From assembly GCA_944350115.1 (NCBI GenBank), contig CALVNZ010000002.1, positions 9,939-73,938 of the forward strand: a stretch of DNA of 64,000 nucleotides. The letters are read 5' to 3'. This document shows positions 1 through 64,000 of the stretch, piece after piece (position 1 is the stretch's first letter; each line of letters starts with the position of its first letter). The DNA is from an uncultured Clostridia bacterium (lineage in GTDB: Bacteria; Bacillota; Clostridia; Christensenellales; UBA1242). The notes under the pieces are model-generated. The model made no database searches, was not told the DNA's origin, and saw only the letters and a list, made by a program, of their open reading frames with translations. Both the position numbers and the translations under genes were made by a program.

Positions 1-267
1 ATTTTAGAGCAAAATTATTCAAATTTTTGTGGAGAAATTGATATTATTGCTTTAATTAATGAGCGCGTTGTTTTTATTGAAGTTAAAAAAAGAGATGATT
101 TAAGATTTGGAAGACCTTGCGAAGCTGTGGATAAATTTAAACAACAAAAGATCAAAAAAACTGCCATGGTTTATTTAAAACAACACAAAAAATTGGATTG
201 TCAAATTAGATTTGATGTTGTTGAAATTTTTGGAGATGAAATTAATCATTTTATAAATGCCTTTTAA
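1..267 (+). CDS. YraN-family (UPF0102) endonuclease, 5' end cut by window edge
   Basis: Frame-1 ORF is open from base 1 to TAA at 265-267. The translation GEIDIIALINERVVFIEVKKRDD...RFDVVEIF fits the YraN/UPF0102 pattern. Confidence 0.7.
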   Translation: MLEQNYSNFCGEIDIIALINERVVFIEVKKRDDLRFGRPCEAVDKFKQQKIKKTAMVYLKQHKKLDCQIRFDVVEIFGDEINHFINAF

Positions 268-284
268 TTTGAAAGGCTTTTTTT
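259..284 (+). terminator. Rho-independent terminator after yraN-like gene
   Basis: Stem gcctttt (259-265) pairs with gaaaggc (271-277), followed by a T-run. Confidence 0.6.
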
Positions 285-349
285 AAAATCAACTATTGAC
301 ATTGTGATTGTTTTATGTTAAAATTTATTAGATTATACGGAGGATATGA

Positions 350-670
350 ATGGCTTATAAAGGCGGAATAAAGGTAAAATCTCGTCATCCAATTTTGAAA
401 GCAGTGATGATTACTGTTTTGTCTCTTGCAAGCGTTGCAATTGTGACCGTTGTTGTTTGGGTTTCGGCAACTTCGATTATTGGTCAAAAGAAAACCGATG
501 AAGTAAATTTGGGAATTCAAGATGGAACCAATGTTTCAGCGCCTGCTGATGATGAAGCCGAAAATCTTGAAAGTGAAAATGACAATAGCAGTGAAAGTGA
601 AGAAGACGATTTAGCAGACAACGATCCAAACAGAGAAGATGACATCCCAACACCAGGACTTGGAAGATAA
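350..670 (+). CDS. Hypothetical membrane-anchored protein with acidic C-terminal tail
   Basis: RBS ggagg lies upstream of the ATG. One N-terminal TM helix (ILKAVMITVLSLASVAIVTVVVWV) is followed by a D/E/S-rich tail. A TTGACA-17-TAAAAT promoter lies upstream and a hairpin terminator sits at 705-727. Confidence 0.55.
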   Translation: MAYKGGIKVKSRHPILKAVMITVLSLASVAIVTVVVWVSATSIIGQKKTDEVNLGIQDGTNVSAPADDEAENLESENDNSSESEEDDLADNDPNREDDIPTPGLGR

Positions 671-860
671 AAAGAAGCGACAAAATTTATATTGAAAAGT
701 TATAAGCACAAAATTTGTGCTTTTTTTATTATTTATTAAAAAAACACTTGATTAAAAAAATAATATGTGCTATTATATAAAACGACTTCGGGTGGTCCGC
801 TTTGGCTGATTGCTTTAAAAGAACACTTTGTCAAAAATCTGAAAAAAGGAGATAAGTCAA

Positions 861-1208
861 ATGGCAAACATCATCGACCAAATTGAAAAAGAAAACATGA
901 AAGAATCACTTCCTGAATTTGGCATTGGTGACACAGTCAAAGTTTCTGTTAGAATTAAAGAAGGCGATAAAGAAAGAATTCAGGCTTATGAAGGTGTCGT
1001 TATTGCAAGACGCAATGGTGGAATTAGAGAAACTTTTACTGTTAGAAAAATTTCAAACGGTGTGGGAGTTGAAAGAACATTTCCTCTTCATTCACCACTT
1101 GTTGCAAATGTTGAAGTGACAAGAAAAGGTAAGCCAAGAAGAGCAAAACTTTACTATGTTCGCGCTCTTACAGGGAAAGCCGCAAAAATTAAATCAGGTG
1201 AAAACTAA
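861..1208 (+). CDS. rplS: 50S ribosomal protein L19
   Basis: The translation ([32 protein letters not shown]...[20 protein letters not shown]) is a classic L19 sequence. RBS aaggag is present. Confidence 0.97.
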
Positions 1209-1214
1209 AAAACT

Positions 1215-1241
1215 CGTCGCAGTTGTTGCGACGTTTTTTTT
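1215..1241 (+). terminator. Rho-independent terminator after rplS
   Basis: Stem cgtcgca pairs with tgcgacg, with a 5-nt loop and a T8 run. Confidence 0.75.
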
Positions 1242-1314
1242 GTTTACATACATGAATTTTTGTTTGGACAAAATGAAACGTTTTGTTATACTGAAAAATG
1301 TTTAAGGAGAAAAA

Positions 1315-2859
1315 ATGCTTTCAAAAGTTCACAGCTTCGGTCTTTTTGGCATTGAGGGGTTTGTGGTAGAAGTTGAAGTTGACATTGTCAACGGATTGCC
1401 ACATTTTGAGATTGTAGGACTTGCTGACACAGCAATCAAAGAAGCAAAAGAGAGAGTCAAAGCAGCAATTCGAAATTCTGGTTTTGAGTATCCTATAAAA
1501 AAAATAACTGTTAATTTAGCACCAGCAGATGTTAAAAAAGAAGGCCCAATTTATGACCTAGCAATTGCGTTGGGAATTATGACCGCAGACAGTCACAGTG
1601 AAATTAAGGGCTTGTCATCACAAGCGCTTCATGATTTTGTCATTGTTGGAGAGCTTTCTTTAAATGGAGAAGTAAAGCCAATTAAAGGTTTGCTTCCAAT
1701 TTTGATTTCCGCTCAAAAAATGGGTTTTAATAAATTTATTATTCCTTATGCAAATTCAAAAGAAGCAAGTTTCATTTCAAATGTGACTTGCTTTCCGGTT
1801 CAATCTTTGGAAGAAGCTGTTTTGTTTGTTAGCGGGCAAAAAAATATTGCTCCAGTGACAGTTCAAGAGTTTGTTAGTGATGATAAACAAAATAAACACA
1901 TTTTAGATTTTAAGTATGTAAAAGGTCAACAAAGAGCAAAAAGAGCACTTGAAATAGCCGCTGCCGGTGGCCACAATGTTTTAATGATCGGCCCACCTGG
2001 GAGTGGGAAAAGCATGCTTGCCAAATGCTTTCCGTCTATTTTGCCAGACATGACTTTTGAAGAAGCTCTTGAAGTTACAAAAATTCATTCGATTGCTGGG
2101 GAACTTGATTTTAAAAAGGGAATTGTTGCTTCAAGACCATTTCGTTCTCCTCATCATTCCGCTTCAACTGTCAGCATGACAGGTGGGGGAAGTCAAGCCA
2201 AGCCTGGTGAAATTTCACTGGCACACAATGGTGTTTTGTATTTGGACGAGATGCCAGAATATCAGCGTTCGTGTTTGGAGATGTTAAGACAACCTTTGGA
2301 AGATGGCGTTATAACTGTTGCAAGAAGTGCTTTGACTGTGACATATCCAGCAAATTTTACTCTTATTGCCAGCATGAATCCTTGCCCTTGTGGTAATTAT
2401 GGTGCAAAAGACAGAGAGTGCAAATGCTCGCCAGCTCAAATACATAAATATTTAGCAAAAATTTCTGGACCTATTCTTGACAGAATTGATTTGCATGTTG
2501 AAGTTGACAATGTAAGTTTTGATGATTTAAGGAGTTCATCAGAAGAGGAATCTTCTTCCACTATTAAAGCACGAGTTGACAAAGCAAGAAAAGTTCAGCT
2601 TGAAAGATTTAAAAACGAAAAGAATTTTTCAAATGCAAAGATGAGCGTGCCTGCAACTAAAAAATATTGTGTGCTTTCAAAAGAATGTGAGGACCTTTTG
2701 AAAACTGCTTTCACAAGTTTAAAACTTTCAGCAAGAGCACATGATAGAATTTTGAAAGTTGCACGAACAATTGCTGATTTAGATGGGCAAGAAAACATTT
2801 TGCCAGAGCATATTGCAGAAGCGATTGCTTATAGATCGTTGGATCGAAAATATATTTAA
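1315..2859 (+). CDS. comM: YifB/ComM-family Mg-chelatase-like AAA+ ATPase
   Basis: N-terminal Lon-like domain, Walker A GPPGSGKS, LDE Walker B (VLYLDEMPE), and a C-terminal ChlI/MCM-like region. It sits directly upstream of dprA. Confidence 0.92.
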   Translation: MLSKVHSFGLFGIEGFVVEVEVDIVNGLPHFEIVGLADTAIKEAKERVKAAIRNSGFEYPIKKITVNLAPADVKKEGPIYDLAIALGIMTADSHSEIKGLSSQALHDFVIVGELSLNGEVKPIKGLLPILISAQKMGFNKFIIPYANSKEASFISNVTCFPVQSLEEAVLFVSGQKNIAPVTVQEFVSDDKQNKHILDFKYVKGQQRAKRALEIAAAGGHNVLMIGPPGSGKSMLAKCFPSILPDMTFEEALEVTKIHSIAGELDFKKGIVASRPFRSPHHSASTVSMTGGGSQAKPGEISLAHNGVLYLDEMPEYQRSCLEMLRQPLEDGVITVARSALTVTYPANFTLIASMNPCPCGNYGAKDRECKCSPAQIHKYLAKISGPILDRIDLHVEVDNVSFDDLRSSSEEESSSTIKARVDKARKVQLERFKNEKNFSNAKMSVPATKKYCVLSKECEDLLKTAFTSLKLSARAHDRILKVARTIADLDGQENILPEHIAEAIAYRSLDRKYI

Positions 2860-2871
2860 AGTAAGGTGATT

Positions 2872-3933
2872 ATGCAAAAATCTGATTTTTTAAAATTTTT
2901 GTCCGGTTTTGAGCTTTCTTTTGCAAAAATTTCTAAAATTATTGAAGAAATGCAAGGAGATTTTTCCTTTGAAAAATTTATTGCTTCAGATAAAATTGAA
3001 AACATTTTAGGTGAAGATTTTGGGAAAATTGCAAAAAAGGCAAACTACGAATATTTAAAAAAATATTTAGACAAGCTTGAAAGTTTAGAAATTAAAATTT
3101 TAACTCGGGAAGATGATGACTTCCCAGAAAAGCTTTTGAGAATTGATGACCCACCATTTTACTTATTTTATAAAGGTGATTTAAGTTTGTTGAAAGAAAA
3201 GTGTGTCGCAATAGTTGGCACAAGATCGCCAAGTGGTTATGGCATCACTATCACAGAAATGTTTGCTAAAGAAATCGCAAGCGCAGGAGGGGTGATTGTC
3301 AGTGGGCTTGCTTATGGTGTTGACAGCATTGCTCATAGAAAAGCACTTGAACAGCAAGGCAAAACCATTGCTGTTTTGGCAAGTGGTTTTAACAACATTT
3401 ATCCTCAACAACATGTTTCGTTATTCAATGAAATTGCAAAAAAAGGATTGGTTCTTACTGAACATCGGCCAGATATTAAGTCTGCCAAATACCTTTTTCC
3501 ACAGCGAAACAGGATTGTGGCAGGACTTAGCGATGCGCTGTTGATAACGGAGGCGGGCGCTCGCAGTGGAACCAGCATTACAAAAGATTTTGCTCTTGAC
3601 TACGGCGTTCCTATTTATGTTGTGCCAGGGAACATAACTTCACCAAAGAGTGACGGAACAAATTTGCTTATTTCAACTATGCAGGGCATTTGCACGCTGG
3701 AACCTAAAAGCATTATTGAAGATTTGGGCTTGCATGTGAAAAAACGAGTTTTAATGCAACTCAATTTAGATGAAAATGAGATTGTCAAAATTTTGCAAAC
3801 TGGTGAAAAAGACATTGATGCTATTTTAGAAAAAGTTAAAATAAATATAAATAAACTCAACAGTCTTTTGACAACACTTGAAATAAAAGGTATAATTAAA
3901 CGATTGCCCGGTGGAATATATTCGCTGAGTTAG
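2872..3933 (+). CDS. dprA: DNA-processing protein DprA (Smf)
   Basis: Shows the Rossmann-like DprA core (VAIVGTRSPSGYG...VSGLAYGVDSIAH...QRNRIVAGLS) and a C-terminal winged-helix tail. The ATG at 2872 follows RBS taagg; a GTG at 2866 is an alternative start. Confidence 0.9.
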   Translation: MQKSDFLKFLSGFELSFAKISKIIEEMQGDFSFEKFIASDKIENILGEDFGKIAKKANYEYLKKYLDKLESLEIKILTREDDDFPEKLLRIDDPPFYLFYKGDLSLLKEKCVAIVGTRSPSGYGITITEMFAKEIASAGGVIVSGLAYGVDSIAHRKALEQQGKTIAVLASGFNNIYPQQHVSLFNEIAKKGLVLTEHRPDIKSAKYLFPQRNRIVAGLSDALLITEAGARSGTSITKDFALDYGVPIYVVPGNITSPKSDGTNLLISTMQGICTLEPKSIIEDLGLHVKKRVLMQLNLDENEIVKILQTGEKDIDAILEKVKININKLNSLLTTLEIKGIIKRLPGGIYSLS

Positions 3934-3943
3934 GAGGAAATCA

Positions 3944-5992
3944 TTGAATTTAGTCATTATAGAAGCGCCTGCAAAGCGTGAGACTCTAAAAAAATATTTA
4001 GGAACAGGATATGATGTGTTTGCAACCAAGGGGCACATTAGAGATTTGCCTGAAAAAAGTTATGGGCTTGATGCAAGAAACCATTTTGAACCTATTTATC
4101 AAATCATGCCAGACAAAAAAGAGTTAATCAACGATTTAAAAAAGAAAGCTGAAAAAGCTGACAAAGTTTTGATCGCGACTGACCCGGATAGAGAAGGGGA
4201 AGCTATTTCATGGCATATTGCAAATGTTTTGGGACTAGCACCAACAGACAAATGCAGAATTGAATTTAACGAAATTTCACAAAAAGCAGTTCAAAACGCA
4301 CTTACAAAACCACGTGCGATTGATTTAAAACTTGTCAATGCCCAGCAAGCCAGAAGAGTTTTGGATAGAATCGTGGGATATAAACTCTCTCCAATCCTTT
4401 GCAAAAAAATTAAACCGCGTTTGAGTGCGGGAAGAGTTCAATCTGTTGCACTTAAACTTGTTGTTGACAGAGAAAGAGAGATTGAAGCGTTTGTTCCAGA
4501 AGAATACTGGAATGTTTTTGCTATGCTAATTAAAGGCAAAGACACTTTTAAAGCATCACTTGAAAAAAAATCTGGTAAAAAATTTGTGCCTAAAAACAAA
4601 GATGAAGCCGATGAAGTGTTAAAAGCGATCAATGGGAAATTGTTTGATGTGGCAAAACTAAAAAAGAGCATGACAAAGTCGCATGCGCCAGCTCCTTTTA
4701 CAACTTCAACTATGCAACAAGATGCATTAAACAAAGCTGGTCTCAGCATTAAGAGAACGACGCAAGCAGCTCAACAACTTTATGAAGGCGTTGAAATAGC
4801 GGATGAAGGGAAAATAGCACTTATCACTTACATCAGAACTGACTCCACCCGTGTTTCTGAAGATGCGCAAAATGCTTGCAGAGAATATGCTAGAAAGATG
4901 TATGGCGAAAAATTTGTGCCAGAAAAACCAAACATTTACGTTGCCAAACAAAATGCACAAGATGCCCATGAAGCGATCAGGCCTATCAACATGAATATGA
5001 CACCAGAAAAAGTTAAGGCATCACTGTCACCAGACAACTATAAACTTTACAAACTCATCTATGAAAGATTTTTAGCAAGCCAGATGAGTGAAGCAATTTA
5101 TTCCAATGTTGTGGCAAACATCAATTGCGAAAATTATGAATTTAAAGCAGTTGGAAAGACGCAAGAATTTGCCGGTTATACTGCTGCATATAGAGAATAT
5201 GAAGGCGATGAAAAGCAAGAAATTTCCAAGCTTCCACCACTTGAAGAAGGCGAACAACTTTCAGTAAAAGAAGTGAAAGCAGAACAAAAATTTACAAAAC
5301 CACCTGCTCGTTACACCGAAGCAAGCCTTGTCAAAGCCATGGAAGAAAAGGGGATTGGAAGACCTGCAACTTACGCGGCAACAATCATGGTTTTGCTTTC
5401 AAGAGAATATGTAGGCAAAGACGGGAAACAACTCATTCCAACTGAGCTTGGAAGAAAAGTTACTGAATATCTAGAAAAGTTTTTTAGTTCTGTTATTAAT
5501 GTTAAATTTACTGCACACATGGAACAAAGACTTGATGACATCGCGACAGAAGGAGAAGATTGGCACGAAGTTGTTGAAAGCTTTTGGAATGGTTTTTCAA
5601 AACTTCTTTCCGCATCAGATTCTTCCGATTATTCTTTAAAAGCAGAGCCGATTGAAACTGACATAATTTGTGAAAAGTGCGGGCATAAAATGCTTCTTCG
5701 AGAAGGAAAATTTGGCAAGTTTTTGGGTTGTTCCAATTTTCCAAAATGCAAAAATATCAAACCTTTTCAAGAAGAGAAAAAGGTTGTGGGCAAATGCCCA
5801 GAATGTGGGAAAAATATGATTGCTAGAAAAAGCAAAAAAGGAAAAACTTTTTTCTCTTGTGAAGGATATCCTGAATGTAAATTTATGAGTTGGTATCCTA
5901 CAACTGGCGAAAAATGTCCAGAGTGTGGGAACGCAATTATTATAAAAAATAAACAAAAAGTTTGTTCAAATTGTAAGTATAAGGAAGTGTGA
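3944..5992 (+). CDS. topA: DNA topoisomerase I
   Basis: Toprim start (VIIEAPAKRETLKKYLG), DPDREGE motif, and an active-site region (ITYIRTDS). C-terminal CxxC...CxxC zinc ribbons are present. TTG start lies 6 nt after AGGAGG. Confidence 0.95.
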   Translation: MNLVIIEAPAKRETLKKYLGTGYDVFATKGHIRDLPEKSYGLDARNHFEPIYQIMPDKKELINDLKKKAEKADKVLIATDPDREGEAISWHIANVLGLAPTDKCRIEFNEISQKAVQNALTKPRAIDLKLVNAQQARRVLDRIVGYKLSPILCKKIKPRLSAGRVQSVALKLVVDREREIEAFVPEEYWNVFAMLIKGKDTFKASLEKKSGKKFVPKNKDEADEVLKAINGKLFDVAKLKKSMTKSHAPAPFTTSTMQQDALNKAGLSIKRTTQAAQQLYEGVEIADEGKIALITYIRTDSTRVSEDAQNACREYARKMYGEKFVPEKPNIYVAKQNAQDAHEAIRPINMNMTPEKVKASLSPDNYKLYKLIYERFLASQMSEAIYSNVVANINCENYEFKAVGKTQEFAGYTAAYREYEGDEKQEISKLPPLEEGEQLSVKEVKAEQKFTKPPARYTEASLVKAMEEKGIGRPATYAATIMVLLSREYVGKDGKQLIPTELGRKVTEYLEKFFSSVINVKFTAHMEQRLDDIATEGEDWHEVVESFWNGFSKLLSASDSSDYSLKAEPIETDIICEKCGHKMLLREGKFGKFLGCSNFPKCKNIKPFQEEKKVVGKCPECGKNMIARKSKKGKTFFSCEGYPECKFMSWYPTTGEKCPECGNAIIIKNKQKVCSNCKYKEV

Positions 5993-7122
5993 TGGAAAAG
6001 GTTGTCAACATAATTGGCGGAGGATATGCAGGCTGTGAGGCAGCACTTACTTTGGCGAAATATGGCGTCCAAGTGCATTTGTTTGACGTGCCAAATGATG
6101 AACAACCTTTGGTTTTTAGTGAAAAAGATAAGCTTTTAAAAGAAGAACTTTTTGCTTTGAAGGTAGAGACAGCTGAGTTTTTGCAAGAAGGTGAAAAAAT
6201 AAAAGAAAAACTCATGCAAAAAGTAAAATTAAGTGAAAATATTAGGCTTTTTGAAGGCATTGTTGGCGAAATGTCTTTGATTGAGCCAACTATAATTGCA
6301 ACAGGTGGAAGCACCAAAGAACCTTTGTTTTCTCAATTTGAAAAAATTTTTGGGGTGGTGAGATGTCATCGTGACCTACCTGTTTTTCCTGTGGTAACGG
6401 GAATTGATGATAAAATTAAAAACCAAAATGGAGTTTTTTATTTGTCTCTTTCAAAAGAAAAAGTTGATGAGTTTTGCAAAGCAATCAATTATTTCAGGGC
6501 AGAGGCGAAAAATGAAAGTTTAGAAAAATGGGCGCAAGCAGGAAGAGAAATGCTCCGCGCAAAAGCATTAAGACCTATTGTTTCAGACAAGGTCGAATAT
6601 GCTTGCTTAAAATTTATTAAAACCGAAAAAGGTTTTTTAATTCAAAACTTTCGAACAGCTTTGCCTGACAATGCCCAACTTTCGCTTTTTAAATTTTTGC
6701 TTGGTGAAAATGTTGAAGTCGTGCAGTTTGCAAGTTTTGTTGCTTGCACTTACATTAATCCGCAACTGACTTTAAATGAATTTTTACAAGCAAAAGCAAA
6801 CCCTAATTTGTTTTTTGCTGGCAGAGTTGTCATGACCAATGGCGTTTTGCAGGCCATTGGAACGGGGCATTATGTTGCACTGAATATGTTGAATTTTATT
6901 CATAAGCGAAAATATGTCAAATTTCCAGAAAAAAGTTTGCTTGCTCAATCAATCGACAAATTATTTTTGCAAGGATCATTTAATTGCGATGAAAGTTGTG
7001 AAAAATGTGATATAATTAAATCACAAAGTAAAATTGTTTTAGATCAGTTAAAAAAGTTTAAGGAGGACTACAATGCAAGAAATGCGTGGCACAACGATTT
7101 GTGCGGTAAAAAGAGATGGTAA
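5992..7122 (+). CDS. TrmFO/Gid-like FAD-binding protein, divergent (catalytic motifs not recognisable)
   Basis: N-terminal dinucleotide-binding motif ([15 protein letters not shown]), PTIIATGG and LFFAGR motifs, and the Bacillus-like position between topA and hslV. It is shorter than typical TrmFO and lacks the CSNSL and EGC contexts. Confidence 0.6.
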
Positions 7123-7612
7123 AATTGCTATTGCGGGAGATGGACAAGTTACAATTTCAAATTCAGTGATTTTTAAAAACAACGCTAGAAAAGTTCGAAG
7201 AATTTACAATGATAAAGTTGTCGTTGGATTTGCTGGAAGCGTTGCTGATGCTTTTTCGCTTTCTGAAAGATTTGAAGAAATGCTCAACAAGTATTCTGGA
7301 AATCTTATGAGAAGTTCTGTTGCTCTTGCTCAACTTTGGAGAGAAGACAAGATTATGCACAAGCTTGATGCAATGATGATTGTCGCTGACAAAGACACGC
7401 TTTTGATTTTGTCAGGAAGCGGAGATGTTATTGAACCGCAAGATGATGTTTGCGCTATTGGATCGGGCGGAAATTATGCTCTTGCAGCAGCAAAAGCACT
7501 AAAACAAAACACAAACCTTTCTGCAAAAGAAATCGCTTTTAAAGCACTTAAAATTGCAAGTGAGATTTGTGTGTTTACAAACGACAACATTATCGTCGAA
7601 GAGATGAACTAG
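7073..7612 (+). CDS. hslV: ATP-dependent protease subunit HslV (ClpQ)
   Basis: [22 protein letters not shown]...KVRR matches the HslV N-terminal nucleophile hydrolase signature. AAGGAGG RBS lies 6 nt upstream. The gene overlaps the 3' end of the trmFO-like ORF by 50 nt. Confidence 0.93.
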
Positions 7613-7621
7613 GAGGCTGAA

Positions 7622-8914
7622 ATGGAGTTTACACCAAAACAAATCGTGAATGAGCTTGATAAATATATTATTGGACAAGCAAAAGCTAAACGCGCAGTTG
7701 CAATCGCTTTGAGAAATAGATATAGAAGAAGCAGATTGAAAAAAGAACTTCGCGAAGAAATCACGCCTAAAAATATCATTATGCGCGGGCCAACGGGTGT
7801 CGGCAAAACTGAAATTGCAAGGCGACTTGCAAAACTTGTCAAAGCACCTTTTATTAAGGTTGAAGCAACAAAATACACAGAAGTTGGTTATGTTGGCCGT
7901 GACGTTGAAAGCATGGTGCGAGATCTTGTTGAGATGTCTGTTCGAATGGTTAAAGATGAAAAACAACATGAAGTTGAATCAAAAGTTGCGCCTATTGTGA
8001 CTTCAAGACTCATCGATGCAATATATGAAACTCGAAAAGCAGAAAACATTGTTTGCGAAAAAGAGCAAATTAAAGATGAACTTTTGAACGGGAAGCTTGA
8101 AAATGAAATAATCAACATCGCTGTTGTTGAGCAAGCAAAACCTATCATGGCAATTGGTGGACCTGAAATAAATTTAGGATCAATGTTTGATGGACTTCTT
8201 CCTCAAAGAAAGAAACATAAGAGAATGCCGGTTGAAAGGGCAAGAGAAATTTTGATGAGTGAAGAAAGCGAAAAACTTATTGACCTTGACAATGTCAACA
8301 CAGAAGCCATTCGTCGTGCCGAAGAAGAAGGAATCATATTTATTGATGAAATAGACAAAATAATTGGTGTGACAAACAACAACTCGCAAGATGTTTCAAG
8401 GGAAGGTGTGCAAAGAGATATTTTGCCAATCGTTGAAGGTTGCACTGTTGCAACAAAATATGGAAACATCAAAACCGATTTTATTCTTTTCATCGCATCA
8501 GGAGCTTTTCATGTTTCAAAAATTGAAGACATGATTCCAGAACTTCAAGGGCGTTTCCCAATTCGTGTTGATTTGGATAGTTTGACTGAAAAAGATTTTA
8601 AACGAATTTTGACTCAACCTAAAAATGCAGTCACATTGCAATACGCTTCACTTCTTGAAGTTGACAACATAAAGTTAAAGTTCACAGATGATGCACTTGA
8701 TGAAATAGCGGCACTCGCTTTTGAAGAGAATGAAACAAGTGAAAACATTGGCGCTAGAAGATTGCACACTGTCATGGAACTCTTGCTTGAAGACATTTCC
8801 TTTAATGCGAGCGGTGATCACCCGGTTTTAGAAGTTGTGGTTGACAAAGCTTATGTTCAAAATGCCTTTAAAGAATCCAAAAGAAAATTTGATTTGAAAA
8901 AATATGTTCTATAA
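7622..8914 (+). CDS. hslU: ATP-dependent protease ATPase subunit HslU (ClpY)
   Basis: TPKQIVNELDKYIIGQ..AKRAVAIALRNR, Walker A GPTGVGKT, and IIFIDEIDKI Walker B. Confidence 0.96.
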   Translation: MEFTPKQIVNELDKYIIGQAKAKRAVAIALRNRYRRSRLKKELREEITPKNIIMRGPTGVGKTEIARRLAKLVKAPFIKVEATKYTEVGYVGRDVESMVRDLVEMSVRMVKDEKQHEVESKVAPIVTSRLIDAIYETRKAENIVCEKEQIKDELLNGKLENEIINIAVVEQAKPIMAIGGPEINLGSMFDGLLPQRKKHKRMPVERAREILMSEESEKLIDLDNVNTEAIRRAEEEGIIFIDEIDKIIGVTNNNSQDVSREGVQRDILPIVEGCTVATKYGNIKTDFILFIASGAFHVSKIEDMIPELQGRFPIRVDLDSLTEKDFKRILTQPKNAVTLQYASLLEVDNIKLKFTDDALDEIAALAFEENETSENIGARRLHTVMELLLEDISFNASGDHPVLEVVVDKAYVQNAFKESKRKFDLKKYVL

Positions 8915-8929
8915 TGGGGGAGGTGAAAT

Positions 8930-9235
8930 ATGGAAAAAATAAACGAGAAAAATTTTAAAGAAAAAACAGAAAAAGGACTCGTGCTGGTGGATTTTTTTGC
9001 AACTTGGTGTGGACCATGCAGAATGCAATCAACCGTGATTGAAGAAGTTTTAGAAACTAATCCAGAAATAAATGTTCTTAAAATCGATGTTGACGAAAGC
9101 CCAAATGTTGCTAGACAATTTGGAATTATGTCTATTCCAACATTAATTTTGATGAAAGATGGACAAGTTTTGAAAAAACACGTTGGACTTCTTCAAAATG
9201 ATGATTTGATTGATTTTTATAAAAATATTGATTAA
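8930..9235 (+). CDS. trxA: Thioredoxin
   Basis: WCGPC active site, about 100 aa, with a thioredoxin-fold pattern (PTLILMKDG). Confidence 0.92.
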   Translation: MEKINEKNFKEKTEKGLVLVDFFATWCGPCRMQSTVIEEVLETNPEINVLKIDVDESPNVARQFGIMSIPTLILMKDGQVLKKHVGLLQNDDLIDFYKNID

Positions 9236-9260
9236 AAGCGAACTTTTGTTTGCTTTTTTT
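9236..9260 (+). terminator. Rho-independent terminator after trx
   Basis: Imperfect 8-bp stem aagcgaac/gtttgctt with a tttt loop, followed by a T-run. Confidence 0.55.
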
Positions 9261-9335
9261 CTTTATTATTTTATTTTTGGTATTGACTTATAAAGGGTTT
9301 AGTGATAAAATTAGTTTGTAAAAGGAGATTTTTCC

Positions 9336-10511
9336 ATGGTTAAAAAAGTTTATCTTGATTATGCTGCAACCACATTTGTGTCAAACGAAGTTTTAAACGA
9401 AATGATGCCTTGTTTTAACACTTTGTATGGAAATGCAAGTTCAATACATAGTTTTGGTCGTGATGCCGCTGCTATTATTGATCGTGCACGCGATAGAGTT
9501 GCCGCAGCTATAAATGCAAAAAATTCAAATGAAATTTATTTTACATCAAGTGGTTCAGAAGCAAATAATATGGCAATCAAAGGGATTGCTCATGCTTATG
9601 CAAACAAAGGCAAGCACATTATTACTTCAAAAATCGAACATCAATCTGTTTTGGAAGCTTGCGAGAGTTTGAAAGCAGAAGGTTTTGAAATCACATATTT
9701 GCCAGTTGACAAGAATGGACTTGTAAGCATCGCAGAACTTTTGCATGCGGTAAGAAAAGACACAATTCTTATTTCTGTTATGGCTGTTAACAACGAAGTT
9801 GGGACAATACAAAATGTTAAGACAATTGCAAAAATTGCTCATGAAAACGGAATTTTCTTCCACACTGACGCAGTTCAAGCATTGGGAGCAATAAGGCTTG
9901 ATGTTCAAGACATGGAGATTGACGCTTTAAGCATTTCAGCACACAAAATTTATGGGCCAAAAGGTTGCGGAGCTTTATATCTTAAAAATGGCATAAAAAT
10001 TGAACCACTTATTTCTGGTGGAAACCAAGAAAGAGGAAAACGTGGCGGGACGCAAGACACAGCTTCAATCGCTGGGTTTGGAAAAGCTTGTGAAATTGCA
10101 ATTAGAGACATGATTCCAAACCAACAAAAACTTCGTGTGATTAGACACTATTTCTTGGATAAAGTGCAAGAAAACATTGAATACATTCACATCAACGGCG
10201 ATCCACATCAAAAAATTAATGGCACAGTAAGCATTTCTTTTGAAATGGTTGAAGGGGAGTCACTTCTTATGCTTTTAGATCTTGATGGCGTTGCAGTTTC
10301 AACTTCATCCGCTTGCACATCAAATGCACTTCAACCTTCACATGTTTTGAAAGCTATGGGAATTGAAGATGAACTTGCTCAAAGCACTGTTCGTTTCTCA
10401 TTTGGGAAAAACACTTCAAAAGCAGACATCGATTATGCTGTTGAAAGATTGGTTGTGGCTGTAAAAAAACTTAGATCTATTTCACCTATAACAAAAGCAG
10501 GGAGGAGATAA
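9336..10511 (+). CDS. nifS: Cysteine desulfurase (NifS/IscS type, class V aminotransferase)
   Basis: PLP-lysine context SAHKIYGPKG, active-site Cys loop SSACTS, and N-terminal YLDYAATT. Confidence 0.93.
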   Translation: MVKKVYLDYAATTFVSNEVLNEMMPCFNTLYGNASSIHSFGRDAAAIIDRARDRVAAAINAKNSNEIYFTSSGSEANNMAIKGIAHAYANKGKHIITSKIEHQSVLEACESLKAEGFEITYLPVDKNGLVSIAELLHAVRKDTILISVMAVNNEVGTIQNVKTIAKIAHENGIFFHTDAVQALGAIRLDVQDMEIDALSISAHKIYGPKGCGALYLKNGIKIEPLISGGNQERGKRGGTQDTASIAGFGKACEIAIRDMIPNQQKLRVIRHYFLDKVQENIEYIHINGDPHQKINGTVSISFEMVEGESLLMLLDLDGVAVSTSSACTSNALQPSHVLKAMGIEDELAQSTVRFSFGKNTSKADIDYAVERLVVAVKKLRSISPITKAGRR

Positions 10512-10513
10512 TC

Positions 10514-10903
10514 ATGTATAGCAAAAGAGTTTTATCGATTTTTCAAAATCCACAAAATGCTGGTGGTATGAAAGGTGCAAATGGTGTTGGCAAAGTTGGT
10601 GGAACAAGTTGCAGTGACATCATGAAAATTTATTTAATGATTGAAGATGGTGTTGTTCAAGATGCTCAATTTAAAACCTTTGGATCTTGTGCGGCAATCG
10701 CTTCAACCGAAGTGGCTTGTGACCTTGTGAGAGGAAGAACGATTGAAGAAGCAATGGCACTTTCTGGGAACGAAATATTAGAAGAGCTTGGTGAGTTGCC
10801 ACAAAACAAAATCTACACAACAATGCTTGCAGAACAAGCTGTCAAAGCTGCAATTGATGATTACTTTAAAAGACTTGAAAAATTAGAGAAAAAAGCAGAT
10901 TAA
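10514..10903 (+). CDS. NifU/IscU-like Fe-S scaffold, atypical (His-Cys pair replaced)
   Basis: IscU-like pattern (SCSD...AQFKTFGSCAAIAS...LP.NKI..T.LAEQAVKAAIDDY) immediately downstream of nifS. The usual KIHCS motif reads KIYTT here. Confidence 0.85.
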   Translation: MYSKRVLSIFQNPQNAGGMKGANGVGKVGGTSCSDIMKIYLMIEDGVVQDAQFKTFGSCAAIASTEVACDLVRGRTIEEAMALSGNEILEELGELPQNKIYTTMLAEQAVKAAIDDYFKRLEKLEKKAD

Positions 10904-10975
10904 ATCTGCTTTTTTTGTTGAAAATTTGGTTATTTTCTTCCTTTTTTGCACAAACTATTTCAAAAGGAGGGGGAA

Positions 10976-11164
10976 ATGAAAGAAGCGATGATGTTGTTTG
11001 GTTTTGGAATGGGACTTGTTACCGGCGCACTTTTATATAAATATTCTCAAAACGCAAAACAGATGGTTGACAACAGTGAAAAGAAAGTGATGAAACAAGT
11101 TGAAAAAGTCGCTGATGAAGTGAAAAGTGCCACAAAAAAAACCAAGAAAAAAGCGCAAGCATAA
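10976..11164 (+). CDS. Small YtxH-like membrane protein
   Basis: AGGAGGGGG RBS before the ATG at 10976. One TM helix (LFGFGMGLVTGALLY) is followed by a Lys-rich helical tail. Confidence 0.5.
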   Translation: MKEAMMLFGFGMGLVTGALLYKYSQNAKQMVDNSEKKVMKQVEKVADEVKSATKKTKKKAQA

Positions 11165-11180
11165 ATTTAATAAAAGCAAA

Positions 11181-11213
11181 AAAGGCAAGGGGAAAACCTT
11201 GCCTTTAATTTTC
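11181..11213. terminator. Bidirectional hairpin terminator shared by the ytxH-like gene (+) and SRP RNA (-)
   Basis: 10-bp stem aaaggcaagg/ccttgccttt, with an A-run on one side and a T-rich tract on the other. Confidence 0.65.
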
Positions 11214-11488
11214 TTTACCGGGCACTTGCCTTGACAATTTTACACCAACTGTTTCAAAATTTTCTGGCTCCACCAAAGCTACCTTATGGCACACGCTCGG
11301 CTCCTCTTAATGATGCTCCCGTCAGGGCCTGACATGGTTCAAGGACGACCGTTGCATAAGACCTTGATTTCATCACCAGTGAAATTTTGCACATTTTTGA
11401 CATAAAACAGCCGCAACAAGCGTTCAATCCTGCTGTAGCGGGTTGCAGGTTACAGGGCACCGCTAACTCCCCATCTAGCCCGGCTTTA
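11214..11488 (-). ncRNA. ffs: Signal recognition particle RNA, long Bacillus-type with Alu domain (scRNA)
   Basis: The minus strand reads GCCGGGCUAGAUGGGGAGUUAGCGGUGCCCUGUAACC (Alu domain) and GUCAGGCCCUGACGGGAGCA...GCGUGUGCC...GUAGCU (the helix-8 region, as in the E. coli 4.5S core). The 5' and 3' ends pair (gcccggcttt/ctttaccgggc). A TTGATT-17-TATAAT promoter lies at 11492-11520 on the minus strand. The segment is GC-rich in an AT-rich genome. Confidence 0.88.
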
Positions 11489-11583
11489 AGCATTATATAT
11501 AAAATTTAAAAAAAAATCAAGAGAAATCGTTTCGTATTTTATTAGAAATTGGTTATAATTTTTATGTAGTTTTAGGAGTTATT

Positions 11584-12300
11584 ATGTCAGAAAAAAGCAA
11601 TGCAGAAAGATTTATTGATTCTTTTAACACAATTGACTACACCCTTCGTGCTAGGTATGGTCTTAACAGAAGCATGGGTTTTTCGGATTTGATTAGAAAA
11701 TGTGTCAGTTTAAATTATGTTGTAAGAAAATATGAAGACGATTTGATTGATTACAGCAGACTTCGCAACGCTATTGTGCATCAAGGAAACAAAGATTATA
11801 TTATTGCTGAACCTCACACAAGAATTGTTGAACATATTGAAAAAATAGAAAAACTTATCAATACCCCGCCAAAATGTATTGACATTTGTCGTCGCGATAT
11901 TGTGACAATTGATGCTGGGGCTTCTATGGAAAAAGTTATAAAACTTATTGCAAGTTCAAAATATTCAAACATTCCTGTTTATAATGGCGATATGCTTATA
12001 GGTGTTGCAAATGGACAAAAAATTCTAGATTCATTTGGTATGCATTTGCTTTCTGGCGGAAAGAGCAAGACCTTTTTGGAAAATGTTAAAATAGAAGACA
12101 TGCTTTCAAAAATTCAATCCGCATATTATGAAGTTGCTTCTATTGAACTTACAATGGAAGAAGCGCTTAATAAATTTCATGCAAACCCAAAACTTCTTGC
12201 GATTCTCCTTACAAAAACAGGTGAGCAAGACGAAAAGCCTCTTGGCATAGTCACAGGGGCAGATGCTATTGAAATGAACAAGATTTTGGACAATTATTAA
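11584..12300 (+). CDS. CBS-pair domain protein with N-terminal Rx4H (HEPN-like) helical domain
   Basis: The C-terminal half has two CBS-like repeats (IVTIDAGASMEKVIKLI...IPVYNG..LIGV and LAILLTKTG...PLGIVTGADAI). The N-terminal roughly 95 aa are helical and carry SRLRNAIVHQG. Confidence 0.75.
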   Translation: MSEKSNAERFIDSFNTIDYTLRARYGLNRSMGFSDLIRKCVSLNYVVRKYEDDLIDYSRLRNAIVHQGNKDYIIAEPHTRIVEHIEKIEKLINTPPKCIDICRRDIVTIDAGASMEKVIKLIASSKYSNIPVYNGDMLIGVANGQKILDSFGMHLLSGGKSKTFLENVKIEDMLSKIQSAYYEVASIELTMEEALNKFHANPKLLAILLTKTGEQDEKPLGIVTGADAIEMNKILDNY

Positions 12301-12304
12301 TTTA

Positions 12305-12333
12305 GTTGACAAATTGGCAAAATTCTGCTAACA
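12305..12333 (+). promoter_or_regulatory. Sigma-A-type promoter for the ileS leader
   Basis: TTGACA (12305-12310), 17-nt spacer, TAACAT (12328-12333). Confidence 0.5.
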
Positions 12334-12339
12334 TCATAA

Positions 12340-12590
12340 TGAATTTAAAAAAGCGAAGATGAAAGACACGGTTTTAAAATTTTCCTTTACAGAGAACTGT
12401 TGGTTGGTGAAAAACAGTAAGCGAATTTTTAAAATTATCACTTTCGGAGCTGCGAAGCTGAATTAAGAGTAAGCCAAGCCGTTATCTCTGCGTTAATGAG
12501 AAGCGTGTGGTTGCACGTGTAAGCTTCAAGTGGTTGAAAACTTTTTCTCGGAAAGTTCTTGTAGGCTTATCCGAGAATTTTGTTTTTTGG
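12340..12590 (+). promoter_or_regulatory. T-box leader (Ile specifier) with intrinsic terminator
   Basis: Stem-I elements: GATGA (K-turn-like), AGAGA, and a distal GGTTGGTGAAAA loop. Candidate specifier ATC at 12437-12439 is followed by A. A degenerate T-box-like AGTGGTTG follows. Terminator stem ttctcgg (12545-12551) pairs with ccgagaa (12571-12577) plus a T-run, directly upstream of ileS. Confidence 0.7.
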
Positions 12591-12598
12591 AGGAAATT

Positions 12599-15500
12599 AT
12601 GTACAAAAAAGTTGAATCAAAATTGGACTTTGTCAAAAATGAAAATGAAGTTTTGGAATTTTGGAATCGCGAACACATTATTGAAAAGGGCATAAAGTTG
12701 AATGAAAACAGCGACAAGGTTTTTTCATTTTATGAAGGCCCACCAACAGCAAATGGCATGCCACATATTGGGCATCCTTTGACAAGAACTATCAAAGACA
12801 TTTTTCCTCGTTTTAAAGCGATGAAAGGGTTTTATGTTCCAAGAAAAGCAGGTTGGGACACGCATGGTCTTCCTGTTGAAGTGGAAGTTGAAAAACAACT
12901 CGGCTTAAACGGCAAGCATGACATTGAAAAGTTTGGCGTTGAAAAATTTATGCATCTTTGCAAACAATCTGTTTGGAAATATAAAGGATTGTGGGAAAAG
13001 CTTACAAACAGAATGGGCTTTTGGCTTGATATGGAGAATCCATACATCACATATGAAAATAATTACATTGAAAGCATCTTTTGGGCTTTGAAAGAGATGG
13101 ACAAAAAGGGTATGATTTATTTGGGACATAAAGTTATTCCATACTGCCCGCGTTGTGGGACAAGCCTTTCCAAACTTGAAGTTGAAAATGGCGACAACTA
13201 TAAAATTTTAAAAGAAAACTCAATTTATGTGAAATTTAAAAGTCTTGAAGAAGAAAACACTTATTTCTTGGTTTGGACAACAACGCCTTGGACACTTCCT
13301 TCAAACGTTGCAATTTGTATGAACCCAAAAGAAGAGTATGTCAAACTCGAATATAATGGCACAAATTACATCATGCTTAAAGCGCTTGTTGACAGACTTT
13401 TTGAAGAAGGAACTTATAAAGTTGTTTACACGAAAAAAGGTGCTGAATTTGAAAAGCAAAAATATGAGCCACTTTTTGATTATGTGAAAGACAAAGTTAA
13501 AAATGCGTATTTTGTTGTCATTGATGAATATGTAACAACAGAAGACGGAACCGGCATTGTTCACATCGCTCCTGCTTTTGGTGAAGAAGACTATAATGTT
13601 GGCAAAAAATATGATATCGATTTTGTTCAGCTTGTAACAGAAGAAGGAAATATGTCAGCAGAAACCGATTATGCTGGAAAGTTTGTGAAAGATGCAGACA
13701 AGTTCATTATTGAAGATTTGCAAAAAAGTGGCAAAGTTTTCAAAGTTTTGCCTTTTGAACATGCTTATCCTCATTGTTGGAGATGTGGAACGCCACTGCT
13801 TTATTACGCAAAAAACACATGGTTTGTTAAAACGACCGCAAACAAAGAAAACATGGTGAAAAATAATGCAAGCGTAAATTGGCTTCCAGAAACCATCAAA
13901 CAAGGCAGAATGGGGAATTTCCTTGAAAACAACATCGATTGGGGAATTTCAAGAACTCGTTATTGGGGCACGCCTCTTCCTTTCTGGCTTTGTGAAAATG
14001 GACACAGACATGTTATTGGTTCGGTTGATGAATTGAGAAAACTTACTGGATTTAAAGGCGAACTCGATTTGCACAAACCATCACTTGACAAACTCACCTT
14101 CCCATGTCCAATTTGCGGAAAGACAATGAAAAGAACAAGCGAAGTTATGGACTGCTGGTTTGACTCTGGATCAATGCCTTTTGCACAATATCATTATCCG
14201 TTTGAAAATAAAGAGATTTTTGAGAAAACTTTCCCAGCAAAATTTATTGCAGAAGGAATCGATCAAACGAGAGGGTGGTTCTATTCTTTGCAAGCTGTCA
14301 ATAGCGCGTTATTTAACAAGAGCCCTTATGAGACTTGCATTGCTATTGGGCTTGTAAATGACAGGTTTGGCCAAAAGATGTCAAAACATCTTGGCAATGG
14401 TGTTGACCCATGGGCTATTTTTGATAAAGAAGGAGCTGATGCACTGAGATGGTACTTCTACTATTCTTGCACACCTGGTCAACCAATTTCTTTTAATGAA
14501 GACAATTTGGTCGATTTACAACGCAAGTTTATGGGCACGCTTTGGAACATTTATGCATTCTATGTCCTTTATGCTGAAATCGACAAGTTTGACCCAACCA
14601 AAATTGATCTTAAAGATTGCAAACTTTCTTTGCTTGACAAATGGTTGCTTTCAAAATTTAATTCTTTAATAAAATTTGTTGATGACAGACTTGAAAACTA
14701 TGATTTCCAATCAGCAGCGAGAGAAATTACTGCTTTTGTTGATGAGTTTTCAAACTGGTATATCAGACGCAGTCGTGAAAGATTCTGGCAAAACGGCATG
14801 GCAGATGATAAAAACGCTGCTTTCAAAACTTTGTATGAAGTGCTTTGTGGCATGACAAAACTTATCGCTCCATTTGTTCCATTTATTTCTGAAAGCATCT
14901 ATCAAAACATCACGCGTTCAGTTGATAAAAACGCTCCAATTAGTGTGCATTTGTGCTCTTATCCTGTTGCAGATGAAAAGATGATCGATGAAAACTTGAA
15001 TAAAGGAATGCAAAAGGTTTTGGATATCGTTATTTTGGGAAGAGCGTGCAGAAGCGCTTCTCAAATCAAAAATCGTCAACCTTTGTCGAAAGTTATTGTA
15101 AGTTTTGCCGAAGATGTCACACTTGCAGAGGACTTAAAAGATTTAATTAAAGATGAATTGAATGTTGAAGCGATTGAGTTTAACAAAGATTCGACTGACT
15201 TTGTCGCTTTTGAACTTAAACCTCAACTCAAAACTTTGGGACCTAAATATGGAAAACGCTTAAATGAAATCAGAGAGTTTTTGTCAACTTGTGATTCTTC
15301 AAGCGTTGTTAAAACTCTTAAAGATGGTGGCAAAGTTGAATTTAACGGAATCGTACTTGGTTTGGATGATGTGTTGATAACAGTTAAAAACAAGGAAGGT
15401 TTTGTAAGCGAAAGTGACGGAAATATCACTGTCGTTTTGGATGTCGTTTTGACGGAACAGTTAAAACAAAAAGGGCTTGTTAGAGAATTTGTTTCAAACA

Positions 15501-15712
15501 TTCAGCAAACGAGAAAAGACATTGGATTGGAAGTGACTGACCACATTGTGATTGAAGTTTGTGGAGATCAAACTTTGACTGATGTGCTTATGAATTTTGT
15601 CAGTGAAATTAAAAGCGGAACGCTTTGTGATAAAGTGGAATTAAAACCAGCAGATGCGTTTAATTTCAATTTTGAAGGAAAAGAGATTAAATTTAATATT
15701 AAAAAGGCGTAA
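12599..15712 (+). CDS. ileS: Isoleucine--tRNA ligase
   Basis: HIGH motif (PPTANGMPHIGH), KMSKHLGN (KMSKS loop), editing CP1 region, about 1037 aa. The ATG at 12599 follows GGAGG; the longer ORF from 12530 runs through the T-box terminator. Confidence 0.97.
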   Translation: MYKKVESKLDFVKNENEVLEFWNREHIIEKGIKLNENSDKVFSFYEGPPTANGMPHIGHPLTRTIKDIFPRFKAMKGFYVPRKAGWDTHGLPVEVEVEKQLGLNGKHDIEKFGVEKFMHLCKQSVWKYKGLWEKLTNRMGFWLDMENPYITYENNYIESIFWALKEMDKKGMIYLGHKVIPYCPRCGTSLSKLEVENGDNYKILKENSIYVKFKSLEEENTYFLVWTTTPWTLPSNVAICMNPKEEYVKLEYNGTNYIMLKALVDRLFEEGTYKVVYTKKGAEFEKQKYEPLFDYVKDKVKNAYFVVIDEYVTTEDGTGIVHIAPAFGEEDYNVGKKYDIDFVQLVTEEGNMSAETDYAGKFVKDADKFIIEDLQKSGKVFKVLPFEHAYPHCWRCGTPLLYYAKNTWFVKTTANKENMVKNNASVNWLPETIKQGRMGNFLENNIDWGISRTRYWGTPLPFWLCENGHRHVIGSVDELRKLTGFKGELDLHKPSLDKLTFPCPICGKTMKRTSEVMDCWFDSGSMPFAQYHYPFENKEIFEKTFPAKFIAEGIDQTRGWFYSLQAVNSALFNKSPYETCIAIGLVNDRFGQKMSKHLGNGVDPWAIFDKEGADALRWYFYYSCTPGQPISFNEDNLVDLQRKFMGTLWNIYAFYVLYAEIDKFDPTKIDLKDCKLSLLDKWLLSKFNSLIKFVDDRLENYDFQSAAREITAFVDEFSNWYIRRSRERFWQNGMADDKNAAFKTLYEVLCGMTKLIAPFVPFISESIYQNITRSVDKNAPISVHLCSYPVADEKMIDENLNKGMQKVLDIVILGRACRSASQIKNRQPLSKVIVSFAEDVTLAEDLKDLIKDELNVEAIEFNKDSTDFVAFELKPQLKTLGPKYGKRLNEIREFLSTCDSSSVVKTLKDGGKVEFNGIVLGLDDVLITVKNKEGFVSESDGNITVVLDVVLTEQLKQKGLVREFVSNIQQTRKDIGLEVTDHIVIEVCGDQTLTDVLMNFVSEIKSGTLCDKVELKPADAFNFNFEGKEIKFNIKKA

Positions 15713-15723
15713 AGGAAGAAAAA

Positions 15724-16578
15724 ATGCAAATTGCAAAGGATTGGAAAGATTTTCAAGTGCTTGCAACTGGCGATGGCGAAAAGATTGAAAGGTGGGGACA
15801 GGTCGTTTTGATGCGACCTGATCCTCAAATCATTTGGGGTGATTTTGATAAAAAGAAAAACAGTTTAAAAAAATCTTTAAATGCAAGATATGTTCGATCA
15901 TACACAGGCGGAGGAGCTTGGGAAAAATATTTGCCTTTTCCTGAAAAATGGACGGTTGAATGGAAAGATTTGAAATTTTTTGTTAAACCTATGGGTTTTA
16001 AGCATACAGGTCTTTTTCCAGAACAATCAGTCAACTGGGAGAAAATGCAAAATTTGATTTTAAACTCAAAAAGAGAAATAAAAGTTTTAAATCTTTTTGC
16101 TTACACAGGTGCTGCGTCTGTCGCTTGTGCTAAGGCTGGCGCAAAAGTGACTCATGTTGATGCAAGCAAGGGTATGGTTGAAAGAGCAAAAGAAAATGCT
16201 AAAATTAACAACATTGATTCAATTAGATTTATTGTTGATGATTGCAAAAAATTTATTGAACGAGAAACACGCAGAGGCAACAAGTATGACGCAATCATTA
16301 TGGACCCACCTAGTTATGGTAGGGGGCCAAGTGGCGAACTTTGGAAAATTGAAGAAAATCTTTACGATTTTGTTAAACTCACAAAAGATGTTTTAAGCGA
16401 TAAACCTTTGTTTGTGCTTATCAATTCTTATACAACGGGTTTGCAAGCAGGCGTTATTAAAAATGTGTTGGCGCTCTTGTTTGGGACAGATGGTGTTGAA
16501 GCAGATGAAATTGGTTTGCCAACGCAAGAAGGCCTTGTTTTGCCTTGTGGCAATTCGGGTTTTAAAATTTGGAAGTGA
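15724..16578 (+). CDS. Class I SAM-dependent methyltransferase (RlmI/RlmK-like rRNA methyltransferase family)
   Basis: SAM-binding motif VLNLFAYTGAASVACA, DxS..., IIMDPPSYG (the DPP motif of N/C5 MTases), and an N-terminal PUA/EEHEE-like segment. Confidence 0.8.
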   Translation: MQIAKDWKDFQVLATGDGEKIERWGQVVLMRPDPQIIWGDFDKKKNSLKKSLNARYVRSYTGGGAWEKYLPFPEKWTVEWKDLKFFVKPMGFKHTGLFPEQSVNWEKMQNLILNSKREIKVLNLFAYTGAASVACAKAGAKVTHVDASKGMVERAKENAKINNIDSIRFIVDDCKKFIERETRRGNKYDAIIMDPPSYGRGPSGELWKIEENLYDFVKLTKDVLSDKPLFVLINSYTTGLQAGVIKNVLALLFGTDGVEADEIGLPTQEGLVLPCGNSGFKIWK

Positions 16579-16588
16579 GGAGATTGTT

Positions 16589-17272
16589 ATGCAAGTTGTT
16601 TATGACGATTCGCAAATAGTGGTTGTGATAAAACCACACAATGTGCCTTCACAAAAAGATGAATCTGGCGACAAAGATTTGTTGAGTGAAGTCAAAGAAT
16701 TTGTTAAAGAAAAATATAATAAGCCAGGGGAAGCTTTTGTAGGCCTTGTGCATAGATTGGATAGGCCAACAGGTGGACTAATGGTGTTTGCACGAACTTC
16801 AAAAGCTGCTGCAAGACTTTCAAAACAAATTCAAGAAGGTGGATTTGAAAAGGTTTATTACTGTGTTGTTGAGGGCAAAATAAAACATAACACACAAAGG
16901 CTTGTCAACTATTTAAAAAAAGATGAAAAAAACAACATTGTGAAATTATGTCCAGCACTTGAAAACGGAGCGAAAAAAGCAGAACTTGTTTATAAGTGCC
17001 TTGAAAGAAACGAAAAGCGATCGCTTTTGGAAGTTAAGATTTTAACGGGAAGATCACATCAAATTCGTGTGCAACTTGCAAATATTGGCTATCCTTTGGT
17101 TGGAGACATGAAATACAACAAAAATGCCCAAAAGGGAAATTTAGCACTTTGGGCTGGTAGACTTGAGTTTGAACACCCAGTTTCAAAACAAAAGATGAAA
17201 TTTTTGGCTATGCCAGACGAAACAGCAGAGCCTTGGAAGGAATTTAAAATTTCAAAATATTTTGTGAGGTGA
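16589..17272 (+). CDS. RluA-family pseudouridine synthase (no S4 domain)
   Basis: HRLDRPTGGLMVFA catalytic Asp motif, and TGRSHQIRVQLA. The ATG at 16589 follows GAGGAG; the upstream part of the track ORF overlaps the previous gene. Confidence 0.88.
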   Translation: MQVVYDDSQIVVVIKPHNVPSQKDESGDKDLLSEVKEFVKEKYNKPGEAFVGLVHRLDRPTGGLMVFARTSKAAARLSKQIQEGGFEKVYYCVVEGKIKHNTQRLVNYLKKDEKNNIVKLCPALENGAKKAELVYKCLERNEKRSLLEVKILTGRSHQIRVQLANIGYPLVGDMKYNKNAQKGNLALWAGRLEFEHPVSKQKMKFLAMPDETAEPWKEFKISKYFVR

Positions 17273-17274
17273 AA

Positions 17275-19047
17275 ATGAAGCGCAGTCAAATTCCAGAAAA
17301 ATATAAATGGAATTTAAAAGAATATTGTTCAAATGATAAAGATTTTTATACTCGAACAGCTTTATTGGAAGACAAAGTAAAAAAGTTTAAAGAATTTGAA
17401 GGCAAGCTTGATGATGAAAATTTGCTTTTTCAAGTTTTAAATTTTGACAGTGAAGTTTCTTACGAACTTGATATTCTTGGCAACTATGCTATGCGAAGAC
17501 TCGACGAAAATTTGGCGTCTTCCGAGGGCCAAGAACTTGAAAGTGAGTTTTCAAAAGTCGCAACGATCTATTCTGTCGCAACATCTTTTATCGTTCCAGA
17601 GATTAGCGGATTTAGTGATGAAAAATTAAAAAAATTACAAAATAATGAGAAATTTTTTAGATTTAAACTGTTTTTTAAGGATATTATTAAATCAAAGCCA
17701 CACATATTAAAACAAAATGAAGAAAAAATGTTGTCAGGCATGAGTGAATTTTTAGGGGGATTTTCAGACTGTTTTGCTGCATTCAGTGATGCGGATTTAA
17801 AGTTTGAAGATATTTGTGACAGCAAAGGCAAAAAATATAAATTAAATCAAGAGCTTTATGGCAAGTATATGCGATCAGATGATAGAGTCCTTCGCAAAAA
17901 CGCTATAACTTTTTTAAATGGCGGGTTTGGTAAGTTTATTAATTTGCTCACAAAAAACTATTTATCAAATGTCAAGGAAGATTGTTATTTTGCAAAATTA
18001 CGAAATTATTCTTCTGCTTTAGATCAGGCAATCGAAACAGAAGATGCAAGCAAAAATGTTTATCAAAACCTTATAACATCAATTAGAAAAAACATTCAAA
18101 TTATGTATCGCTTTGCCAATCTAAAAAAAGGAAAACTTAAACTTGACGATTTTGCAATATATGATCAATCTGCTCCTGTTGGCAAACTTTTATCAAAAAA
18201 ATATTCTTTTGATGAGGCTTTTAAGCTTTTAAAAAATTCAACCAAAGTTTTGGGTGAAAAATATGGTCAAATTTTAGATCTCGCAAAAAAAGAAAGATGG
18301 ATTGATGTGATGCCTAGTGAAGGCAAGACGTCAGGTGCATATTCGGCAGGCGCCTATCGAAAACCGCCAGTAGTTTTACTAAATTTTGTTGGCGATTTAA
18401 GATCGGTTGAAACTTTGGTTCATGAAATGGGACACAGCATGCACTCTTATTTTTCTTCACAAAAACAAATTTATGAAGAAGCTGGCTATGTCATTTTTGT
18501 TGCGGAAGTGGCAAGCACTGTCAATGAAACTTTGCTGACATTCTATTTGCTTGAAAATTCAAAATCTAAAAATGAAAAACTCGCTTTAATAGATAATTTG
18601 TTTGTAAACATCAGATCAACAATTTTTAGGCAAACCATGTTTGCAGAATTTGAAGAATGGGTTCATTCCCAGCATGAAAATGGCGTTCCACTTTCGAAAG
18701 ACAAATTGTGCAAAAAATATTTTGATTTAAACAAATATTATTTTGGATCAAAAACTAAACTTGTCAAAGAAATTCAATATGAGTGGGCGCGTATTCCACA
18801 TTTTTATCGAAGTTTTTATGTTTATAAATATGCAACAGGTTTGATTAGTGCCTTAAACATTGTGCAAAGAATTTTAGCAAAAGAAGAAGGTGCAGTGGAA
18901 AGATATTTAAATTTTCTTTCAGCAGGTGGAACTAAACCACCAGTTGAACTTTTAAAAGACGCTGGCTGTGATTTAGAAGACCCAAAAACTTTTGATGATG
19001 TTTTTGAATTTCTTAATACGCTTTTGGACGAATATGAAAAATTATAA
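17275..19047 (+). CDS. pepF: Oligoendopeptidase F (M3B family)
   Basis: HEMGH zinc motif, length about 590 aa, and N-terminal IPEKYKWNL typical of PepF. Confidence 0.92.
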   Translation: MKRSQIPEKYKWNLKEYCSNDKDFYTRTALLEDKVKKFKEFEGKLDDENLLFQVLNFDSEVSYELDILGNYAMRRLDENLASSEGQELESEFSKVATIYSVATSFIVPEISGFSDEKLKKLQNNEKFFRFKLFFKDIIKSKPHILKQNEEKMLSGMSEFLGGFSDCFAAFSDADLKFEDICDSKGKKYKLNQELYGKYMRSDDRVLRKNAITFLNGGFGKFINLLTKNYLSNVKEDCYFAKLRNYSSALDQAIETEDASKNVYQNLITSIRKNIQIMYRFANLKKGKLKLDDFAIYDQSAPVGKLLSKKYSFDEAFKLLKNSTKVLGEKYGQILDLAKKERWIDVMPSEGKTSGAYSAGAYRKPPVVLLNFVGDLRSVETLVHEMGHSMHSYFSSQKQIYEEAGYVIFVAEVASTVNETLLTFYLLENSKSKNEKLALIDNLFVNIRSTIFRQTMFAEFEEWVHSQHENGVPLSKDKLCKKYFDLNKYYFGSKTKLVKEIQYEWARIPHFYRSFYVYKYATGLISALNIVQRILAKEEGAVERYLNFLSAGGTKPPVELLKDAGCDLEDPKTFDDVFEFLNTLLDEYEKL

Positions 19048-19080
19048 AAAAAACGGTCACTATTCAAGTGACCGTTTTTG
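19046..19080. terminator. Bidirectional hairpin terminator (pepF / Cys-rich ORF)
   Basis: 8-bp stem acggtcac/gtgaccgt, flanked by an A-run and a T-run. Confidence 0.75.
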
Positions 19081-19305
19081 TCCGCAATTTTGCCCTATCA
19101 AGAATCCTCCCGCGAGAAGTAACAACCCAATAGGCAAAGCTATATTTAAGTAACCGCACCCTAATGGACCACAGCAGGGGGAAGTTGGGCAGCCGCACTC
19201 TGGAGGCAAAGGCGGATTGCAATGGGTGCATCCCCAATTTTGAGGACATCTTGAAGCTGGCATATTAAAATAACAACCACTTCGGTAACATCTTTCGTAG
19301 TTCAT
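19060..19305 (-). CDS. Small Cys/Pro-rich tail-anchored protein (hypothetical, 81 aa)
   Basis: GGAGG RBS lies 5 nt before the ATG at 19305. The translation is MNYERCYRSGCYFNMPASRCPQNWGCTHCNPPLPPECGCPTSPCCGPLGCGY, followed by a TM helix LNIALPIGLLLLAGGFLIG. The locus is visibly GC-richer than its flanks. Confidence 0.45.
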   Translation of the reverse strand: MNYERCYRSGCYFNMPASRCPQNWGCTHCNPPLPPECGCPTSPCCGPLGCGYLNIALPIGLLLLAGGFLIGQNCGQKRSLE

Positions 19306-19383
19306 TTGTGCCTCCAATAACATTGTATTTTGTGCGTGCAAAAAGTGTTACAATAATTAAAAAAAAGACATTTGAAATGTCTT

Positions 19384-20142
19384 TTATTTTACAAAAAGTT
19401 TTTGTGTGACTTTGATAAACCAAGATTTTGGAACAAGTCTTTGAACAAAATATAAAAATTTTTGTTTTCCAATGATTTTTTGTGGTTTAAGTTTTTTCTT
19501 TTCAATAAACTGAACCATTTTTTTCACTGCATATTCAACCGGCATTCGTTTGTTTTCATGTGAGTCAACATATTTCGTCGATTTTTCAATTGAATCACCG
19601 TATCTTTCATTTGTTTTAAAAACTTTTACTCTGTTTTTTGTGAAATTGGTTTTAACTTCACCTGGGCAAATCGCTGCAACTTGAATTTGTGTGTTTTTAA
19701 GCTCCATTCTTAGCCCGTCAGTTATCATGCTGACTGCTGCTTTACTTGCACAATAATAAGATCTAAAAGGCAAGGGGAAGAGCGCGCAAGTTGAACTAAT
19801 ATTGATGATTTTGCTTTTTTCTTTCATTTGTGGAAGTGCTCTTTTAATAACATCTACAAGTCCAAAGAAATTTATGTCAAATTGTTTGCGGATTTCTTCT
19901 TCACTGACAAGTTCAACAGCACCAGAAAGGCCACGACCAGCACAATTTATTAATATATCAAATTTTTCATCTTTTAGTTTTTGAAAAGTTGTGTCCAGTG
20001 ATGTCTTATTAGTTATATCACAAGGCAATTCTTCAGAAGATAAAGACAAATCAAAAACCTTGTCATTTTTAGATAAAAAATATTTTTTTAATTCAAGCCC
20101 AATCCCGCTTGACGCACCAGTGATTAAAACCGTTCTGTTCAT
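19384..20142 (-). CDS. SDR-family short-chain oxidoreductase
   Basis: TGASSGIG cofactor motif, NCAG, and a YxxxK catalytic pair (YCASKAA). Confidence 0.9.
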   Translation of the reverse strand: MNRTVLITGASSGIGLELKKYFLSKNDKVFDLSLSSEELPCDITNKTSLDTTFQKLKDEKFDILINCAGRGLSGAVELVSEEEIRKQFDINFFGLVDVIKRALPQMKEKSKIINISSTCALFPLPFRSYYCASKAAVSMITDGLRMELKNTQIQVAAICPGEVKTNFTKNRVKVFKTNERYGDSIEKSTKYVDSHENKRMPVEYAVKKMVQFIEKKKLKPQKIIGKQKFLYFVQRLVPKSWFIKVTQKLFVK

Positions 20143-20253
20143 AATTCACCCCTTTGAATCAGTATACTAAATTTAAAAAAAATTTAAAAGCAATAAGCTG
20201 ATTAATTTTTGAGTTTTTCTTTTAAATGTGCTAAAATAATATGAAAGGTGTTT

Positions 20254-20778
20254 ATGACAAAAAAAGGACTGTACAAAACAAGCGCTTACTTTTCGATAAT
20301 CATTTCAATCATTCTTGCTGTTGTGACAACGTATGAACTTTTAAAAAAAGGTTATTTTGGTCAATCATTGACTGGTCATGGAATGATTACTGGAGTTGGC
20401 GAGAATAAAATTGTTGGTTACACATGTTTGGGGTTTAGTGTGATAAATTTTATCGCTGGAACTTTGATGTTTGTAACGATCAAACATTTTCATAAATCTC
20501 ATTACAAAAGGCTTTTGATTGCTAGCAGTTTTTTTACTATTTTAGGGGCAGTTTGTTTAAATATAAACGCAATCGCATTATATTTGGCGTATGGAACAGA
20601 AGAGGAACTTGCAAACAAACTTTTAAAACCTTTTCATGCAGAACAAAAACCTGCAAATCAAGATGCAAAACAATTAAAACAATCTTTAATTATTTTAAGA
20701 AAAATGCGTGAAAATGGCGAAATAACAGATGAAGAATTTAAAAAAGTTTTATATGATTTAATTAAAGGTGAAAAATAA
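20254..20778 (+). CDS. Membrane protein with C-terminal SHOCT domain
   Basis: Four predicted TM helices, then LRKMRENGEITDEEFKKVLYDLI (SHOCT-like short oligomerisation motif). Confidence 0.65.
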   Translation: MTKKGLYKTSAYFSIIISIILAVVTTYELLKKGYFGQSLTGHGMITGVGENKIVGYTCLGFSVINFIAGTLMFVTIKHFHKSHYKRLLIASSFFTILGAVCLNINAIALYLAYGTEEELANKLLKPFHAEQKPANQDAKQLKQSLIILRKMRENGEITDEEFKKVLYDLIKGEK

Positions 20779-20789
20779 AAAAGTTCAAT

Positions 20790-21242
20790 TTAATTTGAAC
20801 TTTTTTTTCGTTTATTTTTAAAAAATTCTTTCAAAAGCGATTCAGCTTCTTTTTCACCACCGCATCTTTTAATTTCAACTTTATGGTTTAATCTGTTTGA
20901 TGAAAGTATTGTTTCAAGAAGATTGTCATTGGAAGTTTTTTCTTTTGCAGAGTAATAAAGTGTTTTTATTCTCGCGTTTGCGATTGCTCCTGCACACATC
21001 GGGCAGGGCTCTAAGGTCACATAAATTTCACAGTCATCAAGTCGCCATGATTTGAGCTTTTTGCATGCTTTTTCAATGGCAATAATTTCTGCATGTTTTG
21101 TCGCTATTTGCTTTTGTTCTCTTTTATTGTAACCTTCTCCAATTATTTTGCCATTTTTAACGATGACTGCACCAACAGGGATTTCTCCTTTGTTTGCAGC
21201 CTTTCGTGCCAGTATTAGTGCTTGATTGATAAACTTTTCCAT
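20790..21242 (-). CDS. tadA: tRNA adenosine(34) deaminase
   Basis: HAE zinc/catalytic motif (KHAEIIAI) and PCPMCAGA. Confidence 0.93.
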   Translation of the reverse strand: MEKFINQALILARKAANKGEIPVGAVIVKNGKIIGEGYNKREQKQIATKHAEIIAIEKACKKLKSWRLDDCEIYVTLEPCPMCAGAIANARIKTLYYSAKEKTSNDNLLETILSSNRLNHKVEIKRCGGEKEAESLLKEFFKNKRKKSSN

Positions 21243-21282
21243 AATTAAATTTTAACTCAAAGCGTTTGGAAAGTCTAGTAAA

Positions 21283-22341
21283 ATGATGTATACTTTTTTC
21301 ATGAAGAAAAAAAATGATTTAGTGCCTTTTAAAAAACGCAATTTTTATGACATTTCTGACACAGGAATTGTCTATCTTTCGGCAATCATTGCACCATATT
21401 TGATCATGGCTTTGGTTATCGTCTTTTTCGGTTTAATTAGTTCGCAAACCGGCACAACTATGCAAGAATTTGGTGATTCTTTGGCATATAAGATTATATC
21501 TTGTTTTTTTGCTCCGCTTGGGCTTTGCATTTTGTTTTTTTCTTACAATAAAATCAAAAAAACTAGTTTTAAAGCCATCAATCTAAAACCAAAAATGCAA
21601 GTCTGGGATTTTGTCATGTGTTTTGTTGTCGCTATAGTCTGCTTGTTTGGGTTTAAATATTTTATAGGCGGAATCGACCATCTGCTTGTGCTTGGAGGCT
21701 ATGAGTTGTCTTCCTTGTCACTGCCTCTTGATAATGTTGGTTGGCTTGTTTTGGCAATTTTCTTGCTCGCAGTTTTGCCAGCTGTTTTTGAAGAATTTGT
21801 TTATCGTGGAATAATTTTTAATGGGCTTAGAAGCAAAATGGGAGATGTTAGTGCAATTTTTGTTTCTGCGGCCATGTTTGCTTTTATGCATGGATCAATC
21901 GAGCAACTTGTTTATCAATTCTTTTTAGGGTTTGTGATTGCATGGATGGTTGTGAGAACTGGCTCACTTTTAAGTGGAATTATAATTCATTTTTTAAACA
22001 ACGCTATGGTTGTTATTTTGGCTTATATTGAACTTCATTATGGCGGGGTTGAAATGACTTATAATGTTTGGCAATGGGTTTTGAGTGTTGGACTGGTTTT
22101 GGTTTGTTTGGCGATTATTTTTGTCATCGAAAAATTTTATTTTAAACACAAAAATCATGAAATAGTCGAAAAAAATATTGATGAAGAAGATCAACTCACA
22201 GAAAAACAAAAGTTAAAAGAAAAAACAGAAAAAACTCAAGATTTGAAAAACCTCCCTTATCCAATTTTGCTTTGGATTTCAATGGGCATTTCATTTGTTT
22301 TGTTTTTAATTAACACTTTAACAGGATTTGGGGCATTATAA
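21283..22341 (+). CDS. CPBP-family intramembrane glutamic endopeptidase (CAAX protease/Abi family)
   Basis: Motifs EEFVYRG, FAFMHG and HFLNNA within a polytopic membrane protein. Confidence 0.82.
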   Translation: MMYTFFMKKKNDLVPFKKRNFYDISDTGIVYLSAIIAPYLIMALVIVFFGLISSQTGTTMQEFGDSLAYKIISCFFAPLGLCILFFSYNKIKKTSFKAINLKPKMQVWDFVMCFVVAIVCLFGFKYFIGGIDHLLVLGGYELSSLSLPLDNVGWLVLAIFLLAVLPAVFEEFVYRGIIFNGLRSKMGDVSAIFVSAAMFAFMHGSIEQLVYQFFLGFVIAWMVVRTGSLLSGIIIHFLNNAMVVILAYIELHYGGVEMTYNVWQWVLSVGLVLVCLAIIFVIEKFYFKHKNHEIVEKNIDEEDQLTEKQKLKEKTEKTQDLKNLPYPILLWISMGISFVLFLINTLTGFGAL

Positions 22342-22369
22342 CAGACAAAAGGGAATATAATAAAACGTA

Positions 22370-23476
22370 ATGGAAGAAAAAACTAAAAATTTTAATTTTG
22401 CTTTACTCACTTATTTTATTATTGTGATTTTGTTTGTCACATTGCGTATGTTGTCCGCTTTTGGCTGTTTTGACGCTTTGGGAGATTTCGCAAGTTTTGG
22501 CTTTACTTTTCTTGTGCAAGTTGTGATTTTACTCGGTGGGGCGGTGTTGCTTTTTTCTGCTTTTAAAAAACAACCTTATTCAAAGACAATGCAATATTAT
22601 GGCTTTAAAAAGATTTCAAAAAAAGTTGTCGGGCTTGTGGTTTTGCTTGGCATTGTTGTGTTTTTCCTTAACACTTTTGTTTCCGCAACATTCAACTCTT
22701 TTATTAGTTTTTTAGGATATGAACATTCTTCATCTGCTTTACCAACTCAATACAACTTTTACTCTCTTTTAATCAACTTGATTTTTAGTGCTTTGTTGCC
22801 AGGCTTTTGCGAAGAAATTGTGCATCGAGGAATGCTTTTAAAAAGCATGCGCCCTCTTGGAATGTGGAAAGCAATTATTTTTTCAGGGTTGCTTTTTGGT
22901 TTGTTGCATCTTAATATCGAGCAATTTTTCTACGCCACCATCATCGGCGTGTTTTTAGGGTTTTTGACTGTTATGACGAGCTCAATCTATCCTGCCATGA
23001 TTGTGCATTTTATGAACAATGCGTTAAGCGTTTATTTGTCTTTTTCAAGAGTGAATAATTTGCCTTTTGGCAATATTTATGAAGGATTTTTCACCTTAAT
23101 TTCTTCAAACTTGTTATTAGGAATTTTGCTTTGTTTGTTAGTTTTGATTTTACTTGTTTATATTTTTACTTTCCTATGCAAAAAGATTTTCCGTTCTCAA
23201 TTAAAATCAGAGTTAAACCAAGCGGCCCAAGAAGTTCAAAAAGAACTTATAAAAAGAGCGTATCTCATTGACATTGAAAACAGCAAAAAGGGCGATGAAG
23301 AAAAAGATTTGGAGATGCTGGATCCAAGACTTGAAATGATTAAAAAGTTGTTTGCAATGAATCCAGAAAAAACAGAAGAGTTTCGCATGCCTAGACTAGG
23401 CGGGCTTTTTCTGTGGATTTGCATTGCACTGATGGGCGCTTTGACTTTGTGCACATTTATTTGGGGGGTGTTATGA
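22370..23476 (+). CDS. CPBP-family intramembrane glutamic endopeptidase, second tandem paralog
   Basis: Motifs EEIVHRG, FGLLHL and HFMNNA. It has an extra charged loop and a C-terminal TM helix. Confidence 0.82.
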   Translation: MEEKTKNFNFALLTYFIIVILFVTLRMLSAFGCFDALGDFASFGFTFLVQVVILLGGAVLLFSAFKKQPYSKTMQYYGFKKISKKVVGLVVLLGIVVFFLNTFVSATFNSFISFLGYEHSSSALPTQYNFYSLLINLIFSALLPGFCEEIVHRGMLLKSMRPLGMWKAIIFSGLLFGLLHLNIEQFFYATIIGVFLGFLTVMTSSIYPAMIVHFMNNALSVYLSFSRVNNLPFGNIYEGFFTLISSNLLLGILLCLLVLILLVYIFTFLCKKIFRSQLKSELNQAAQEVQKELIKRAYLIDIENSKKGDEEKDLEMLDPRLEMIKKLFAMNPEKTEEFRMPRLGGLFLWICIALMGALTLCTFIWGVL

Positions 23477-23931
23477 TTACTATTAAACTTATTTGCGTTG
23501 GGAAACTAAAAGAAAAATTTTGGGTTGACGCTCAAAATGAATACATAAAAAGATTGCAAAAGTTTTGCAAATTTGAACTCATTGAATTGAATGAAAAAAA
23601 TCAAACATCATCTGTTAAAGAAACGCTTGATCGTGAAGGTGAAGATATCATTTCCAAAATGGAAGGTAAAACAATTTTGTTCGATGTCAAAGGACAAGCC
23701 ATCTCCAGCGAAAATCTTGCAGAGTTGATTGAAAAAACGGCTTTTAGTTCAAGCGTCATTTCTTTTGTCATTGGCAGTAGTTTTGGGGTGGACGAGCAGG
23801 TGAAAAACAAAGCCGATAAAAAAATATCGTTTGGACCTATAACCCTTCCTCATAATCTTGCTCGCATCGTTGCAATTGAACAAATTTATCGTGCTTTCAA
23901 CATTATAAGCAACACAAGTTATCATAAATAA
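23473..23931 (+). CDS. rlmH: 23S rRNA (pseudouridine1915-N3)-methyltransferase RlmH
   Basis: MITIKLICVGKLKEKF...YIKRL start, SPOUT C-terminal motif (LPHNLARIVAIEQIYRA), 152 aa. ATGA overlap with the upstream gene. Confidence 0.93.
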   Translation: MITIKLICVGKLKEKFWVDAQNEYIKRLQKFCKFELIELNEKNQTSSVKETLDREGEDIISKMEGKTILFDVKGQAISSENLAELIEKTAFSSSVISFVIGSSFGVDEQVKNKADKKISFGPITLPHNLARIVAIEQIYRAFNIISNTSYHK

Positions 23932-24530
23932 TTGCTGATTTCATCTCTGTGAGCATAAGCGTAAGCAACGGCAGCTTGGTGATCTTCATCAACCCGTTTT
24001 GTTCCGTGAGTTTTGCTTAACAAAAAGTGTATGCATGTGTGACCATCCATGCCAGTGTTTTCAATGTAACTGTTTCCATGAGGATAGCCATTGATGCTTG
24101 CAGCAACAAAATTGTTTTTCGTCACTTCCACCCAGACAGGACGTCTAGCCCAACTCCATTCATAATCGTAAATACTATGAAAAATTTCAGTGTTTTCCCT
24201 GTCTATCGGCTCAACATCTGCGTGATTGTGACCACCATTTCTGTAGACATAATAGGTTTTCCCGCTTTTTATATCAATAACGCGTGTCTTTTCATAGGTT
24301 GGAAACATCGCATTAACTGTGTCAAACCAATTTAAATTTGACACAGTTATTTTTGGCTGGGGTTCGACAATTACTTCTTCACTTTCATAGTGATTGTTAA
24401 TGTCATAAATGTCGCCACTTGTCAAGTTTGTGTGTTTGCCTAAAAAAGGATAGGGGAAAACACAACATAAAATCCCTGAAACAACCAAAATTATTAAAAA
24501 GTAAAAAGGAAAAATCTTTCGCATAATCAT
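23922..24530 (-). CDS. Hypothetical membrane-anchored extracytoplasmic protein with His/Cys-rich motif
   Basis: N-terminal TM anchor, then a globular domain with GGHNHADVEP and GMDGHTCIHF. No confident family assignment. Confidence 0.55.
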   Translation of the reverse strand: MIMRKIFPFYFLIILVVSGILCCVFPYPFLGKHTNLTSGDIYDINNHYESEEVIVEPQPKITVSNLNWFDTVNAMFPTYEKTRVIDIKSGKTYYVYRNGGHNHADVEPIDRENTEIFHSIYDYEWSWARRPVWVEVTKNNFVAASINGYPHGNSYIENTGMDGHTCIHFLLSKTHGTKRVDEDHQAAVAYAYAHRDEISNYL

Positions 24531-24574
24531 ATATTGCGTAATTTTTAAAAAAATAAATAAATATATTTAATTTA

Positions 24575-25540
24575 ATGAAAAAGTCTTTTTCTGCAACGAT
24601 GATTATTATTGGCACTGTGATTGGCTCAGGCTTTGCTAGTGGAAAAGAGGTCGCAGTGTTTTTTTCACGATTTGGTTTAATCTCTTATTTTTTTATTGTT
24701 TTGTCTTTCTTTCTTTTTTTTGGCATTATTTATTTCTTTTTGAGTTTTGGCTCAAAAGCTGTTTTAAGACTGCAATCTTCAAAGCTTTTTTCTTTTTTAT
24801 GTGTTTTGATTTCTTTGATTTTCACTTCTTCGATGTTTGCAGGTGTTGTCAATGTTTTGCCAAGTAATGTTACTGTAAAAGTTTTTGTCATTTTCATTTT
24901 GATTTTAACTTGTGTTGTTGTCATAAAAAAAGGGGCAAAAAGTTTGGCAAGCATCAACAATTTCTTGATTCCAATAACTATCGTTTGTATGCTTGTGGTT
25001 TTGCTTTCTAATGTCGAGTTTGCCAGTCAAGTTAAAATTCATCAAAATGGCTATGCGGGATTGTTTTTTTGTTTTCTTTATGTGGTTTTAAATTTTTCAT
25101 CGTCAAGTGTTGTGATTTCAAAATTAGGTGAAAACTTAACAAAAAAGCAGAAAGCGTGTGTGAGTTTTGTTTCGAGTTTTGTGCTTTCTGCTTTTCTCGT
25201 GTTGACAAATCTTGTTTTGTTGAATCATCCTGAAAGTTTGAATGCCGATATGCCTTTGGTTTTTGTTGCAAGTGGATCGTTAGCTGTTTTAATCAAACTC
25301 GTCATTTTTTCAGGTTGCATTACAACTTTATTTTCGCTTGTTTGGACGACTAAATTGGCGCTTGAAAGATTTGGCTTAAAAATGCGTCAAATTGTCGTTT
25401 TGGCGGTTGTTTTGCCTTTGGCAGTGTCGTTATTTGGGTTTGGCTCAATTGTAAGCTTCCTTTATCCTTTTGCAAGCATAATAGGAGTAGGGCTGTTGTT
25501 TTGTGTGTTCTTTTTGCCTAAGGAAGTCAAATTTTATTAG
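24575..25540 (+). CDS. YkvI-family membrane protein (APC-superfamily-like putative transporter)
   Basis: N-terminus IIIGTVIGSGFASGKEVAVFF is typical of the YkvI family. About 10 TM helices. Confidence 0.7.
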   Translation: MKKSFSATMIIIGTVIGSGFASGKEVAVFFSRFGLISYFFIVLSFFLFFGIIYFFLSFGSKAVLRLQSSKLFSFLCVLISLIFTSSMFAGVVNVLPSNVTVKVFVIFILILTCVVVIKKGAKSLASINNFLIPITIVCMLVVLLSNVEFASQVKIHQNGYAGLFFCFLYVVLNFSSSSVVISKLGENLTKKQKACVSFVSSFVLSAFLVLTNLVLLNHPESLNADMPLVFVASGSLAVLIKLVIFSGCITTLFSLVWTTKLALERFGLKMRQIVVLAVVLPLAVSLFGFGSIVSFLYPFASIIGVGLLFCVFFLPKEVKFY

Positions 25541-26358
25541 CGTTTGTGCCATTTTTCTAATAGGCTGACACCAATGTACATTAAAGCCGCAAGCACACAA
25601 AGCACCACAGTGCTGGTCATTACAAGGTCGATTTTGAAAACTTGACTGCCGTAAACAATCAAATATCCAAGTCCTGCACTTGATGAGAGATATTCGCCCA
25701 TAATTGTTCCAACCCAAGCTAAACCAACATTTATTTTTAAAACTGAAATAAATTCGTCCATTGCGCTGGGGAGAATAAGTTTCCAAAATATTTGAAATTT
25801 GTTTGCGCGCATGGATTTCATAAGTTGAATTTTGTCTGGGTCACAACTTACAAAGGCGTTTAACATTGTTATTGTTGTCATGACAATGCAAATCAGCACG
25901 CACATGACAATTATTGCACTCATTCCAGAGCCAACCCAAAGAATAATTATTGGACCTAAAGCTATTTTTGGAAGGGAATTTAAAACAACTAAATAAGGCT
26001 CAAAAATTCTTCGTAGTTTTTCGCTCCACCATAGTAACACCGCAATTAATGTGCCTCCAATTGTTGCGATTGCAAAACCACATATCGTTTCAAGTAGGGT
26101 GATTCCAATGTGTTTCCAAATCGTTCCATTTGCGATTAGCGAACTCAAAGTATTAAAAATCCTAGACGGGCTGCTCACAAAGAAAGGATCAATAACTTTT
26201 GTTTGTGCAAGCAATTCCCATAGTCCAATAAAAGCGATAAGAATGATTATTTGAAAGGATAGGACAAAGATTTTATCATTTCTTCTTTTACGCAAATATC
26301 TTTCGTGCGCTTTTGAATAAGGCGCACATTTTGGTAGTTTAAGTTTTTTCTTTTTCAT
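25537..26358 (-). CDS. ABC transporter permease (NitT/TauT, SsuC-like family)
   Basis: Six TM helices, with an EAA-like loop (MKSMRANKFQIFWKLILPSAMDEF). The ATG at 26358 overlaps the ATPase stop. Confidence 0.85.
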   Translation of the reverse strand: MKKKKLKLPKCAPYSKAHERYLRKRRNDKIFVLSFQIIILIAFIGLWELLAQTKVIDPFFVSSPSRIFNTLSSLIANGTIWKHIGITLLETICGFAIATIGGTLIAVLLWWSEKLRRIFEPYLVVLNSLPKIALGPIIILWVGSGMSAIIVMCVLICIVMTTITMLNAFVSCDPDKIQLMKSMRANKFQIFWKLILPSAMDEFISVLKINVGLAWVGTIMGEYLSSSAGLGYLIVYGSQVFKIDLVMTSTVVLCVLAALMYIGVSLLEKWHKR

Positions 26359-27112
26359 TTGTAAGTTTTTTCCACACAAAGTCAAAAAGAGCGCCGAAAG
26401 TTTTGTCTTCTCGTTTTTGTAGTGGTGTTTCTCCGTCAAGTTTTAATATTTCAATGTGCTTTACTGTTGCTGGCCTTGACGACAGAATCACAAGTTTGTC
26501 GGACATTGACAAAGCCTCTGAAATGTCGTGCGTCACTAAAATTGCCGTCTTTTTTTCGCTTTTGATGATCTGATAAACATCATCACAAACATTTAGTCTA
26601 GTTTGAAAGTCAAGTGCTGAAAATGGTTCATCTAAAAGCAAAAGTTTTGGTTCTAAAACAAGGGTTCGTATTAATGCAACTCTTTGACGCATGCCACCGC
26701 TAAGTTCTCTTGGTTTACGATTTTGAAAGTCGTAGAGATCGTATTTTTTTAATAATTCTCTGGCAAATTCAAGTTTTTGTTCTTTGTCTTGAAGTTTTTG
26801 CAATTCTAAACCGAGAGTTATATTCTTCCAAATAGTTCGCCATTCAAACAAGTGATCTCGTTGAAACATGTAGCCTATGTGTGGGCTGTTTTTTTTAACT
26901 TCTTCACCTGCTAAATAGATTTTTCCAGAACTAACTGGCAATAAGCCAGCAATGAGAGAAAGTATTGTTGTTTTGCCACAACCACTAGGACCTACAATTG
27001 ATGCAAATTCAAGTTCATCAACTGAAAAATTTAAATTTTGAAGTGCGTGCACTTCTTCATTTTTTGTTTGATAAAAAAAATTCACATTTTGAAAATCTAG
27101 CAGTTTATCCAT
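26339..27112 (-). CDS. ABC transporter ATP-binding protein (NitT/TauT family)
   Basis: Walker A GPSGCGKTT, Q-loop, signature LSGGMRQR, Walker B LLLLDEP, and H-loop VTHD. The ATG at 27112 is preceded by AGAGG. Confidence 0.92.
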   Translation of the reverse strand: MDKLLDFQNVNFFYQTKNEEVHALQNLNFSVDELEFASIVGPSGCGKTTILSLIAGLLPVSSGKIYLAGEEVKKNSPHIGYMFQRDHLFEWRTIWKNITLGLELQKLQDKEQKLEFARELLKKYDLYDFQNRKPRELSGGMRQRVALIRTLVLEPKLLLLDEPFSALDFQTRLNVCDDVYQIIKSEKKTAILVTHDISEALSMSDKLVILSSRPATVKHIEILKLDGETPLQKREDKTFGALFDFVWKKLTNEKEKT

Positions 27113-27180
27113 AAAGACCTCTACATAATCATTGTACTCTCGCTTAAAAATTTTGTGCATGAAAATTTTGGCACCGAACA

Positions 27181-27209
27181 TTGTGCAAGATTTTTTTTAA
27201 GTTTAAAAT
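27181..27209 (+). promoter_or_regulatory. Candidate promoter of the phage-like module
   Basis: TTGTGC (27181-27186), 17-nt spacer, TAAAAT (27204-27209). A second TTGTGCA copy lies at 27153-27159. Confidence 0.35.
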
Positions 27210-27235
27210 GCAGTAAAGCAAACGGGAGGGAGAAG

Positions 27236-27559
27236 TTGAGCGAGCCTAGTGAAGACCAAGTAAAAAAAGCATTAATAAAAAAAGCGGTGGGATATGAGGC
27301 GAAAGAAGAGATTAAAGAATTTATCATTGACGAAAATGGAAAAGAAATTCTTGCAAAAAAAAGAATAACAAAAAAGCATGTGTCGCCAGATCTTGCCGCA
27401 ATGAAATTGTTGCTTGAGAGATATGGTTTAGAGTTTGAAAAATCTCTTGAAAACATGAGCGATGCTGAACTTTTTGAAGAAAAAAACCGCTTGTTGCAAC
27501 TTTTAGAGGAGGAAAGAAAAAATGCAAATCGAAAAATGCAAACATCCGACAAAGTGTGA
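27236..27559 (+). CDS. Terminase small-subunit-like protein fragment (no recognisable HTH)
   Basis: TTG start lies 5 nt after GGGAGGGAG. AVGYEAKEE...KKRITKKHVSPDLAAMKLLLER resembles the conserved C-terminal segment (K..PPD..A..FWLKNR) of many Firmicutes phage TerS proteins. This comes from pattern memory only. Confidence 0.4.
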   Translation: MSEPSEDQVKKALIKKAVGYEAKEEIKEFIIDENGKEILAKKRITKKHVSPDLAAMKLLLERYGLEFEKSLENMSDAELFEEKNRLLQLLEEERKNANRKMQTSDKV

Positions 27560-27743
27560 TTTTGTTGGGTGCAAAAATCTTGCAGATTATCAATTTTCAA
27601 CGAAAGGCATTTTAAAAAGAGAACTTGCTTTTTGTGAATCTTGCTTGCAAGAAATGTATCTTGAAATTTCAAAGATGCAAATTCCAAAACCTGTTGAAGC
27701 ACCATTTAAATTGCCAAAAAGGCTTAAAAAGGAGGAAAAATGA
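27522..27743 (+). CDS. Small Cys-rich (zinc-ribbon-like) phage-module protein
   Basis: GAGGAGG RBS. The 73-aa product has C-x5-C-x4-C ... C-x2-C (CKHPTKCDFVGC...CESC) and a basic tail. Confidence 0.5.
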   Translation: MQIEKCKHPTKCDFVGCKNLADYQFSTKGILKRELAFCESCLQEMYLEISKMQIPKPVEAPFKLPKRLKKEEK

Positions 27744-29608
27744 AAAAAGTGACCAAAGAAGAAGAGGCTATTGTTAAAAATGTGGTTGAAGACTTTAATA
27801 TGCGTTCACAAGCGCGCAAACCTTTTGAAACACAATGGCAAATGAACATGAATTTTTTTATGGGCAATCAATTTTGTAATATTGGATATGGCGGAAATTT
27901 AGAAGATCAGGAAAAACAATTTTTTTGGGAAGAAAGGCAGATCTTCAACCATATTGCACCACTTGTGGAAGTTAGACTGGCAAAACTTGCCCAAGTCAAA
28001 CCTAAGGCGACTGTGCTTCCAGCATCAAATGATGAAAGAGATGTTTACACTGCAAAAGTTTCTAAAAAAATATTAGATTCTATTACAGCTAAATTAAATT
28101 TATCTCAAAAAATTAATGAAGCAATGCAATGGAGTGAAATTTGCGGAACAGCTTTTTATAAAATTTCTTGGAACCCAAAACTTGGGCAAATTGTGGCAAT
28201 GGAAGATGGCACGCCATTAAGAAGCGGAGAGGTTGAAATCACCGTTTGTTCACCATTTGAAATTTATCCTGACAGCCCAACTTGTTCTGACATTGACAAG
28301 TGCCAAAGCATAATTCATGCTCGTGCAGTCAGTGTTAAGCAAATTAAAGACATTTATGGAATTGATATCGCTGGGCAAGACATCAACATCTTTTCATTAA
28401 GTGCGACTAGTGTTGGTTTTGGAGGACTAGGATATTCAAGTTCTGCGCCAAAAATTTGCCAAGGAATCAAAAAAGATAGTGCTCTTGTGATTGAAAGATA
28501 TGAAAAACCAAGTGCTGAACGCGAAAATGGCAGATTGACCATTGTTGTTGGTGACAGACTTTTCTTTGACGGAGATCTTCCTTATGCAGTTGGCAAGGAC
28601 GGAACAAGAGATTTCCCATTTGTCAAACAGACAAGTCTTGCACAAATTGGAAGCTTTTGGGGAAATTGTATTATTGACAGACTTATTCCTATTCAAAGAG
28701 CATACAATGCGGTCAAAAACAGAAAATATGAATTTTTAAACAGACTTACTATGGGTGTTTTAAAGGTCGAAGATGGCTCTATTGATATTGAAAATTTGGA
28801 AGACGAAGGGTTGTGCCCTGGCAAAATTTTGGTTTACAGACAAGGTTCAACTGCTCCACAATTTTTGGATAGCGACAATATTTCAAGCGATTTTGAAAAA
28901 GAAGAAAACATGCTTTTAGATGAGTTTAGAAATGTTAGTGGTGTGAGCGAAGTCCTCGATACAGACTATATTTCAACAAATTTATCAGGCGTTTCTTTGG
29001 AACTTATGCTTGAACAAGATGAACTTAGGTTAAAACCAACAGCAGAAAATGTTAAACAATGTTTAAAGGTAATCAGTCAAATAATTTTAAGACTTTACAA
29101 ACAATTTGCACTTATTCCAAGACTTGCAAGAATAGTTGGAGACAGGGGTGATGTTGAAATGTTTTACTTTAATTCTAATGATATTTCAAGTGACGACATT
29201 GAACTTGAAACTGAAAATGAATTAGGGGAAAGCATTGCAAGCAGGAGACAAATGGTTTTTGATTTATTGAATGCAGGCCTTTTGCAAGACGAAAATGGCA
29301 AACTTAGTGCTAGAATGAAAGTCAAAGTTCTTGAACTTTTAGGTTTGGGCATTTGGGAAAATGCACAGGATCAAAATGAGTTGCATTTAAAAAAGGCTGA
29401 AAACGAAAATCTTGAAATGATGAATGGCAAGGAATCAAAAGTTTTGGAGATTGATGAACATTCTTTGCACATTGACAAACACGTCGCATTTATGCTTGGT
29501 GGAGATTATGAAGAAAAAAGACTTTTAGATCCTGAAATCGAGAATCGATTTTTAAACCATATAAGGCAACATAAAAAATCTTTAAAGGAGGAAAAAATTG
29601 ATGAATGA
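27740..29608 (+). CDS. Phage portal protein
   Basis: 622 aa. N-terminal FETQWQMNMNFFMGNQF and GTAFYKISWNP...GEVEITVCSPFEIYPDS match generic portal patterns. Its position is upstream of scaffold and capsid. AAGGAGG RBS. Confidence 0.8.
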   Translation: MKKVTKEEEAIVKNVVEDFNMRSQARKPFETQWQMNMNFFMGNQFCNIGYGGNLEDQEKQFFWEERQIFNHIAPLVEVRLAKLAQVKPKATVLPASNDERDVYTAKVSKKILDSITAKLNLSQKINEAMQWSEICGTAFYKISWNPKLGQIVAMEDGTPLRSGEVEITVCSPFEIYPDSPTCSDIDKCQSIIHARAVSVKQIKDIYGIDIAGQDINIFSLSATSVGFGGLGYSSSAPKICQGIKKDSALVIERYEKPSAERENGRLTIVVGDRLFFDGDLPYAVGKDGTRDFPFVKQTSLAQIGSFWGNCIIDRLIPIQRAYNAVKNRKYEFLNRLTMGVLKVEDGSIDIENLEDEGLCPGKILVYRQGSTAPQFLDSDNISSDFEKEENMLLDEFRNVSGVSEVLDTDYISTNLSGVSLELMLEQDELRLKPTAENVKQCLKVISQIILRLYKQFALIPRLARIVGDRGDVEMFYFNSNDISSDDIELETENELGESIASRRQMVFDLLNAGLLQDENGKLSARMKVKVLELLGLGIWENAQDQNELHLKKAENENLEMMNGKESKVLEIDEHSLHIDKHVAFMLGGDYEEKRLLDPEIENRFLNHIRQHKKSLKEEKIDE

Positions 29609-30221
29609 GCAAGAAACTTGGGAACAACCACAAGATGAGCAGGCAAATGCCACACATGAGGCGATTGAAGAGAGTGCCGGTAGCGATGAAAGTGGCTCCC
29701 ATGAAAACAAGGGTGAATTTGGCAAATTTAAGTCTGCTGAAGCATTGCTTTCAGCTTACAACTCTTTGCAGGCTGAATTTACTCGAAAAAGCCAACGCCT
29801 TAGTGAAATTGAGAAAGAAAAAACGCAAGCAACAACCACTTTTAGTGAACAGGATGTTGAAAGCGAATTGAATGCGTTCCTTTCAGAGAATAGCGAAGCG
29901 AAGCCTTTTGCTGATGAGCTTAAAGAAATGGCTTTAACGCAACAGGCGAAACCCGAATTTGACAAACTTTTTGCAAGTTTGGCTGTTTCAAAGCTTGCAA
30001 GCGGTCAGTCAAAAAAGGATAATCCAATAATAAAAAAATATGTTTTTCAAGATGAAGAACTAAAAAATTTTGTGATCGAAAATTATATGAAACAACTAAA
30101 CGAAAAGAAACCACCGATTGTCATAAGCAGTGATATAGGAGAGAGAGCGACTGGGCAAACCCCAGCCTCTCCAAAATCACTGGCTGAGGCTAAAAAAATG
30201 GTGGAAGACATGTTTAGTTAA
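29601..30221 (+). CDS. Phage scaffolding protein
   Basis: Acidic N-terminus, a helical FKSAEALLSAYNSLQAEFTRKSQRLSEIEKE segment typical of scaffold proteins, and a location between portal and capsid. Confidence 0.65.
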   Translation: MNEQETWEQPQDEQANATHEAIEESAGSDESGSHENKGEFGKFKSAEALLSAYNSLQAEFTRKSQRLSEIEKEKTQATTTFSEQDVESELNAFLSENSEAKPFADELKEMALTQQAKPEFDKLFASLAVSKLASGQSKKDNPIIKKYVFQDEELKNFVIENYMKQLNEKKPPIVISSDIGERATGQTPASPKSLAEAKKMVEDMFS

Positions 30222-30240
30222 AAATTAGGAGGAAAAAGTA

Positions 30241-31401
30241 ATGGTAACTTTACAAAACGCAGACAACGCGTTAAAAACAGTTTATTTGGGAGTTATTGCA
30301 AACCAACTTAATGTTTCTGCTAATCCTCTTTTGACTCAAATCAAAAGAACGTCAAAAGATGTTTGGGGAAAAGAAATTAGAAAAGCAGCTCCTTACGGAC
30401 TTAATGGTGGTGTTGGAGCAGGTGATGAAATAGGTGCTCTTCCAGGTGCAGCAGGAAACAATTATGTTCAATTTGTTGCTCAATTAAAAAATCTTTATGG
30501 AAAAATTGAAATTTCTGACAAAGCTATCAGAGCTTCTGCAAACAATGCAGGCGCTTTTGTAAATCTTTTGCAAGATGAAATGGAAGGACTTGTTAAAGCA
30601 AGCACATTTAACCTTGGGAGAATGCTTTATGGAGATGGAACTGGTTTGCTTGCTACATGCAGTGGTATTGCTGATGGTGTTATTTCTTGTGATAAAGTGA
30701 ACAATCTTGTTGAAGGAATGATGGTTGACATTCTTGATGGATTAATTCCAATTATGACAAGAGCTAGAATTACTTACGTTGACAGAGAAAACAAACAATT
30801 CTGTGTTGATAAAACGATTGCTTCAATTAATGAAGGAGCTGGCGTTTATGTTCAAGGTTCAAGCAATAAAGAAATCACAGGTCTTGGAGCAATTTTTTCA
30901 GATTCTGAAACTCTTTATGGTTTAAAAAGAGCTGATTATAAATGGTTAAAACCATACAGCAAAAATGTTGGCGGAGAAATCACTGACATTATAGTTCAAT
31001 CTGCTATTGACCATTTGGAAGAGAATGCAGATTCAAAAGTAAACTTTATATCTTGTTCAGCACCAGTTCGCAGAGCTTATCAAGCTTATCTTGCAGCTTA
31101 TAGAACTAACGTTGATGTTATGAATCTTGAAGGCGGATTTAAAGCTATTTCTTACAATGGTATTCCACTTGTAACAGATAGATTTGTTGATCCAGACACA
31201 ATGTACTTATTAAACACAAACGATTTTACTTTGCATGAATTATGCGATTGGAAATGGCTTGAAGGAGAAGGCGGAAGCGTTCTTAAACAGATGTCGGGTT
31301 ATGCATGTTACAACGCAACTTTGGTTAAATATGCAGAACTTATTTGTGACAAACCAAATGGACAAGCAAAAATCAGTGGCATTACAACAACTAACGTTTA
31401 A
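30241..31401 (+). CDS. Phage major capsid protein (probable HK97 fold)
   Basis: 386 aa, Gly/Ala-rich. YGKIEISDKAIRAS...LGRMLYGDGTG and the C-terminal part resemble major capsid families. AGGAGG RBS. A hairpin follows the gene. Confidence 0.8.
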   Translation: MVTLQNADNALKTVYLGVIANQLNVSANPLLTQIKRTSKDVWGKEIRKAAPYGLNGGVGAGDEIGALPGAAGNNYVQFVAQLKNLYGKIEISDKAIRASANNAGAFVNLLQDEMEGLVKASTFNLGRMLYGDGTGLLATCSGIADGVISCDKVNNLVEGMMVDILDGLIPIMTRARITYVDRENKQFCVDKTIASINEGAGVYVQGSSNKEITGLGAIFSDSETLYGLKRADYKWLKPYSKNVGGEITDIIVQSAIDHLEENADSKVNFISCSAPVRRAYQAYLAAYRTNVDVMNLEGGFKAISYNGIPLVTDRFVDPDTMYLLNTNDFTLHELCDWKWLEGEGGSVLKQMSGYACYNATLVKYAELICDKPNGQAKISGITTTNV

Positions 31402-31444
31402 TCTTTGTGATCAAGAGTCAAAATTTCTAAAAAAAGAATTAGAT

Positions 31445-31470
31445 GGGGCGTTTTGCCCCTTCTAAAATTT
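31445..31470 (+). terminator. Weak hairpin/attenuator downstream of capsid gene
   Basis: ggggc-gtttt-gcccc stem-loop followed by a T-rich tract. Such partial terminators are common after phage capsid genes. Confidence 0.35.
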
Positions 31471-31481
31471 TAGGAGAAAAC

Positions 31482-31802
31482 ATGAAAAACCAAATTTTGT
31501 TGGAAAGTGATCCTTTTTACATATGTTCACGCATTAAAGAAATAGATGAAAATTATTTCTTTATTTACAATTTTGATAAAAATAGATTTGAACTTCACAA
31601 CAGTTCTCAAAAAGGGTCAACTTTTTCTCTTGCTATTCCTTTTGATGTGTTAGATGAAAGAACGTTGTTTTTAGCTAAAAAATCTAGAATTGAAAACATG
31701 GAAAAAATCATCAAAGAAATGGATGAAGAAAATTTAAAGCGTGAACAAAAATTAAAAAAGCAAGCTTTCGAGCAAATAAAAGAGGTGATATATGATAGTT
31801 AA
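31482..31802 (+). CDS. Hypothetical phage-module protein (106 aa)
   Basis: AGGAG RBS before the ATG at 31482. No recognisable motif. C-terminal charged helix. Confidence 0.55.
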   Translation: MKNQILLESDPFYICSRIKEIDENYFFIYNFDKNRFELHNSSQKGSTFSLAIPFDVLDERTLFLAKKSRIENMEKIIKEMDEENLKREQKLKKQAFEQIKEVIYDS

Positions 31803-32343
31803 TGACACAATAAAGCTTTGTTGTGATTTTGTCAATCTGCCAGAACTCAAAGATTTAGTAGGGACGGAAAATGGAGACGATATTCAAAAAGCCAAACTCA
31901 ATGCAATGTTAAGATGTTTAAACCTAGCTTACGAAGAAATTTGCACTGAATTTTTGCCTATTTTAAAAAAAGAGGCAATTGTTTCTGAAAACGGTGAATT
32001 TTATTTTTCAAATCTTTCAAAGCCTATTAGTTCAATCGTATCACTAAAAACTCCAGAGGGTAAAAACATAAAATATCAAAATTCTTCTGACCATATCAAT
32101 TTTAACGAAGATTGTGCCATTATTGTTTATTCAGTTTTGCCAGAAGAATTAAAATTTGGTGATAGTGATGATGGTGTGATATCTAATCGGGTTTTGGCAT
32201 ATGGGACAGCTCGTGAGTTTTTTCTTATGCAAGCACTTTCTGATGAAGCATTGATTTATGAAAATCGTTTTAAAGAAAGTTTAGAAAACCTTGTTAGAAA
32301 AAAATCTTTATCAAAACTTCCTGTAAACAAATGGTTGATTTAG
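31792..32343 (+). CDS. Hypothetical phage-module protein (183 aa), head-tail adaptor position
   Basis: Overlaps the upstream ORF by 11 nt. Its size and position parallel the T7 gp11-type adaptor, but no sequence motif was recognised. Confidence 0.5.
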   Translation: MIVNDTIKLCCDFVNLPELKDLVGTENGDDIQKAKLNAMLRCLNLAYEEICTEFLPILKKEAIVSENGEFYFSNLSKPISSIVSLKTPEGKNIKYQNSSDHINFNEDCAIIVYSVLPEELKFGDSDDGVISNRVLAYGTAREFFLMQALSDEALIYENRFKESLENLVRKKSLSKLPVNKWLI

Positions 32344-32351
32344 GAGGGCGT

Positions 32352-33827
32352 ATGTTTAACAAAAAAACCCTTAAAACAAAAGAAACTAAAAAAATTCAAG
32401 TGCGTTTTAGTGATTTTTCAAATTGGGAAAATGTTTCTGATTCAAAAAAAGCAGTGACAGATACAAGACAGTGTTTTAATTTCATTGTAAATCGAGGTGA
32501 CTTGGAAGCGGGGTATGGTTTTAAAAAATTAAAATTACCTATTTCAAACACTGATTTGCAAGATGAAGATTTTAATGTTCAAGCTACAGAAGTTTTGGGA
32601 ATGTGGATGACTCCAATTTTTGAAACGCAATCCGAAGTAGACAAATATTACGTTTTTTATATAGATGAAAACAAAAAAGTGTTCTTTTTCAATATTTTTA
32701 GCAGTGACAAGTTTATGTATGAAGAAGAAATTCAATTTAATGAAATTCCTTGTGCAGCAACCTTCAGAATAAACGGGCTTGACACAATTTTGTTTTCTTC
32801 ACCAAGCGACCAAACAGTTGGTGTCAGCGTTGGAGGAGTGAGAACTTTTGACAATATTCCAAAATTTTTGTCGGGGTGTTGGCATGGCAATTATTTCTTT
32901 TTAGTCACAGTCGGAGACAAAAACAACCTAGTTTATTCAACTGAAACGATTGCGAATTGGAATGATGACAATAAATTTGATGTTGAAATTCCAGATGTGA
33001 GAGGAGGACTTAAATTTGTTGTATCTTTTAATGATGACCTATATATTTTCAGAGACTATGGCATCATTAAACTTTCTCTTTATGGAAGTGGTGAAACGAA
33101 ATTTAATTTGCAAAACATTTATTATTCTTCGGCTTATATTTATCCTTCTTCAATAGCAAAAAATGGTGATTACATAATTTTCACCACACAGGACGGAATT
33201 TACACTTTTGATGGCGCAAATGTAAAAAAAGTTGAGTTGCCAGTGGAAAGCCTTTTAAATGAAACTAGAAATTCAACTATTGCGGCAGCTTGCTTTGACA
33301 ATAAATACTTTTTAGCTTGCAAAATAAATTTTGATGATGAAGAACAAATTGGAATTGAAAGTGGAGATTTTTCAAACAACGCAGTTGTTGTTTATGATTT
33401 AATTGACAAAACGACTTCTGTCATTAGAGGAATTGATGTGCGACAATTTTGTGTTATCAACACTCCTTATTTGCAAAAACTTTGTGCAATTTTTAGAGGA
33501 GAACAAAAGGCGTGCATTGGGGAACTGACAAAAGACGGGACATTTTTTGGTGAGGCATTAAAAAAGGTTTGGAAATCTCCTAAAACTGATTTTGGATATG
33601 CAGAAAATCTAAAAAGAATTATGTCTGTGACGGTTAAGCCACACACTGTTTGTCAAATTGTCCTTGAATCTGAAAATGGTGAAAAAGTGACGATAAACTC
33701 CCAAGATTGCGAAACATCTCAAAGATTTATTGTGAACTTGTTAGGCAAAAGTTTTGCGATATCTTTTATTTCTCAATCAGACCAAGCAATTTCAAACCCT
33801 GAATTTGAAGTCAAGGTTGTTTCATGA
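32352..33827 (+). CDS. Hypothetical phage-module protein (491 aa), putative nozzle/tail-tube-like beta-rich protein
   Basis: AGGAGG RBS. Repetitive beta-strand-like segments (YYVFYIDENKKVFFF, NYFFLVTVGDKNNLVY, DLYIFRDYGIIKL, DYIIFTTQDGIYTF, KYFLACKINF, AVVVYDL) suggest a beta-propeller. There is no Walker motif, so it is not a terminase. Confidence 0.5.
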   Translation: MFNKKTLKTKETKKIQVRFSDFSNWENVSDSKKAVTDTRQCFNFIVNRGDLEAGYGFKKLKLPISNTDLQDEDFNVQATEVLGMWMTPIFETQSEVDKYYVFYIDENKKVFFFNIFSSDKFMYEEEIQFNEIPCAATFRINGLDTILFSSPSDQTVGVSVGGVRTFDNIPKFLSGCWHGNYFFLVTVGDKNNLVYSTETIANWNDDNKFDVEIPDVRGGLKFVVSFNDDLYIFRDYGIIKLSLYGSGETKFNLQNIYYSSAYIYPSSIAKNGDYIIFTTQDGIYTFDGANVKKVELPVESLLNETRNSTIAAACFDNKYFLACKINFDDEEQIGIESGDFSNNAVVVYDLIDKTTSVIRGIDVRQFCVINTPYLQKLCAIFRGEQKACIGELTKDGTFFGEALKKVWKSPKTDFGYAENLKRIMSVTVKPHTVCQIVLESENGEKVTINSQDCETSQRFIVNLLGKSFAISFISQSDQAISNPEFEVKVVS

Positions 33828-33892
33828 TTTTGTTTGATCATAAGCATTATTTAACATTAAATAAAATTTCGCTTAAAGGAGAAAGCAGGGCA

Positions 33893-34120
33893 ATGAGTAA
33901 TTTTATTAAAAACTTAAAAAGTGACAAATCGGATTTGATTGAATATGCAAGCGAAGAAGATGTTGAACTTTTTTCCAAACAGAAAAAAGCTTATGACATC
34001 ACTCTTAATTTTTTAAAGCAGTTTGATCGAGAGGTGGCATTAAGTTTTTTAGCGACAAACATGCAACTTCGGGGAGAGCTTGGAATGTTTTATGATTATT
34101 TGCTGGAAGAGTTAAGTTGA
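33893..34120 (+). CDS. Hypothetical small phage-module protein (75 aa)
   Basis: AAGGAG RBS upstream of the ATG at 33893. Helical and acidic. Confidence 0.45.
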   Translation: MSNFIKNLKSDKSDLIEYASEEDVELFSKQKKAYDITLNFLKQFDREVALSFLATNMQLRGELGMFYDYLLEELS

Positions 34121-34374
34121 TGCAAGTTTGGCAAGATGTTGTCAGTGTCATAATAAGCAACGGCATTTTTGCAGTGCTTTTTGTGATATTGTTTTGTTAT
34201 CAATTAAAAGACAGCAAAAATCGCGAAGAAAAATATCAAAAAACTATTGCAGATTTAACTGATCACCTTGGTGTTATTGATGAAATTAAAGAAGATATAA
34301 AGTATTTAAAAGAAAACATAACGCCCAAAAGGAGGAAAAAAGATGAATCTCAAGAGTCTAGTGAAATCTTATAG
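34120..34374 (+). CDS. BhlA/UviB-family holin-like protein
   Basis: A single N-terminal TM helix is followed by a charged coiled segment. GIFAVLFVILFCYQLKDSKNREEKYQKTI parallels the BhlA/UviB pattern G.FA.LF..LLFY..K.SK.RE.K. Confidence 0.7.
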   Translation: MQVWQDVVSVIISNGIFAVLFVILFCYQLKDSKNREEKYQKTIADLTDHLGVIDEIKEDIKYLKENITPKRRKKDESQESSEIL

Positions 34375-34627
34375 TTTTTGGACTGCACTTGCTGGTGCGC
34401 TTGTTATTCTTGTCAATGCTTTGGGAAATATTTTTGGATTCAAGATTGAAGAAAAATTGATAAGTGACATTGTTATGGCTGTTGCGGGGGTGCTTGTTGC
34501 ATTTGGCATCGTAACTTTGCCAGCGTCAACCAAAGAAAAAACGACAAATTCAAGCGAGCAGACAAATGAAGAGAGCGTAGAAACACAACAAGAAATTTCT
34601 GACGAAAATTCTGATGAGGCAGAATAA
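34343..34627 (+). CDS. Phage holin (phiLC3/Phage_holin_1-like)
   Basis: AAGGAGG RBS. Two TM helices (FWTALAGALVILVNALGNIFG and IVMAVAGVLVAFGIVTLP) and a hydrophilic acidic tail. Confidence 0.6.
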   Translation: MNLKSLVKSYSFWTALAGALVILVNALGNIFGFKIEEKLISDIVMAVAGVLVAFGIVTLPASTKEKTTNSSEQTNEESVETQQEISDENSDEAE

Positions 34628-34629
34628 AA

Positions 34630-34659
34630 AAAGAGGGCATTTAATACCCTCTTTTTTTC
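34630..34659 (+). terminator. Rho-independent terminator closing the phage-like module
   Basis: Stem agaggg (34632-34637) pairs with ccctct (34647-34652), followed by a T7 run. Confidence 0.75.
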
Positions 34660-34669
34660 TATGTTGAGT

Positions 34670-34698
34670 TTGACAAAAACAACTTATTATGTTATAAT
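34670..34698 (+). promoter_or_regulatory. Consensus sigma-A promoter
   Basis: TTGACA (34670-34675), exactly 17 nt, TATAAT (34693-34698). Confidence 0.6.
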
Positions 34699-34718
34699 AA
34701 AACATATGGAGGTTGCAA

Positions 34719-35384
34719 ATGATAGGTGGTGTTATGAAATCGGGTGAAGGAAAGTATTCTTTAGCAAAAGGTCAGCTTGCTTATTTTTTAGATGAAGAAG
34801 AATTAGCAAAAATTCAGTATTTTACAATTGCTGACAAAAATAACATCAGCAGGGCAATTATGAAAGGTGGGAAAGAAGTGGCTTACGGGTTTTCACTTAT
34901 GGGCATTTCAGCTAAAAAGGCAAATTTCGACTCAGAAAATGCTCCTGCTGTTGATGAATTGAGAAAAGCACATCGAGAAAAAGTCGAGCAAGATGTTAAA
35001 AATGGAAATCAAGAGTTTGCTAACTTTATTTATAACGCTAGTTTAGGGTGTTTTTATAAAACACAAAAAAATGGCAAAGTAAAATATTATGATTTAAAAG
35101 GTGATGAAATTAAGGACATACTATTATATTCTATCGGATTAAATTCACTTATTACACAAACACCTTTAATTGTAACCAATGGAATTGCAAAAGAAAGGGC
35201 AAGCAAAAACGATGGGTTTAAAAGTTTATTGCAAGCTTATGATACTTATTTTTTGGCGTGTCATGAAACTTCAAGCAAAGTAGATAATTTAAACTGTGAT
35301 TTATATTTGTTAGGGTTGGAGGAAATTTGGGAAAGCCCAAGAAAATTAGAAAAGCCAGATGAAGAGATTGAATTAACTAAATAA
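34719..35384 (+). CDS. Hypothetical protein (221 aa), monocistronic
   Basis: GGAGG lies 6 nt before the ATG at 34719. It has its own promoter and terminator. No recognisable motif. Confidence 0.6.
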   Translation: MIGGVMKSGEGKYSLAKGQLAYFLDEEELAKIQYFTIADKNNISRAIMKGGKEVAYGFSLMGISAKKANFDSENAPAVDELRKAHREKVEQDVKNGNQEFANFIYNASLGCFYKTQKNGKVKYYDLKGDEIKDILLYSIGLNSLITQTPLIVTNGIAKERASKNDGFKSLLQAYDTYFLACHETSSKVDNLNCDLYLLGLEEIWESPRKLEKPDEEIELTK

Positions 35385-35388
35385 AAAA

Positions 35389-35412
35389 AACGGGGTGAAA
35401 CCTCGTTTTTTT
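35389..35412 (+). terminator. Rho-independent terminator
   Basis: cgggg-tgaaa-cctcg hairpin plus a T7 run. Confidence 0.6.
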
Positions 35413-35438
35413 ATTAAAAAAATCGGATCGCTCCGATT
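35413..35438 (-). terminator. rpsT terminator
   Basis: Stem aatcgga pairs with tccgatt, with a T-run on the minus strand. Confidence 0.65.
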
Positions 35439-35450
35439 AGTTTTACATTA

Positions 35451-35720
35451 TTAATTTTGTCTTATTTTATCAAGTTGTTTTGCAAATTTTGATTTTCTTC
35501 TTGCAGCACAATTCATGTGGATCACTCCGTCTGCAACAGCGCAATCCAAAACAGAAGTCACTTCGCTGTAAGCTTTTTCAGCTGTTGCGAGGTCACCAGA
35601 TGCCAATGCAGATTGGAATTTTTTTGTATAAGTAGAAATTTTTGACTTAACAGATTTGTTTTGTGCTCTCTTCTTTTCAATGATCAAAATTCTTTTCTTA
35701 GCGGATTTTATGTTAGCCAT
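35451..35720 (-). CDS. rpsT: 30S ribosomal protein S20
   Basis: MANIKSAKKRILIIEKKRAQNKSVKS... is a canonical S20 N-terminus. A TTGCAT-17-TACAAT promoter lies at 35750-35778 (minus). Confidence 0.96.
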   Translation of the reverse strand: MANIKSAKKRILIIEKKRAQNKSVKSKISTYTKKFQSALASGDLATAEKAYSEVTSVLDCAVADGVIHMNCAARRKSKFAKQLDKIRQN

Positions 35721-35821
35721 TTCTATCTCCTTGTTTAAAGTCTACGGAGATTGTAGCATAATCGTAAGAAAAATGCAAGTAAAAATTTATAAAATTTTTT
35801 ATTTTGTCAAAAAATAAAAGC

Positions 35822-36580
35822 ATGATAGATATTATTGATGAATGTGGAGTCGATTTGAAACTACTAGGTTATGAAAACTGTCAAACGGGAAAGTTTTCTT
35901 TAAATTATGGCAAACTTGTTGTTGACACGGATGCAAAAGCAAAGAAAACAGGATTTGACAAAGGGACTTATTTAATTTACAATTGTCCGCTTTTGCATGA
36001 ATTTGAACAAGAATGTTTTGATTATTTGTCACAAATGATCGGTAAAGGTATGAAGGCTTTGTTGAAAAAAAATCATTTAACAAAAAAATCTAAAATTTTG
36101 TTGGTTGGACTTGGCAATCCAAATATTTTAGCTGATTCATTAGGAACAAAAATTTTAGAAAAAATTTCAATAAACCCTTTTAAAAAATCATTGCGACTTT
36201 TTAAGTTTTCTCCTAATGTTTTTGCTATGACAGGGATTAATTCGTTTGATGTTGTGCATATGCTTGCCATTTGGCTTGATGTTGACGGAGTTATCGTTTT
36301 TGATGCACTTGCAACAAATTCGATTGCAAGACTTACCACTTCTTTTCAACTCAACGATGTCGGCATGACCCCAGGAAGTGCTGTGCATAATTTGGGAAAC
36401 AAACTTTGCAAAGCAAGCATTGGCGTTCCGTGCTTGTCAGTTGGAGTGCCAACAATGTTGCTTGCTGGGAAGTTAAAAGAAGAGTGGCCAAAAGACCTTG
36501 TTTTGACTCCAAAAGATATTCATAAAAATTTGGACAGCGTTGCAGAAATAATTGCACGCACAATTAATAATAGTGTGTAA
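35822..36580 (+). CDS. gpr: GPR-type spore endopeptidase (peptidase A25), short form
   Basis: LLVGLGNPNILADSLGTK, MTGINS, VIVFDALATNSIARL, QLNDVGMTPGSAVHN and IGVPCLSVGVPTML parallel GPR motifs. It is adjacent to rpsT as in B. subtilis. The start is uncertain (TTG 35804 or ATG 35822). Confidence 0.75.
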   Translation: MIDIIDECGVDLKLLGYENCQTGKFSLNYGKLVVDTDAKAKKTGFDKGTYLIYNCPLLHEFEQECFDYLSQMIGKGMKALLKKNHLTKKSKILLVGLGNPNILADSLGTKILEKISINPFKKSLRLFKFSPNVFAMTGINSFDVVHMLAIWLDVDGVIVFDALATNSIARLTTSFQLNDVGMTPGSAVHNLGNKLCKASIGVPCLSVGVPTMLLAGKLKEEWPKDLVLTPKDIHKNLDSVAEIIARTINNSV

Positions 36581-36609
36581 TTATGGTTTAGATTAGCATA
36601 TATAACTAT

Positions 36610-37329
36610 GTGAAAAAAGTTGCAATTATAGACAGCGGAAGTGGAGGCATTAATGTTTTGAGAACCCTTATGGCAGAGTGCAAGGGTTTTCAATTTTTAT
36701 ATTTGGCAGACATAGAATTCGCGCCTTATGGAGAAAAAACAAAGAAAGATCTAGTCAAACGTGCAGAGAGGCTAGTGTTGTTTTTAAAACAAATTTTTAA
36801 TCCAGAAATTGTCATATTTGCCTGCAATACATTGACTGCCGTTGCAATTAAAGAAATGCGAAAAGCATTTCCTGAAATAGAATTTATTGGTTGTGAGCCA
36901 GCAGTAAAGCCTGCTTGTGAAGAGTTTGATCAAGAAAAAGTTTTGATTTTGGCAACGCCTGTGACCTTAAATAGAAGTGAACTGATAAAAAGATATCCTT
37001 TTGTAAAAAAGAAATCGATTAAAAATTTGCCAAAACTTATTGATGAAAATTTGTTTGAACTTGAAAAACTAGATGAAACTTTATTAAGGGAATTAAAAGA
37101 TTTAAAAATTTCAGCAGTAGTTTTGGGTTGCACGCATTTTGAAGCAATAAGAAAGCAAATTGAAAACATAACTGGTGCAAAAATATTTGGTTCAAGTGAG
37201 GGAATAGCCAAAAGATTGTCCCATTTTTCTGACGGATCAAGCGAAGTTTGTTGTTCTTTTATGACAACAGGCAAAAATGAAGATCTTATAAAATTTTATT
37301 ATTTTTTAATAAAAAACGAAGAATTTTAA
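36610..37329 (+). CDS. murI: Glutamate racemase
   Basis: IIDSGSGG, both catalytic Cys contexts FACNTLTA and LGCTHF, and a GTG start. Confidence 0.9.
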   Translation: MKKVAIIDSGSGGINVLRTLMAECKGFQFLYLADIEFAPYGEKTKKDLVKRAERLVLFLKQIFNPEIVIFACNTLTAVAIKEMRKAFPEIEFIGCEPAVKPACEEFDQEKVLILATPVTLNRSELIKRYPFVKKKSIKNLPKLIDENLFELEKLDETLLRELKDLKISAVVLGCTHFEAIRKQIENITGAKIFGSSEGIAKRLSHFSDGSSEVCCSFMTTGKNEDLIKFYYFLIKNEEF

Positions 37330-37331
37330 AT

Positions 37332-38072
37332 TTATTTTAAATCTTCACACAAATTTTTATAAATTTCTAAAATTTCAATGCTTTTATACTTCAAATCTTG
37401 AATTTCAGGTTTTGTCATGCAAACAGTTTCAATTAAGTCTGAAAAGTATTCGATAGTTTCATTAATTTTGTAGCTTGAATTATTTGTAAAAGCACTTTCA
37501 AAAAGGTCGGCGTTTTTTTCTAATTTTTCAATTAAACCGTCAAGTTTTTCTTGTGAGTAGGCGGTGGAATAAACTGCTGTTTGCTGACCTATTGCGAGGT
37601 CGCTTAACAATCTAAAACTTGTCAAAAACATTGAATAAGTGCTGACAAGCAAATTTCTTTGGTCTACTGAAAAATCTTCGTCTATTAAAATTTGATTAAA
37701 GTATATTTCCAGAAGTTCACAGTTTGTTTGTTGTTTTTCTAATTGCTTTATCACAAGCGTTGCATCATTTTTGTTTTCATATGCTCCATAAACGGCATAA
37801 TAATACTCTCCGTTTTGCCAAACATAGCCACTAGAATCCGGGGTGTCTTTTGCAAGAATTTCCGCTTCGCGTTCAAGTTGTGATTTTGCTGGGCAAACCA
37901 AATAAAAATTTGTTTCCAAAGCGCCAATCGTGCCTTGCGGGGTGAGGTCACCAATTATTGAAAGTGATGATGAAAAAAAACTTGCAACGCTCATTGCGAC
38001 GAAACAAGCAAGAATAAATAATGCAATGAAAATAATTAAAATTTTCTTTTTGACGATTATTTTTGTTTTCAC
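37332..38072 (-). CDS. Hypothetical membrane-anchored protein, possible SPOR-like segment
   Basis: N-terminal TM helix. YYYAVYGAYENKNDATLVIKQLEKQ resembles a SPOR beta-alpha-beta unit. The remainder is helical. Confidence 0.5.
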   Translation of the reverse strand: MKTKIIVKKKILIIFIALFILACFVAMSVASFFSSSLSIIGDLTPQGTIGALETNFYLVCPAKSQLEREAEILAKDTPDSSGYVWQNGEYYYAVYGAYENKNDATLVIKQLEKQQTNCELLEIYFNQILIDEDFSVDQRNLLVSTYSMFLTSFRLLSDLAIGQQTAVYSTAYSQEKLDGLIEKLEKNADLFESAFTNNSSYKINETIEYFSDLIETVCMTKPEIQDLKYKSIEILEIYKNLCEDLK

Positions 38073-38184
38073 TGATTTAAATATATGACTTAATTTGACA
38101 AAGTATGTTTTATTACAATGGCACTTTTGCTAGACAAAAACCAAAAGAAAGATGTAAAATGTTTAGGTAAGTAGGAGGAGACAA

Positions 38185-40096
<1,912 letters not shown>

Positions 40097-40144
40097 AGGT
40101 TTTAAAAATTTAAAAGAAGGGAAAGATTAGTTTAGGAGGATTTT

Positions 40145-40648
40145 GTGAAAAAGCTTTTTATTCTAGTCTTTTCTTTTTTTGTTTCTGTTACGTTTCTCGG
40201 TTGTGAAAACGCAACAAAAATATCTTTGGCATCTTTTAGCAACATGACATCTGCAGGCAGTGAAAATTATACTGTAAAGATAAGTTTTCAGTCGGACACT
40301 AGATTTGAAGAAAAATATTATGATGTGCAAATCATGTCTAATACGGAAGATGTGGAGCTTGTTTTTTGGAAAGAGGGAGAAGATAAGCTGACGAGCACTT
40401 TGACAGAAAAAAATGTGTGGAATTCACTTACAAGCCTAAAAGTTTCGGCAGCAGGTCTTGAAGGGCAAGAAGATTTTTCGCAATTAAAGGACGCAGTAAA
40501 TGAAATTTATATATTTAATGTGAACAAACCTTGCAAACTTATATTTAGAGTCGTCGCAGGGCAGATAAGTGAAAATTCTGACAAAACAGGTCTAATAATT
40601 GCAAACACAGAACCGATTTCTAATGACTTTGTTTTAAATTGTGCGTGA
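40145..40648 (+). CDS. Hypothetical lipoprotein
   Basis: Signal peptide with lipobox (VTFLGC). GTG start after AGGAGG. Confidence 0.6.
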   Translation: MKKLFILVFSFFVSVTFLGCENATKISLASFSNMTSAGSENYTVKISFQSDTRFEEKYYDVQIMSNTEDVELVFWKEGEDKLTSTLTEKNVWNSLTSLKVSAAGLEGQEDFSQLKDAVNEIYIFNVNKPCKLIFRVVAGQISENSDKTGLIIANTEPISNDFVLNCA

Positions 40649-40699
40649 TTGCTTTTGTTTTTTTTAAAAAATATTGTAAAATAAGCATAGGAGAGTGCT

Positions 40700-41371
40700 A
40701 TGCTTACAATAAAACATTTATTTTTAAAATACACAAGGGAGTTTTATGCTTTATATGACATCAATCTCGAAGTAAAGCCTGGCGAAGCTGTTGCTTTTGT
40801 TGGAATGGATGACAGTGGGAAAACTAGTCTTCTTCGCGCAATAGCAAAGTTGGAAAAGCCTCAAAAGGGAGAAATTTATTTAAAAGATAGGCCACTTAAA
40901 AAAGTCAATTTTAGAACTGATATAAGTGCTGGTTATGTTCCATCTTCTCCTGTGTTTTTGGAAAATAAAACAGTTTATGAAAATTTTAAATATATTTTAA
41001 GTGAAAGAAAACTTCCGCCAGAAGAGATAGAAAACAAAATAAACGAAGCGGTGATTGATTTTTCACTCGAAAAAATAAAAGATGAAAAGGTTGCAAACTT
41101 ATCAATAGAAGAAAAATACATTTTATCTTTGATTAGATTGTCATTTAGGAAACTTGATTTTCTTATGATTGACAACATTTTTGATCATCTTTCAGAGTTT
41201 TATTTAGAAATTATTGATGAAATTATAGACAAATTAAAAACGCCGCAAACGACACTTGTTCTTGCGACGACCGACGAAAAGATTGCAAACAGATTCTGCA
41301 AACGAAAAATTTATTTTAAAAATGGTTCTATTGTTTCGCAAGCAGACTATTACGATAAATCAGAAAATTAA
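40700..41371 (+). CDS. ABC-type ATPase-like protein, catalytically degenerate, orphan
   Basis: Walker A is kept (GMDDSGKTS). The signature LSGGQ reads LSIEEK, Walker B DE reads IDN (FLMIDNIF), Q-loop Q is absent, and the H-loop reads ATTD. No permease is adjacent. Confidence 0.7.
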   Translation: MLTIKHLFLKYTREFYALYDINLEVKPGEAVAFVGMDDSGKTSLLRAIAKLEKPQKGEIYLKDRPLKKVNFRTDISAGYVPSSPVFLENKTVYENFKYILSERKLPPEEIENKINEAVIDFSLEKIKDEKVANLSIEEKYILSLIRLSFRKLDFLMIDNIFDHLSEFYLEIIDEIIDKLKTPQTTLVLATTDEKIANRFCKRKIYFKNGSIVSQADYYDKSEN

Positions 41372-41709
41372 TTTTCGGGAAAACTCTTTTCTTTCGGGCT
41401 TTCGGGCTCGGAAGAATTTTTTTTATTTGTCACATTTGCCATTGATGATAAGATGCTCATCAAAGGATTTGCGTTTGAATTAGTGCCAGCGATTGAGTTT
41501 AATGCTTCTTGTGAAAGCACAGATGAGTTTGCTCCTCCCAGCAAAAATTTAAGAAGCAAAGGCATCAAAGCACTATTATTTCCAAAAGGGCTTTGTTTGT
41601 TTGCATTTTCATTTTGATTTACGCCTTCTTGTTGCATAAATGCTGATGGATTGTTTTGCGCGGAATATGCTTCAGGAGGGTATAAAGGTAAGGATTCTTT
41701 AAATTTCAT
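41368..41709 (-). CDS. Hypothetical Asn/Ser-rich protein
   Basis: The ORF has a plausible hydrophobic core (ALMPLLLKFLLGG), but no convincing RBS at either candidate start (ATG 41709 or TTG 41769). Confidence 0.35.
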   Translation of the reverse strand: MKFKESLPLYPPEAYSAQNNPSAFMQQEGVNQNENANKQSPFGNNSALMPLLLKFLLGGANSSVLSQEALNSIAGTNSNANPLMSILSSMANVTNKKNSSEPESPKEKSFPEN

Positions 41710-41798
41710 ATTTTTATATATGCTCAAATATTTTTTTTTGCAACAAAAGTGGAAAATTTTTTTAATCAAACATATATTGTTGTGTGGAAGAGGAAAAG

Positions 41799-42083
41799 AT
41801 GAGCAGAAATTTTTCAGATTTTGAATTTGTTAAAATACCAAAAGAAAAGGTGGAAACTAAAAAAGAATCAGTCAAAGAAGAAGATTTAAGAAAAGCTTAT
41901 GATGAATTCAGCTCGCTTGATGAGAATGGCTTGCAAGAAAAACTCGTCAAAGAAATATCAAAAAGAAAACAAGAAGGAACGCTTGATGTGAATATGCTTT
42001 TAAACAGCGTTGAATCAATCAAGGGTTTTTTGCCTTATGAAACTTATATGAATTTAAAACAAATGATTGAGAACATGAAATGA
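41799..42083 (+). CDS. Hypothetical small charged protein, translationally coupled to the S8 protease
   Basis: GGAAGAGG RBS before the ATG at 41799. ATGA overlap with the downstream gene. Confidence 0.5.
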   Translation: MSRNFSDFEFVKIPKEKVETKKESVKEEDLRKAYDEFSSLDENGLQEKLVKEISKRKQEGTLDVNMLLNSVESIKGFLPYETYMNLKQMIENMK

Positions 42084-43222
42084 ATTTAAACAAAATAGAT
42101 GAAAGACTTCTTTTTATTCATACTTTTGCAAAAGAAGAAAAAATCTGTTGTTTGGTGACAGCAGAAAACTTTGAGTTTGCAAAAAGAGTTTTAAAATCAA
42201 ATGCAGTTGAAATTTTAGACGAATATTTATTCATAAAATCTTTTTTTGTTAAAGCCAGCAAAAAACAAATTTTTTCACTTTCAAAACTAGGTTGCATAAA
42301 ATACATATCTTCAAATGTTTCTGCTTTGGCACTTATGAATGTGGCGCGAAGAGTTTTGCAAATGCCACAAACAAATTTAACCGGCAAAGGTGTTAATATT
42401 GCTTTTATTGACACAGGAATTTCCAAACACACAGATTTTTTGTTTGGTGAAAATAGAATAAAAAAGTTTTTAGATTTTGTAGGTGGCAAAAAACAGCCGT
42501 ACGACGACAATGGCCATGGCACATTTGTTGCAGGGGTTTGCGCGGGCAATGGCGCAAGCAGTTCTGGAAAATTTATGGGCGTTGCTCCACAAGTTGGAAT
42601 TTATGCATTAAAAGCTCTTGACCAAAATGGTGAGGCTTATTCAAATAAAATTTTAGATGCTATGGAGTGGGTTTTTGAAAACCACAAAAAAAATAATATC
42701 AAAGTTGTTTGTATGAGTTTTGGAAGTGAGCCATTAGGAGTCAATGATCCAATCATGAATGGGGCAGAACAACTTTGGAAAAGTGGAGTGGTTGTGGTTG
42801 CGGCAGCAGGAAATAGTGGGCCAGAATATCAGTCCATAAAAAGCCCTGGGGTGAGTCGCAGACTGATTACCGTTGGCGGTTTAGATGACAATAGACTTGA
42901 CGAAGGAACATTTAATCCATCGCTTTTTGAGATAGCAAATTTTTCTTCACGAGGCCCATCTTTTAGAGGATTTAAACCTGATGTGGTTGCGCCAGCAGTT
43001 GACATAGTTTCTTGTGCTTGCGCCGGTGGTTACACAAAACTCAGTGGAACAAGTGTCGCCACGCCGATGATCGCAGGAGCGATGTGCTTGCTTTTTGAAA
43101 AAAATCCGAATCTTTCTCCCGACGAAGCAAAACGAAAATTGTTGTCGGTTTGCAAACCGATTACATATAATCATAATATTGAAGGGTTTGGTTATCCTGA
43201 TCTAACTAAATTTTTGAATTAA
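42080..43222 (+). CDS. S8-family subtilisin-like serine protease, no signal peptide, with N-terminal prodomain-like region
   Basis: Catalytic triad contexts IAFIDTGIS (D), HGTFVAG (H), AAAGNSG (oxyanion N) and SGTSVATPMIAG (S). Confidence 0.88.
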   Translation: MNLNKIDERLLFIHTFAKEEKICCLVTAENFEFAKRVLKSNAVEILDEYLFIKSFFVKASKKQIFSLSKLGCIKYISSNVSALALMNVARRVLQMPQTNLTGKGVNIAFIDTGISKHTDFLFGENRIKKFLDFVGGKKQPYDDNGHGTFVAGVCAGNGASSSGKFMGVAPQVGIYALKALDQNGEAYSNKILDAMEWVFENHKKNNIKVVCMSFGSEPLGVNDPIMNGAEQLWKSGVVVVAAAGNSGPEYQSIKSPGVSRRLITVGGLDDNRLDEGTFNPSLFEIANFSSRGPSFRGFKPDVVAPAVDIVSCACAGGYTKLSGTSVATPMIAGAMCLLFEKNPNLSPDEAKRKLLSVCKPITYNHNIEGFGYPDLTKFLN

Positions 43223-44239
43223 ATCAATAATTTTTTTATTTGCTTCGTTTTTGCCAGTTTTTTTCATGTTTTTTTTGTAAAAATCAAGATTTTTAAGCAT
43301 TTTGTTTATTGTTTTTTCTAAATTTTCTTTTGTTAAATCTTCATCTAAAATCATTTCGCCATATCCAAGCGATGTAAAAAGCTTTGCATTTTCAATTTGG
43401 TCACCGCGTGAGGCTTGCTTTGACAACGGAAGCATGAGCATAGGTTTTTGCAGAGCGAGAAGTTCATTAATGACACCTGATCCAGCTCTTGTTATTACAA
43501 GATCGGCACACATGTAATAGTCAGCTATTGGATCAAGATAGGCAATTGGATGATAGTTGTTTTGTGGTTTAAAGTTTTCAATGTTTGCTTTGCCAACGCC
43601 ATGAATGACAACAAAATTTTCAGTTAAAAATGAAGGGTCAACGAGTAAGTCGTTGATTTTTTTTGCGCCCAAACTGCCACCAACAAAAAGCAAAATAGGT
43701 TTTGATGGGAAGCCGAGTTTTATTTTAATTTTTTCTCCATCTCCTTCAAAAAGAGAGTTTCTTATAGGCTGACCGGTGTGCAGAAAATTTTTGCCTTTTT
43801 TGCTTGTTTGATAAAAAGTGGTGCAGGTGCATAAAGCAAGTTTTGAAATTATTTTGTTTGCAAGCCCCATGCTTAAATCTGACTCATGAGTGATGAGCGG
43901 AAGTTTCAATTTTTTCGCAGCGATCGCAACAGGCAAAGAAACAAAACCGCCTTTTGAAAAAACAATGTTTGGCTTGATTTCTTTTAAAAGCTTTTTTGCA
44001 GATTTAACAGATTTAAAAAGTTTAAAAGGAATTTTAAAGTTTTTAAACAATTTGCTTCTGTCAAATTTGACAGCGGTTATTTCATGAAAAACGATGTTTG
44101 AATATTTTGCAACGATTTCTTTTTCTATGCCGTTTGTTCCAATGTAATGTATTTCATAATCTTTTAAATTTTCAGCTATCGCTAGGTTGGGATAGATATG
44201 CCCAGCCGTGCCACCACCACAAAAAACAATTTTTTTCAT
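43202..44239 (-). CDS. murG: UDP-N-acetylglucosamine--N-acetylmuramyl-(pentapeptide) pyrophosphoryl-undecaprenol N-acetylglucosamine transferase
   Basis: GGGTAGHIYP N-terminal motif and a GT28 C-terminal pattern (ITRAGSGVINELL). Confidence 0.93.
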   Translation of the reverse strand: MKKIVFCGGGTAGHIYPNLAIAENLKDYEIHYIGTNGIEKEIVAKYSNIVFHEITAVKFDRSKLFKNFKIPFKLFKSVKSAKKLLKEIKPNIVFSKGGFVSLPVAIAAKKLKLPLITHESDLSMGLANKIISKLALCTCTTFYQTSKKGKNFLHTGQPIRNSLFEGDGEKIKIKLGFPSKPILLFVGGSLGAKKINDLLVDPSFLTENFVVIHGVGKANIENFKPQNNYHPIAYLDPIADYYMCADLVITRAGSGVINELLALQKPMLMLPLSKQASRGDQIENAKLFTSLGYGEMILDEDLTKENLEKTINKMLKNLDFYKKNMKKTGKNEANKKIIDLIQKFS

Positions 44240-44404
44240 ATCACACCTTTTTATATTTTACGCAATGTGAAGAAAAAATATTTTATAATAATTATACAAA
44301 AACATGCATAAAAATACGATTTTTTCAATTTAAAAATTTCTTGGTTAAAATCTCAAAATATGATATAATCTAATCAAGAAAGCAACAACATTTTGGGAGT
44401 TAAG

Positions 44405-46351
44405 ATGACATCGAAATATGAAGCAAAAGATATCGTAGTTTTAGAGGGCTTGGATGCAGTTAGGCTTCGTCCTGGCATGTATATCGGCACAACAGGGCCA
44501 AAAGGTTTTCATCATATTCTTTGGGAGATTGTTGACAACTCTATTGATGAAATTTCAAGTGGATTTGGAAGCACTATTACAATAACTTTAAATCGAGATG
44601 GAAGCGCGACTGTCGAAGATGACGGGCGTGGTATTCCTGTTGATATTCATCCAACTATGAAAAAGTCCGGCGTGGAAGTCGTTTACACAACTTTGCATGC
44701 AGGCGGAAAATTTAACAATTCAAACTACAAATTTTCTGGTGGTTTGCACGGCGTTGGTGCGTCAGTTACTAATGCTCTTTCCGAGTGGTGTGATGTCACT
44801 GTCAACAGAAATGGCAAAACATACAACATGCGTTTTGAGTCTTTGGAAGATGGTGAAGGAAAAGTTCATGGTGGACAAGTTGTCAAACCACTTACGCAAG
44901 AAGGCAGTTCAAAAACAACAGGAACAAAAGTCACGTTTTTGCCAGACAAAAGAATTTTTGGAGAGCAACAATTTAATTTTGAACTAATTGCAAAACGAGC
45001 GAGAGAACTTGCGTTTTTAAACAAAAATCTGAAAATAAACATTATTGATAAAATTGATGGAAATCAAACCACTTTTCATTACGAAGGTGGCATTGCAGAC
45101 TTTGCAAAATATTTGGTTGAAGAAAAGACAAAACTTTTTCAAGAACCTATTTACATCGAGCAAGAAGACAAAGATTTTAAAATGGAGCTTGCAGTAATTT
45201 ACACTGATTCTTACACAGAGAATTGCTTTTCTTATGTCAACAACATTCCAACAACAGAGGGAGGAACGCATGAAACTGGTGCGCGTTCGGCCATCACCAA
45301 AGTGTTTAATGATTATGCTCGCGCCAACAATTTTTTAAAGGAAAAAGAACAGAACTTTTTGGGTGAAGATTTCCGTGAAGGAATCACTATTGTGCTTTCT
45401 GTCAAAATGAATAACGTGCAATTTGAAGGTCAAACAAAGACAAAACTTGGAAATCCAGAAGCTCGTGTTAAAGTTGAAGCGCTTACTATTAAAGGCTTGC
45501 AAGAGTTTTTGTCTAACAAAAAATCTTCGTCAGTCGCAGAAGCAATTTTAAACAAAGCAAAAGGCGCTGCAAAGACGAGAGAAGCGGCAAAAAGAGCAAA
45601 AGAACTTTCGCGTGCAAAAAATTCGGCGGATAACTTTAATTTGGTTGGAAAGCTGGCTGCTTCTTCTTCAAAAAATCGTGAAAAAGCAGAGTTGTTCATC
45701 GTGGAAGGCGATTCTGCTGGCGGAAGTGCAAAGCAAGGGAGAGACAGATCTTTTCAAGCTATTTTGCCTTTAAGAGGAAAACCTTTGAACGCAGAAAAGA
45801 AAAGGATCGATCAAGTTTTAGGAAATGAAGAAATTAGAACTATCATTTCTGCATTAGAAACAGGGATTGGCGAAGACTTTGATTTGTCTGCTTTAAGATA
45901 CAACAAAGTTATTATTCTTTCAGATGCTGACCAAGACGGTGCTCATATTCGTGCAATTTTGCTGACATTCTTTTATCGTTATATGCGTGAACTCATCAAT
46001 GACGGACATGTTTTTATTGGCTTGCCACCACTTTATAAAGTTTATAAAAAAGGCTATGAAGAATATGTTTATTCTGACGCTGAACTTCCAGCAGCAACAG
46101 CTAGGGCAGGCAAGGGTTATTTAATTCAAAGATACAAAGGTCTTGGTGAAATGAACCCTGATCAACTTTTTGAAACAACGATGGATCCTGAAAAACGAAC
46201 GCTTATTCAAGTTACAATTGATGATGCTGCTGAAGCAGAAAAAATGGTTGTTACACTTATGGGTGATGACATTGAAGCAAGAAAAGATTACATTTCAAAA
46301 CATGCTAACTTTGACAAAGTTGACACGTTTATGAATGAGTATAAAAGTTAG
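44405..46351 (+). CDS. Type IIA DNA topoisomerase subunit B (GyrB/ParE family)
   Basis: [21 protein letters not shown] ATPase motifs, and Toprim EGDSAGG and DADQDGAHI. The ATG at 44405 follows GGGAG. Confidence 0.93.
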
Positions 46352-46362
46352 GAGCGTGCAAA

Positions 46363-48744
46363 ATGGCAGATGAAATTGTTTTTAAATCATTAGAAGAAGT
46401 TTTGCACGATTCCATGATTCCTTACACAGAACATGTCGTTTTGGATCGTGCATTGCCAAGAGTTGAAGACGGATTGAAACCTGTTCAACGCCGTATTCTT
46501 TACTCTATGTTAGAACTTGGTTTACAACCTGAAAAACCTTATAAGAAATCAGCGAGAATTGTCGGTGAGTGCATGGGTAAATATCACCCTCATGGTGACA
46601 GTTCCGTTTATGACGCAATGGTTCGTTTGAGCCAAGATTTCGTTTTGCGCGCACCACTTGTTGAAGGGCATGGAAACTTTGGTTCTATTGACGGAGACAG
46701 CCCTGCGGCTATGCGTTATACAGAAGCAAAACTTTCGCCACTTGCAATGGAACTTTTGCGTGATCTTGAAAAAGACACAGTCAAATGGAGTTTAAACTTT
46801 GATGACACTTTGCAAGAGCCTGACATGTTGCCAGGAAGATTTCCAAACTTGCTCGTCAACGGGGCATCAGGAATTGCCGTTGGCGTCGCAACAAACATCC
46901 CACCTCATAATTTGGGGGAAGTCATAGATGGCGTTGTAGCATATATTGACAATCCAAAAATAACTCTAGATCAAATGATGCAGATCATTAAAGGACCAGA
47001 CTTCCCAACGGGCGGAGAACTTATTTTTGAAGATGGATTGAGATCTGCTTACGAAACAGGGAAAGGTAAAATTACCATTAGAGCGAAAGTAGGCGTCGAA
47101 ACTAATGGAGATAAAGTGTCACTTGTGATAACAGAACTTCCATATCAAGTCAATAAAGCACAACTTCTTCAAAAAATTGTCGAACTCAAAGAACACAACA
47201 AAGACAAACTCTCATCAATCAGTGAAATTCGTGACGAGTCAGACAAAAATGGCATGAGAGCGATAATTAGGCTCAAAAAAGATGCAAACCCTAAAAAAAT
47301 CCTTGAAATTTTGTTTAAATCAACCAATTTGCAAGTTTCGTATGCTTTTAATATGGTCGCAATCGCTGGTGGCAAACCTCGTCTTATGGGGCTTTTAGAT
47401 ATCATTTCTTATTACACAAACTATCAGCGTGAAGTTATTATTAGAAGAACCAAATTTGATTTGAACGCAGCAAAAGAACGCGCGCATATTGTTGAAGGGC
47501 TTTTAAAAGCGATTGCAAATATTGACGCAGTGATCAAAATAATCAAAACTAGTGCAACTATCACTGATGCAAAAACTAGATTAAAAGCTAAATTTGCTTT
47601 TTCTGAAAAACAGACGCAAGCCATTTTAGATATGCGTCTTGCTAGACTTGTCAACTTGGAAGAAGACAAATTGAAAGCTGAACTCAAAGAATTGCAAGAG
47701 ACCATCGAAAAACTTACCAAAATTTTAAATTCAAAAACAGAACAAAATAATGTCATTAAAAAAGAGATTTTGGAAATTAAAAAAGCTCATTCAAATCCAA
47801 GAAGAAGTCAAATTTGTCGTTCGGCGGATGTTAAAGTCAAAGAAGTGAGTGAAGAAGTTTCCACTGCTCAAAGTTATATTCTTGCATTGACTGCCGCAGG
47901 AACGATAAAAAAAGTTTCAACCAAAAACTACAATATGTCAAACAAGAATTTGATTGATGGCTCGATGCTTTATGATGTTCACACATCTGTTTTAAATTGC
48001 GTTTCGACAGATGTTGTGCTCTTGTTCTCTGAAAGAGGAAATGTGTTAAAAACAACTATTGACAAAATCAAAGAATGCAAGTGGAGAGATAAAGGTTATT
48101 CTTTAAATAATTTAGAGCAATCAGCACATCCAAATGAAAAAGCTATAGCGGTTTTAATCAGTGGCAAAGGCGAAGAAGTTCTGTTCTTCACAAAAGAGGG
48201 CATGGTTAAAAGAACAACGCTTGCGGACACGCTTGTTACAAAACCATTCTATCAAGCTGTAAAAATATATGATGGCGACAGGTTGATTGGCGTTGAATAT
48301 GCTGACAAAAACAAAAATATTTTGATGCTTTCTGAAAAGGGCATGAGTTTGAGTTTTGATTATGGTGAAGTTCCACTTCAAGGCAGGATTTCAGTAGGAG
48401 TCAAAGGAATCAATCTTGACGAAGGTGATAAAGTTGTTTTTGCTGGACTTATTCAAAATTCTGATGTGGTTATTACGACAACAGAAGCTGGATATTTAAA
48501 AAAGATTGAATGTTCGGAATTTGCTTTGGGATCAAGATATAGAAAAGGATTAAAATATTTTAATCTCAAATCAAATGATTTTGTTTGCTTTGCTTGCCTA
48601 AACTCAAAATCGAATGTTATCGCTGTTGATTTTGGTTTGAAACTTTTGCCACTCGACACAAAGAAATTTAAACCACAAGGCAGACTAACAAGCGGTGATG
48701 AAATCATCAAGAAAAAGTTTTTAGGGGTTTATCCTTATTGTTAA
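46363..48744 (+). CDS. Type IIA DNA topoisomerase subunit A (GyrA/ParC family; no GyrA-box seen)
   Basis: [19 protein letters not shown] active-site Tyr context, and a beta-pinwheel CTD. The Q(R/K)RGG(R/K)G GyrA-box was not found. Confidence 0.93.
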
Positions 48745-48750
48745 AACTAA

Positions 48751-48777
48751 ATCGCATCGAAAGATGCGGTTTTTTTT
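48751..48777 (+). terminator. Rho-independent terminator
   Basis: Stem atcgcatc pairs with gatgcggt, with a gaaa loop and a T8 run. Confidence 0.75.
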
Positions 48778-48913
48778 GCATATTTTTTTTAGGTCGCTCG
48801 TAAAGTATGATTGAACAAATCTTTCGACAACACTCAACAGTTTTAGACAGGTTCTTCACTTTTGGTGTTTTGAAAAAAGATTTAATTAATTTATCATATA
48901 AAGCGAGGTTTGT

Positions 48914-49687
48914 ATGCGCAGTTTTTTTGTAGTCAAATCTAGAACAATTAAAATCGTTATTGCCATGTTGATCGTTGTCATTTTGCTTACTGTTTCGTTT
49001 GGAGGAGTTCAACTTGCAGAAGTCTTTTTTGGTTACTCCACTCGTAAAGTGCCTGTTTACTGTGTTGATACACAAAATAAGCAGGTTGCAATTTCGTTTG
49101 ATGCCGCTTGGGGTGCGGATAAAACCGATGGGATTTTGGAAATTTTGAAAGAGTATAATGTTTCCGCAACTTTTTTCCTTGTAGGATTTTGGGTAGACGA
49201 ATATGAGGAAGAAGTCAAAAAAATCAGCGATGCGGGGATTGAGATAGGGACTCATTCAGAAAGTCATCCAGACATGGCAAAACTAGATGCCGAAACAATC
49301 AAAACTGAACTTACAACTTCAATTGAAAAAATAGAAAAGATAACCAATAAAAAGGTTGAGCTTTTTAGAGCACCTTTTGGATCTTACAACAACACTCTTC
49401 TTGAACAAGCAGAAGATCTTGGACTTATTACAATTCAATGGGATGTTGACACATTAGATTGGAAAGGACTTTCAGCACAAGATATGTGCTCGCGTGTTTT
49501 AGATAAAGTTAAAAACGGCTCAATCATTCTCATGCACAATAATTCAGACAATATTTTAGACGGTTTAAGAATGATTTTAGATAGGCTTACTATGCAAGGA
49601 TATGAAATCACAAGCGTGGGAGAACTTGTCTACAAAGATAATTTTGAAATTGACCGAAATGGAGTGCAACACAAAATTAGCGATTAA
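48914..49687 (+). CDS. Polysaccharide deacetylase (NodB domain), PdaB-like sporulation type
   Basis: N-terminal TM helix. NodB motifs FDAAWG, ATFFLVG and GTHSESHPD. About 257 aa, as for PdaB-type proteins. Confidence 0.85.
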   Translation: MRSFFVVKSRTIKIVIAMLIVVILLTVSFGGVQLAEVFFGYSTRKVPVYCVDTQNKQVAISFDAAWGADKTDGILEILKEYNVSATFFLVGFWVDEYEEEVKKISDAGIEIGTHSESHPDMAKLDAETIKTELTTSIEKIEKITNKKVELFRAPFGSYNNTLLEQAEDLGLITIQWDVDTLDWKGLSAQDMCSRVLDKVKNGSIILMHNNSDNILDGLRMILDRLTMQGYEITSVGELVYKDNFEIDRNGVQHKISD

Positions 49688-49752
49688 AATTGTCATTGAT
49701 TTTTAACGCATGGGTTTTTATTGCAAAAAAATCAAAAAAAGGAGAAAAGATT

Positions 49753-50445
49753 ATGGAACACCTAAGAAAGAACGAAGTTGTCCTTTCAGGAAGGATTGCC
49801 ACTAGTCCAACATTTAGTCATGAAGTTGCGGGTGGCGAAAAATTTTATGAATTTATTTTAGATGTAAGACGCTTGTCAGGAACCGTTGACAGTTTGCCAA
49901 TTACAATTAGTGAAAGACTTATGCAAAGTGTGAATTTCACAGATTTTAGTGTTGGCGATATGATTAAATTAAGTGGAGATTTTAGATCATACAATAAAGA
50001 TGTTGAAGGGAAAAGCAAGCTTATATTGTCAGTTTTTTGCAAATTGGTTGAGCCAAAAACAGAAGAAATTGACATAAACCAAATTGATTTAACAGGATAT
50101 GTTTGCAAGTCACCAGAATTTAGGACGACACCACTCAAAAGGCAGATTAAAGATTTGCTTCTTGCAGTGAACAGGCTGAACAAAAAAAGCGACTATATTC
50201 CGATCATTATTTGGGGGAGAAATGCAACTGTCGCAAAAGACTATAAAGTGGGCGATTGCGTCAGCATAAAGGGAAGAATTCAATCTCGCAAATATAACAA
50301 ATTGATTGGTAATGATTTGGAAGAAAGAACAGCTTATGAAGTCAGCGTTCAAGAAGTTTATGATTACATTCCAAAAATTGAAAAACATTTGATTTTTGAC
50401 GAAGAAAAGGCTTATTCCTCTCCATTTAACATTGCAAGAGGATAA
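49753..50445 (+). CDS. Tandem OB-fold, SSB-like protein (hypothetical)
   Basis: Two repeats share the same pattern (NEVVLSGRIATSPTFSHE...FYEFILDVRR and IDLTGYVCKSPEFRTTP...LLLAVNR...IPIIIWG), resembling SSB/PriB-type OB folds. AAGGAG RBS. Confidence 0.5.
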   Translation: MEHLRKNEVVLSGRIATSPTFSHEVAGGEKFYEFILDVRRLSGTVDSLPITISERLMQSVNFTDFSVGDMIKLSGDFRSYNKDVEGKSKLILSVFCKLVEPKTEEIDINQIDLTGYVCKSPEFRTTPLKRQIKDLLLAVNRLNKKSDYIPIIIWGRNATVAKDYKVGDCVSIKGRIQSRKYNKLIGNDLEERTAYEVSVQEVYDYIPKIEKHLIFDEEKAYSSPFNIARG

Positions 50446-50472
50446 AAAAAACCGTTTTTAACGGTTTTTTTT
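50444..50472. terminator. Bidirectional terminator
   Basis: accgt-tttta-acggt hairpin flanked by A8 and T8 runs. Confidence 0.7.
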
Positions 50473-50474
50473 AA

Positions 50475-51980
50475 TTATTTTACAAGTGGGGGAAACATTG
50501 TTTGTGGTATCTCTAAATTTAATAGCTTTAACACGGTTGGAGCAACATTTGCAATAGATGCATTTTTGATTTTTTTCAGTTTTCTAATTTTGTTTGACAC
50601 CAAAATAAATGGCACCTTATTTGTTGTGTGTGAAGCGACGGGAGCGCCAAAGCGATCATACATCACTTCTGCGTTTCCATGGTCAGCCGTTATTATGCAT
50701 TCACCACCAGCCATTAATGTTGCAAGAGCAATGGCGTAAGCTTGCTTGTCAACACATTCAGCGGCTTCTTTTGCAGAATTAAAATTGCCTGTGTGTCCAA
50801 GCATGTCTGTGTTTGAATAGTTTATTAAGATAAAATCATAATTTTTTGATGCTATCGCTTCAATCGCGTCAGTTGTGATTTCCAACGCTTTCATTTTTGG
50901 ATATGGGCTAAAATCAGTTGTTTCTATGCTTTCAATCAATTTTCTATCTTCATTTTTGTAAGGTTTTTCGATTGTTCCGTTAAAAAAGAAAGTCACATGG
51001 GCATATTTTGTGGTTTCAGCGATATGAAATTGTTTTAACCCCGCTTGAGAAATGATTGCAGAAAGATTGTCTTCAACTTTTTCAACAGGGAAGATCACAT
51101 GAACATTTTTTAATTTGACATCGTATTCTTCCATCGATGCAAAGTAAAGATTTTTAAACTTTTTAGTTTTAAATTCCTTAAATTCTGGATCAGTGAACGC
51201 AAAAGATAATTCCTTTGCTCTGTCAGAGCGGAAATTGTAAAAAATGACGGAATCGTTTTCTTTTATAAGTCCATTTTTATCTATTAAAACGGGTTCAATA
51301 AATTCGTCTGTTTTGCCGTCGTGGTAACTGTCTGTGACCGCTTCAACAGGGTTAGTTTTGACTTCACCTTTTCCTGACACTAAAAGATCGTAGGCTTTTT
51401 TTAATCGGTCATATCTTTTTTCGCGATCCATTGCATAAATTCTGCCACAAATGGTGGCTATTTTTGCGTTTGAGCCTTCAACAAATTCAAGCAAATCTTC
51501 AACAAAAAATTGACCATAGGTTGGTTTTGTGTCTCTTCCATCTGTGATGATGTGAATATAAACTTTGCTTAAATCATATTCTTTTGCCATGGATAAAAGT
51601 GCCTGTAAATGCGAAATATGGGAATGCACGCCACCATCTGAAAGCAGTCCAAGAAGATGTAGGGAAGAATTATTCTTTTTTGCGTGCTCCATTGCTTCTT
51701 TTAAAACAGGCATAGAAAAAAATGATCCATCATCTATTGCCTGATTTATTTTTTCTAAATTTTGCAAAATCACTCTGCCAGCGCCCAATGTTAAATGACC
51801 AACTTCCGAATTGCCCATTTGACCTGCTGGCAAACCAACCGCATTTCCACTTGCTAAAAGTTTCGTGTGTGGATATTTTTTTAAAAGTTTTTTTAAGTTT
51901 GGCGTTCCGCAAGCTTTTATAGCATTGCCAAACCTTGATTTATTACAACCAAAACCGTCTAAAACGACCAATGTGACCAT
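50475..51980 (-). CDS. gpmI: 2,3-bisphosphoglycerate-independent phosphoglycerate mutase
   Basis: LVVLDGFG, GNSEVGHLTLGAGR, DGGVHSH and ITADHGN motifs. Confidence 0.95.
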   Translation of the reverse strand: MVTLVVLDGFGCNKSRFGNAIKACGTPNLKKLLKKYPHTKLLASGNAVGLPAGQMGNSEVGHLTLGAGRVILQNLEKINQAIDDGSFFSMPVLKEAMEHAKKNNSSLHLLGLLSDGGVHSHISHLQALLSMAKEYDLSKVYIHIITDGRDTKPTYGQFFVEDLLEFVEGSNAKIATICGRIYAMDREKRYDRLKKAYDLLVSGKGEVKTNPVEAVTDSYHDGKTDEFIEPVLIDKNGLIKENDSVIFYNFRSDRAKELSFAFTDPEFKEFKTKKFKNLYFASMEEYDVKLKNVHVIFPVEKVEDNLSAIISQAGLKQFHIAETTKYAHVTFFFNGTIEKPYKNEDRKLIESIETTDFSPYPKMKALEITTDAIEAIASKNYDFILINYSNTDMLGHTGNFNSAKEAAECVDKQAYAIALATLMAGGECIITADHGNAEVMYDRFGAPVASHTTNKVPFILVSNKIRKLKKIKNASIANVAPTVLKLLNLEIPQTMFPPLVK

Positions 51981-52039
51981 TTCTCACCTCATAAAGTGAG
52001 TGTAACATTAAAATGCTTTAAAAGTCAAATGATTGACTG

Positions 52040-52483
52040 TCATCTCTTGTCGAAGTGTTCGTCAAAAAGGCTGTTGCGATTATCGTTGTTTTGAATAGAA
52101 CGATCAAAATCAAAATTATCGTCATTTTCGCTTGTTTTTTCATGATAACCACTTTCTCGCAATCTCTCTTTTTGTTTTTCTTCATCTTTATTATGACGAG
52201 AACGCTTTTCTTCGCTTGCATCAATATTTGCATTTGCTAGTGCCATTTTTTCTTTTTTAGCTTTTAATTTTTTAAAACCCCAAATATGAATTGAGCCTTT
52301 GTCGAGAAATAATTTTACAACCAAAAACACCGCGCTTGCACCAACAATTATGTAAATCAGTCGTGAAAAAACACTGCCTTGATATCCAAATATTCCTGCA
52401 ACAAAATCATATTGTAACAGCCCAATTAAAAGCCAATTTATGCAACCTGCAATAGTTAATGCGAAGGCAATAAAAGTCAGCAT
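52040..52483 (-). CDS. DUF378-family membrane protein with long charged C-terminal extension
   Basis: The N-terminal roughly 65 aa (IAGCINWLLIGLLQYDFVAGIFG) match the DUF378 two-TM pattern. They are followed by about 80 aa of K/E/D/N-rich tail. Confidence 0.7.
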   Translation of the reverse strand: MLTFIAFALTIAGCINWLLIGLLQYDFVAGIFGYQGSVFSRLIYIIVGASAVFLVVKLFLDKGSIHIWGFKKLKAKKEKMALANANIDASEEKRSRHNKDEEKQKERLRESGYHEKTSENDDNFDFDRSIQNNDNRNSLFDEHFDKR

Positions 52484-52610
52484 AATTTTTTCATCCTCCT
52501 TTTTTTAAATAGTATGAGTTAAAATTAAAACAAAAATTCTTTGTTTTTGATTGACTTTTTTTTGAATTAAGCATATAATACCATTATTGTTGACTTGGAG
52601 GTGATTGACA

Positions 52611-53081
52611 ATGGCTGAAAAATATTTGACACCAGAAGGAGAAAAACAACTTAGAGAAAAACTTGAATACTTGAAGACTGTTAAAAGACCAGAAGTTGTT
52701 AAAAAAATAGGAATCGCTCGTGAATATGGTGACTTGTCAGAAAATGCTGAATATGATGCTGCAAAAGACGAACAAGCGCTTTTAGAAATTCAAATAGCAG
52801 AAATTGAAGATACTTTGCTCAATGCTGTTATCATCAAAAAAAGCAATATCGACACATCAAAAGTAAGTATTGGAACAAAAGTCAAACTTTATGATCTTGA
52901 ATTTGACGAAGAAGTTGAATATAAAATTATTGGTTCTGATGAAAGTGATCCAAAAAATGGGATCATAAGCAATCTTTCACCAGTTGGGTCTGCTTTGCTT
53001 GGGCACAAAGTTGGTGAAACTGTTGATGTTTCAACTCCTAATGGCGAAGTTAAATATAAAATTTTGGCAATCACGGTTTAA
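52611..53081 (+). CDS. greA: Transcription elongation factor GreA
   Basis: LTPEGEKQLREKLEYLKTVKRPEV...AREYGDLSENAEYDAAK. A TTGACT-17-TATAAT promoter lies upstream. Confidence 0.95.
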   Translation: MAEKYLTPEGEKQLREKLEYLKTVKRPEVVKKIGIAREYGDLSENAEYDAAKDEQALLEIQIAEIEDTLLNAVIIKKSNIDTSKVSIGTKVKLYDLEFDEEVEYKIIGSDESDPKNGIISNLSPVGSALLGHKVGETVDVSTPNGEVKYKILAITV

Positions 53082-53167
53082 TAAATTAATTTGTTTTATT
53101 AAGTGATTTTTGTTGCGTTTAAAATCTTATTTTGTTATACTTAAATATACAAAATAGGGTTGAGGTT

Positions 53168-54094
53168 ATGACATTTAAAAATTATTTAAAACTTGCATTT
53201 GCAAATTTTGATAAAACGTGGAAGCTTGTCCTTTATCGCGTTGTCGTTTGGATTTTAGTTATAGGGCTCATTGCTCCTTGTTATAATGTGTTTAAAACAA
53301 TTTTAACTGACATGTGGAACAACGAACTTTTTGAGGCGTTTGCAGGGGCAGGACTTTTTTATGGTGTCATTACAACGCCTGTTCTCGCGTCTGCGTGGAT
53401 TTATTGTTATACTTTTGTGACAACTCTTTTCACTTCTTACACTGGGATTGCCATTTACATCGTTATTGTTTTGTTTGTGATTCGTCCTGTTTTGATGAAC
53501 ATGGGAAGATATGTCATTGATGAAATGATGTATGGTTTCATGTCCAGCTATGCAAAACTTGGTTTCTGTTCAACATTTATAAGAACATTAAAAAAATCAA
53601 TTCCTTATGGTTTTTTCAGAATGCTTTATTGTTTGCCGTTTAATTTCGCAGTTCTTGCTTTGTCTTATGCTTTCTTGTTTGCACAAACAGAAGCGCTTGT
53701 TTATGCAATGCCATTTATATTCCTTGTTGGTGCAACTTTGATTATGACAATAAAACAAGTGTTTATTCTTGGTTGGGCACCGGCGATGGTTGTTTATGGA
53801 GAAAATGTTTTTAAATCATTTAATTTGGGAATAAAAGCAGTATCAAGAAGTTTTAAAAAAGCGTTTTTGTTTGCTTTTTCAACTTATTTTGCAACCATAT
53901 TATTTGTTCTAGGGTTTGGACCTTTCAGTTTGGTGATTTTGGTGCCACTTTATGAGGTCGTTTCTTCCATGTTTGAAACAATGTTTTTCTTTGCTTGTCA
54001 AGGCATGCGTTATTATATCGACAAAGACAAAGTCTTGTCTTCAAAAAAACTTGAAGAACAAGACACTATGGCAAACGCAAAATTTTTATTGTAA
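53168..54094 (+). CDS. Hypothetical polytopic membrane protein
   Basis: About 7 TM helices. No family recognised. Confidence 0.55.
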   Translation: MTFKNYLKLAFANFDKTWKLVLYRVVVWILVIGLIAPCYNVFKTILTDMWNNELFEAFAGAGLFYGVITTPVLASAWIYCYTFVTTLFTSYTGIAIYIVIVLFVIRPVLMNMGRYVIDEMMYGFMSSYAKLGFCSTFIRTLKKSIPYGFFRMLYCLPFNFAVLALSYAFLFAQTEALVYAMPFIFLVGATLIMTIKQVFILGWAPAMVVYGENVFKSFNLGIKAVSRSFKKAFLFAFSTYFATILFVLGFGPFSLVILVPLYEVVSSMFETMFFFACQGMRYYIDKDKVLSSKKLEEQDTMANAKFLL

Positions 54095-54160
54095 TTTTTA
54101 ATTTGGTGTTTAAGCCTTTTAGGCTTTTAATTTGATATTTAATTTTTTAAAAGGAGTAAA

Positions 54161-55816
54161 ATGACTAATAAAGTTAAAATCACCTTTCTTGGCGGTGTGG
54201 GTGAAATTGGTAAAAATATGACCGCTATTGAGTATGACAACGAAATTATTGTCATTGACGCAGGATTAACTTTCCCAGATGAAGATTTGCCTGGGATTGA
54301 TATTGTTATTCCTGACATAACTTATTTAACAACAAACAAGGACAAAGTTAAAGCCATAATTTTAACGCACGGGCACGAAGATCACATTGGGGCGTTGCCT
54401 TTTGTTTTAAATCAAATTAATGTGCCTATTTATGGTTCGCGTTTGACATTGGCGCTTGTTGAAAACAAGATGAAAGAATTTCCAAACGTCAAGTACAAAG
54501 CTATTTCGGTCAAACCTAAAAATGTTTTAAAATTAGGATCTTTTGTTATTGAATTTGTTAAAGTCAGCCATTCAATTGCTGGCTCGCTTGCCTTGTGCAT
54601 AACCACTCCTGTTGGCAATATATTCCACACAGGTGACTTTAAAATTGATTTTGAGCCTATTGACGGAGAAATGACGGATTTGGTTAGAATGGGTGAACTT
54701 GGCAAAAGGGGAATCAAACTTTTGCTTTGTGAAAGCACAAACGTGTGCAGAAAAGGTTATTCTATGAGTGAGCGTTCAGTTGGGCGCACGCTTGATTCAA
54801 TTTTCGAAAAGAACACTGAAAGACGACTTTTTGTCGCAACCTTTGCTTCAAATATTCACAGAATGCAACAAATTTTGGATCTAGCTGAAAAATATAAAAG
54901 AAAGGTTGCTTTCACTGGTCGAAGCATGATCAATGTCAGTGAAGTTGCTTCGAAAGTGGGAGAATTGAGATATAATCGCGATATTATTGTCGATATTGAC
55001 AAAATAGATAAATATGAAGACAAAGAACTTCTCATTGTGACAACAGGAAGCCAAGGCGAGCCAATGAGCGCATTGACGCGTATGGCGGCAGGGGAATTTA
55101 AAAAGATAAAACTTGGCGAAAACGATCTTATCATCTTTTCTGCTTCACCTATTCCTGGTAATGAAAAATCGGTTTATAATGTTATTAATGCCCTTTACAA
55201 ACTTGGCGCTGATGTCATTTATGATGAACTTGCTGATGTCCACGCATCTGGACACGCTTGTCAAGAAGAACTCAAAACTGTTCATTCACTTTTAAGGCCA
55301 AATTTCTTTATTCCTGTGCATGGTGAATACCGTCACATGAAGATGCACGCTCTTCTTGCCAAGAGGCTTGGATTGGAAGATAGAAACATAATTTTGCCAT
55401 CACTTGGAATGCAGGTTGAACTTTCAAACAATTCAATCAAACAATCTGGTTTTGTCACAGCAGGGCAAAGATTGGTTGACGGCATTGGCATCGGAGACAT
55501 GGACAGCAATGTGCTTAAAGAAAGAAAACAACTTTCGGAAGAAGGTTTGTGCGTTGTTGTTGTCAACATCAATAATGTCTCTGGTGAAGTGGCAAGTGAA
55601 CCTTTTATTATCACGAGAGGGGTGGTTTATCAAGACGAAGCCGAAGCTTTTGTCCAAGATGCGAAAGCCGCAATCATTGCTTCTTTAAAAGAACAAGATT
55701 TGCGTGGGGTTGAACCTGCTGTCATTAAAAACACAATAAGAAGAAACATCTCAAACTTTATTTTTAAAAGAACCAAAAGAAGACCGATGATTTTGACGAT
55801 TGTGACATTAGATTAA
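54161..55816 (+). CDS. rnj: Ribonuclease J
   Basis: Metallo-beta-lactamase motif HGHEDHIGALP, a beta-CASP region, ASGHA, and a C-terminal domain. About 551 aa. Confidence 0.95.
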   Translation: MTNKVKITFLGGVGEIGKNMTAIEYDNEIIVIDAGLTFPDEDLPGIDIVIPDITYLTTNKDKVKAIILTHGHEDHIGALPFVLNQINVPIYGSRLTLALVENKMKEFPNVKYKAISVKPKNVLKLGSFVIEFVKVSHSIAGSLALCITTPVGNIFHTGDFKIDFEPIDGEMTDLVRMGELGKRGIKLLLCESTNVCRKGYSMSERSVGRTLDSIFEKNTERRLFVATFASNIHRMQQILDLAEKYKRKVAFTGRSMINVSEVASKVGELRYNRDIIVDIDKIDKYEDKELLIVTTGSQGEPMSALTRMAAGEFKKIKLGENDLIIFSASPIPGNEKSVYNVINALYKLGADVIYDELADVHASGHACQEELKTVHSLLRPNFFIPVHGEYRHMKMHALLAKRLGLEDRNIILPSLGMQVELSNNSIKQSGFVTAGQRLVDGIGIGDMDSNVLKERKQLSEEGLCVVVVNINNVSGEVASEPFIITRGVVYQDEAEAFVQDAKAAIIASLKEQDLRGVEPAVIKNTIRRNISNFIFKRTKRRPMILTIVTLD

Positions 55817-55817
55817 A

Positions 55818-56411
55818 ATGAAAACACTTTTTGAGTTAAAAAAATATGCAAAATTAAATAAAATTCCAATTATTAGACCGCAAAGTCAAAAGATTTTGCG
55901 GGATTTATGTTTGCAAAAAAGACCTCATAAAATTCTTGAAATTGGCACTGCGATCGGTTTTTCTGGCGCAGTTATGCTTTCTGCTTGTCCAAAAGCAAAG
56001 TTATTGACAATTGAAAAAGATGAAAACTTGGTTCAAATTGCCAAACAGACTTTTCAAGATAGAAAAATTGAAAAAAAAGTTGAAATTTTCTGTGACGATG
56101 CGTTTGAAGTTTTAAATGATTTAAGAAAAGACAAATCAAAATTTGATTTTATATTTTTAGATGGGCCAAAAGGGCAATATTTTAAATATCTTCCAATTTT
56201 AAAAGACCTTTTAAATAAAAATGGTTGTTTGCTTGCAGATGATATTTTTTTTCATGGTTATGTTTTAAAAGAAGGTGATCCTGGGCATAAACATAGGACA
56301 ATTGTTGCAAGTTTACGAGCATTTATTAGTGACTTAGATAATGACAAAAATTTTAAAACGCAATTTTTAAAAGTAGAAGATGGATTGCTAGTGTGCGACA
56401 AGTTAAATTAA
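55818..56411 (+). CDS. Class I SAM-dependent O-methyltransferase (YrrM/TrmR-like)
   Basis: ILEIGTAIGFS SAM motif, FIFLDGPK, and the family-3 O-MTase layout. Confidence 0.8.
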   Translation: MKTLFELKKYAKLNKIPIIRPQSQKILRDLCLQKRPHKILEIGTAIGFSGAVMLSACPKAKLLTIEKDENLVQIAKQTFQDRKIEKKVEIFCDDAFEVLNDLRKDKSKFDFIFLDGPKGQYFKYLPILKDLLNKNGCLLADDIFFHGYVLKEGDPGHKHRTIVASLRAFISDLDNDKNFKTQFLKVEDGLLVCDKLN

Positions 56412-56446
56412 TTGTATTTTTTTGTATAATTTGGTAGAATAAACTT

Positions 56447-57001
56447 ATGCAATTTGAACTTGACATTATCAAAGCATTGCAATCAGGGGCATCTGATGGC
56501 GTGACAATATTTTTTGAAATCATATCTTTACTTGGGAGTTGGTATGGTTTTATCATCTTGTTGTTTGTGTTTTTCTTTTTTGCCAAAAAATTTGCTCTTT
56601 GTTTTGGTGTGACCTTTTTGGGAGGCATAACATTCAATTACATTTTAAAACTTTTAATTGACAGACCAAGGCCTTTTGAAATAAGCTCTGAAATTCTTGC
56701 TTTGACTGATGCAATGGGAAGAAGCATGCCAAGCAATCATGCTTTTTGTGCAACAGTTCTTACAATTTTCTTATGTTATTTCATTTTGCTTTTCACGCAA
56801 AAGAAATGGGTGAAAGGATTGGTTATTTCGTGTGGAACTGTTTTTGTTTTACTTGTTGGACTTTCAAGAATGTATTTAGGCGTTCATTATTTGACAGATA
56901 TTGTTGCAGGTGTTATGATTGGCGTGTGTGTTTCATTTATTGGGATCATGTTATATCAAAGATGGGTGAGGAAAAGTTTTTATGGAAACAACATCAAATA
57001 A
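56447..57001 (+). CDS. PAP2-family phosphatase (undecaprenyl-diphosphatase-like)
   Basis: KLLIDRPRP, PSNHA and SRMYLGVHYLTD, the three PAP2 motifs. Confidence 0.87.
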   Translation: MQFELDIIKALQSGASDGVTIFFEIISLLGSWYGFIILLFVFFFFAKKFALCFGVTFLGGITFNYILKLLIDRPRPFEISSEILALTDAMGRSMPSNHAFCATVLTIFLCYFILLFTQKKWVKGLVISCGTVFVLLVGLSRMYLGVHYLTDIVAGVMIGVCVSFIGIMLYQRWVRKSFYGNNIK

Positions 57002-57413
57002 TGTTGAACAAACAATAAAATTTGCTCAAAATTTTGCGAAAATGGTTAAAGCACCATGTGTTATTTTGTTGCGTGGTGATTTAGGCGCAGGGAAAACGCA
57101 TTTTGTGAAAGGTTTTGTTAAGGGGATAAAAGCAAAAGAACAAGTCACAAGTCCGACTTTTACAATCATGAATATTTATAATTCAGGTAAATTTCCTATT
57201 TATCATTTTGACCTTTACAGATTGACAGGTGATGACGAAGCGGAAGAGCTTGGATTTTATGATTATTTCGACCATAAAAAACTTGACGGCATAAGTCTAG
57301 TTGAGTGGCCAGAAAATGCTCCACAACTTGTTAAAGAGTATGATTTTGAAGTGGAGATAAAAAAACTTGATGATGAAAACAAAAGATTGATAATAGTAAG
57401 GGGGAAAGAGTGA
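56982..57413 (+). CDS. tsaE: tRNA t6A biosynthesis ATPase TsaE
   Basis: LLRGDLGAGKT P-loop, SPTFTI and HFDLYRL. Confidence 0.9.
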   Translation: METTSNNVEQTIKFAQNFAKMVKAPCVILLRGDLGAGKTHFVKGFVKGIKAKEQVTSPTFTIMNIYNSGKFPIYHFDLYRLTGDDEAEELGFYDYFDHKKLDGISLVEWPENAPQLVKEYDFEVEIKKLDDENKRLIIVRGKE

Positions 57414-58030
57414 TGCTTGCAATATCTACAGCAACAAAAAAAGCTCTTGTGGCACTTGAACACAATGGTAAAAGAATTTACAAAGAAATTGAGGCGGATT
57501 GTCGTCAATCAGAAAAAATGATGCAAGAGATTGATGAAATGCTTCGTTCACAAAATTTAACGCTTAAAGATGTTGGAAATTTTGCTTTGGTGACCGGACC
57601 GGGATCTTTTACTGGGCTTAGAATTGGAGCCAGTTTATTAAAAGGGTTCTGCGCTGGGCAAAAGATGCATAAAATTGTGCCTATACCGACCATGGATTTA
57701 ATCGCTTTTTCAGTTATGAAAGAATATAAGCCAAAGTCAAATTTTTCGTGTTATATGAACGCGCAAAGTGGGAGGTATTACAGTGCTAGTTATAATAAAA
57801 AAGGTGAGAAAACTTGCGCTGAACACATAGAAGATGTGACAAAAGTTTTAAAAGGAAGAGGGGCAAAATATTGCCTATTGGAAGAGGCGTTTTTGACGAA
57901 TTCTGTGACACTGACTTGTGAAAATCTTTTGGAACTTGCCTTGAAACTTGAAGCAGAAAATGTGCTGGTTTCAGACAAAGAACTAAGCGTAAAATACATC
58001 AGAAAATCATCGGCAGAAGAAAATCTTTAG
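57410..58030 (+). CDS. tsaB: tRNA t6A biosynthesis protein TsaB
   Basis: ML.IST...ALV start and VTGPGSFTGLRIG motif. Overlaps the tsaE stop. Confidence 0.87.
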   Translation: MMLAISTATKKALVALEHNGKRIYKEIEADCRQSEKMMQEIDEMLRSQNLTLKDVGNFALVTGPGSFTGLRIGASLLKGFCAGQKMHKIVPIPTMDLIAFSVMKEYKPKSNFSCYMNAQSGRYYSASYNKKGEKTCAEHIEDVTKVLKGRGAKYCLLEEAFLTNSVTLTCENLLELALKLEAENVLVSDKELSVKYIRKSSAEENL

Positions 58031-58117
58031 AGATCAAAAAAAATTAAAAAAAGTGCGTTAAATTGATAGACATAAGTTTTCAATATAAGTATAATTGCAA
58101 TAGATTTTGGAGGTGTT

Positions 58118-58600
58118 ATGAAAAAAACCGAATATAAACGTTGCCCTAGATGTGAACTTAACTTTATTAAAAAGAGCGAAAAACTTTGTTCTGTTTGTCA
58201 AGCAGAGCTTTCAAATAAAGATGACTACCTTGATGATTTGGATCTTGAACTTTGCCCAATTTGCAAAACCAATTATATTCAACCAGACGAAATTATGTGT
58301 TCAAGCTGTTTGAAAGAGCATCAAACAGAAGATGGTGAAGTGAGTGCTGATTGGAGCAGATATATTGAACGCGATGATGAAGATGATTATGTTTCTCCTG
58401 ATGAAGAGACGGGCGAGATGGCATCAGTTCATGACATTGATGACGATGACGTTCTTGATGGCGGATTTGACAGCGACCTTGATTTTGATGATGGTTTAGA
58501 CGATGATTTAGATTTGGATGAAGAACTCGATGATGATTTAGAATTTGATGACGATGATGAAGACGATGACGAAGATGATGAAGATGATGATGAAGATTAA
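58118..58600 (+). CDS. Double zinc-ribbon protein with poly-Asp/Glu C-terminal tail (hypothetical)
   Basis: CPRC...CSVC and CPIC...CSSC (four CxxC pairs), then about 80 aa that are mostly D/E. GGAGG RBS. Confidence 0.65.
   Translation: MKKTEYKRCPRCELNFIKKSEKLCSVCQAELSNKDDYLDDLDLELCPICKTNYIQPDEIMCSSCLKEHQTEDGEVSADWSRYIERDDEDDYVSPDEETGEMASVHDIDDDDVLDGGFDSDLDFDDGLDDDLDLDEELDDDLEFDDDDEDDDEDDEDDDED
58400..58597 (+). repeat. Coding low-complexity GAT/GAA/GAC triplet tract
   Basis: Runs of gatgat/gaagat/gacgat codons encode the acidic tail. Confidence 0.7.
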
Positions 58601-58604
58601 AAAT

Positions 58605-58632
58605 AAAACCACGGTTTAAACCGTGGTTTTTT
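58605..58632. terminator. Bidirectional terminator
   Basis: 8-bp stem aaccacgg/ccgtggtt flanked by A- and T-runs. It lies between convergent genes. Confidence 0.75.
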
Positions 58633-58637
58633 ATTTA

Positions 58638-61600
58638 TTATTTTTCATTTTGTTTTTTATCTTTTTTATTTTGAATTTGCTCCATTTTTTTATGGTCAGC
58701 AAGTATTCGTTTTTCAACGATCATCAAATAATCGGCAGATTCAATATAAGCAAGATGTTCTTTGAATTCTTCGACATTCTTTTGCAGACGAGTGCGTTTT
58801 TGTGCAAATGATTTGAATTTTCTTTCAACTTCTTTTGTAACTTTGCCTTCTTCACGAGCCTTGCTTACAATCTTTTTGTTTTCTTGTTCAAGTTCGTCAA
58901 TCTGCGCTTGTAATTCTGCAATGTGAGATTTAACTCTTTCTATTTCGATGTTTCTTATGTTTTTCGCTTCATTTGTTATGACGTCTTGATGTAAAGATTG
59001 TTCACGATCGTAGTCACCTTTTGCTTTCTTTTCAGGTCTTGACCATTTAAATTTTCTTAATGCAAATAGTATAACAGCAAGAATTATAGTTACACCAAAG
59101 ATTAGGGAAGGAATGAGAAGCCAAATGTAAGAATTGTCTGGATCTGATGAAGTGCTGTCATCGGTTGTCGTGTCATCATCTTCAGTTTCTTCTGTTGTTG
59201 CTTCTGCTTTAAATATTGTTTCGTTATAGCCTTCTTTTTCGCTTAAACCTTCATAAGTTGTGGAATCAGATTCAGCCCAAGTTATATCTGTCAAATATGC
59301 ATATCCGCTTGTTTCAATTCTATCACTTACAAGTTTAAATACAAAATCGCTTTCAACGGCTTCTGTCGCTTCAAAATAAATTTCGTAAGATGTCCAGCCT
59401 TCATTTGCTTTTAAGTTTGTCACCAAATTATATTCGCTCAAACCAACGCTAACCCCAAAGCTTGCTTGTTGCTCGTCAGCATTGTCATCTACATAAGTAA
59501 ATTCATCTGGAAGGGAAGTGAGAAGCCTAAATTTTAAAACATAATATTTGCTTGCTTCCAAGCTAAGCTTAAAGTTTGATGTAAGAGTGTAAGTTGCTTT
59601 ATCATAAGTGATGATAGTTAAAACATTTTTGGTAAGCGAGCCGTCATCAATTGATTCATGATCTTTATAACCAAAGGAATCGTTGCCTTCACCTTTTATT
59701 ATTCCGCCTTCCGCTGTTCCAATTGAGCCTGAAGTCAATGATCCAGCGTAAACATTTGATGAGGTGAGAGTGTATCCAATTTCATTGTTAGGATCAAGAG
59801 AAAGCATAAATCCTGATAGATCAACTTTTACGGTTGCAGTTTCGAATTCTTCTGATGAAGATGTGAGAAGTTCCATGTTATCAAAGAAAGCATAACCAGT
59901 TGCTTTTTCGTCTTCATTTCCAAATTCTATCACTGCTGTGATTGTTGATGATGTTTCACCAGCGTTGATCACTGCATTGTAAGTTGTCCAAACCGAGCTG
60001 TTTAATCCTTTTTCATATAAAATAACAATTCCGTCTTCATCAATTAATTTAATATTAAATTTTGCATTTTCTCCATAAGTTTTGAAATCAATTGAGAAAT
60101 TGTAATAGCTTCCAGCTGTCAAAGTAAATGTTGATGAAGTGATTGATTGATAATCAAGTTGAGCGTTATACATCATCAAAATGTTGTTTACATCATCAGT
60201 TTTAGAATCAGCATTTGGGTTTCCTGGATTTGCAAGTGATTGTGCCCAGTCATAGCCATTTGCCTTGTATGATTCAAAGTAAGGAGCATAAATGTTGATG
60301 ATGCCAGCTTCTTTGGTTGCAGGAAGTGATGATTGTGAAATTTCAAAACCTGCTGGTTTAACAGGAAAATTATGTTCCTTTGTCTCTGGTTCACCTTGAT
60401 TAAAGTAACCATTTGTTATTGTTGTGCTTTCATCAGTTGCTGTTGCAAGTTTTAAAACATTTCCTTCGCTAGAAAAATCACTGTAAGCAATTTGTTCCAA
60501 AGTTATGTTGTCAACAACGACACCACCTTTAGCCAAAGAATCACTTGTCCCAAGCATTAATGACATTGTCACTTCTGAATCATATCGGTCATGCCCTTGA
60601 ATGTAGAATGTTACTTCATTGTAGCTGTTAATAAAATTGTTTGAACCATTTGTTGAAACAGCAGAAGATGTTGCTGACATAAGTTCATAATTTTTTAAAT
60701 ATTCAAAATTGTTTTTAATTGTTTCAGTTTCGTTGAGTTTAACATAAAAACTTCCGCTTTCTAAATCTGCAAATTTGACACGCAAAGTCACTTTATATGT
60801 CATCATTGACTTAATTTCGAAAGGCAAAGATTTGGCTGTAACATAAGAATCATCGTCAGTCCACAAAACTAAAGCTTGTGAGTTGTCTTTTGCAAAATCT
60901 GTGCCAGGGTAGGTAAGACCAGTGGTGTTTTTAAAGTTGTCCTCATTCATGTTTAAGATCATAGCATGAGAGTTTTCTGCAGACGTTGTCTTTTCCCAAC
61001 CAACCAAATTGTTTGTGGAGCCTTCCAAATCTTTTTCAAAATCAAAGTTTAAGGAAGATGTGTCAACGAAATTAGATTTTTCAATCAAAACATTTTTGCA
61101 AGCAATTCCACTTTCTTGATTTTTTTGCATTGTCCAGTAGTAAGCGTTTTCAGAAAGTTGTCTGCCACAAACTTCATCAAAGAATGCCACGCCTGTTGAT
61201 GCAAAAGTTTCTGAACCCAGCCATAAATCAATTGTTATTGTTTGTTCTTGCGCTCCTGTTGCGATGTAGTAATATTGCACTTGCCATTCTCTTGCTTGAA
61301 TGTTTGTTGTTGAAAGTTCAATCTCGTCACCGTTTTCATCAACAAGCCCAGAAATATAAATTGAAGCAAATTCATTTGCGTCGTTGAACGATGCAGTTTT
61401 CACTGCGACAGAAAATTCATAATAGCTATTTGCAGAAAGAGTGATTTCGTCTGAAATGTAGCCTTCACTGATTTCTCTTGCTTGATAGTTTGCATTATTT
61501 GGGGAAGAAGATGATGAATTTATCATCAAGATTTTGTTATCTTCCGTTCCGTAAGTGCCCGGATTATTTTTTAAATAGTAGGTCGACGACGAGTTTGTTG

Positions 61601-61865
61601 AATAATTAGTCACGGTGTCAATGATCATCGTTTTTGCACCAGTCGAACCATAATATCTTTGCCAGCCACTTGGATCATCTTCATAGTAAGTTCCAGAAAT
61701 ATCACCAAAACTTCCGTTTGTTATTGAAACGGAAGAAGTATATTGTGAAAAAGATGATGCTTGAGAGATGTTTTGTGGTTGTGAAAGTCCCAAAAGTGAA
61801 AGAGGTAAAGCCAAACCAAGCATACCAGCAGTCAAAATTTTTAAGCCTGTTTTTTTCTTTGTCAT
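58638..61865 (-). CDS. Large type-I surface protein: signal peptide, four CBM/jelly-roll-like modules, TM helix, cytoplasmic coiled coil
   Basis: Signal peptide MTKKKTGLKILTAGMLGLALPLSLLG. Four modules recur with the pattern L.A.SYY.FS...KT...W..Y...........L.LG......G.AFFD. An acidic Thr-rich linker and the TM helix YIWLLIPSLIFGVTIILAVILFAL follow, then about 150 aa of K/E-rich heptad-like tail. Confidence 0.8.
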   Translation of the reverse strand: MTKKKTGLKILTAGMLGLALPLSLLGLSQPQNISQASSFSQYTSSVSITNGSFGDISGTYYEDDPSGWQRYYGSTGAKTMIIDTVTNYSTNSSSTYYLKNNPGTYGTEDNKILMINSSSSSPNNANYQAREISEGYISDEITLSANSYYEFSVAVKTASFNDANEFASIYISGLVDENGDEIELSTTNIQAREWQVQYYYIATGAQEQTITIDLWLGSETFASTGVAFFDEVCGRQLSENAYYWTMQKNQESGIACKNVLIEKSNFVDTSSLNFDFEKDLEGSTNNLVGWEKTTSAENSHAMILNMNEDNFKNTTGLTYPGTDFAKDNSQALVLWTDDDSYVTAKSLPFEIKSMMTYKVTLRVKFADLESGSFYVKLNETETIKNNFEYLKNYELMSATSSAVSTNGSNNFINSYNEVTFYIQGHDRYDSEVTMSLMLGTSDSLAKGGVVVDNITLEQIAYSDFSSEGNVLKLATATDESTTITNGYFNQGEPETKEHNFPVKPAGFEISQSSLPATKEAGIINIYAPYFESYKANGYDWAQSLANPGNPNADSKTDDVNNILMMYNAQLDYQSITSSTFTLTAGSYYNFSIDFKTYGENAKFNIKLIDEDGIVILYEKGLNSSVWTTYNAVINAGETSSTITAVIEFGNEDEKATGYAFFDNMELLTSSSEEFETATVKVDLSGFMLSLDPNNEIGYTLTSSNVYAGSLTSGSIGTAEGGIIKGEGNDSFGYKDHESIDDGSLTKNVLTIITYDKATYTLTSNFKLSLEASKYYVLKFRLLTSLPDEFTYVDDNADEQQASFGVSVGLSEYNLVTNLKANEGWTSYEIYFEATEAVESDFVFKLVSDRIETSGYAYLTDITWAESDSTTYEGLSEKEGYNETIFKAEATTEETEDDDTTTDDSTSSDPDNSYIWLLIPSLIFGVTIILAVILFALRKFKWSRPEKKAKGDYDREQSLHQDVITNEAKNIRNIEIERVKSHIAELQAQIDELEQENKKIVSKAREEGKVTKEVERKFKSFAQKRTRLQKNVEEFKEHLAYIESADYLMIVEKRILADHKKMEQIQNKKDKKQNEK

Positions 61866-61957
61866 GTAAAATTTTTCCTTAATTTAAAATGTCAATATTT
61901 AGTATATAACAAATTAATTTAATAATCAAATATTTTTTGCTAAAAATAACACTAAAT

Positions 61958-62356
61958 ATGAAAAAAAATTCCAAACAGAAAACAAAAATTACAAAAAAAA
62001 ATATTGCTAAAAAACTTATGCTTGTTTTAATTGGGGGCGTGATTGGGTTTTTAAATGGTTTTTTTGGAGGAGGTGGAGGAATGGTTTGCGTTCCAACCTT
62101 AGAAAAGTTTCTAAACCTTGACAATAAAAAGGCACACGCAACAGCGATAGCAGTGATATTTCCACTTTCAGTTGTGAGTTGCGCTGTTTATATTTTCAAG
62201 GGCGCCATTCAATCGTTGCCGTTAATGACGGTTGGACTTGGTGTGATATTAGGTGGAATTTTAGGTTCAATTTTACTAAAATATCTTTCTTCAAATGTTA
62301 TTAGAGTTATTTTTGCTGTGCTTATGCTCGCTGGTGGATTGAGGTTGATTTTATGA
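61958..62356 (+). CDS. TSUP (TauE/SafE) family half-size membrane protein, N-half
   Basis: Four TM helices with the GFLNGFFGGGGGMVCVP motif typical of TSUP repeat units. Confidence 0.75.
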   Translation: MKKNSKQKTKITKKNIAKKLMLVLIGGVIGFLNGFFGGGGGMVCVPTLEKFLNLDNKKAHATAIAVIFPLSVVSCAVYIFKGAIQSLPLMTVGLGVILGGILGSILLKYLSSNVIRVIFAVLMLAGGLRLIL

Positions 62357-62748
62357 CGATTTTCTGGCCTATATTTTTTGGTATTTTAGGTGGTTTTGTT
62401 GGGGGATTAGGCATGGGTGGAGGCACTGTGCTCATTCCTCTTTTAAGCATATTTTTAGGATATAACCAACAATTAAGTCAAGGAATTAATCTTTTAACTT
62501 TTTTAGTTATGGCTGTCGTTTCAATTTGGATCCATTCGAAAAATGGGCTCATTCAAACAAAAGGAATTTTATGGATTGTTTTAGGGGGCGTTGTTTTTTC
62601 TGTTTTGGGGGCTTTTCTTGCAACCGTTATGCCAAACTTAATTTTAAGAAAAATATTTGGCGGATTTTTGTGTGTTTTAAGTGTTTTTGAATTTTTAAAA
62701 ATTTTTAAAAAAAAGCCTAAAATTTTAAACAATAAAAATAAAAAATAA
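62353..62748 (+). CDS. TSUP (TauE/SafE) family half-size membrane protein, C-half
   Basis: Four TM helices with GGFVGGLGMGGGTVLIP. ATGA overlap with the upstream half. Confidence 0.75.
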   Translation: MTIFWPIFFGILGGFVGGLGMGGGTVLIPLLSIFLGYNQQLSQGINLLTFLVMAVVSIWIHSKNGLIQTKGILWIVLGGVVFSVLGAFLATVMPNLILRKIFGGFLCVLSVFEFLKIFKKKPKILNNKNKK

Positions 62749-62867
62749 TTAAAAAATACACATTTTTTTAATAGTTGTTTTAAGCAAACTTTTTGTTTTG
62801 ATTTTTAAAAAAATGGTTTACAAAGCGATTGCTTTATGTTATAATGCAGGCAGAGGTGAAATGCGTT

Positions 62868-63038
62868 ATGAAGGTTAATCCTAAAAAATGTATAGGGTGT
62901 GGCACTTGCATTGCGATATGTCCTGTTGAAGCAATTTCTTTTGATAAAAATGGAAAAGCAAAAATAAATCAAAACAAATGTATTCATTGCGGGGCGTGCG
63001 CATCAAGTTGTCCTGTTAGTGCAATAGATCAAAATTAA
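62868..63038 (+). CDS. 2x[4Fe-4S] ferredoxin
   Basis: Two CxxCxxCxxxCP motifs (CIGCGTCIAICP and CIHCGACASSCP) in 56 aa. A TTTACA-17-TATAAT promoter lies upstream. Confidence 0.88.
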   Translation: MKVNPKKCIGCGTCIAICPVEAISFDKNGKAKINQNKCIHCGACASSCPVSAIDQN

Positions 63039-63053
63039 AAAGGGGAATTGACT

Positions 63054-64000
63054 GTGGAAAAAATTGCTATTATTGAACTTGCTGATTCAGCTATTAATCT
63101 TTCAATTTTTGAGACACAAAATGGAAGATACAAATTAATTAGACAAGAAAAAGATTTTGTTTCAATCTTTAAAGATATTTTTGAAGAAAAACTTTTGCGA
63201 CCAAAAACCATTGCTGATGTGGTTTCCATTTTAAAATTATACAGAAATGTCATTGAAGACAATAATGTTCAAAAAATAATTGCTGTTGCTGATAATATGA
63301 TTTCATCGGCAAGAAACCAAAGAGGTTTTTTTGATGAAATTTTTAATAACACGGGAATTACTTTTACATTTTTAACAGAAGAAGATGTTGTTAAAAACAT
63401 TTATACTTCAGTTGTTAATTCTATTGACAATTCAAAAGGTGGCATCATTTATATCGGTGCAAATGAAAGTCATTTGATAAGATATAACCGTCGCACAACT
63501 TTGGGGTCAGTTTGCATTCCTTATGGATATGAAAACATCATGCAAGGCAAAGATGTAGCATTTGAAGACATGAAAAAAATCTTTTTGGCTGAATTGAAAG
63601 CAAGAGATTTTAAATTCGAAAGTGAAGCACCTTTGGTTGGCGTTGGTGTGCCTTTTATCAATCTTGGAAGAATTGCAAAAAAGATTGACCATTATTCTTT
63701 AGAACTTGACAACAACTATGACGTGACAGGGCAGTCGGCAAAAGCTGTTATGAATTTTGTCAACGGACTTGATGTTGAAAAAGTTAAAAAAGTGAAAGGC
63801 CTTGTTGATGATAGGACAGAAGTTTTATTCTCTGGTTTTGCCATTGTTTCTGCAATTTATGACTATTTTAAAGATGCAACAATTACTATTAGCACAGCAA
63901 ACAAGAGAGAGGGAATAATTGCAGGCAGCATTTCTGCTGATGTGCAAGAAAAACTTTCAGATCTTTTGGCAAGTTCGTTTTACAACAGATATGAATTTGA
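63054..64000 (+). CDS. Ppx/GppA-family phosphatase-like protein (ASKHA fold), 3' end beyond window
   Basis: The frame is open from GTG 63054 to the window edge (it has no stop, so it is absent from the ORF track). IAIIELADSAINLSIF...YKLI, VADNMISSARNQ and IIYIGANESHL resemble Ppx/GppA N-terminal domains. Confidence 0.65.
   Translation, partial: MEKIAIIELADSAINLSIFETQNGRYKLIRQEKDFVSIFKDIFEEKLLRPKTIADVVSILKLYRNVIEDNNVQKIIAVADNMISSARNQRGFFDEIFNNTGITFTFLTEEDVVKNIYTSVVNSIDNSKGGIIYIGANESHLIRYNRRTTLGSVCIPYGYENIMQGKDVAFEDMKKIFLAELKARDFKFESEAPLVGVGVPFINLGRIAKKIDHYSLELDNNYDVTGQSAKAVMNFVNGLDVEKVKKVKGLVDDRTEVLFSGFAIVSAIYDYFKDATITISTANKREGIIAGSISADVQEKLSDLLASSFYNRYEF

Follow-up and report, generated by a model that had tools for sequence, protein, structure and literature searches.

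The stretch of DNA analyzed here, referred to as the window, comprises 64 kb and contains, at positions 27236-34627 of the + strand, eleven compact and co-directional ORFs. This block of ~7.4 kb gathers head, neck, and lysis genes, none of which is disrupted. The original prediction, made from the sequence alone, had described a phage head/nozzle module of eleven ORFs, almost all with AGGAGG-class ribosome-binding sites (RBSs) and mostly overlapping junctions, of host-like base composition and closed by a strong terminator. This description held, the points on RBSs and junctions largely so. All eleven ORFs are present where predicted, and clear AGGAGG/GGAG-type RBSs precede nine of the eleven starts, those of the 183-aa protein (AGAGGTG) and of BhlA being weaker. 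The successive junctions are compact or overlapping (-38, -4, -8, +19, +80, -11, +8, +65, -1, and -32 nt), and the GC content of the block (0.32-0.37) is that of the remaining window. The intrinsic terminator closing the operon (34628-34660, + strand), read directly from the sequence as AAAAAGAGGG-catttaata-CCCTCTTTTTTT, is a stem-loop followed by a T-run (AGAGGG-N9-CCCTC-T7), overlooked by a pattern scan because its loop is 9 nt long.

The operon carries its own sigma-A-like promoter (27169..27215, + strand), also read from the sequence and conserved upstream of the first gene in short-form loci, i.e. those with a head operon devoid of the large terminase TerL. It comprises a TGGCAC box (27169-27174), a -35 element TTGTGC (27181-27186), a 17-nt spacer, a -10 element TAAAAT (27204-27209), and a second box, TGCAGTA (27209-27215). 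In 42 short-form loci the first gene is preceded by the motif T[GT]GCA[GC]T-N5-TTGA..-N17-TATAAT, compared with 39 unassigned matches in 3.3 Mb. The neighbors in the window are housekeeping genes (an ABC importer, rpsT, gpr, a racemase, groEL, and ileS). The importer is represented by an ATPase of the SaoA/TauB type (26339..27181, - strand, true start likely ~27112; Pfam ABC_tran, best NCBIfam match SaoA/TauB) and a permease (25537-26439; Pfam BPD_transp_1, best NCBIfam match TauC/SaoP). These two genes border the head operon on its left, a junction conserved in ~55 loci, and no homologue of the substrate-binding protein (SBP) was found in the window or in any short-form locus. As predicted, the 64 kb contain no integrase, excisionase, repressor, or other integration, replication, or lysogeny gene. 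TerL, also predicted to be missing, was not detected there by tblastn or profile HMM searches, nor were an ArpU-like activator and the other genes typical of TerL-bearing relatives, and repeat and tRNA checks of the window returned no flanking direct repeats (att) beyond chance and no tRNA. Integration, replication, and lysogeny genes are equally absent among the flank genes checked in related loci.

The first gene encodes a TerS-like protein of 107 residues (27236..27559, + strand; phrog_309, 8.5e-6). It had been taken for a fragment, which proved wrong, the protein being complete from a TTG start at 27236 preceded by GGGAGGGAG, with orthologues of 91-107 residues. The match covers no more than ~50 residues inside the phage small-terminase profile (positions 195-243 of 319) and is shared by 12 of 13 family members (best 1.4e-8). 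The protein has no detectable DNA-binding domain and no relative in the PDB (dN/dS 0.03-0.32). The ensuing CxxC, zinc-ribbon-like ORF (27522..27743, + strand; 73 residues), of unknown role, has no family match among Pfam, PHROG, and NCBIfam profiles, is present in 69 loci, always between the TerS-like and portal genes, and displays a dN/dS of 0.005-0.15. The portal protein (27740..29608, + strand; 622 residues) is of the P22/SU10 type (PF16510, 1.2e-14; PF23899, 3e-7; phrog_156, 6.9e-34; dN/dS 0.008-0.09). Downstream, an acidic, helical protein of ~206 residues (29598..30221, + strand) without Pfam or PHROG match is assigned as the putative scaffolding protein from its position alone, between portal and major capsid protein (MCP) genes as in P22; it is conserved in 74 loci (dN/dS 0.08-0.34). 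The MCP (30241..31401, + strand; 386 residues) is of the podovirus type (phrog_14242, 3.5e-58; NF033394 capsid_maj_Podo, 4.5e-82; dN/dS 0.03-0.10) and has at least 6455 homologues in the protein database. A small protein of unknown role (31443..31802, + strand) counts 119 residues from the first ATG, the start probably being the ATG at 31482, which has an RBS and gives 106 residues. Its gene sits where P22 has orf69, between coat and adaptor, and is conserved in 73 loci (dN/dS 0.04-0.23), with sub-threshold family matches only. The 183-residue protein that follows (31792..32343, + strand; dN/dS 0.07-0.19) occupies the position of the head-to-tail adaptor (P22 gp4, 166 residues). Its identification as the adaptor remains a possibility resting solely on the P22 gene order, since neither P22 gp4 nor the Jasminevirus tubular tail protein resembles it in sequence, the PDB gave no match, and its single-sequence model is unusable (pLDDT 49).

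The next ORF (32331..33827, + strand) starts probably at the ATG at 32352, giving 491 residues, and encodes the tail nozzle/hub protein. Its AlphaFold2 model (pLDDT 88.5, pTM 0.89) exhibits a P22 gp10-like β-propeller: Foldseek reports PDB hits with the Pa223 tail (9nwi_Y, E 1e-20, TM 0.71), VP1 (8zkk_O, TM 0.73), P22 gp10 (8eap_D/8u10), Sf6, and T7 gp12, and BFVD hits named "P22 Gp10 DNA-stabilising" (dN/dS 0.04-0.17). The original prediction of a T7-type podovirus order therefore held only in part, as gene order and nozzle fold fit P22 (gp1-gp8-gp5-gp4-gp10) better. The following 98/75-residue ORF (33824..34120, + strand) was identified as a DUF7934 remnant (PF25588 weak; profile of full-length members, E 5e-8) that retains only the C-terminal ~70 residues of a coiled-coil-like protein of 300-340 residues and is under weaker constraint (omega ~0.3). 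In TerL-bearing relatives, the DUF7934 gene comes after the nozzle gene, in the tail needle/plug position; it is full-length in L039, L059, L060, L080, and L082, and a natural nozzle-DUF7934 fusion exists (P0272). The operon ends with a BhlA/UviB-family holin-like protein (34117..34374, + strand; PF10960, 3.4e-16; phrog_2429, 1e-13) and a Phage_holin_1-family holin (34343..34627, + strand; PF04531, 2.5e-6, above the gathering score), with dN/dS of 0.01-0.47.

Searches of GTDB species representatives returned 73 loci, with one copy per genome. The hosts are uncultured gut Clostridia, some of which are labeled Christensenella or Christensenellales by their submitters. In about 55-60 species-level genomes the operon lies beside the same ABC ATPase and permease genes, and in contigs of relatives of up to 368 kb it is flanked on both sides by housekeeping genes. 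All short forms constitute a single clade in the MCP+portal tree, nested among TerL-bearing forms. The nine core genes have intact ORFs in 51 loci, and the dN/dS of the structural genes (0.008-0.2) is in every case comparable to that of groEL and the ABC genes. Synonymous sites are saturated between carriers, which implies an age well beyond that at which 7 kb of ORFs could persist neutrally. The same junction, single clade, and strong purifying selection argue that the head operon is, with little doubt, a chromosomally fixed, vertically inherited, and domesticated element that is not decaying. This strongly supports the original prediction of an old, selectively maintained element, and none of the observations that would have spoken against it was made: TerL is not contiguous, att repeats, frameshifts, and relaxed selection are lacking, and no near-identical complete phage was found, the best phage MCP identity being 28%.

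The short-form clade belongs to a much larger family of chromosomal clusters, the full forms of which additionally carry an ArpU-like activator, a membrane protein, TerL, and DUF7934. The ancestral cluster probably started with an ArpU/RinA-like late activator (phrog_36, 2e-12), a membrane protein on the opposite strand, TerL, and an optional surface protein of ~760-835 residues. The TerS-like, CxxC, portal, scaffold, MCP, small, adaptor-position, and nozzle proteins would come next, followed by an optional protein of ~400 residues, DUF7934, BhlA, and the holin. Such a cluster is still intact in many relatives and, in many lineages, fills a conserved slot after gyrB-gyrA-pda-ssb. TerL lies immediately upstream of the head genes in L051, L060, L075, L080, L082, and L084, is linked to the portal in 59 of the 62 informative metagenome loci, and is highly conserved in full forms, with intact Walker and nuclease motifs.

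No TerL was found within 10 kb of any of the ~60 short-form loci. The TerL tree, in turn, contains a clade (L146, L148, L147, and L208), sister to L141/L142/L136/L138, whose position corresponds closely to that of the short-form clade in the MCP+portal tree. In longer contigs of all four lineages, the activator, membrane protein, TerL, and surface protein genes are followed by an orphan SBP gene of the NMT1/SsuA/SaoX type on the minus strand. Neither portal nor MCP was found downstream within 10 kb in L241/L242, L246, and L250, or within 7.7 kb in L248/L249. These unlinked TerLs are intact (75-76% amino-acid identity, dS saturated), and the adjacent SBPs, orthologues with 55-76% identity, have diverged in parallel with TerL and belong to the same ABC transporter family as the ATPase and permease of the window. 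The promoter motif of the head operon recurs 5' of the activator gene in the TerL units L241 and L249, as a TGACAC variant in L246 and L250, and 5' of the TerS-like gene in the full forms L136, L138, and L080. Full-form relatives with TerL, together with a TerL unit at a second locus in the sister lineage, suggest that the absence of TerL is local; "no large terminase" likely describes the window locus, not the genome, although the two halves have not been shown in one genome, the genome-wide scan being capped, and their co-occurrence is inferred. Only four TerL-unit lineages were recovered, compared with ~60 head-unit lineages, an imbalance that may be a sampling effect, as the searches retained only the best 80-120 matches. 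TerL-only loci also arise by deletion, as in the strain-level deletion variant L135, and the isolated TerL of L165 falls in an unrelated clade.

We favor, with a probability of roughly 0.6 and in the absence of particle, packaging, or transfer data, the reading that the operon supplies the heads of a gene transfer agent (GTA)-like, or viriform, element of podovirus type whose genes are split over two loci, which is the best fitting of the three options originally proposed. In support of it, the operon contains only structural, packaging-accessory, and lysis genes, and retains under selection a TerS-like protein without detectable DNA-binding domain. According to this scenario, one rearrangement would have cut both the ancestral cluster, between the surface-protein and TerS-like genes, and a Sao/Ssu/Tau-type ABC importer operon. 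The head half would have ended beside the ATPase and permease genes, at the window locus, and the activator-TerL half beside the substrate-binding gene at the second locus; both junctions could conceivably result from one inversion with its breakpoints between the surface-protein and TerS-like genes and between the ATPase and SBP genes. Both halves would have kept or acquired the same promoter architecture, which could allow their joint activation by a single, unknown factor. Once induced, the system would assemble procapsids from portal, scaffold, and MCP, and the trans-encoded TerL and the TerS-like protein may load these non-specifically with host DNA. The 183-residue protein and the gp10-like nozzle would seal the portal, and BhlA and the holin would release the particles; DNA packaging and delivery are inferred. 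Against this reading, the DUF7934 needle/plug is reduced, and no endolysin, receptor-binding protein, or fiber was identified in the head half or the TerL half, so that any particles may fail to keep or transfer their DNA if these components are not provided from elsewhere.

Among the alternatives, a terminase-free exaptation survives best, though it is unlikely. It assumes that TerL is truly lost and that the operon produces DNA-free capsid-portal-nozzle particles, e.g. a protein-filled or decoy particle released by holins, or serves another host function. The lack of TerL around all short-form loci, the loss of the DUF7934 needle-position gene, and a promoter independent of an adjacent ArpU-like activator are in its favor, as is the tree, in which the L039/L088/L089 and L059 clades have likewise lost TerL from their clusters. 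However, portal, TerS-like protein, and nozzle have no evident function unless DNA is packaged, and yet their genes rank among the most strongly constrained. Moreover, the sister-positioned TerL clade without head genes is under selection, shares the promoter, and bears the part of the ABC operon that is missing beside the head genes. A satellite that makes its own heads and obtains TerL, fibers, and lysin from a helper phage, whether infecting or resident, was also proposed originally and is very unlikely. TerL, fibers, and endolysin are indeed missing locally, and capsid-forming satellites (cf-PICIs) exist. In contrast, the window has no integrase, excisionase, replication gene, att repeat, or tRNA target, and the fixed junction is inherited vertically across ~60 species, in one clade and with one copy per genome. 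Without excision or replication, preferential self-packaging is impossible, and no helper is evident, as MCP identity to the closest isolated phages reaches only 26-28%. Less tenable still is the third original option, a decaying prophage remnant or one kept only for its holins, for which speak the weakly constrained 98-residue gene remnant, the absence of TerL, activator, and full-length DUF7934, and the association of BhlA/UviB-type proteins with bacteriocin release in other clostridia (PHROG annotation). Against it stand the nine intact core ORFs, an age incompatible with neutral survival, and the selection on portal, MCP, and nozzle, whose dN/dS (0.008-0.17) does not exceed that of the holins and resembles that of housekeeping genes. 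A larger, ordinary prophage truncated in the assembly or at the edge of the window has nothing but the phage-like gene content in its favor and is practically ruled out by the housekeeping genes on both flanks, in the window and in relatives' contigs, and by the host-like composition.

Returning to the GTA-like element, its gene order (portal, scaffold, coat, small ORF, adaptor-sized, and nozzle-sized genes) matches that of P22 (NC_002371; gp1-gp8-gp5-orf69-gp4-gp10), its portal belongs to the P22_portal family, and its nozzle has the gp10 fold. However, sequence similarity is confined to the portal. The element has neither needle (gp26) nor ejection proteins (gp7/gp20/gp16) nor tailspike, and it is not a phage, being devoid of replication, lysogeny, and lysin genes. 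By sequence, the closest isolated phages are the Jasminevirus actinophages (Arthrobacter phages Brad, Adat, and Jasmine), with identities of 26-28% for MCP, 23% for the portal, and 28% for TerL, and the same TerL...portal-scaffold-MCP order. They are, however, 45-kb autonomous lytic phages of Actinobacteria, the similarity is remote, and there is no match at the nozzle level. PBSX and PBSX-like defective prophages of Bacillus are likewise chromosomal elements of Firmicutes, which package host DNA and lyse the producer; an account is given in PMC7667829. They differ in being contractile-tailed, 28-kb, single-locus elements with their own repressor that act as tailocins. The cf-PICIs share a compact head module without tail fibers, but possess an integrase, regulation, replication, their own terminase, and horizontal movement, none of which was found at the window locus. 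RcGTA-type alphaproteobacterial GTAs are domesticated head-and-packaging clusters, vertically inherited, with dispersed loci; summaries are available in PMC12946183 and PMC9662315. They further share a non-specific TerS and release by lysis, but are unrelated in sequence and siphovirus-like, with long tails, an HK97-type head module including a protease, and well-studied regulation (CtrA/GafA), whereas the present element is short-tailed and P22-like, with an unknown regulator.

GTA-like packaging of ~4-6-kb fragments has been reported in Christensenellaceae, without identification of a gene cluster (PMC12946183). The same study describes FpGTA of Faecalibacterium prausnitzii, a GTA-like, podovirus-like element whose two operons are separated by 125 kb, with capsids of 40 nm and DNA of 8.4-8.9 kb (Nat Commun 2026, PMC12946183). 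Its TerS has no obvious DNA-binding domain, a feature also cited there for other GTAs. Particles, proteomics, and packaged DNA were shown experimentally for FpGTA, and none of these for the window element. FpGTA is near-ubiquitous in its host genus and, like the window element, chromosomal, podovirus-derived, and hosted by gut Clostridia; it also comprises TerL, portal, a scaffold-position gene, MCP, and adaptor, and is devoid of replication and integration genes. It provides a precedent for a two-locus podovirus-type GTA-like element in gut Clostridia. The two nevertheless differ in their MCP, named N4-gp56 family in FpGTA and NF033394 capsid_maj_Podo here, with no homology in capsid family, and in gene order, FpGTA having a putative TerS before TerL, TerL directly before the portal, and a Prp-like gene between portal and MCP. 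Lastly, the second FpGTA operon encodes tail fiber, RBP, holin, and endolysin, whereas in the window element the holin genes have remained in the head operon, and activator and TerL occupy the proposed second locus.

The operon is made up of eleven tightly packed ORFs on the forward strand (27236-34627; junctions of -38 to +80 nt), nine of which start behind a clear AGGAGG/GGAG-type ribosome-binding site, those of the BhlA gene and of g183, the gene for a 183-aa protein at the adaptor position, being weaker. Profile searches report, all on this strand, a portal of the P22/SU10 type (PF16510, 1e-14; phrog_156, 7e-34), a major capsid protein (MCP; phrog_14242, 3.5e-58; NCBIfam NF033394 'capsid_maj_Podo', 4.5e-82), a BhlA/UviB-type holin-like protein (PF10960, 3e-16) and a Phage_holin_1 holin (PF04531, 2.5e-6). 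The first ORF, also on the forward strand, encodes a protein resembling the small terminase (TerS). The original prediction described it as a fragment, which did not hold: it is complete, with 107 residues from a TTG start at 27236 preceded by GGGAGGGAG, and its orthologues are equal in size. Twelve of 13 TerS-like family members match phrog_309 (small terminase) over ~50 internal residues (profile positions 195-243 of 319), PHROG/profile comparison detects no DNA-binding domain in the family, and a PDB sequence-profile search with the protein returned no match. A terminator, read from the sequence as a stem-loop followed by a T-run (34628-34660), closes the operon. The 5' flank carries, on the opposite strand, the ATPase and permease genes of an ABC importer, and the 3' flank rpsT, the germination protease gene gpr, a racemase gene and groEL. 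Pfam, PHROG and NCBIfam scans of the window ORFs and their neighbours identified no integration, replication or lysogeny gene, nor was any autonomy gene present among the flank genes checked in related loci. Profile HMMs found neither the large terminase (TerL) nor the other genes of the relatives' longer clusters in the 64 kb, save for a DUF7934 remnant, and no TerL lies in the 10-kb flanks of the short-form loci, those that carry the head operon beside the ABC genes. The window holds no tRNA and no flanking repeats beyond chance, and the composition of the operon is no different from that of the host. The block of phage head and nozzle genes amid housekeeping genes, without terL, integrase, repeats or tRNA, is thus confirmed as originally predicted. 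Between the terminator and rpsT, a perfect sigma-70 promoter (TTGACA-17-TATAAT with an upstream TG, 34670-34698) precedes a 223-aa ORF (34670-35384 region) without family match, which is confined to the window's closest subclade and diverges rapidly, close relatives sharing 27-36% identity at a dN/dS of 0.2-0.5. The sole Rfam match above the gathering score is the bacterial large SRP RNA (RF01854, 171 bits), on the reverse strand at 11218-11483.

Searches of Pfam, PHROGs, PDB sequences (by sequence profile) and 50,697 phage genomes (by tblastn) returned no sequence relative for the 491-aa protein, which was identified by the structural route only. Foldseek analysis of its AlphaFold2 model, built from 57 homologues (pLDDT 88.5, pTM 0.89), reports hits with Pseudomonas phage Pa223 (E 1e-20, TM 0.71), Vibrio phage VP1, P22 gp10 and Sf6, T7 gp12 being a more distant match, and the BFVD matches carry the name 'P22 Gp10, DNA-stabilising'. 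On this model, the protein is a podovirus tail nozzle or hub of the gp10-type beta-propeller fold. Its position downstream of a P22-type portal (PF16510) is itself a P22-like feature, and the P22 order gp1-gp8-gp5-orf69-gp4 (166 aa)-gp10 (472 aa) corresponds to the portal, scaffold-position gene, MCP, small ORF, 183-aa gene and 491-aa nozzle of the operon. On size and position only, the g183 product might be a gp4-type adaptor. No sequence similarity backs this: in hhalign comparison its family matched neither P22 gp4 nor the 'tubular tail protein' of Jasminevirus, the PDB sequence-profile search returned nothing for it, and its single-sequence AlphaFold model is unusable (pLDDT 49). The 98-aa ORF that follows the nozzle gene is the C-terminal remnant of a DUF7934 protein, as indicated by a weak Pfam match, a family-profile E of 5e-8 and alignment; apart from this remnant, the window lineage has thus lost DUF7934. 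The remnant evolves faster (omega ~0.3). DUF7934, which returned no match in the PDB sequence-profile search, has a coiled-coil-like look and sits at the position of the P22 needle. The 824-aa metagenomic protein P0272 is a natural nozzle-DUF7934 fusion, suggesting physical contact between the two proteins in particles of the longer form.

At least 6,455 MCP homologues are present in the protein collection, the best being 66-79% identical and found on contigs of up to 368 kb. With each GTDB species represented by one genome, a scan recovered 73 loci, one copy per genome, all from uncultured Clostridia or from gut MAGs labelled 'Christensenella/Christensenellales' (humans, rabbits, deer and mice). 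The ABC ATPase and permease genes followed by the same ten genes occur in ~55 of them, so that the ABC junction is kept, and all nine core genes have intact ORFs in 51. Pairwise Nei-Gojobori estimates between species indicate purifying selection, with dN/dS of 0.008-0.09 for the portal, 0.03-0.10 for the MCP, 0.04-0.17 for the nozzle and 0.07-0.19 for g183, the range of the flanking ABC genes and groEL. The nearest isolated phages, the Arthrobacter Jasminevirus podoviruses, have MCP and TerL only 26-28% identical. In a neighbour-joining tree of MCP and portal from 147 loci, all those linked to the ABC genes and devoid of TerL and DUF7934 group together as one clade inside the TerL-bearing forms, with the loci L136/L138, L075/L084 and L039 closest to it. 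Fixed synteny, intact ORFs, low dN/dS and the remoteness of known phages together rule out a decaying remnant or a recent prophage.

The full form of the relatives starts with an ArpU/RinA-like late activator (phrog_36, 2e-12; weak sigma-70 region 4), a ~265-aa membrane protein on the opposite strand and a TerL of 475-485 aa (Terminase_6N). It continues with the TerS-like, CxxC, portal, scaffold, MCP, small, adaptor-position and nozzle genes, and ends with a DUF7934 protein of 300-340 aa, BhlA and holin. A 760-835-aa surface protein (signal peptide/TM-anchored) after TerL and a ~400-aa gene after the nozzle are optional. At least 4,984 TerL homologues exist; the protein is highly conserved, and its Walker and nuclease motifs are intact. 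The full forms reside amid housekeeping genes, no integrase or replication gene being present among the flank genes examined, and often occupy one conserved slot after gyrB-gyrA-pda-ssb (L082, L195, L187, L105, L107, L112, L123, L159, L169, L176 and L181); in L195 the cluster precedes homologues of window ORFs 53132 and 54161 (RNase J-like). Remnants of the element at the corresponding gyrA-ssb slot of the window (50445-53132) were considered and rejected, this interval holding gpmI, a small membrane protein gene and greA. An alignment-based scan of IMG/VR returned 47 contigs, almost all short pieces of TerL-bearing full forms (no TerL was seen on two, L088 and L089), and no complete phage was identified among them, the flanks of six longer contigs (27-68 kb) excluded; scans with single-sequence patterns gave almost no matches. 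A further cluster variant (L215:1-6940 and L216:12929-15328) is preceded by a giant ORF of 6,896 aa on the opposite strand; a 435-aa protein replaces the membrane protein of 265 aa, and the nozzle gene is followed by one of 799 aa. In L082 (10001-11458), the TerL translation differs from the catalogued protein and has a stop near the 3' end, possibly through a frameshift or sequencing error.

Among the 80 best metagenome TerL loci, the portal is linked to TerL in 59 of 62 informative cases. The three exceptions are L135 and L165, both trivial, and L146, which is of another kind. In the TerL tree, the loci L146, L148, L147 and L208 form a clade sister to L141/L142/L136/L138, and the short-form head clade holds a closely corresponding position in the MCP and portal tree. 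Exact-sequence look-ups retrieved longer contigs for all four lineages of these TerL units, i.e. activator-TerL loci without head genes, reaching 331-336 kb and coming from many independent samples. All four show the same order: activator, membrane protein (reverse strand), TerL, surface protein and an orphan gene for a substrate-binding protein (SBP) of the NMT1/SsuA/SaoX type (reverse strand), beyond which lie housekeeping genes, either rsmD-GDPD-lepA-hemW or an aminoacyl-tRNA synthetase gene. Further downstream, neither a portal nor a capsid gene is seen within 10 kb in three lineages or within 7.7 kb in the fourth. The unlinked TerL is intact, with 75-76% amino-acid identity and saturated synonymous sites, and the SBPs, which are orthologues, have diverged in parallel with it (75% and 55%, against 75% and 66% for TerL). 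Next to the head operon, the ATPase is SaoA/TauB-like and the permease TauC/SaoP-like, and no SBP gene is present in the window or in any short-form locus. There are thus two conserved junctions, ATPase|TerS-like and surface-protein|SBP. A single inversion would produce exactly these two if one breakpoint fell in the phage-derived cluster and the other in the ABC operon; that such an inversion took place is inferred. Locus L165 was rejected as the missing half since its TerL falls in an unrelated full-form clade, and TerL-head linkages through the metagenomic proteins P0184/P0254 and P0129/P0064 were discarded, the members being on different contigs. A further IMG/VR scan found no close relative of the unlinked TerL, and the GC match between TerL-unit and head-unit loci is too weak to link them.

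Upstream of the TerS-like gene, 42 short-form loci share the pattern T[GT]GCA[GC]T-N5-TTGA..-N17-TATAAT, the -10 element often being followed directly by a second box, TGGCA/TGCAG. Elsewhere the pattern is uncommon, with 39 unassigned hits in 3.3 Mb. In the window it reads TGGCAC (27169-27174), TTGTGC (27181-27186), TAAAAT (27204-27209) and TGCAGTA (27209-27215). A sigma-54 promoter at the TGGCAC-N..-TTG box was rejected, the spacing being one base too long, and a good sigma-A pair, TTGAAA-17-TATAAT, begins at the TTG of this box. The pattern is absent before TerL in full forms and present before the activator gene of the TerL units L241 and L249, a TGACAC variant occurring in L246 and L250. 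In the full forms L136, L138 and L080, it lies between the TerL or surface-protein gene and the TerS-like gene, which implies that the head genes already formed a separate transcription unit when the cluster was divided. The two halves probably share an operator for one regulator, which remains unidentified, an inference made from sequence alone. In one large clade, the cluster appears to have been divided into two co-regulated loci by a rearrangement still legible in the broken ABC operon.

These data are best accounted for if the operon is the head, neck and lysis half of a two-locus, vertically inherited, podovirus-type GTA-like system, a reading we put at a probability of roughly 0.6; co-residence of the two halves, packaging and delivery are all inferred, without experimental data. 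Following the definitions of gene transfer agents (GTAs) and viriforms in PMC9662315 and PMC12946183, the caudovirus-derived structural and packaging genes are chromosomal and lack replication, integration or lysogeny genes, and inheritance is vertical, at a fixed locus (~55 species-level genomes) in a single clade with dN/dS of 0.008-0.2. With respect to TerL, none is present at the head locus, and unlinked TerL units with complementary ABC junctions exist in four sister-positioned lineages. No receptor-binding protein, fibre or endolysin was identified in either half. With similar, moderate confidence, we regard the element at large as a short-tailed GTA-like viriform widespread in gut Clostridia. 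The original prediction inferred an old, selectively maintained element rather than a decaying one, which held on synteny, the single clade and dN/dS. It left three options, of which the GTA-like one is best supported, a satellite borrowing from a helper and a remnant kept for its holins being unlikely.

The rival that survives best is a terminase-free exaptation: in a lineage without TerL, the portal-capsid-nozzle operon would serve a new cellular role by making particles free of DNA, for instance decoys or particles loaded with protein that the two holins let out, and the TerL-only units would belong to other genomes. This has a low probability but is not excluded. In its favour, a TerL unit and a head unit have never been placed in one genome, neither half offers an endolysin, fibre or receptor-binding protein, and the needle-position gene is lost. 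If true, it would be a more surprising outcome than the two-locus GTA. A satellite is unlikely: the traits of PICI and cf-PICI are not met, there being no integrase or att site and no replication or regulation module, nor is there horizontal spread, the locus being fixed in one clade. A remnant maintained for its holins is also unlikely, the holins being, if anything, under less constraint than the structural genes. A prophage cut by assembly is improbable for a locus with housekeeping genes on both flanks.

Among known systems, the one nearest in kind is FpGTA of Faecalibacterium, reported in 2026 and termed by its authors the first podovirus-like GTA-like element, with two operons 125 kb apart, 40-nm tail-less-looking capsids containing 8.4-8.9-kb DNA, and a TerS without DNA-binding domain (PMC12946183). 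However, its MCP is named N4-gp56 family in the paper's proteomics table, as opposed to NF033394 capsid_maj_Podo here, its TerL is directly followed by the portal and then by a Prp-like gene, an order different from that of the full forms, and its genes are divided between loci differently from the head/TerL split. The two families are therefore distinct, judging by family names and gene order without direct sequence alignment. The same study reports GTA-like packaging of ~4-6-kb fragments in Christensenellaceae, taxa for which it identified no gene cluster (PMC12946183); this is possibly a hint, and the only one, albeit indirect, of packaging by the present family. The literature searched yielded the FpGTA paper and general work on GTAs, and no earlier description of the family. 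Outside Alphaproteobacteria, known GTA-like systems are very few. The family is a second short-tailed candidate, non-homologous to FpGTA, very widespread and residing in conserved chromosomal slots. If the two-locus GTA reading is correct, podoviruses were domesticated in a GTA-like manner more than once in Clostridia, a concrete gene set becomes available to test for capsid-mediated DNA mobilisation in an abundant and mostly uncultured gut order, and the loci form a natural series of dismantling and redistribution, from the full cluster to TerL lost from the locus and then the needle gene lost. Prophage callers would see the head half alone or an isolated terminase alone, and misclassify both.

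The surroundings of the TerL units vary locally. The surface-protein gene follows TerL at L241:3702-6020, L249:12998-15283, L246:11605-14112 and L250:11489-13897; its product has a signal peptide and a C-terminal membrane anchor and changes very rapidly, retaining ~40% identity where TerL retains 75%. Several assemblies break right after TerL, consistent with strain hypervariability of this gene. In the L146 lineage, the activator promoter is immediately preceded by a tRNA-like sequence (reverse strand) and a small CxxC ORF (L244:1-700), and the contigs all break within ~1 kb of this site. Immediately before its activator gene, L248 has an insertion (568-9638) of a serine recombinase and an island of some ten small genes, which is absent from the otherwise near-identical L249. 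Lastly, locus L135 was rejected as a split locus, being a strain-level deletion variant of L136/L138: it is 94-96% identical to them up to the end of the surface-protein gene, beyond which it runs into tilS and housekeeping genes where L136/L138 carry the head operon, and it records a recent deletion or rearrangement in the same breakpoint region as the ancient split.
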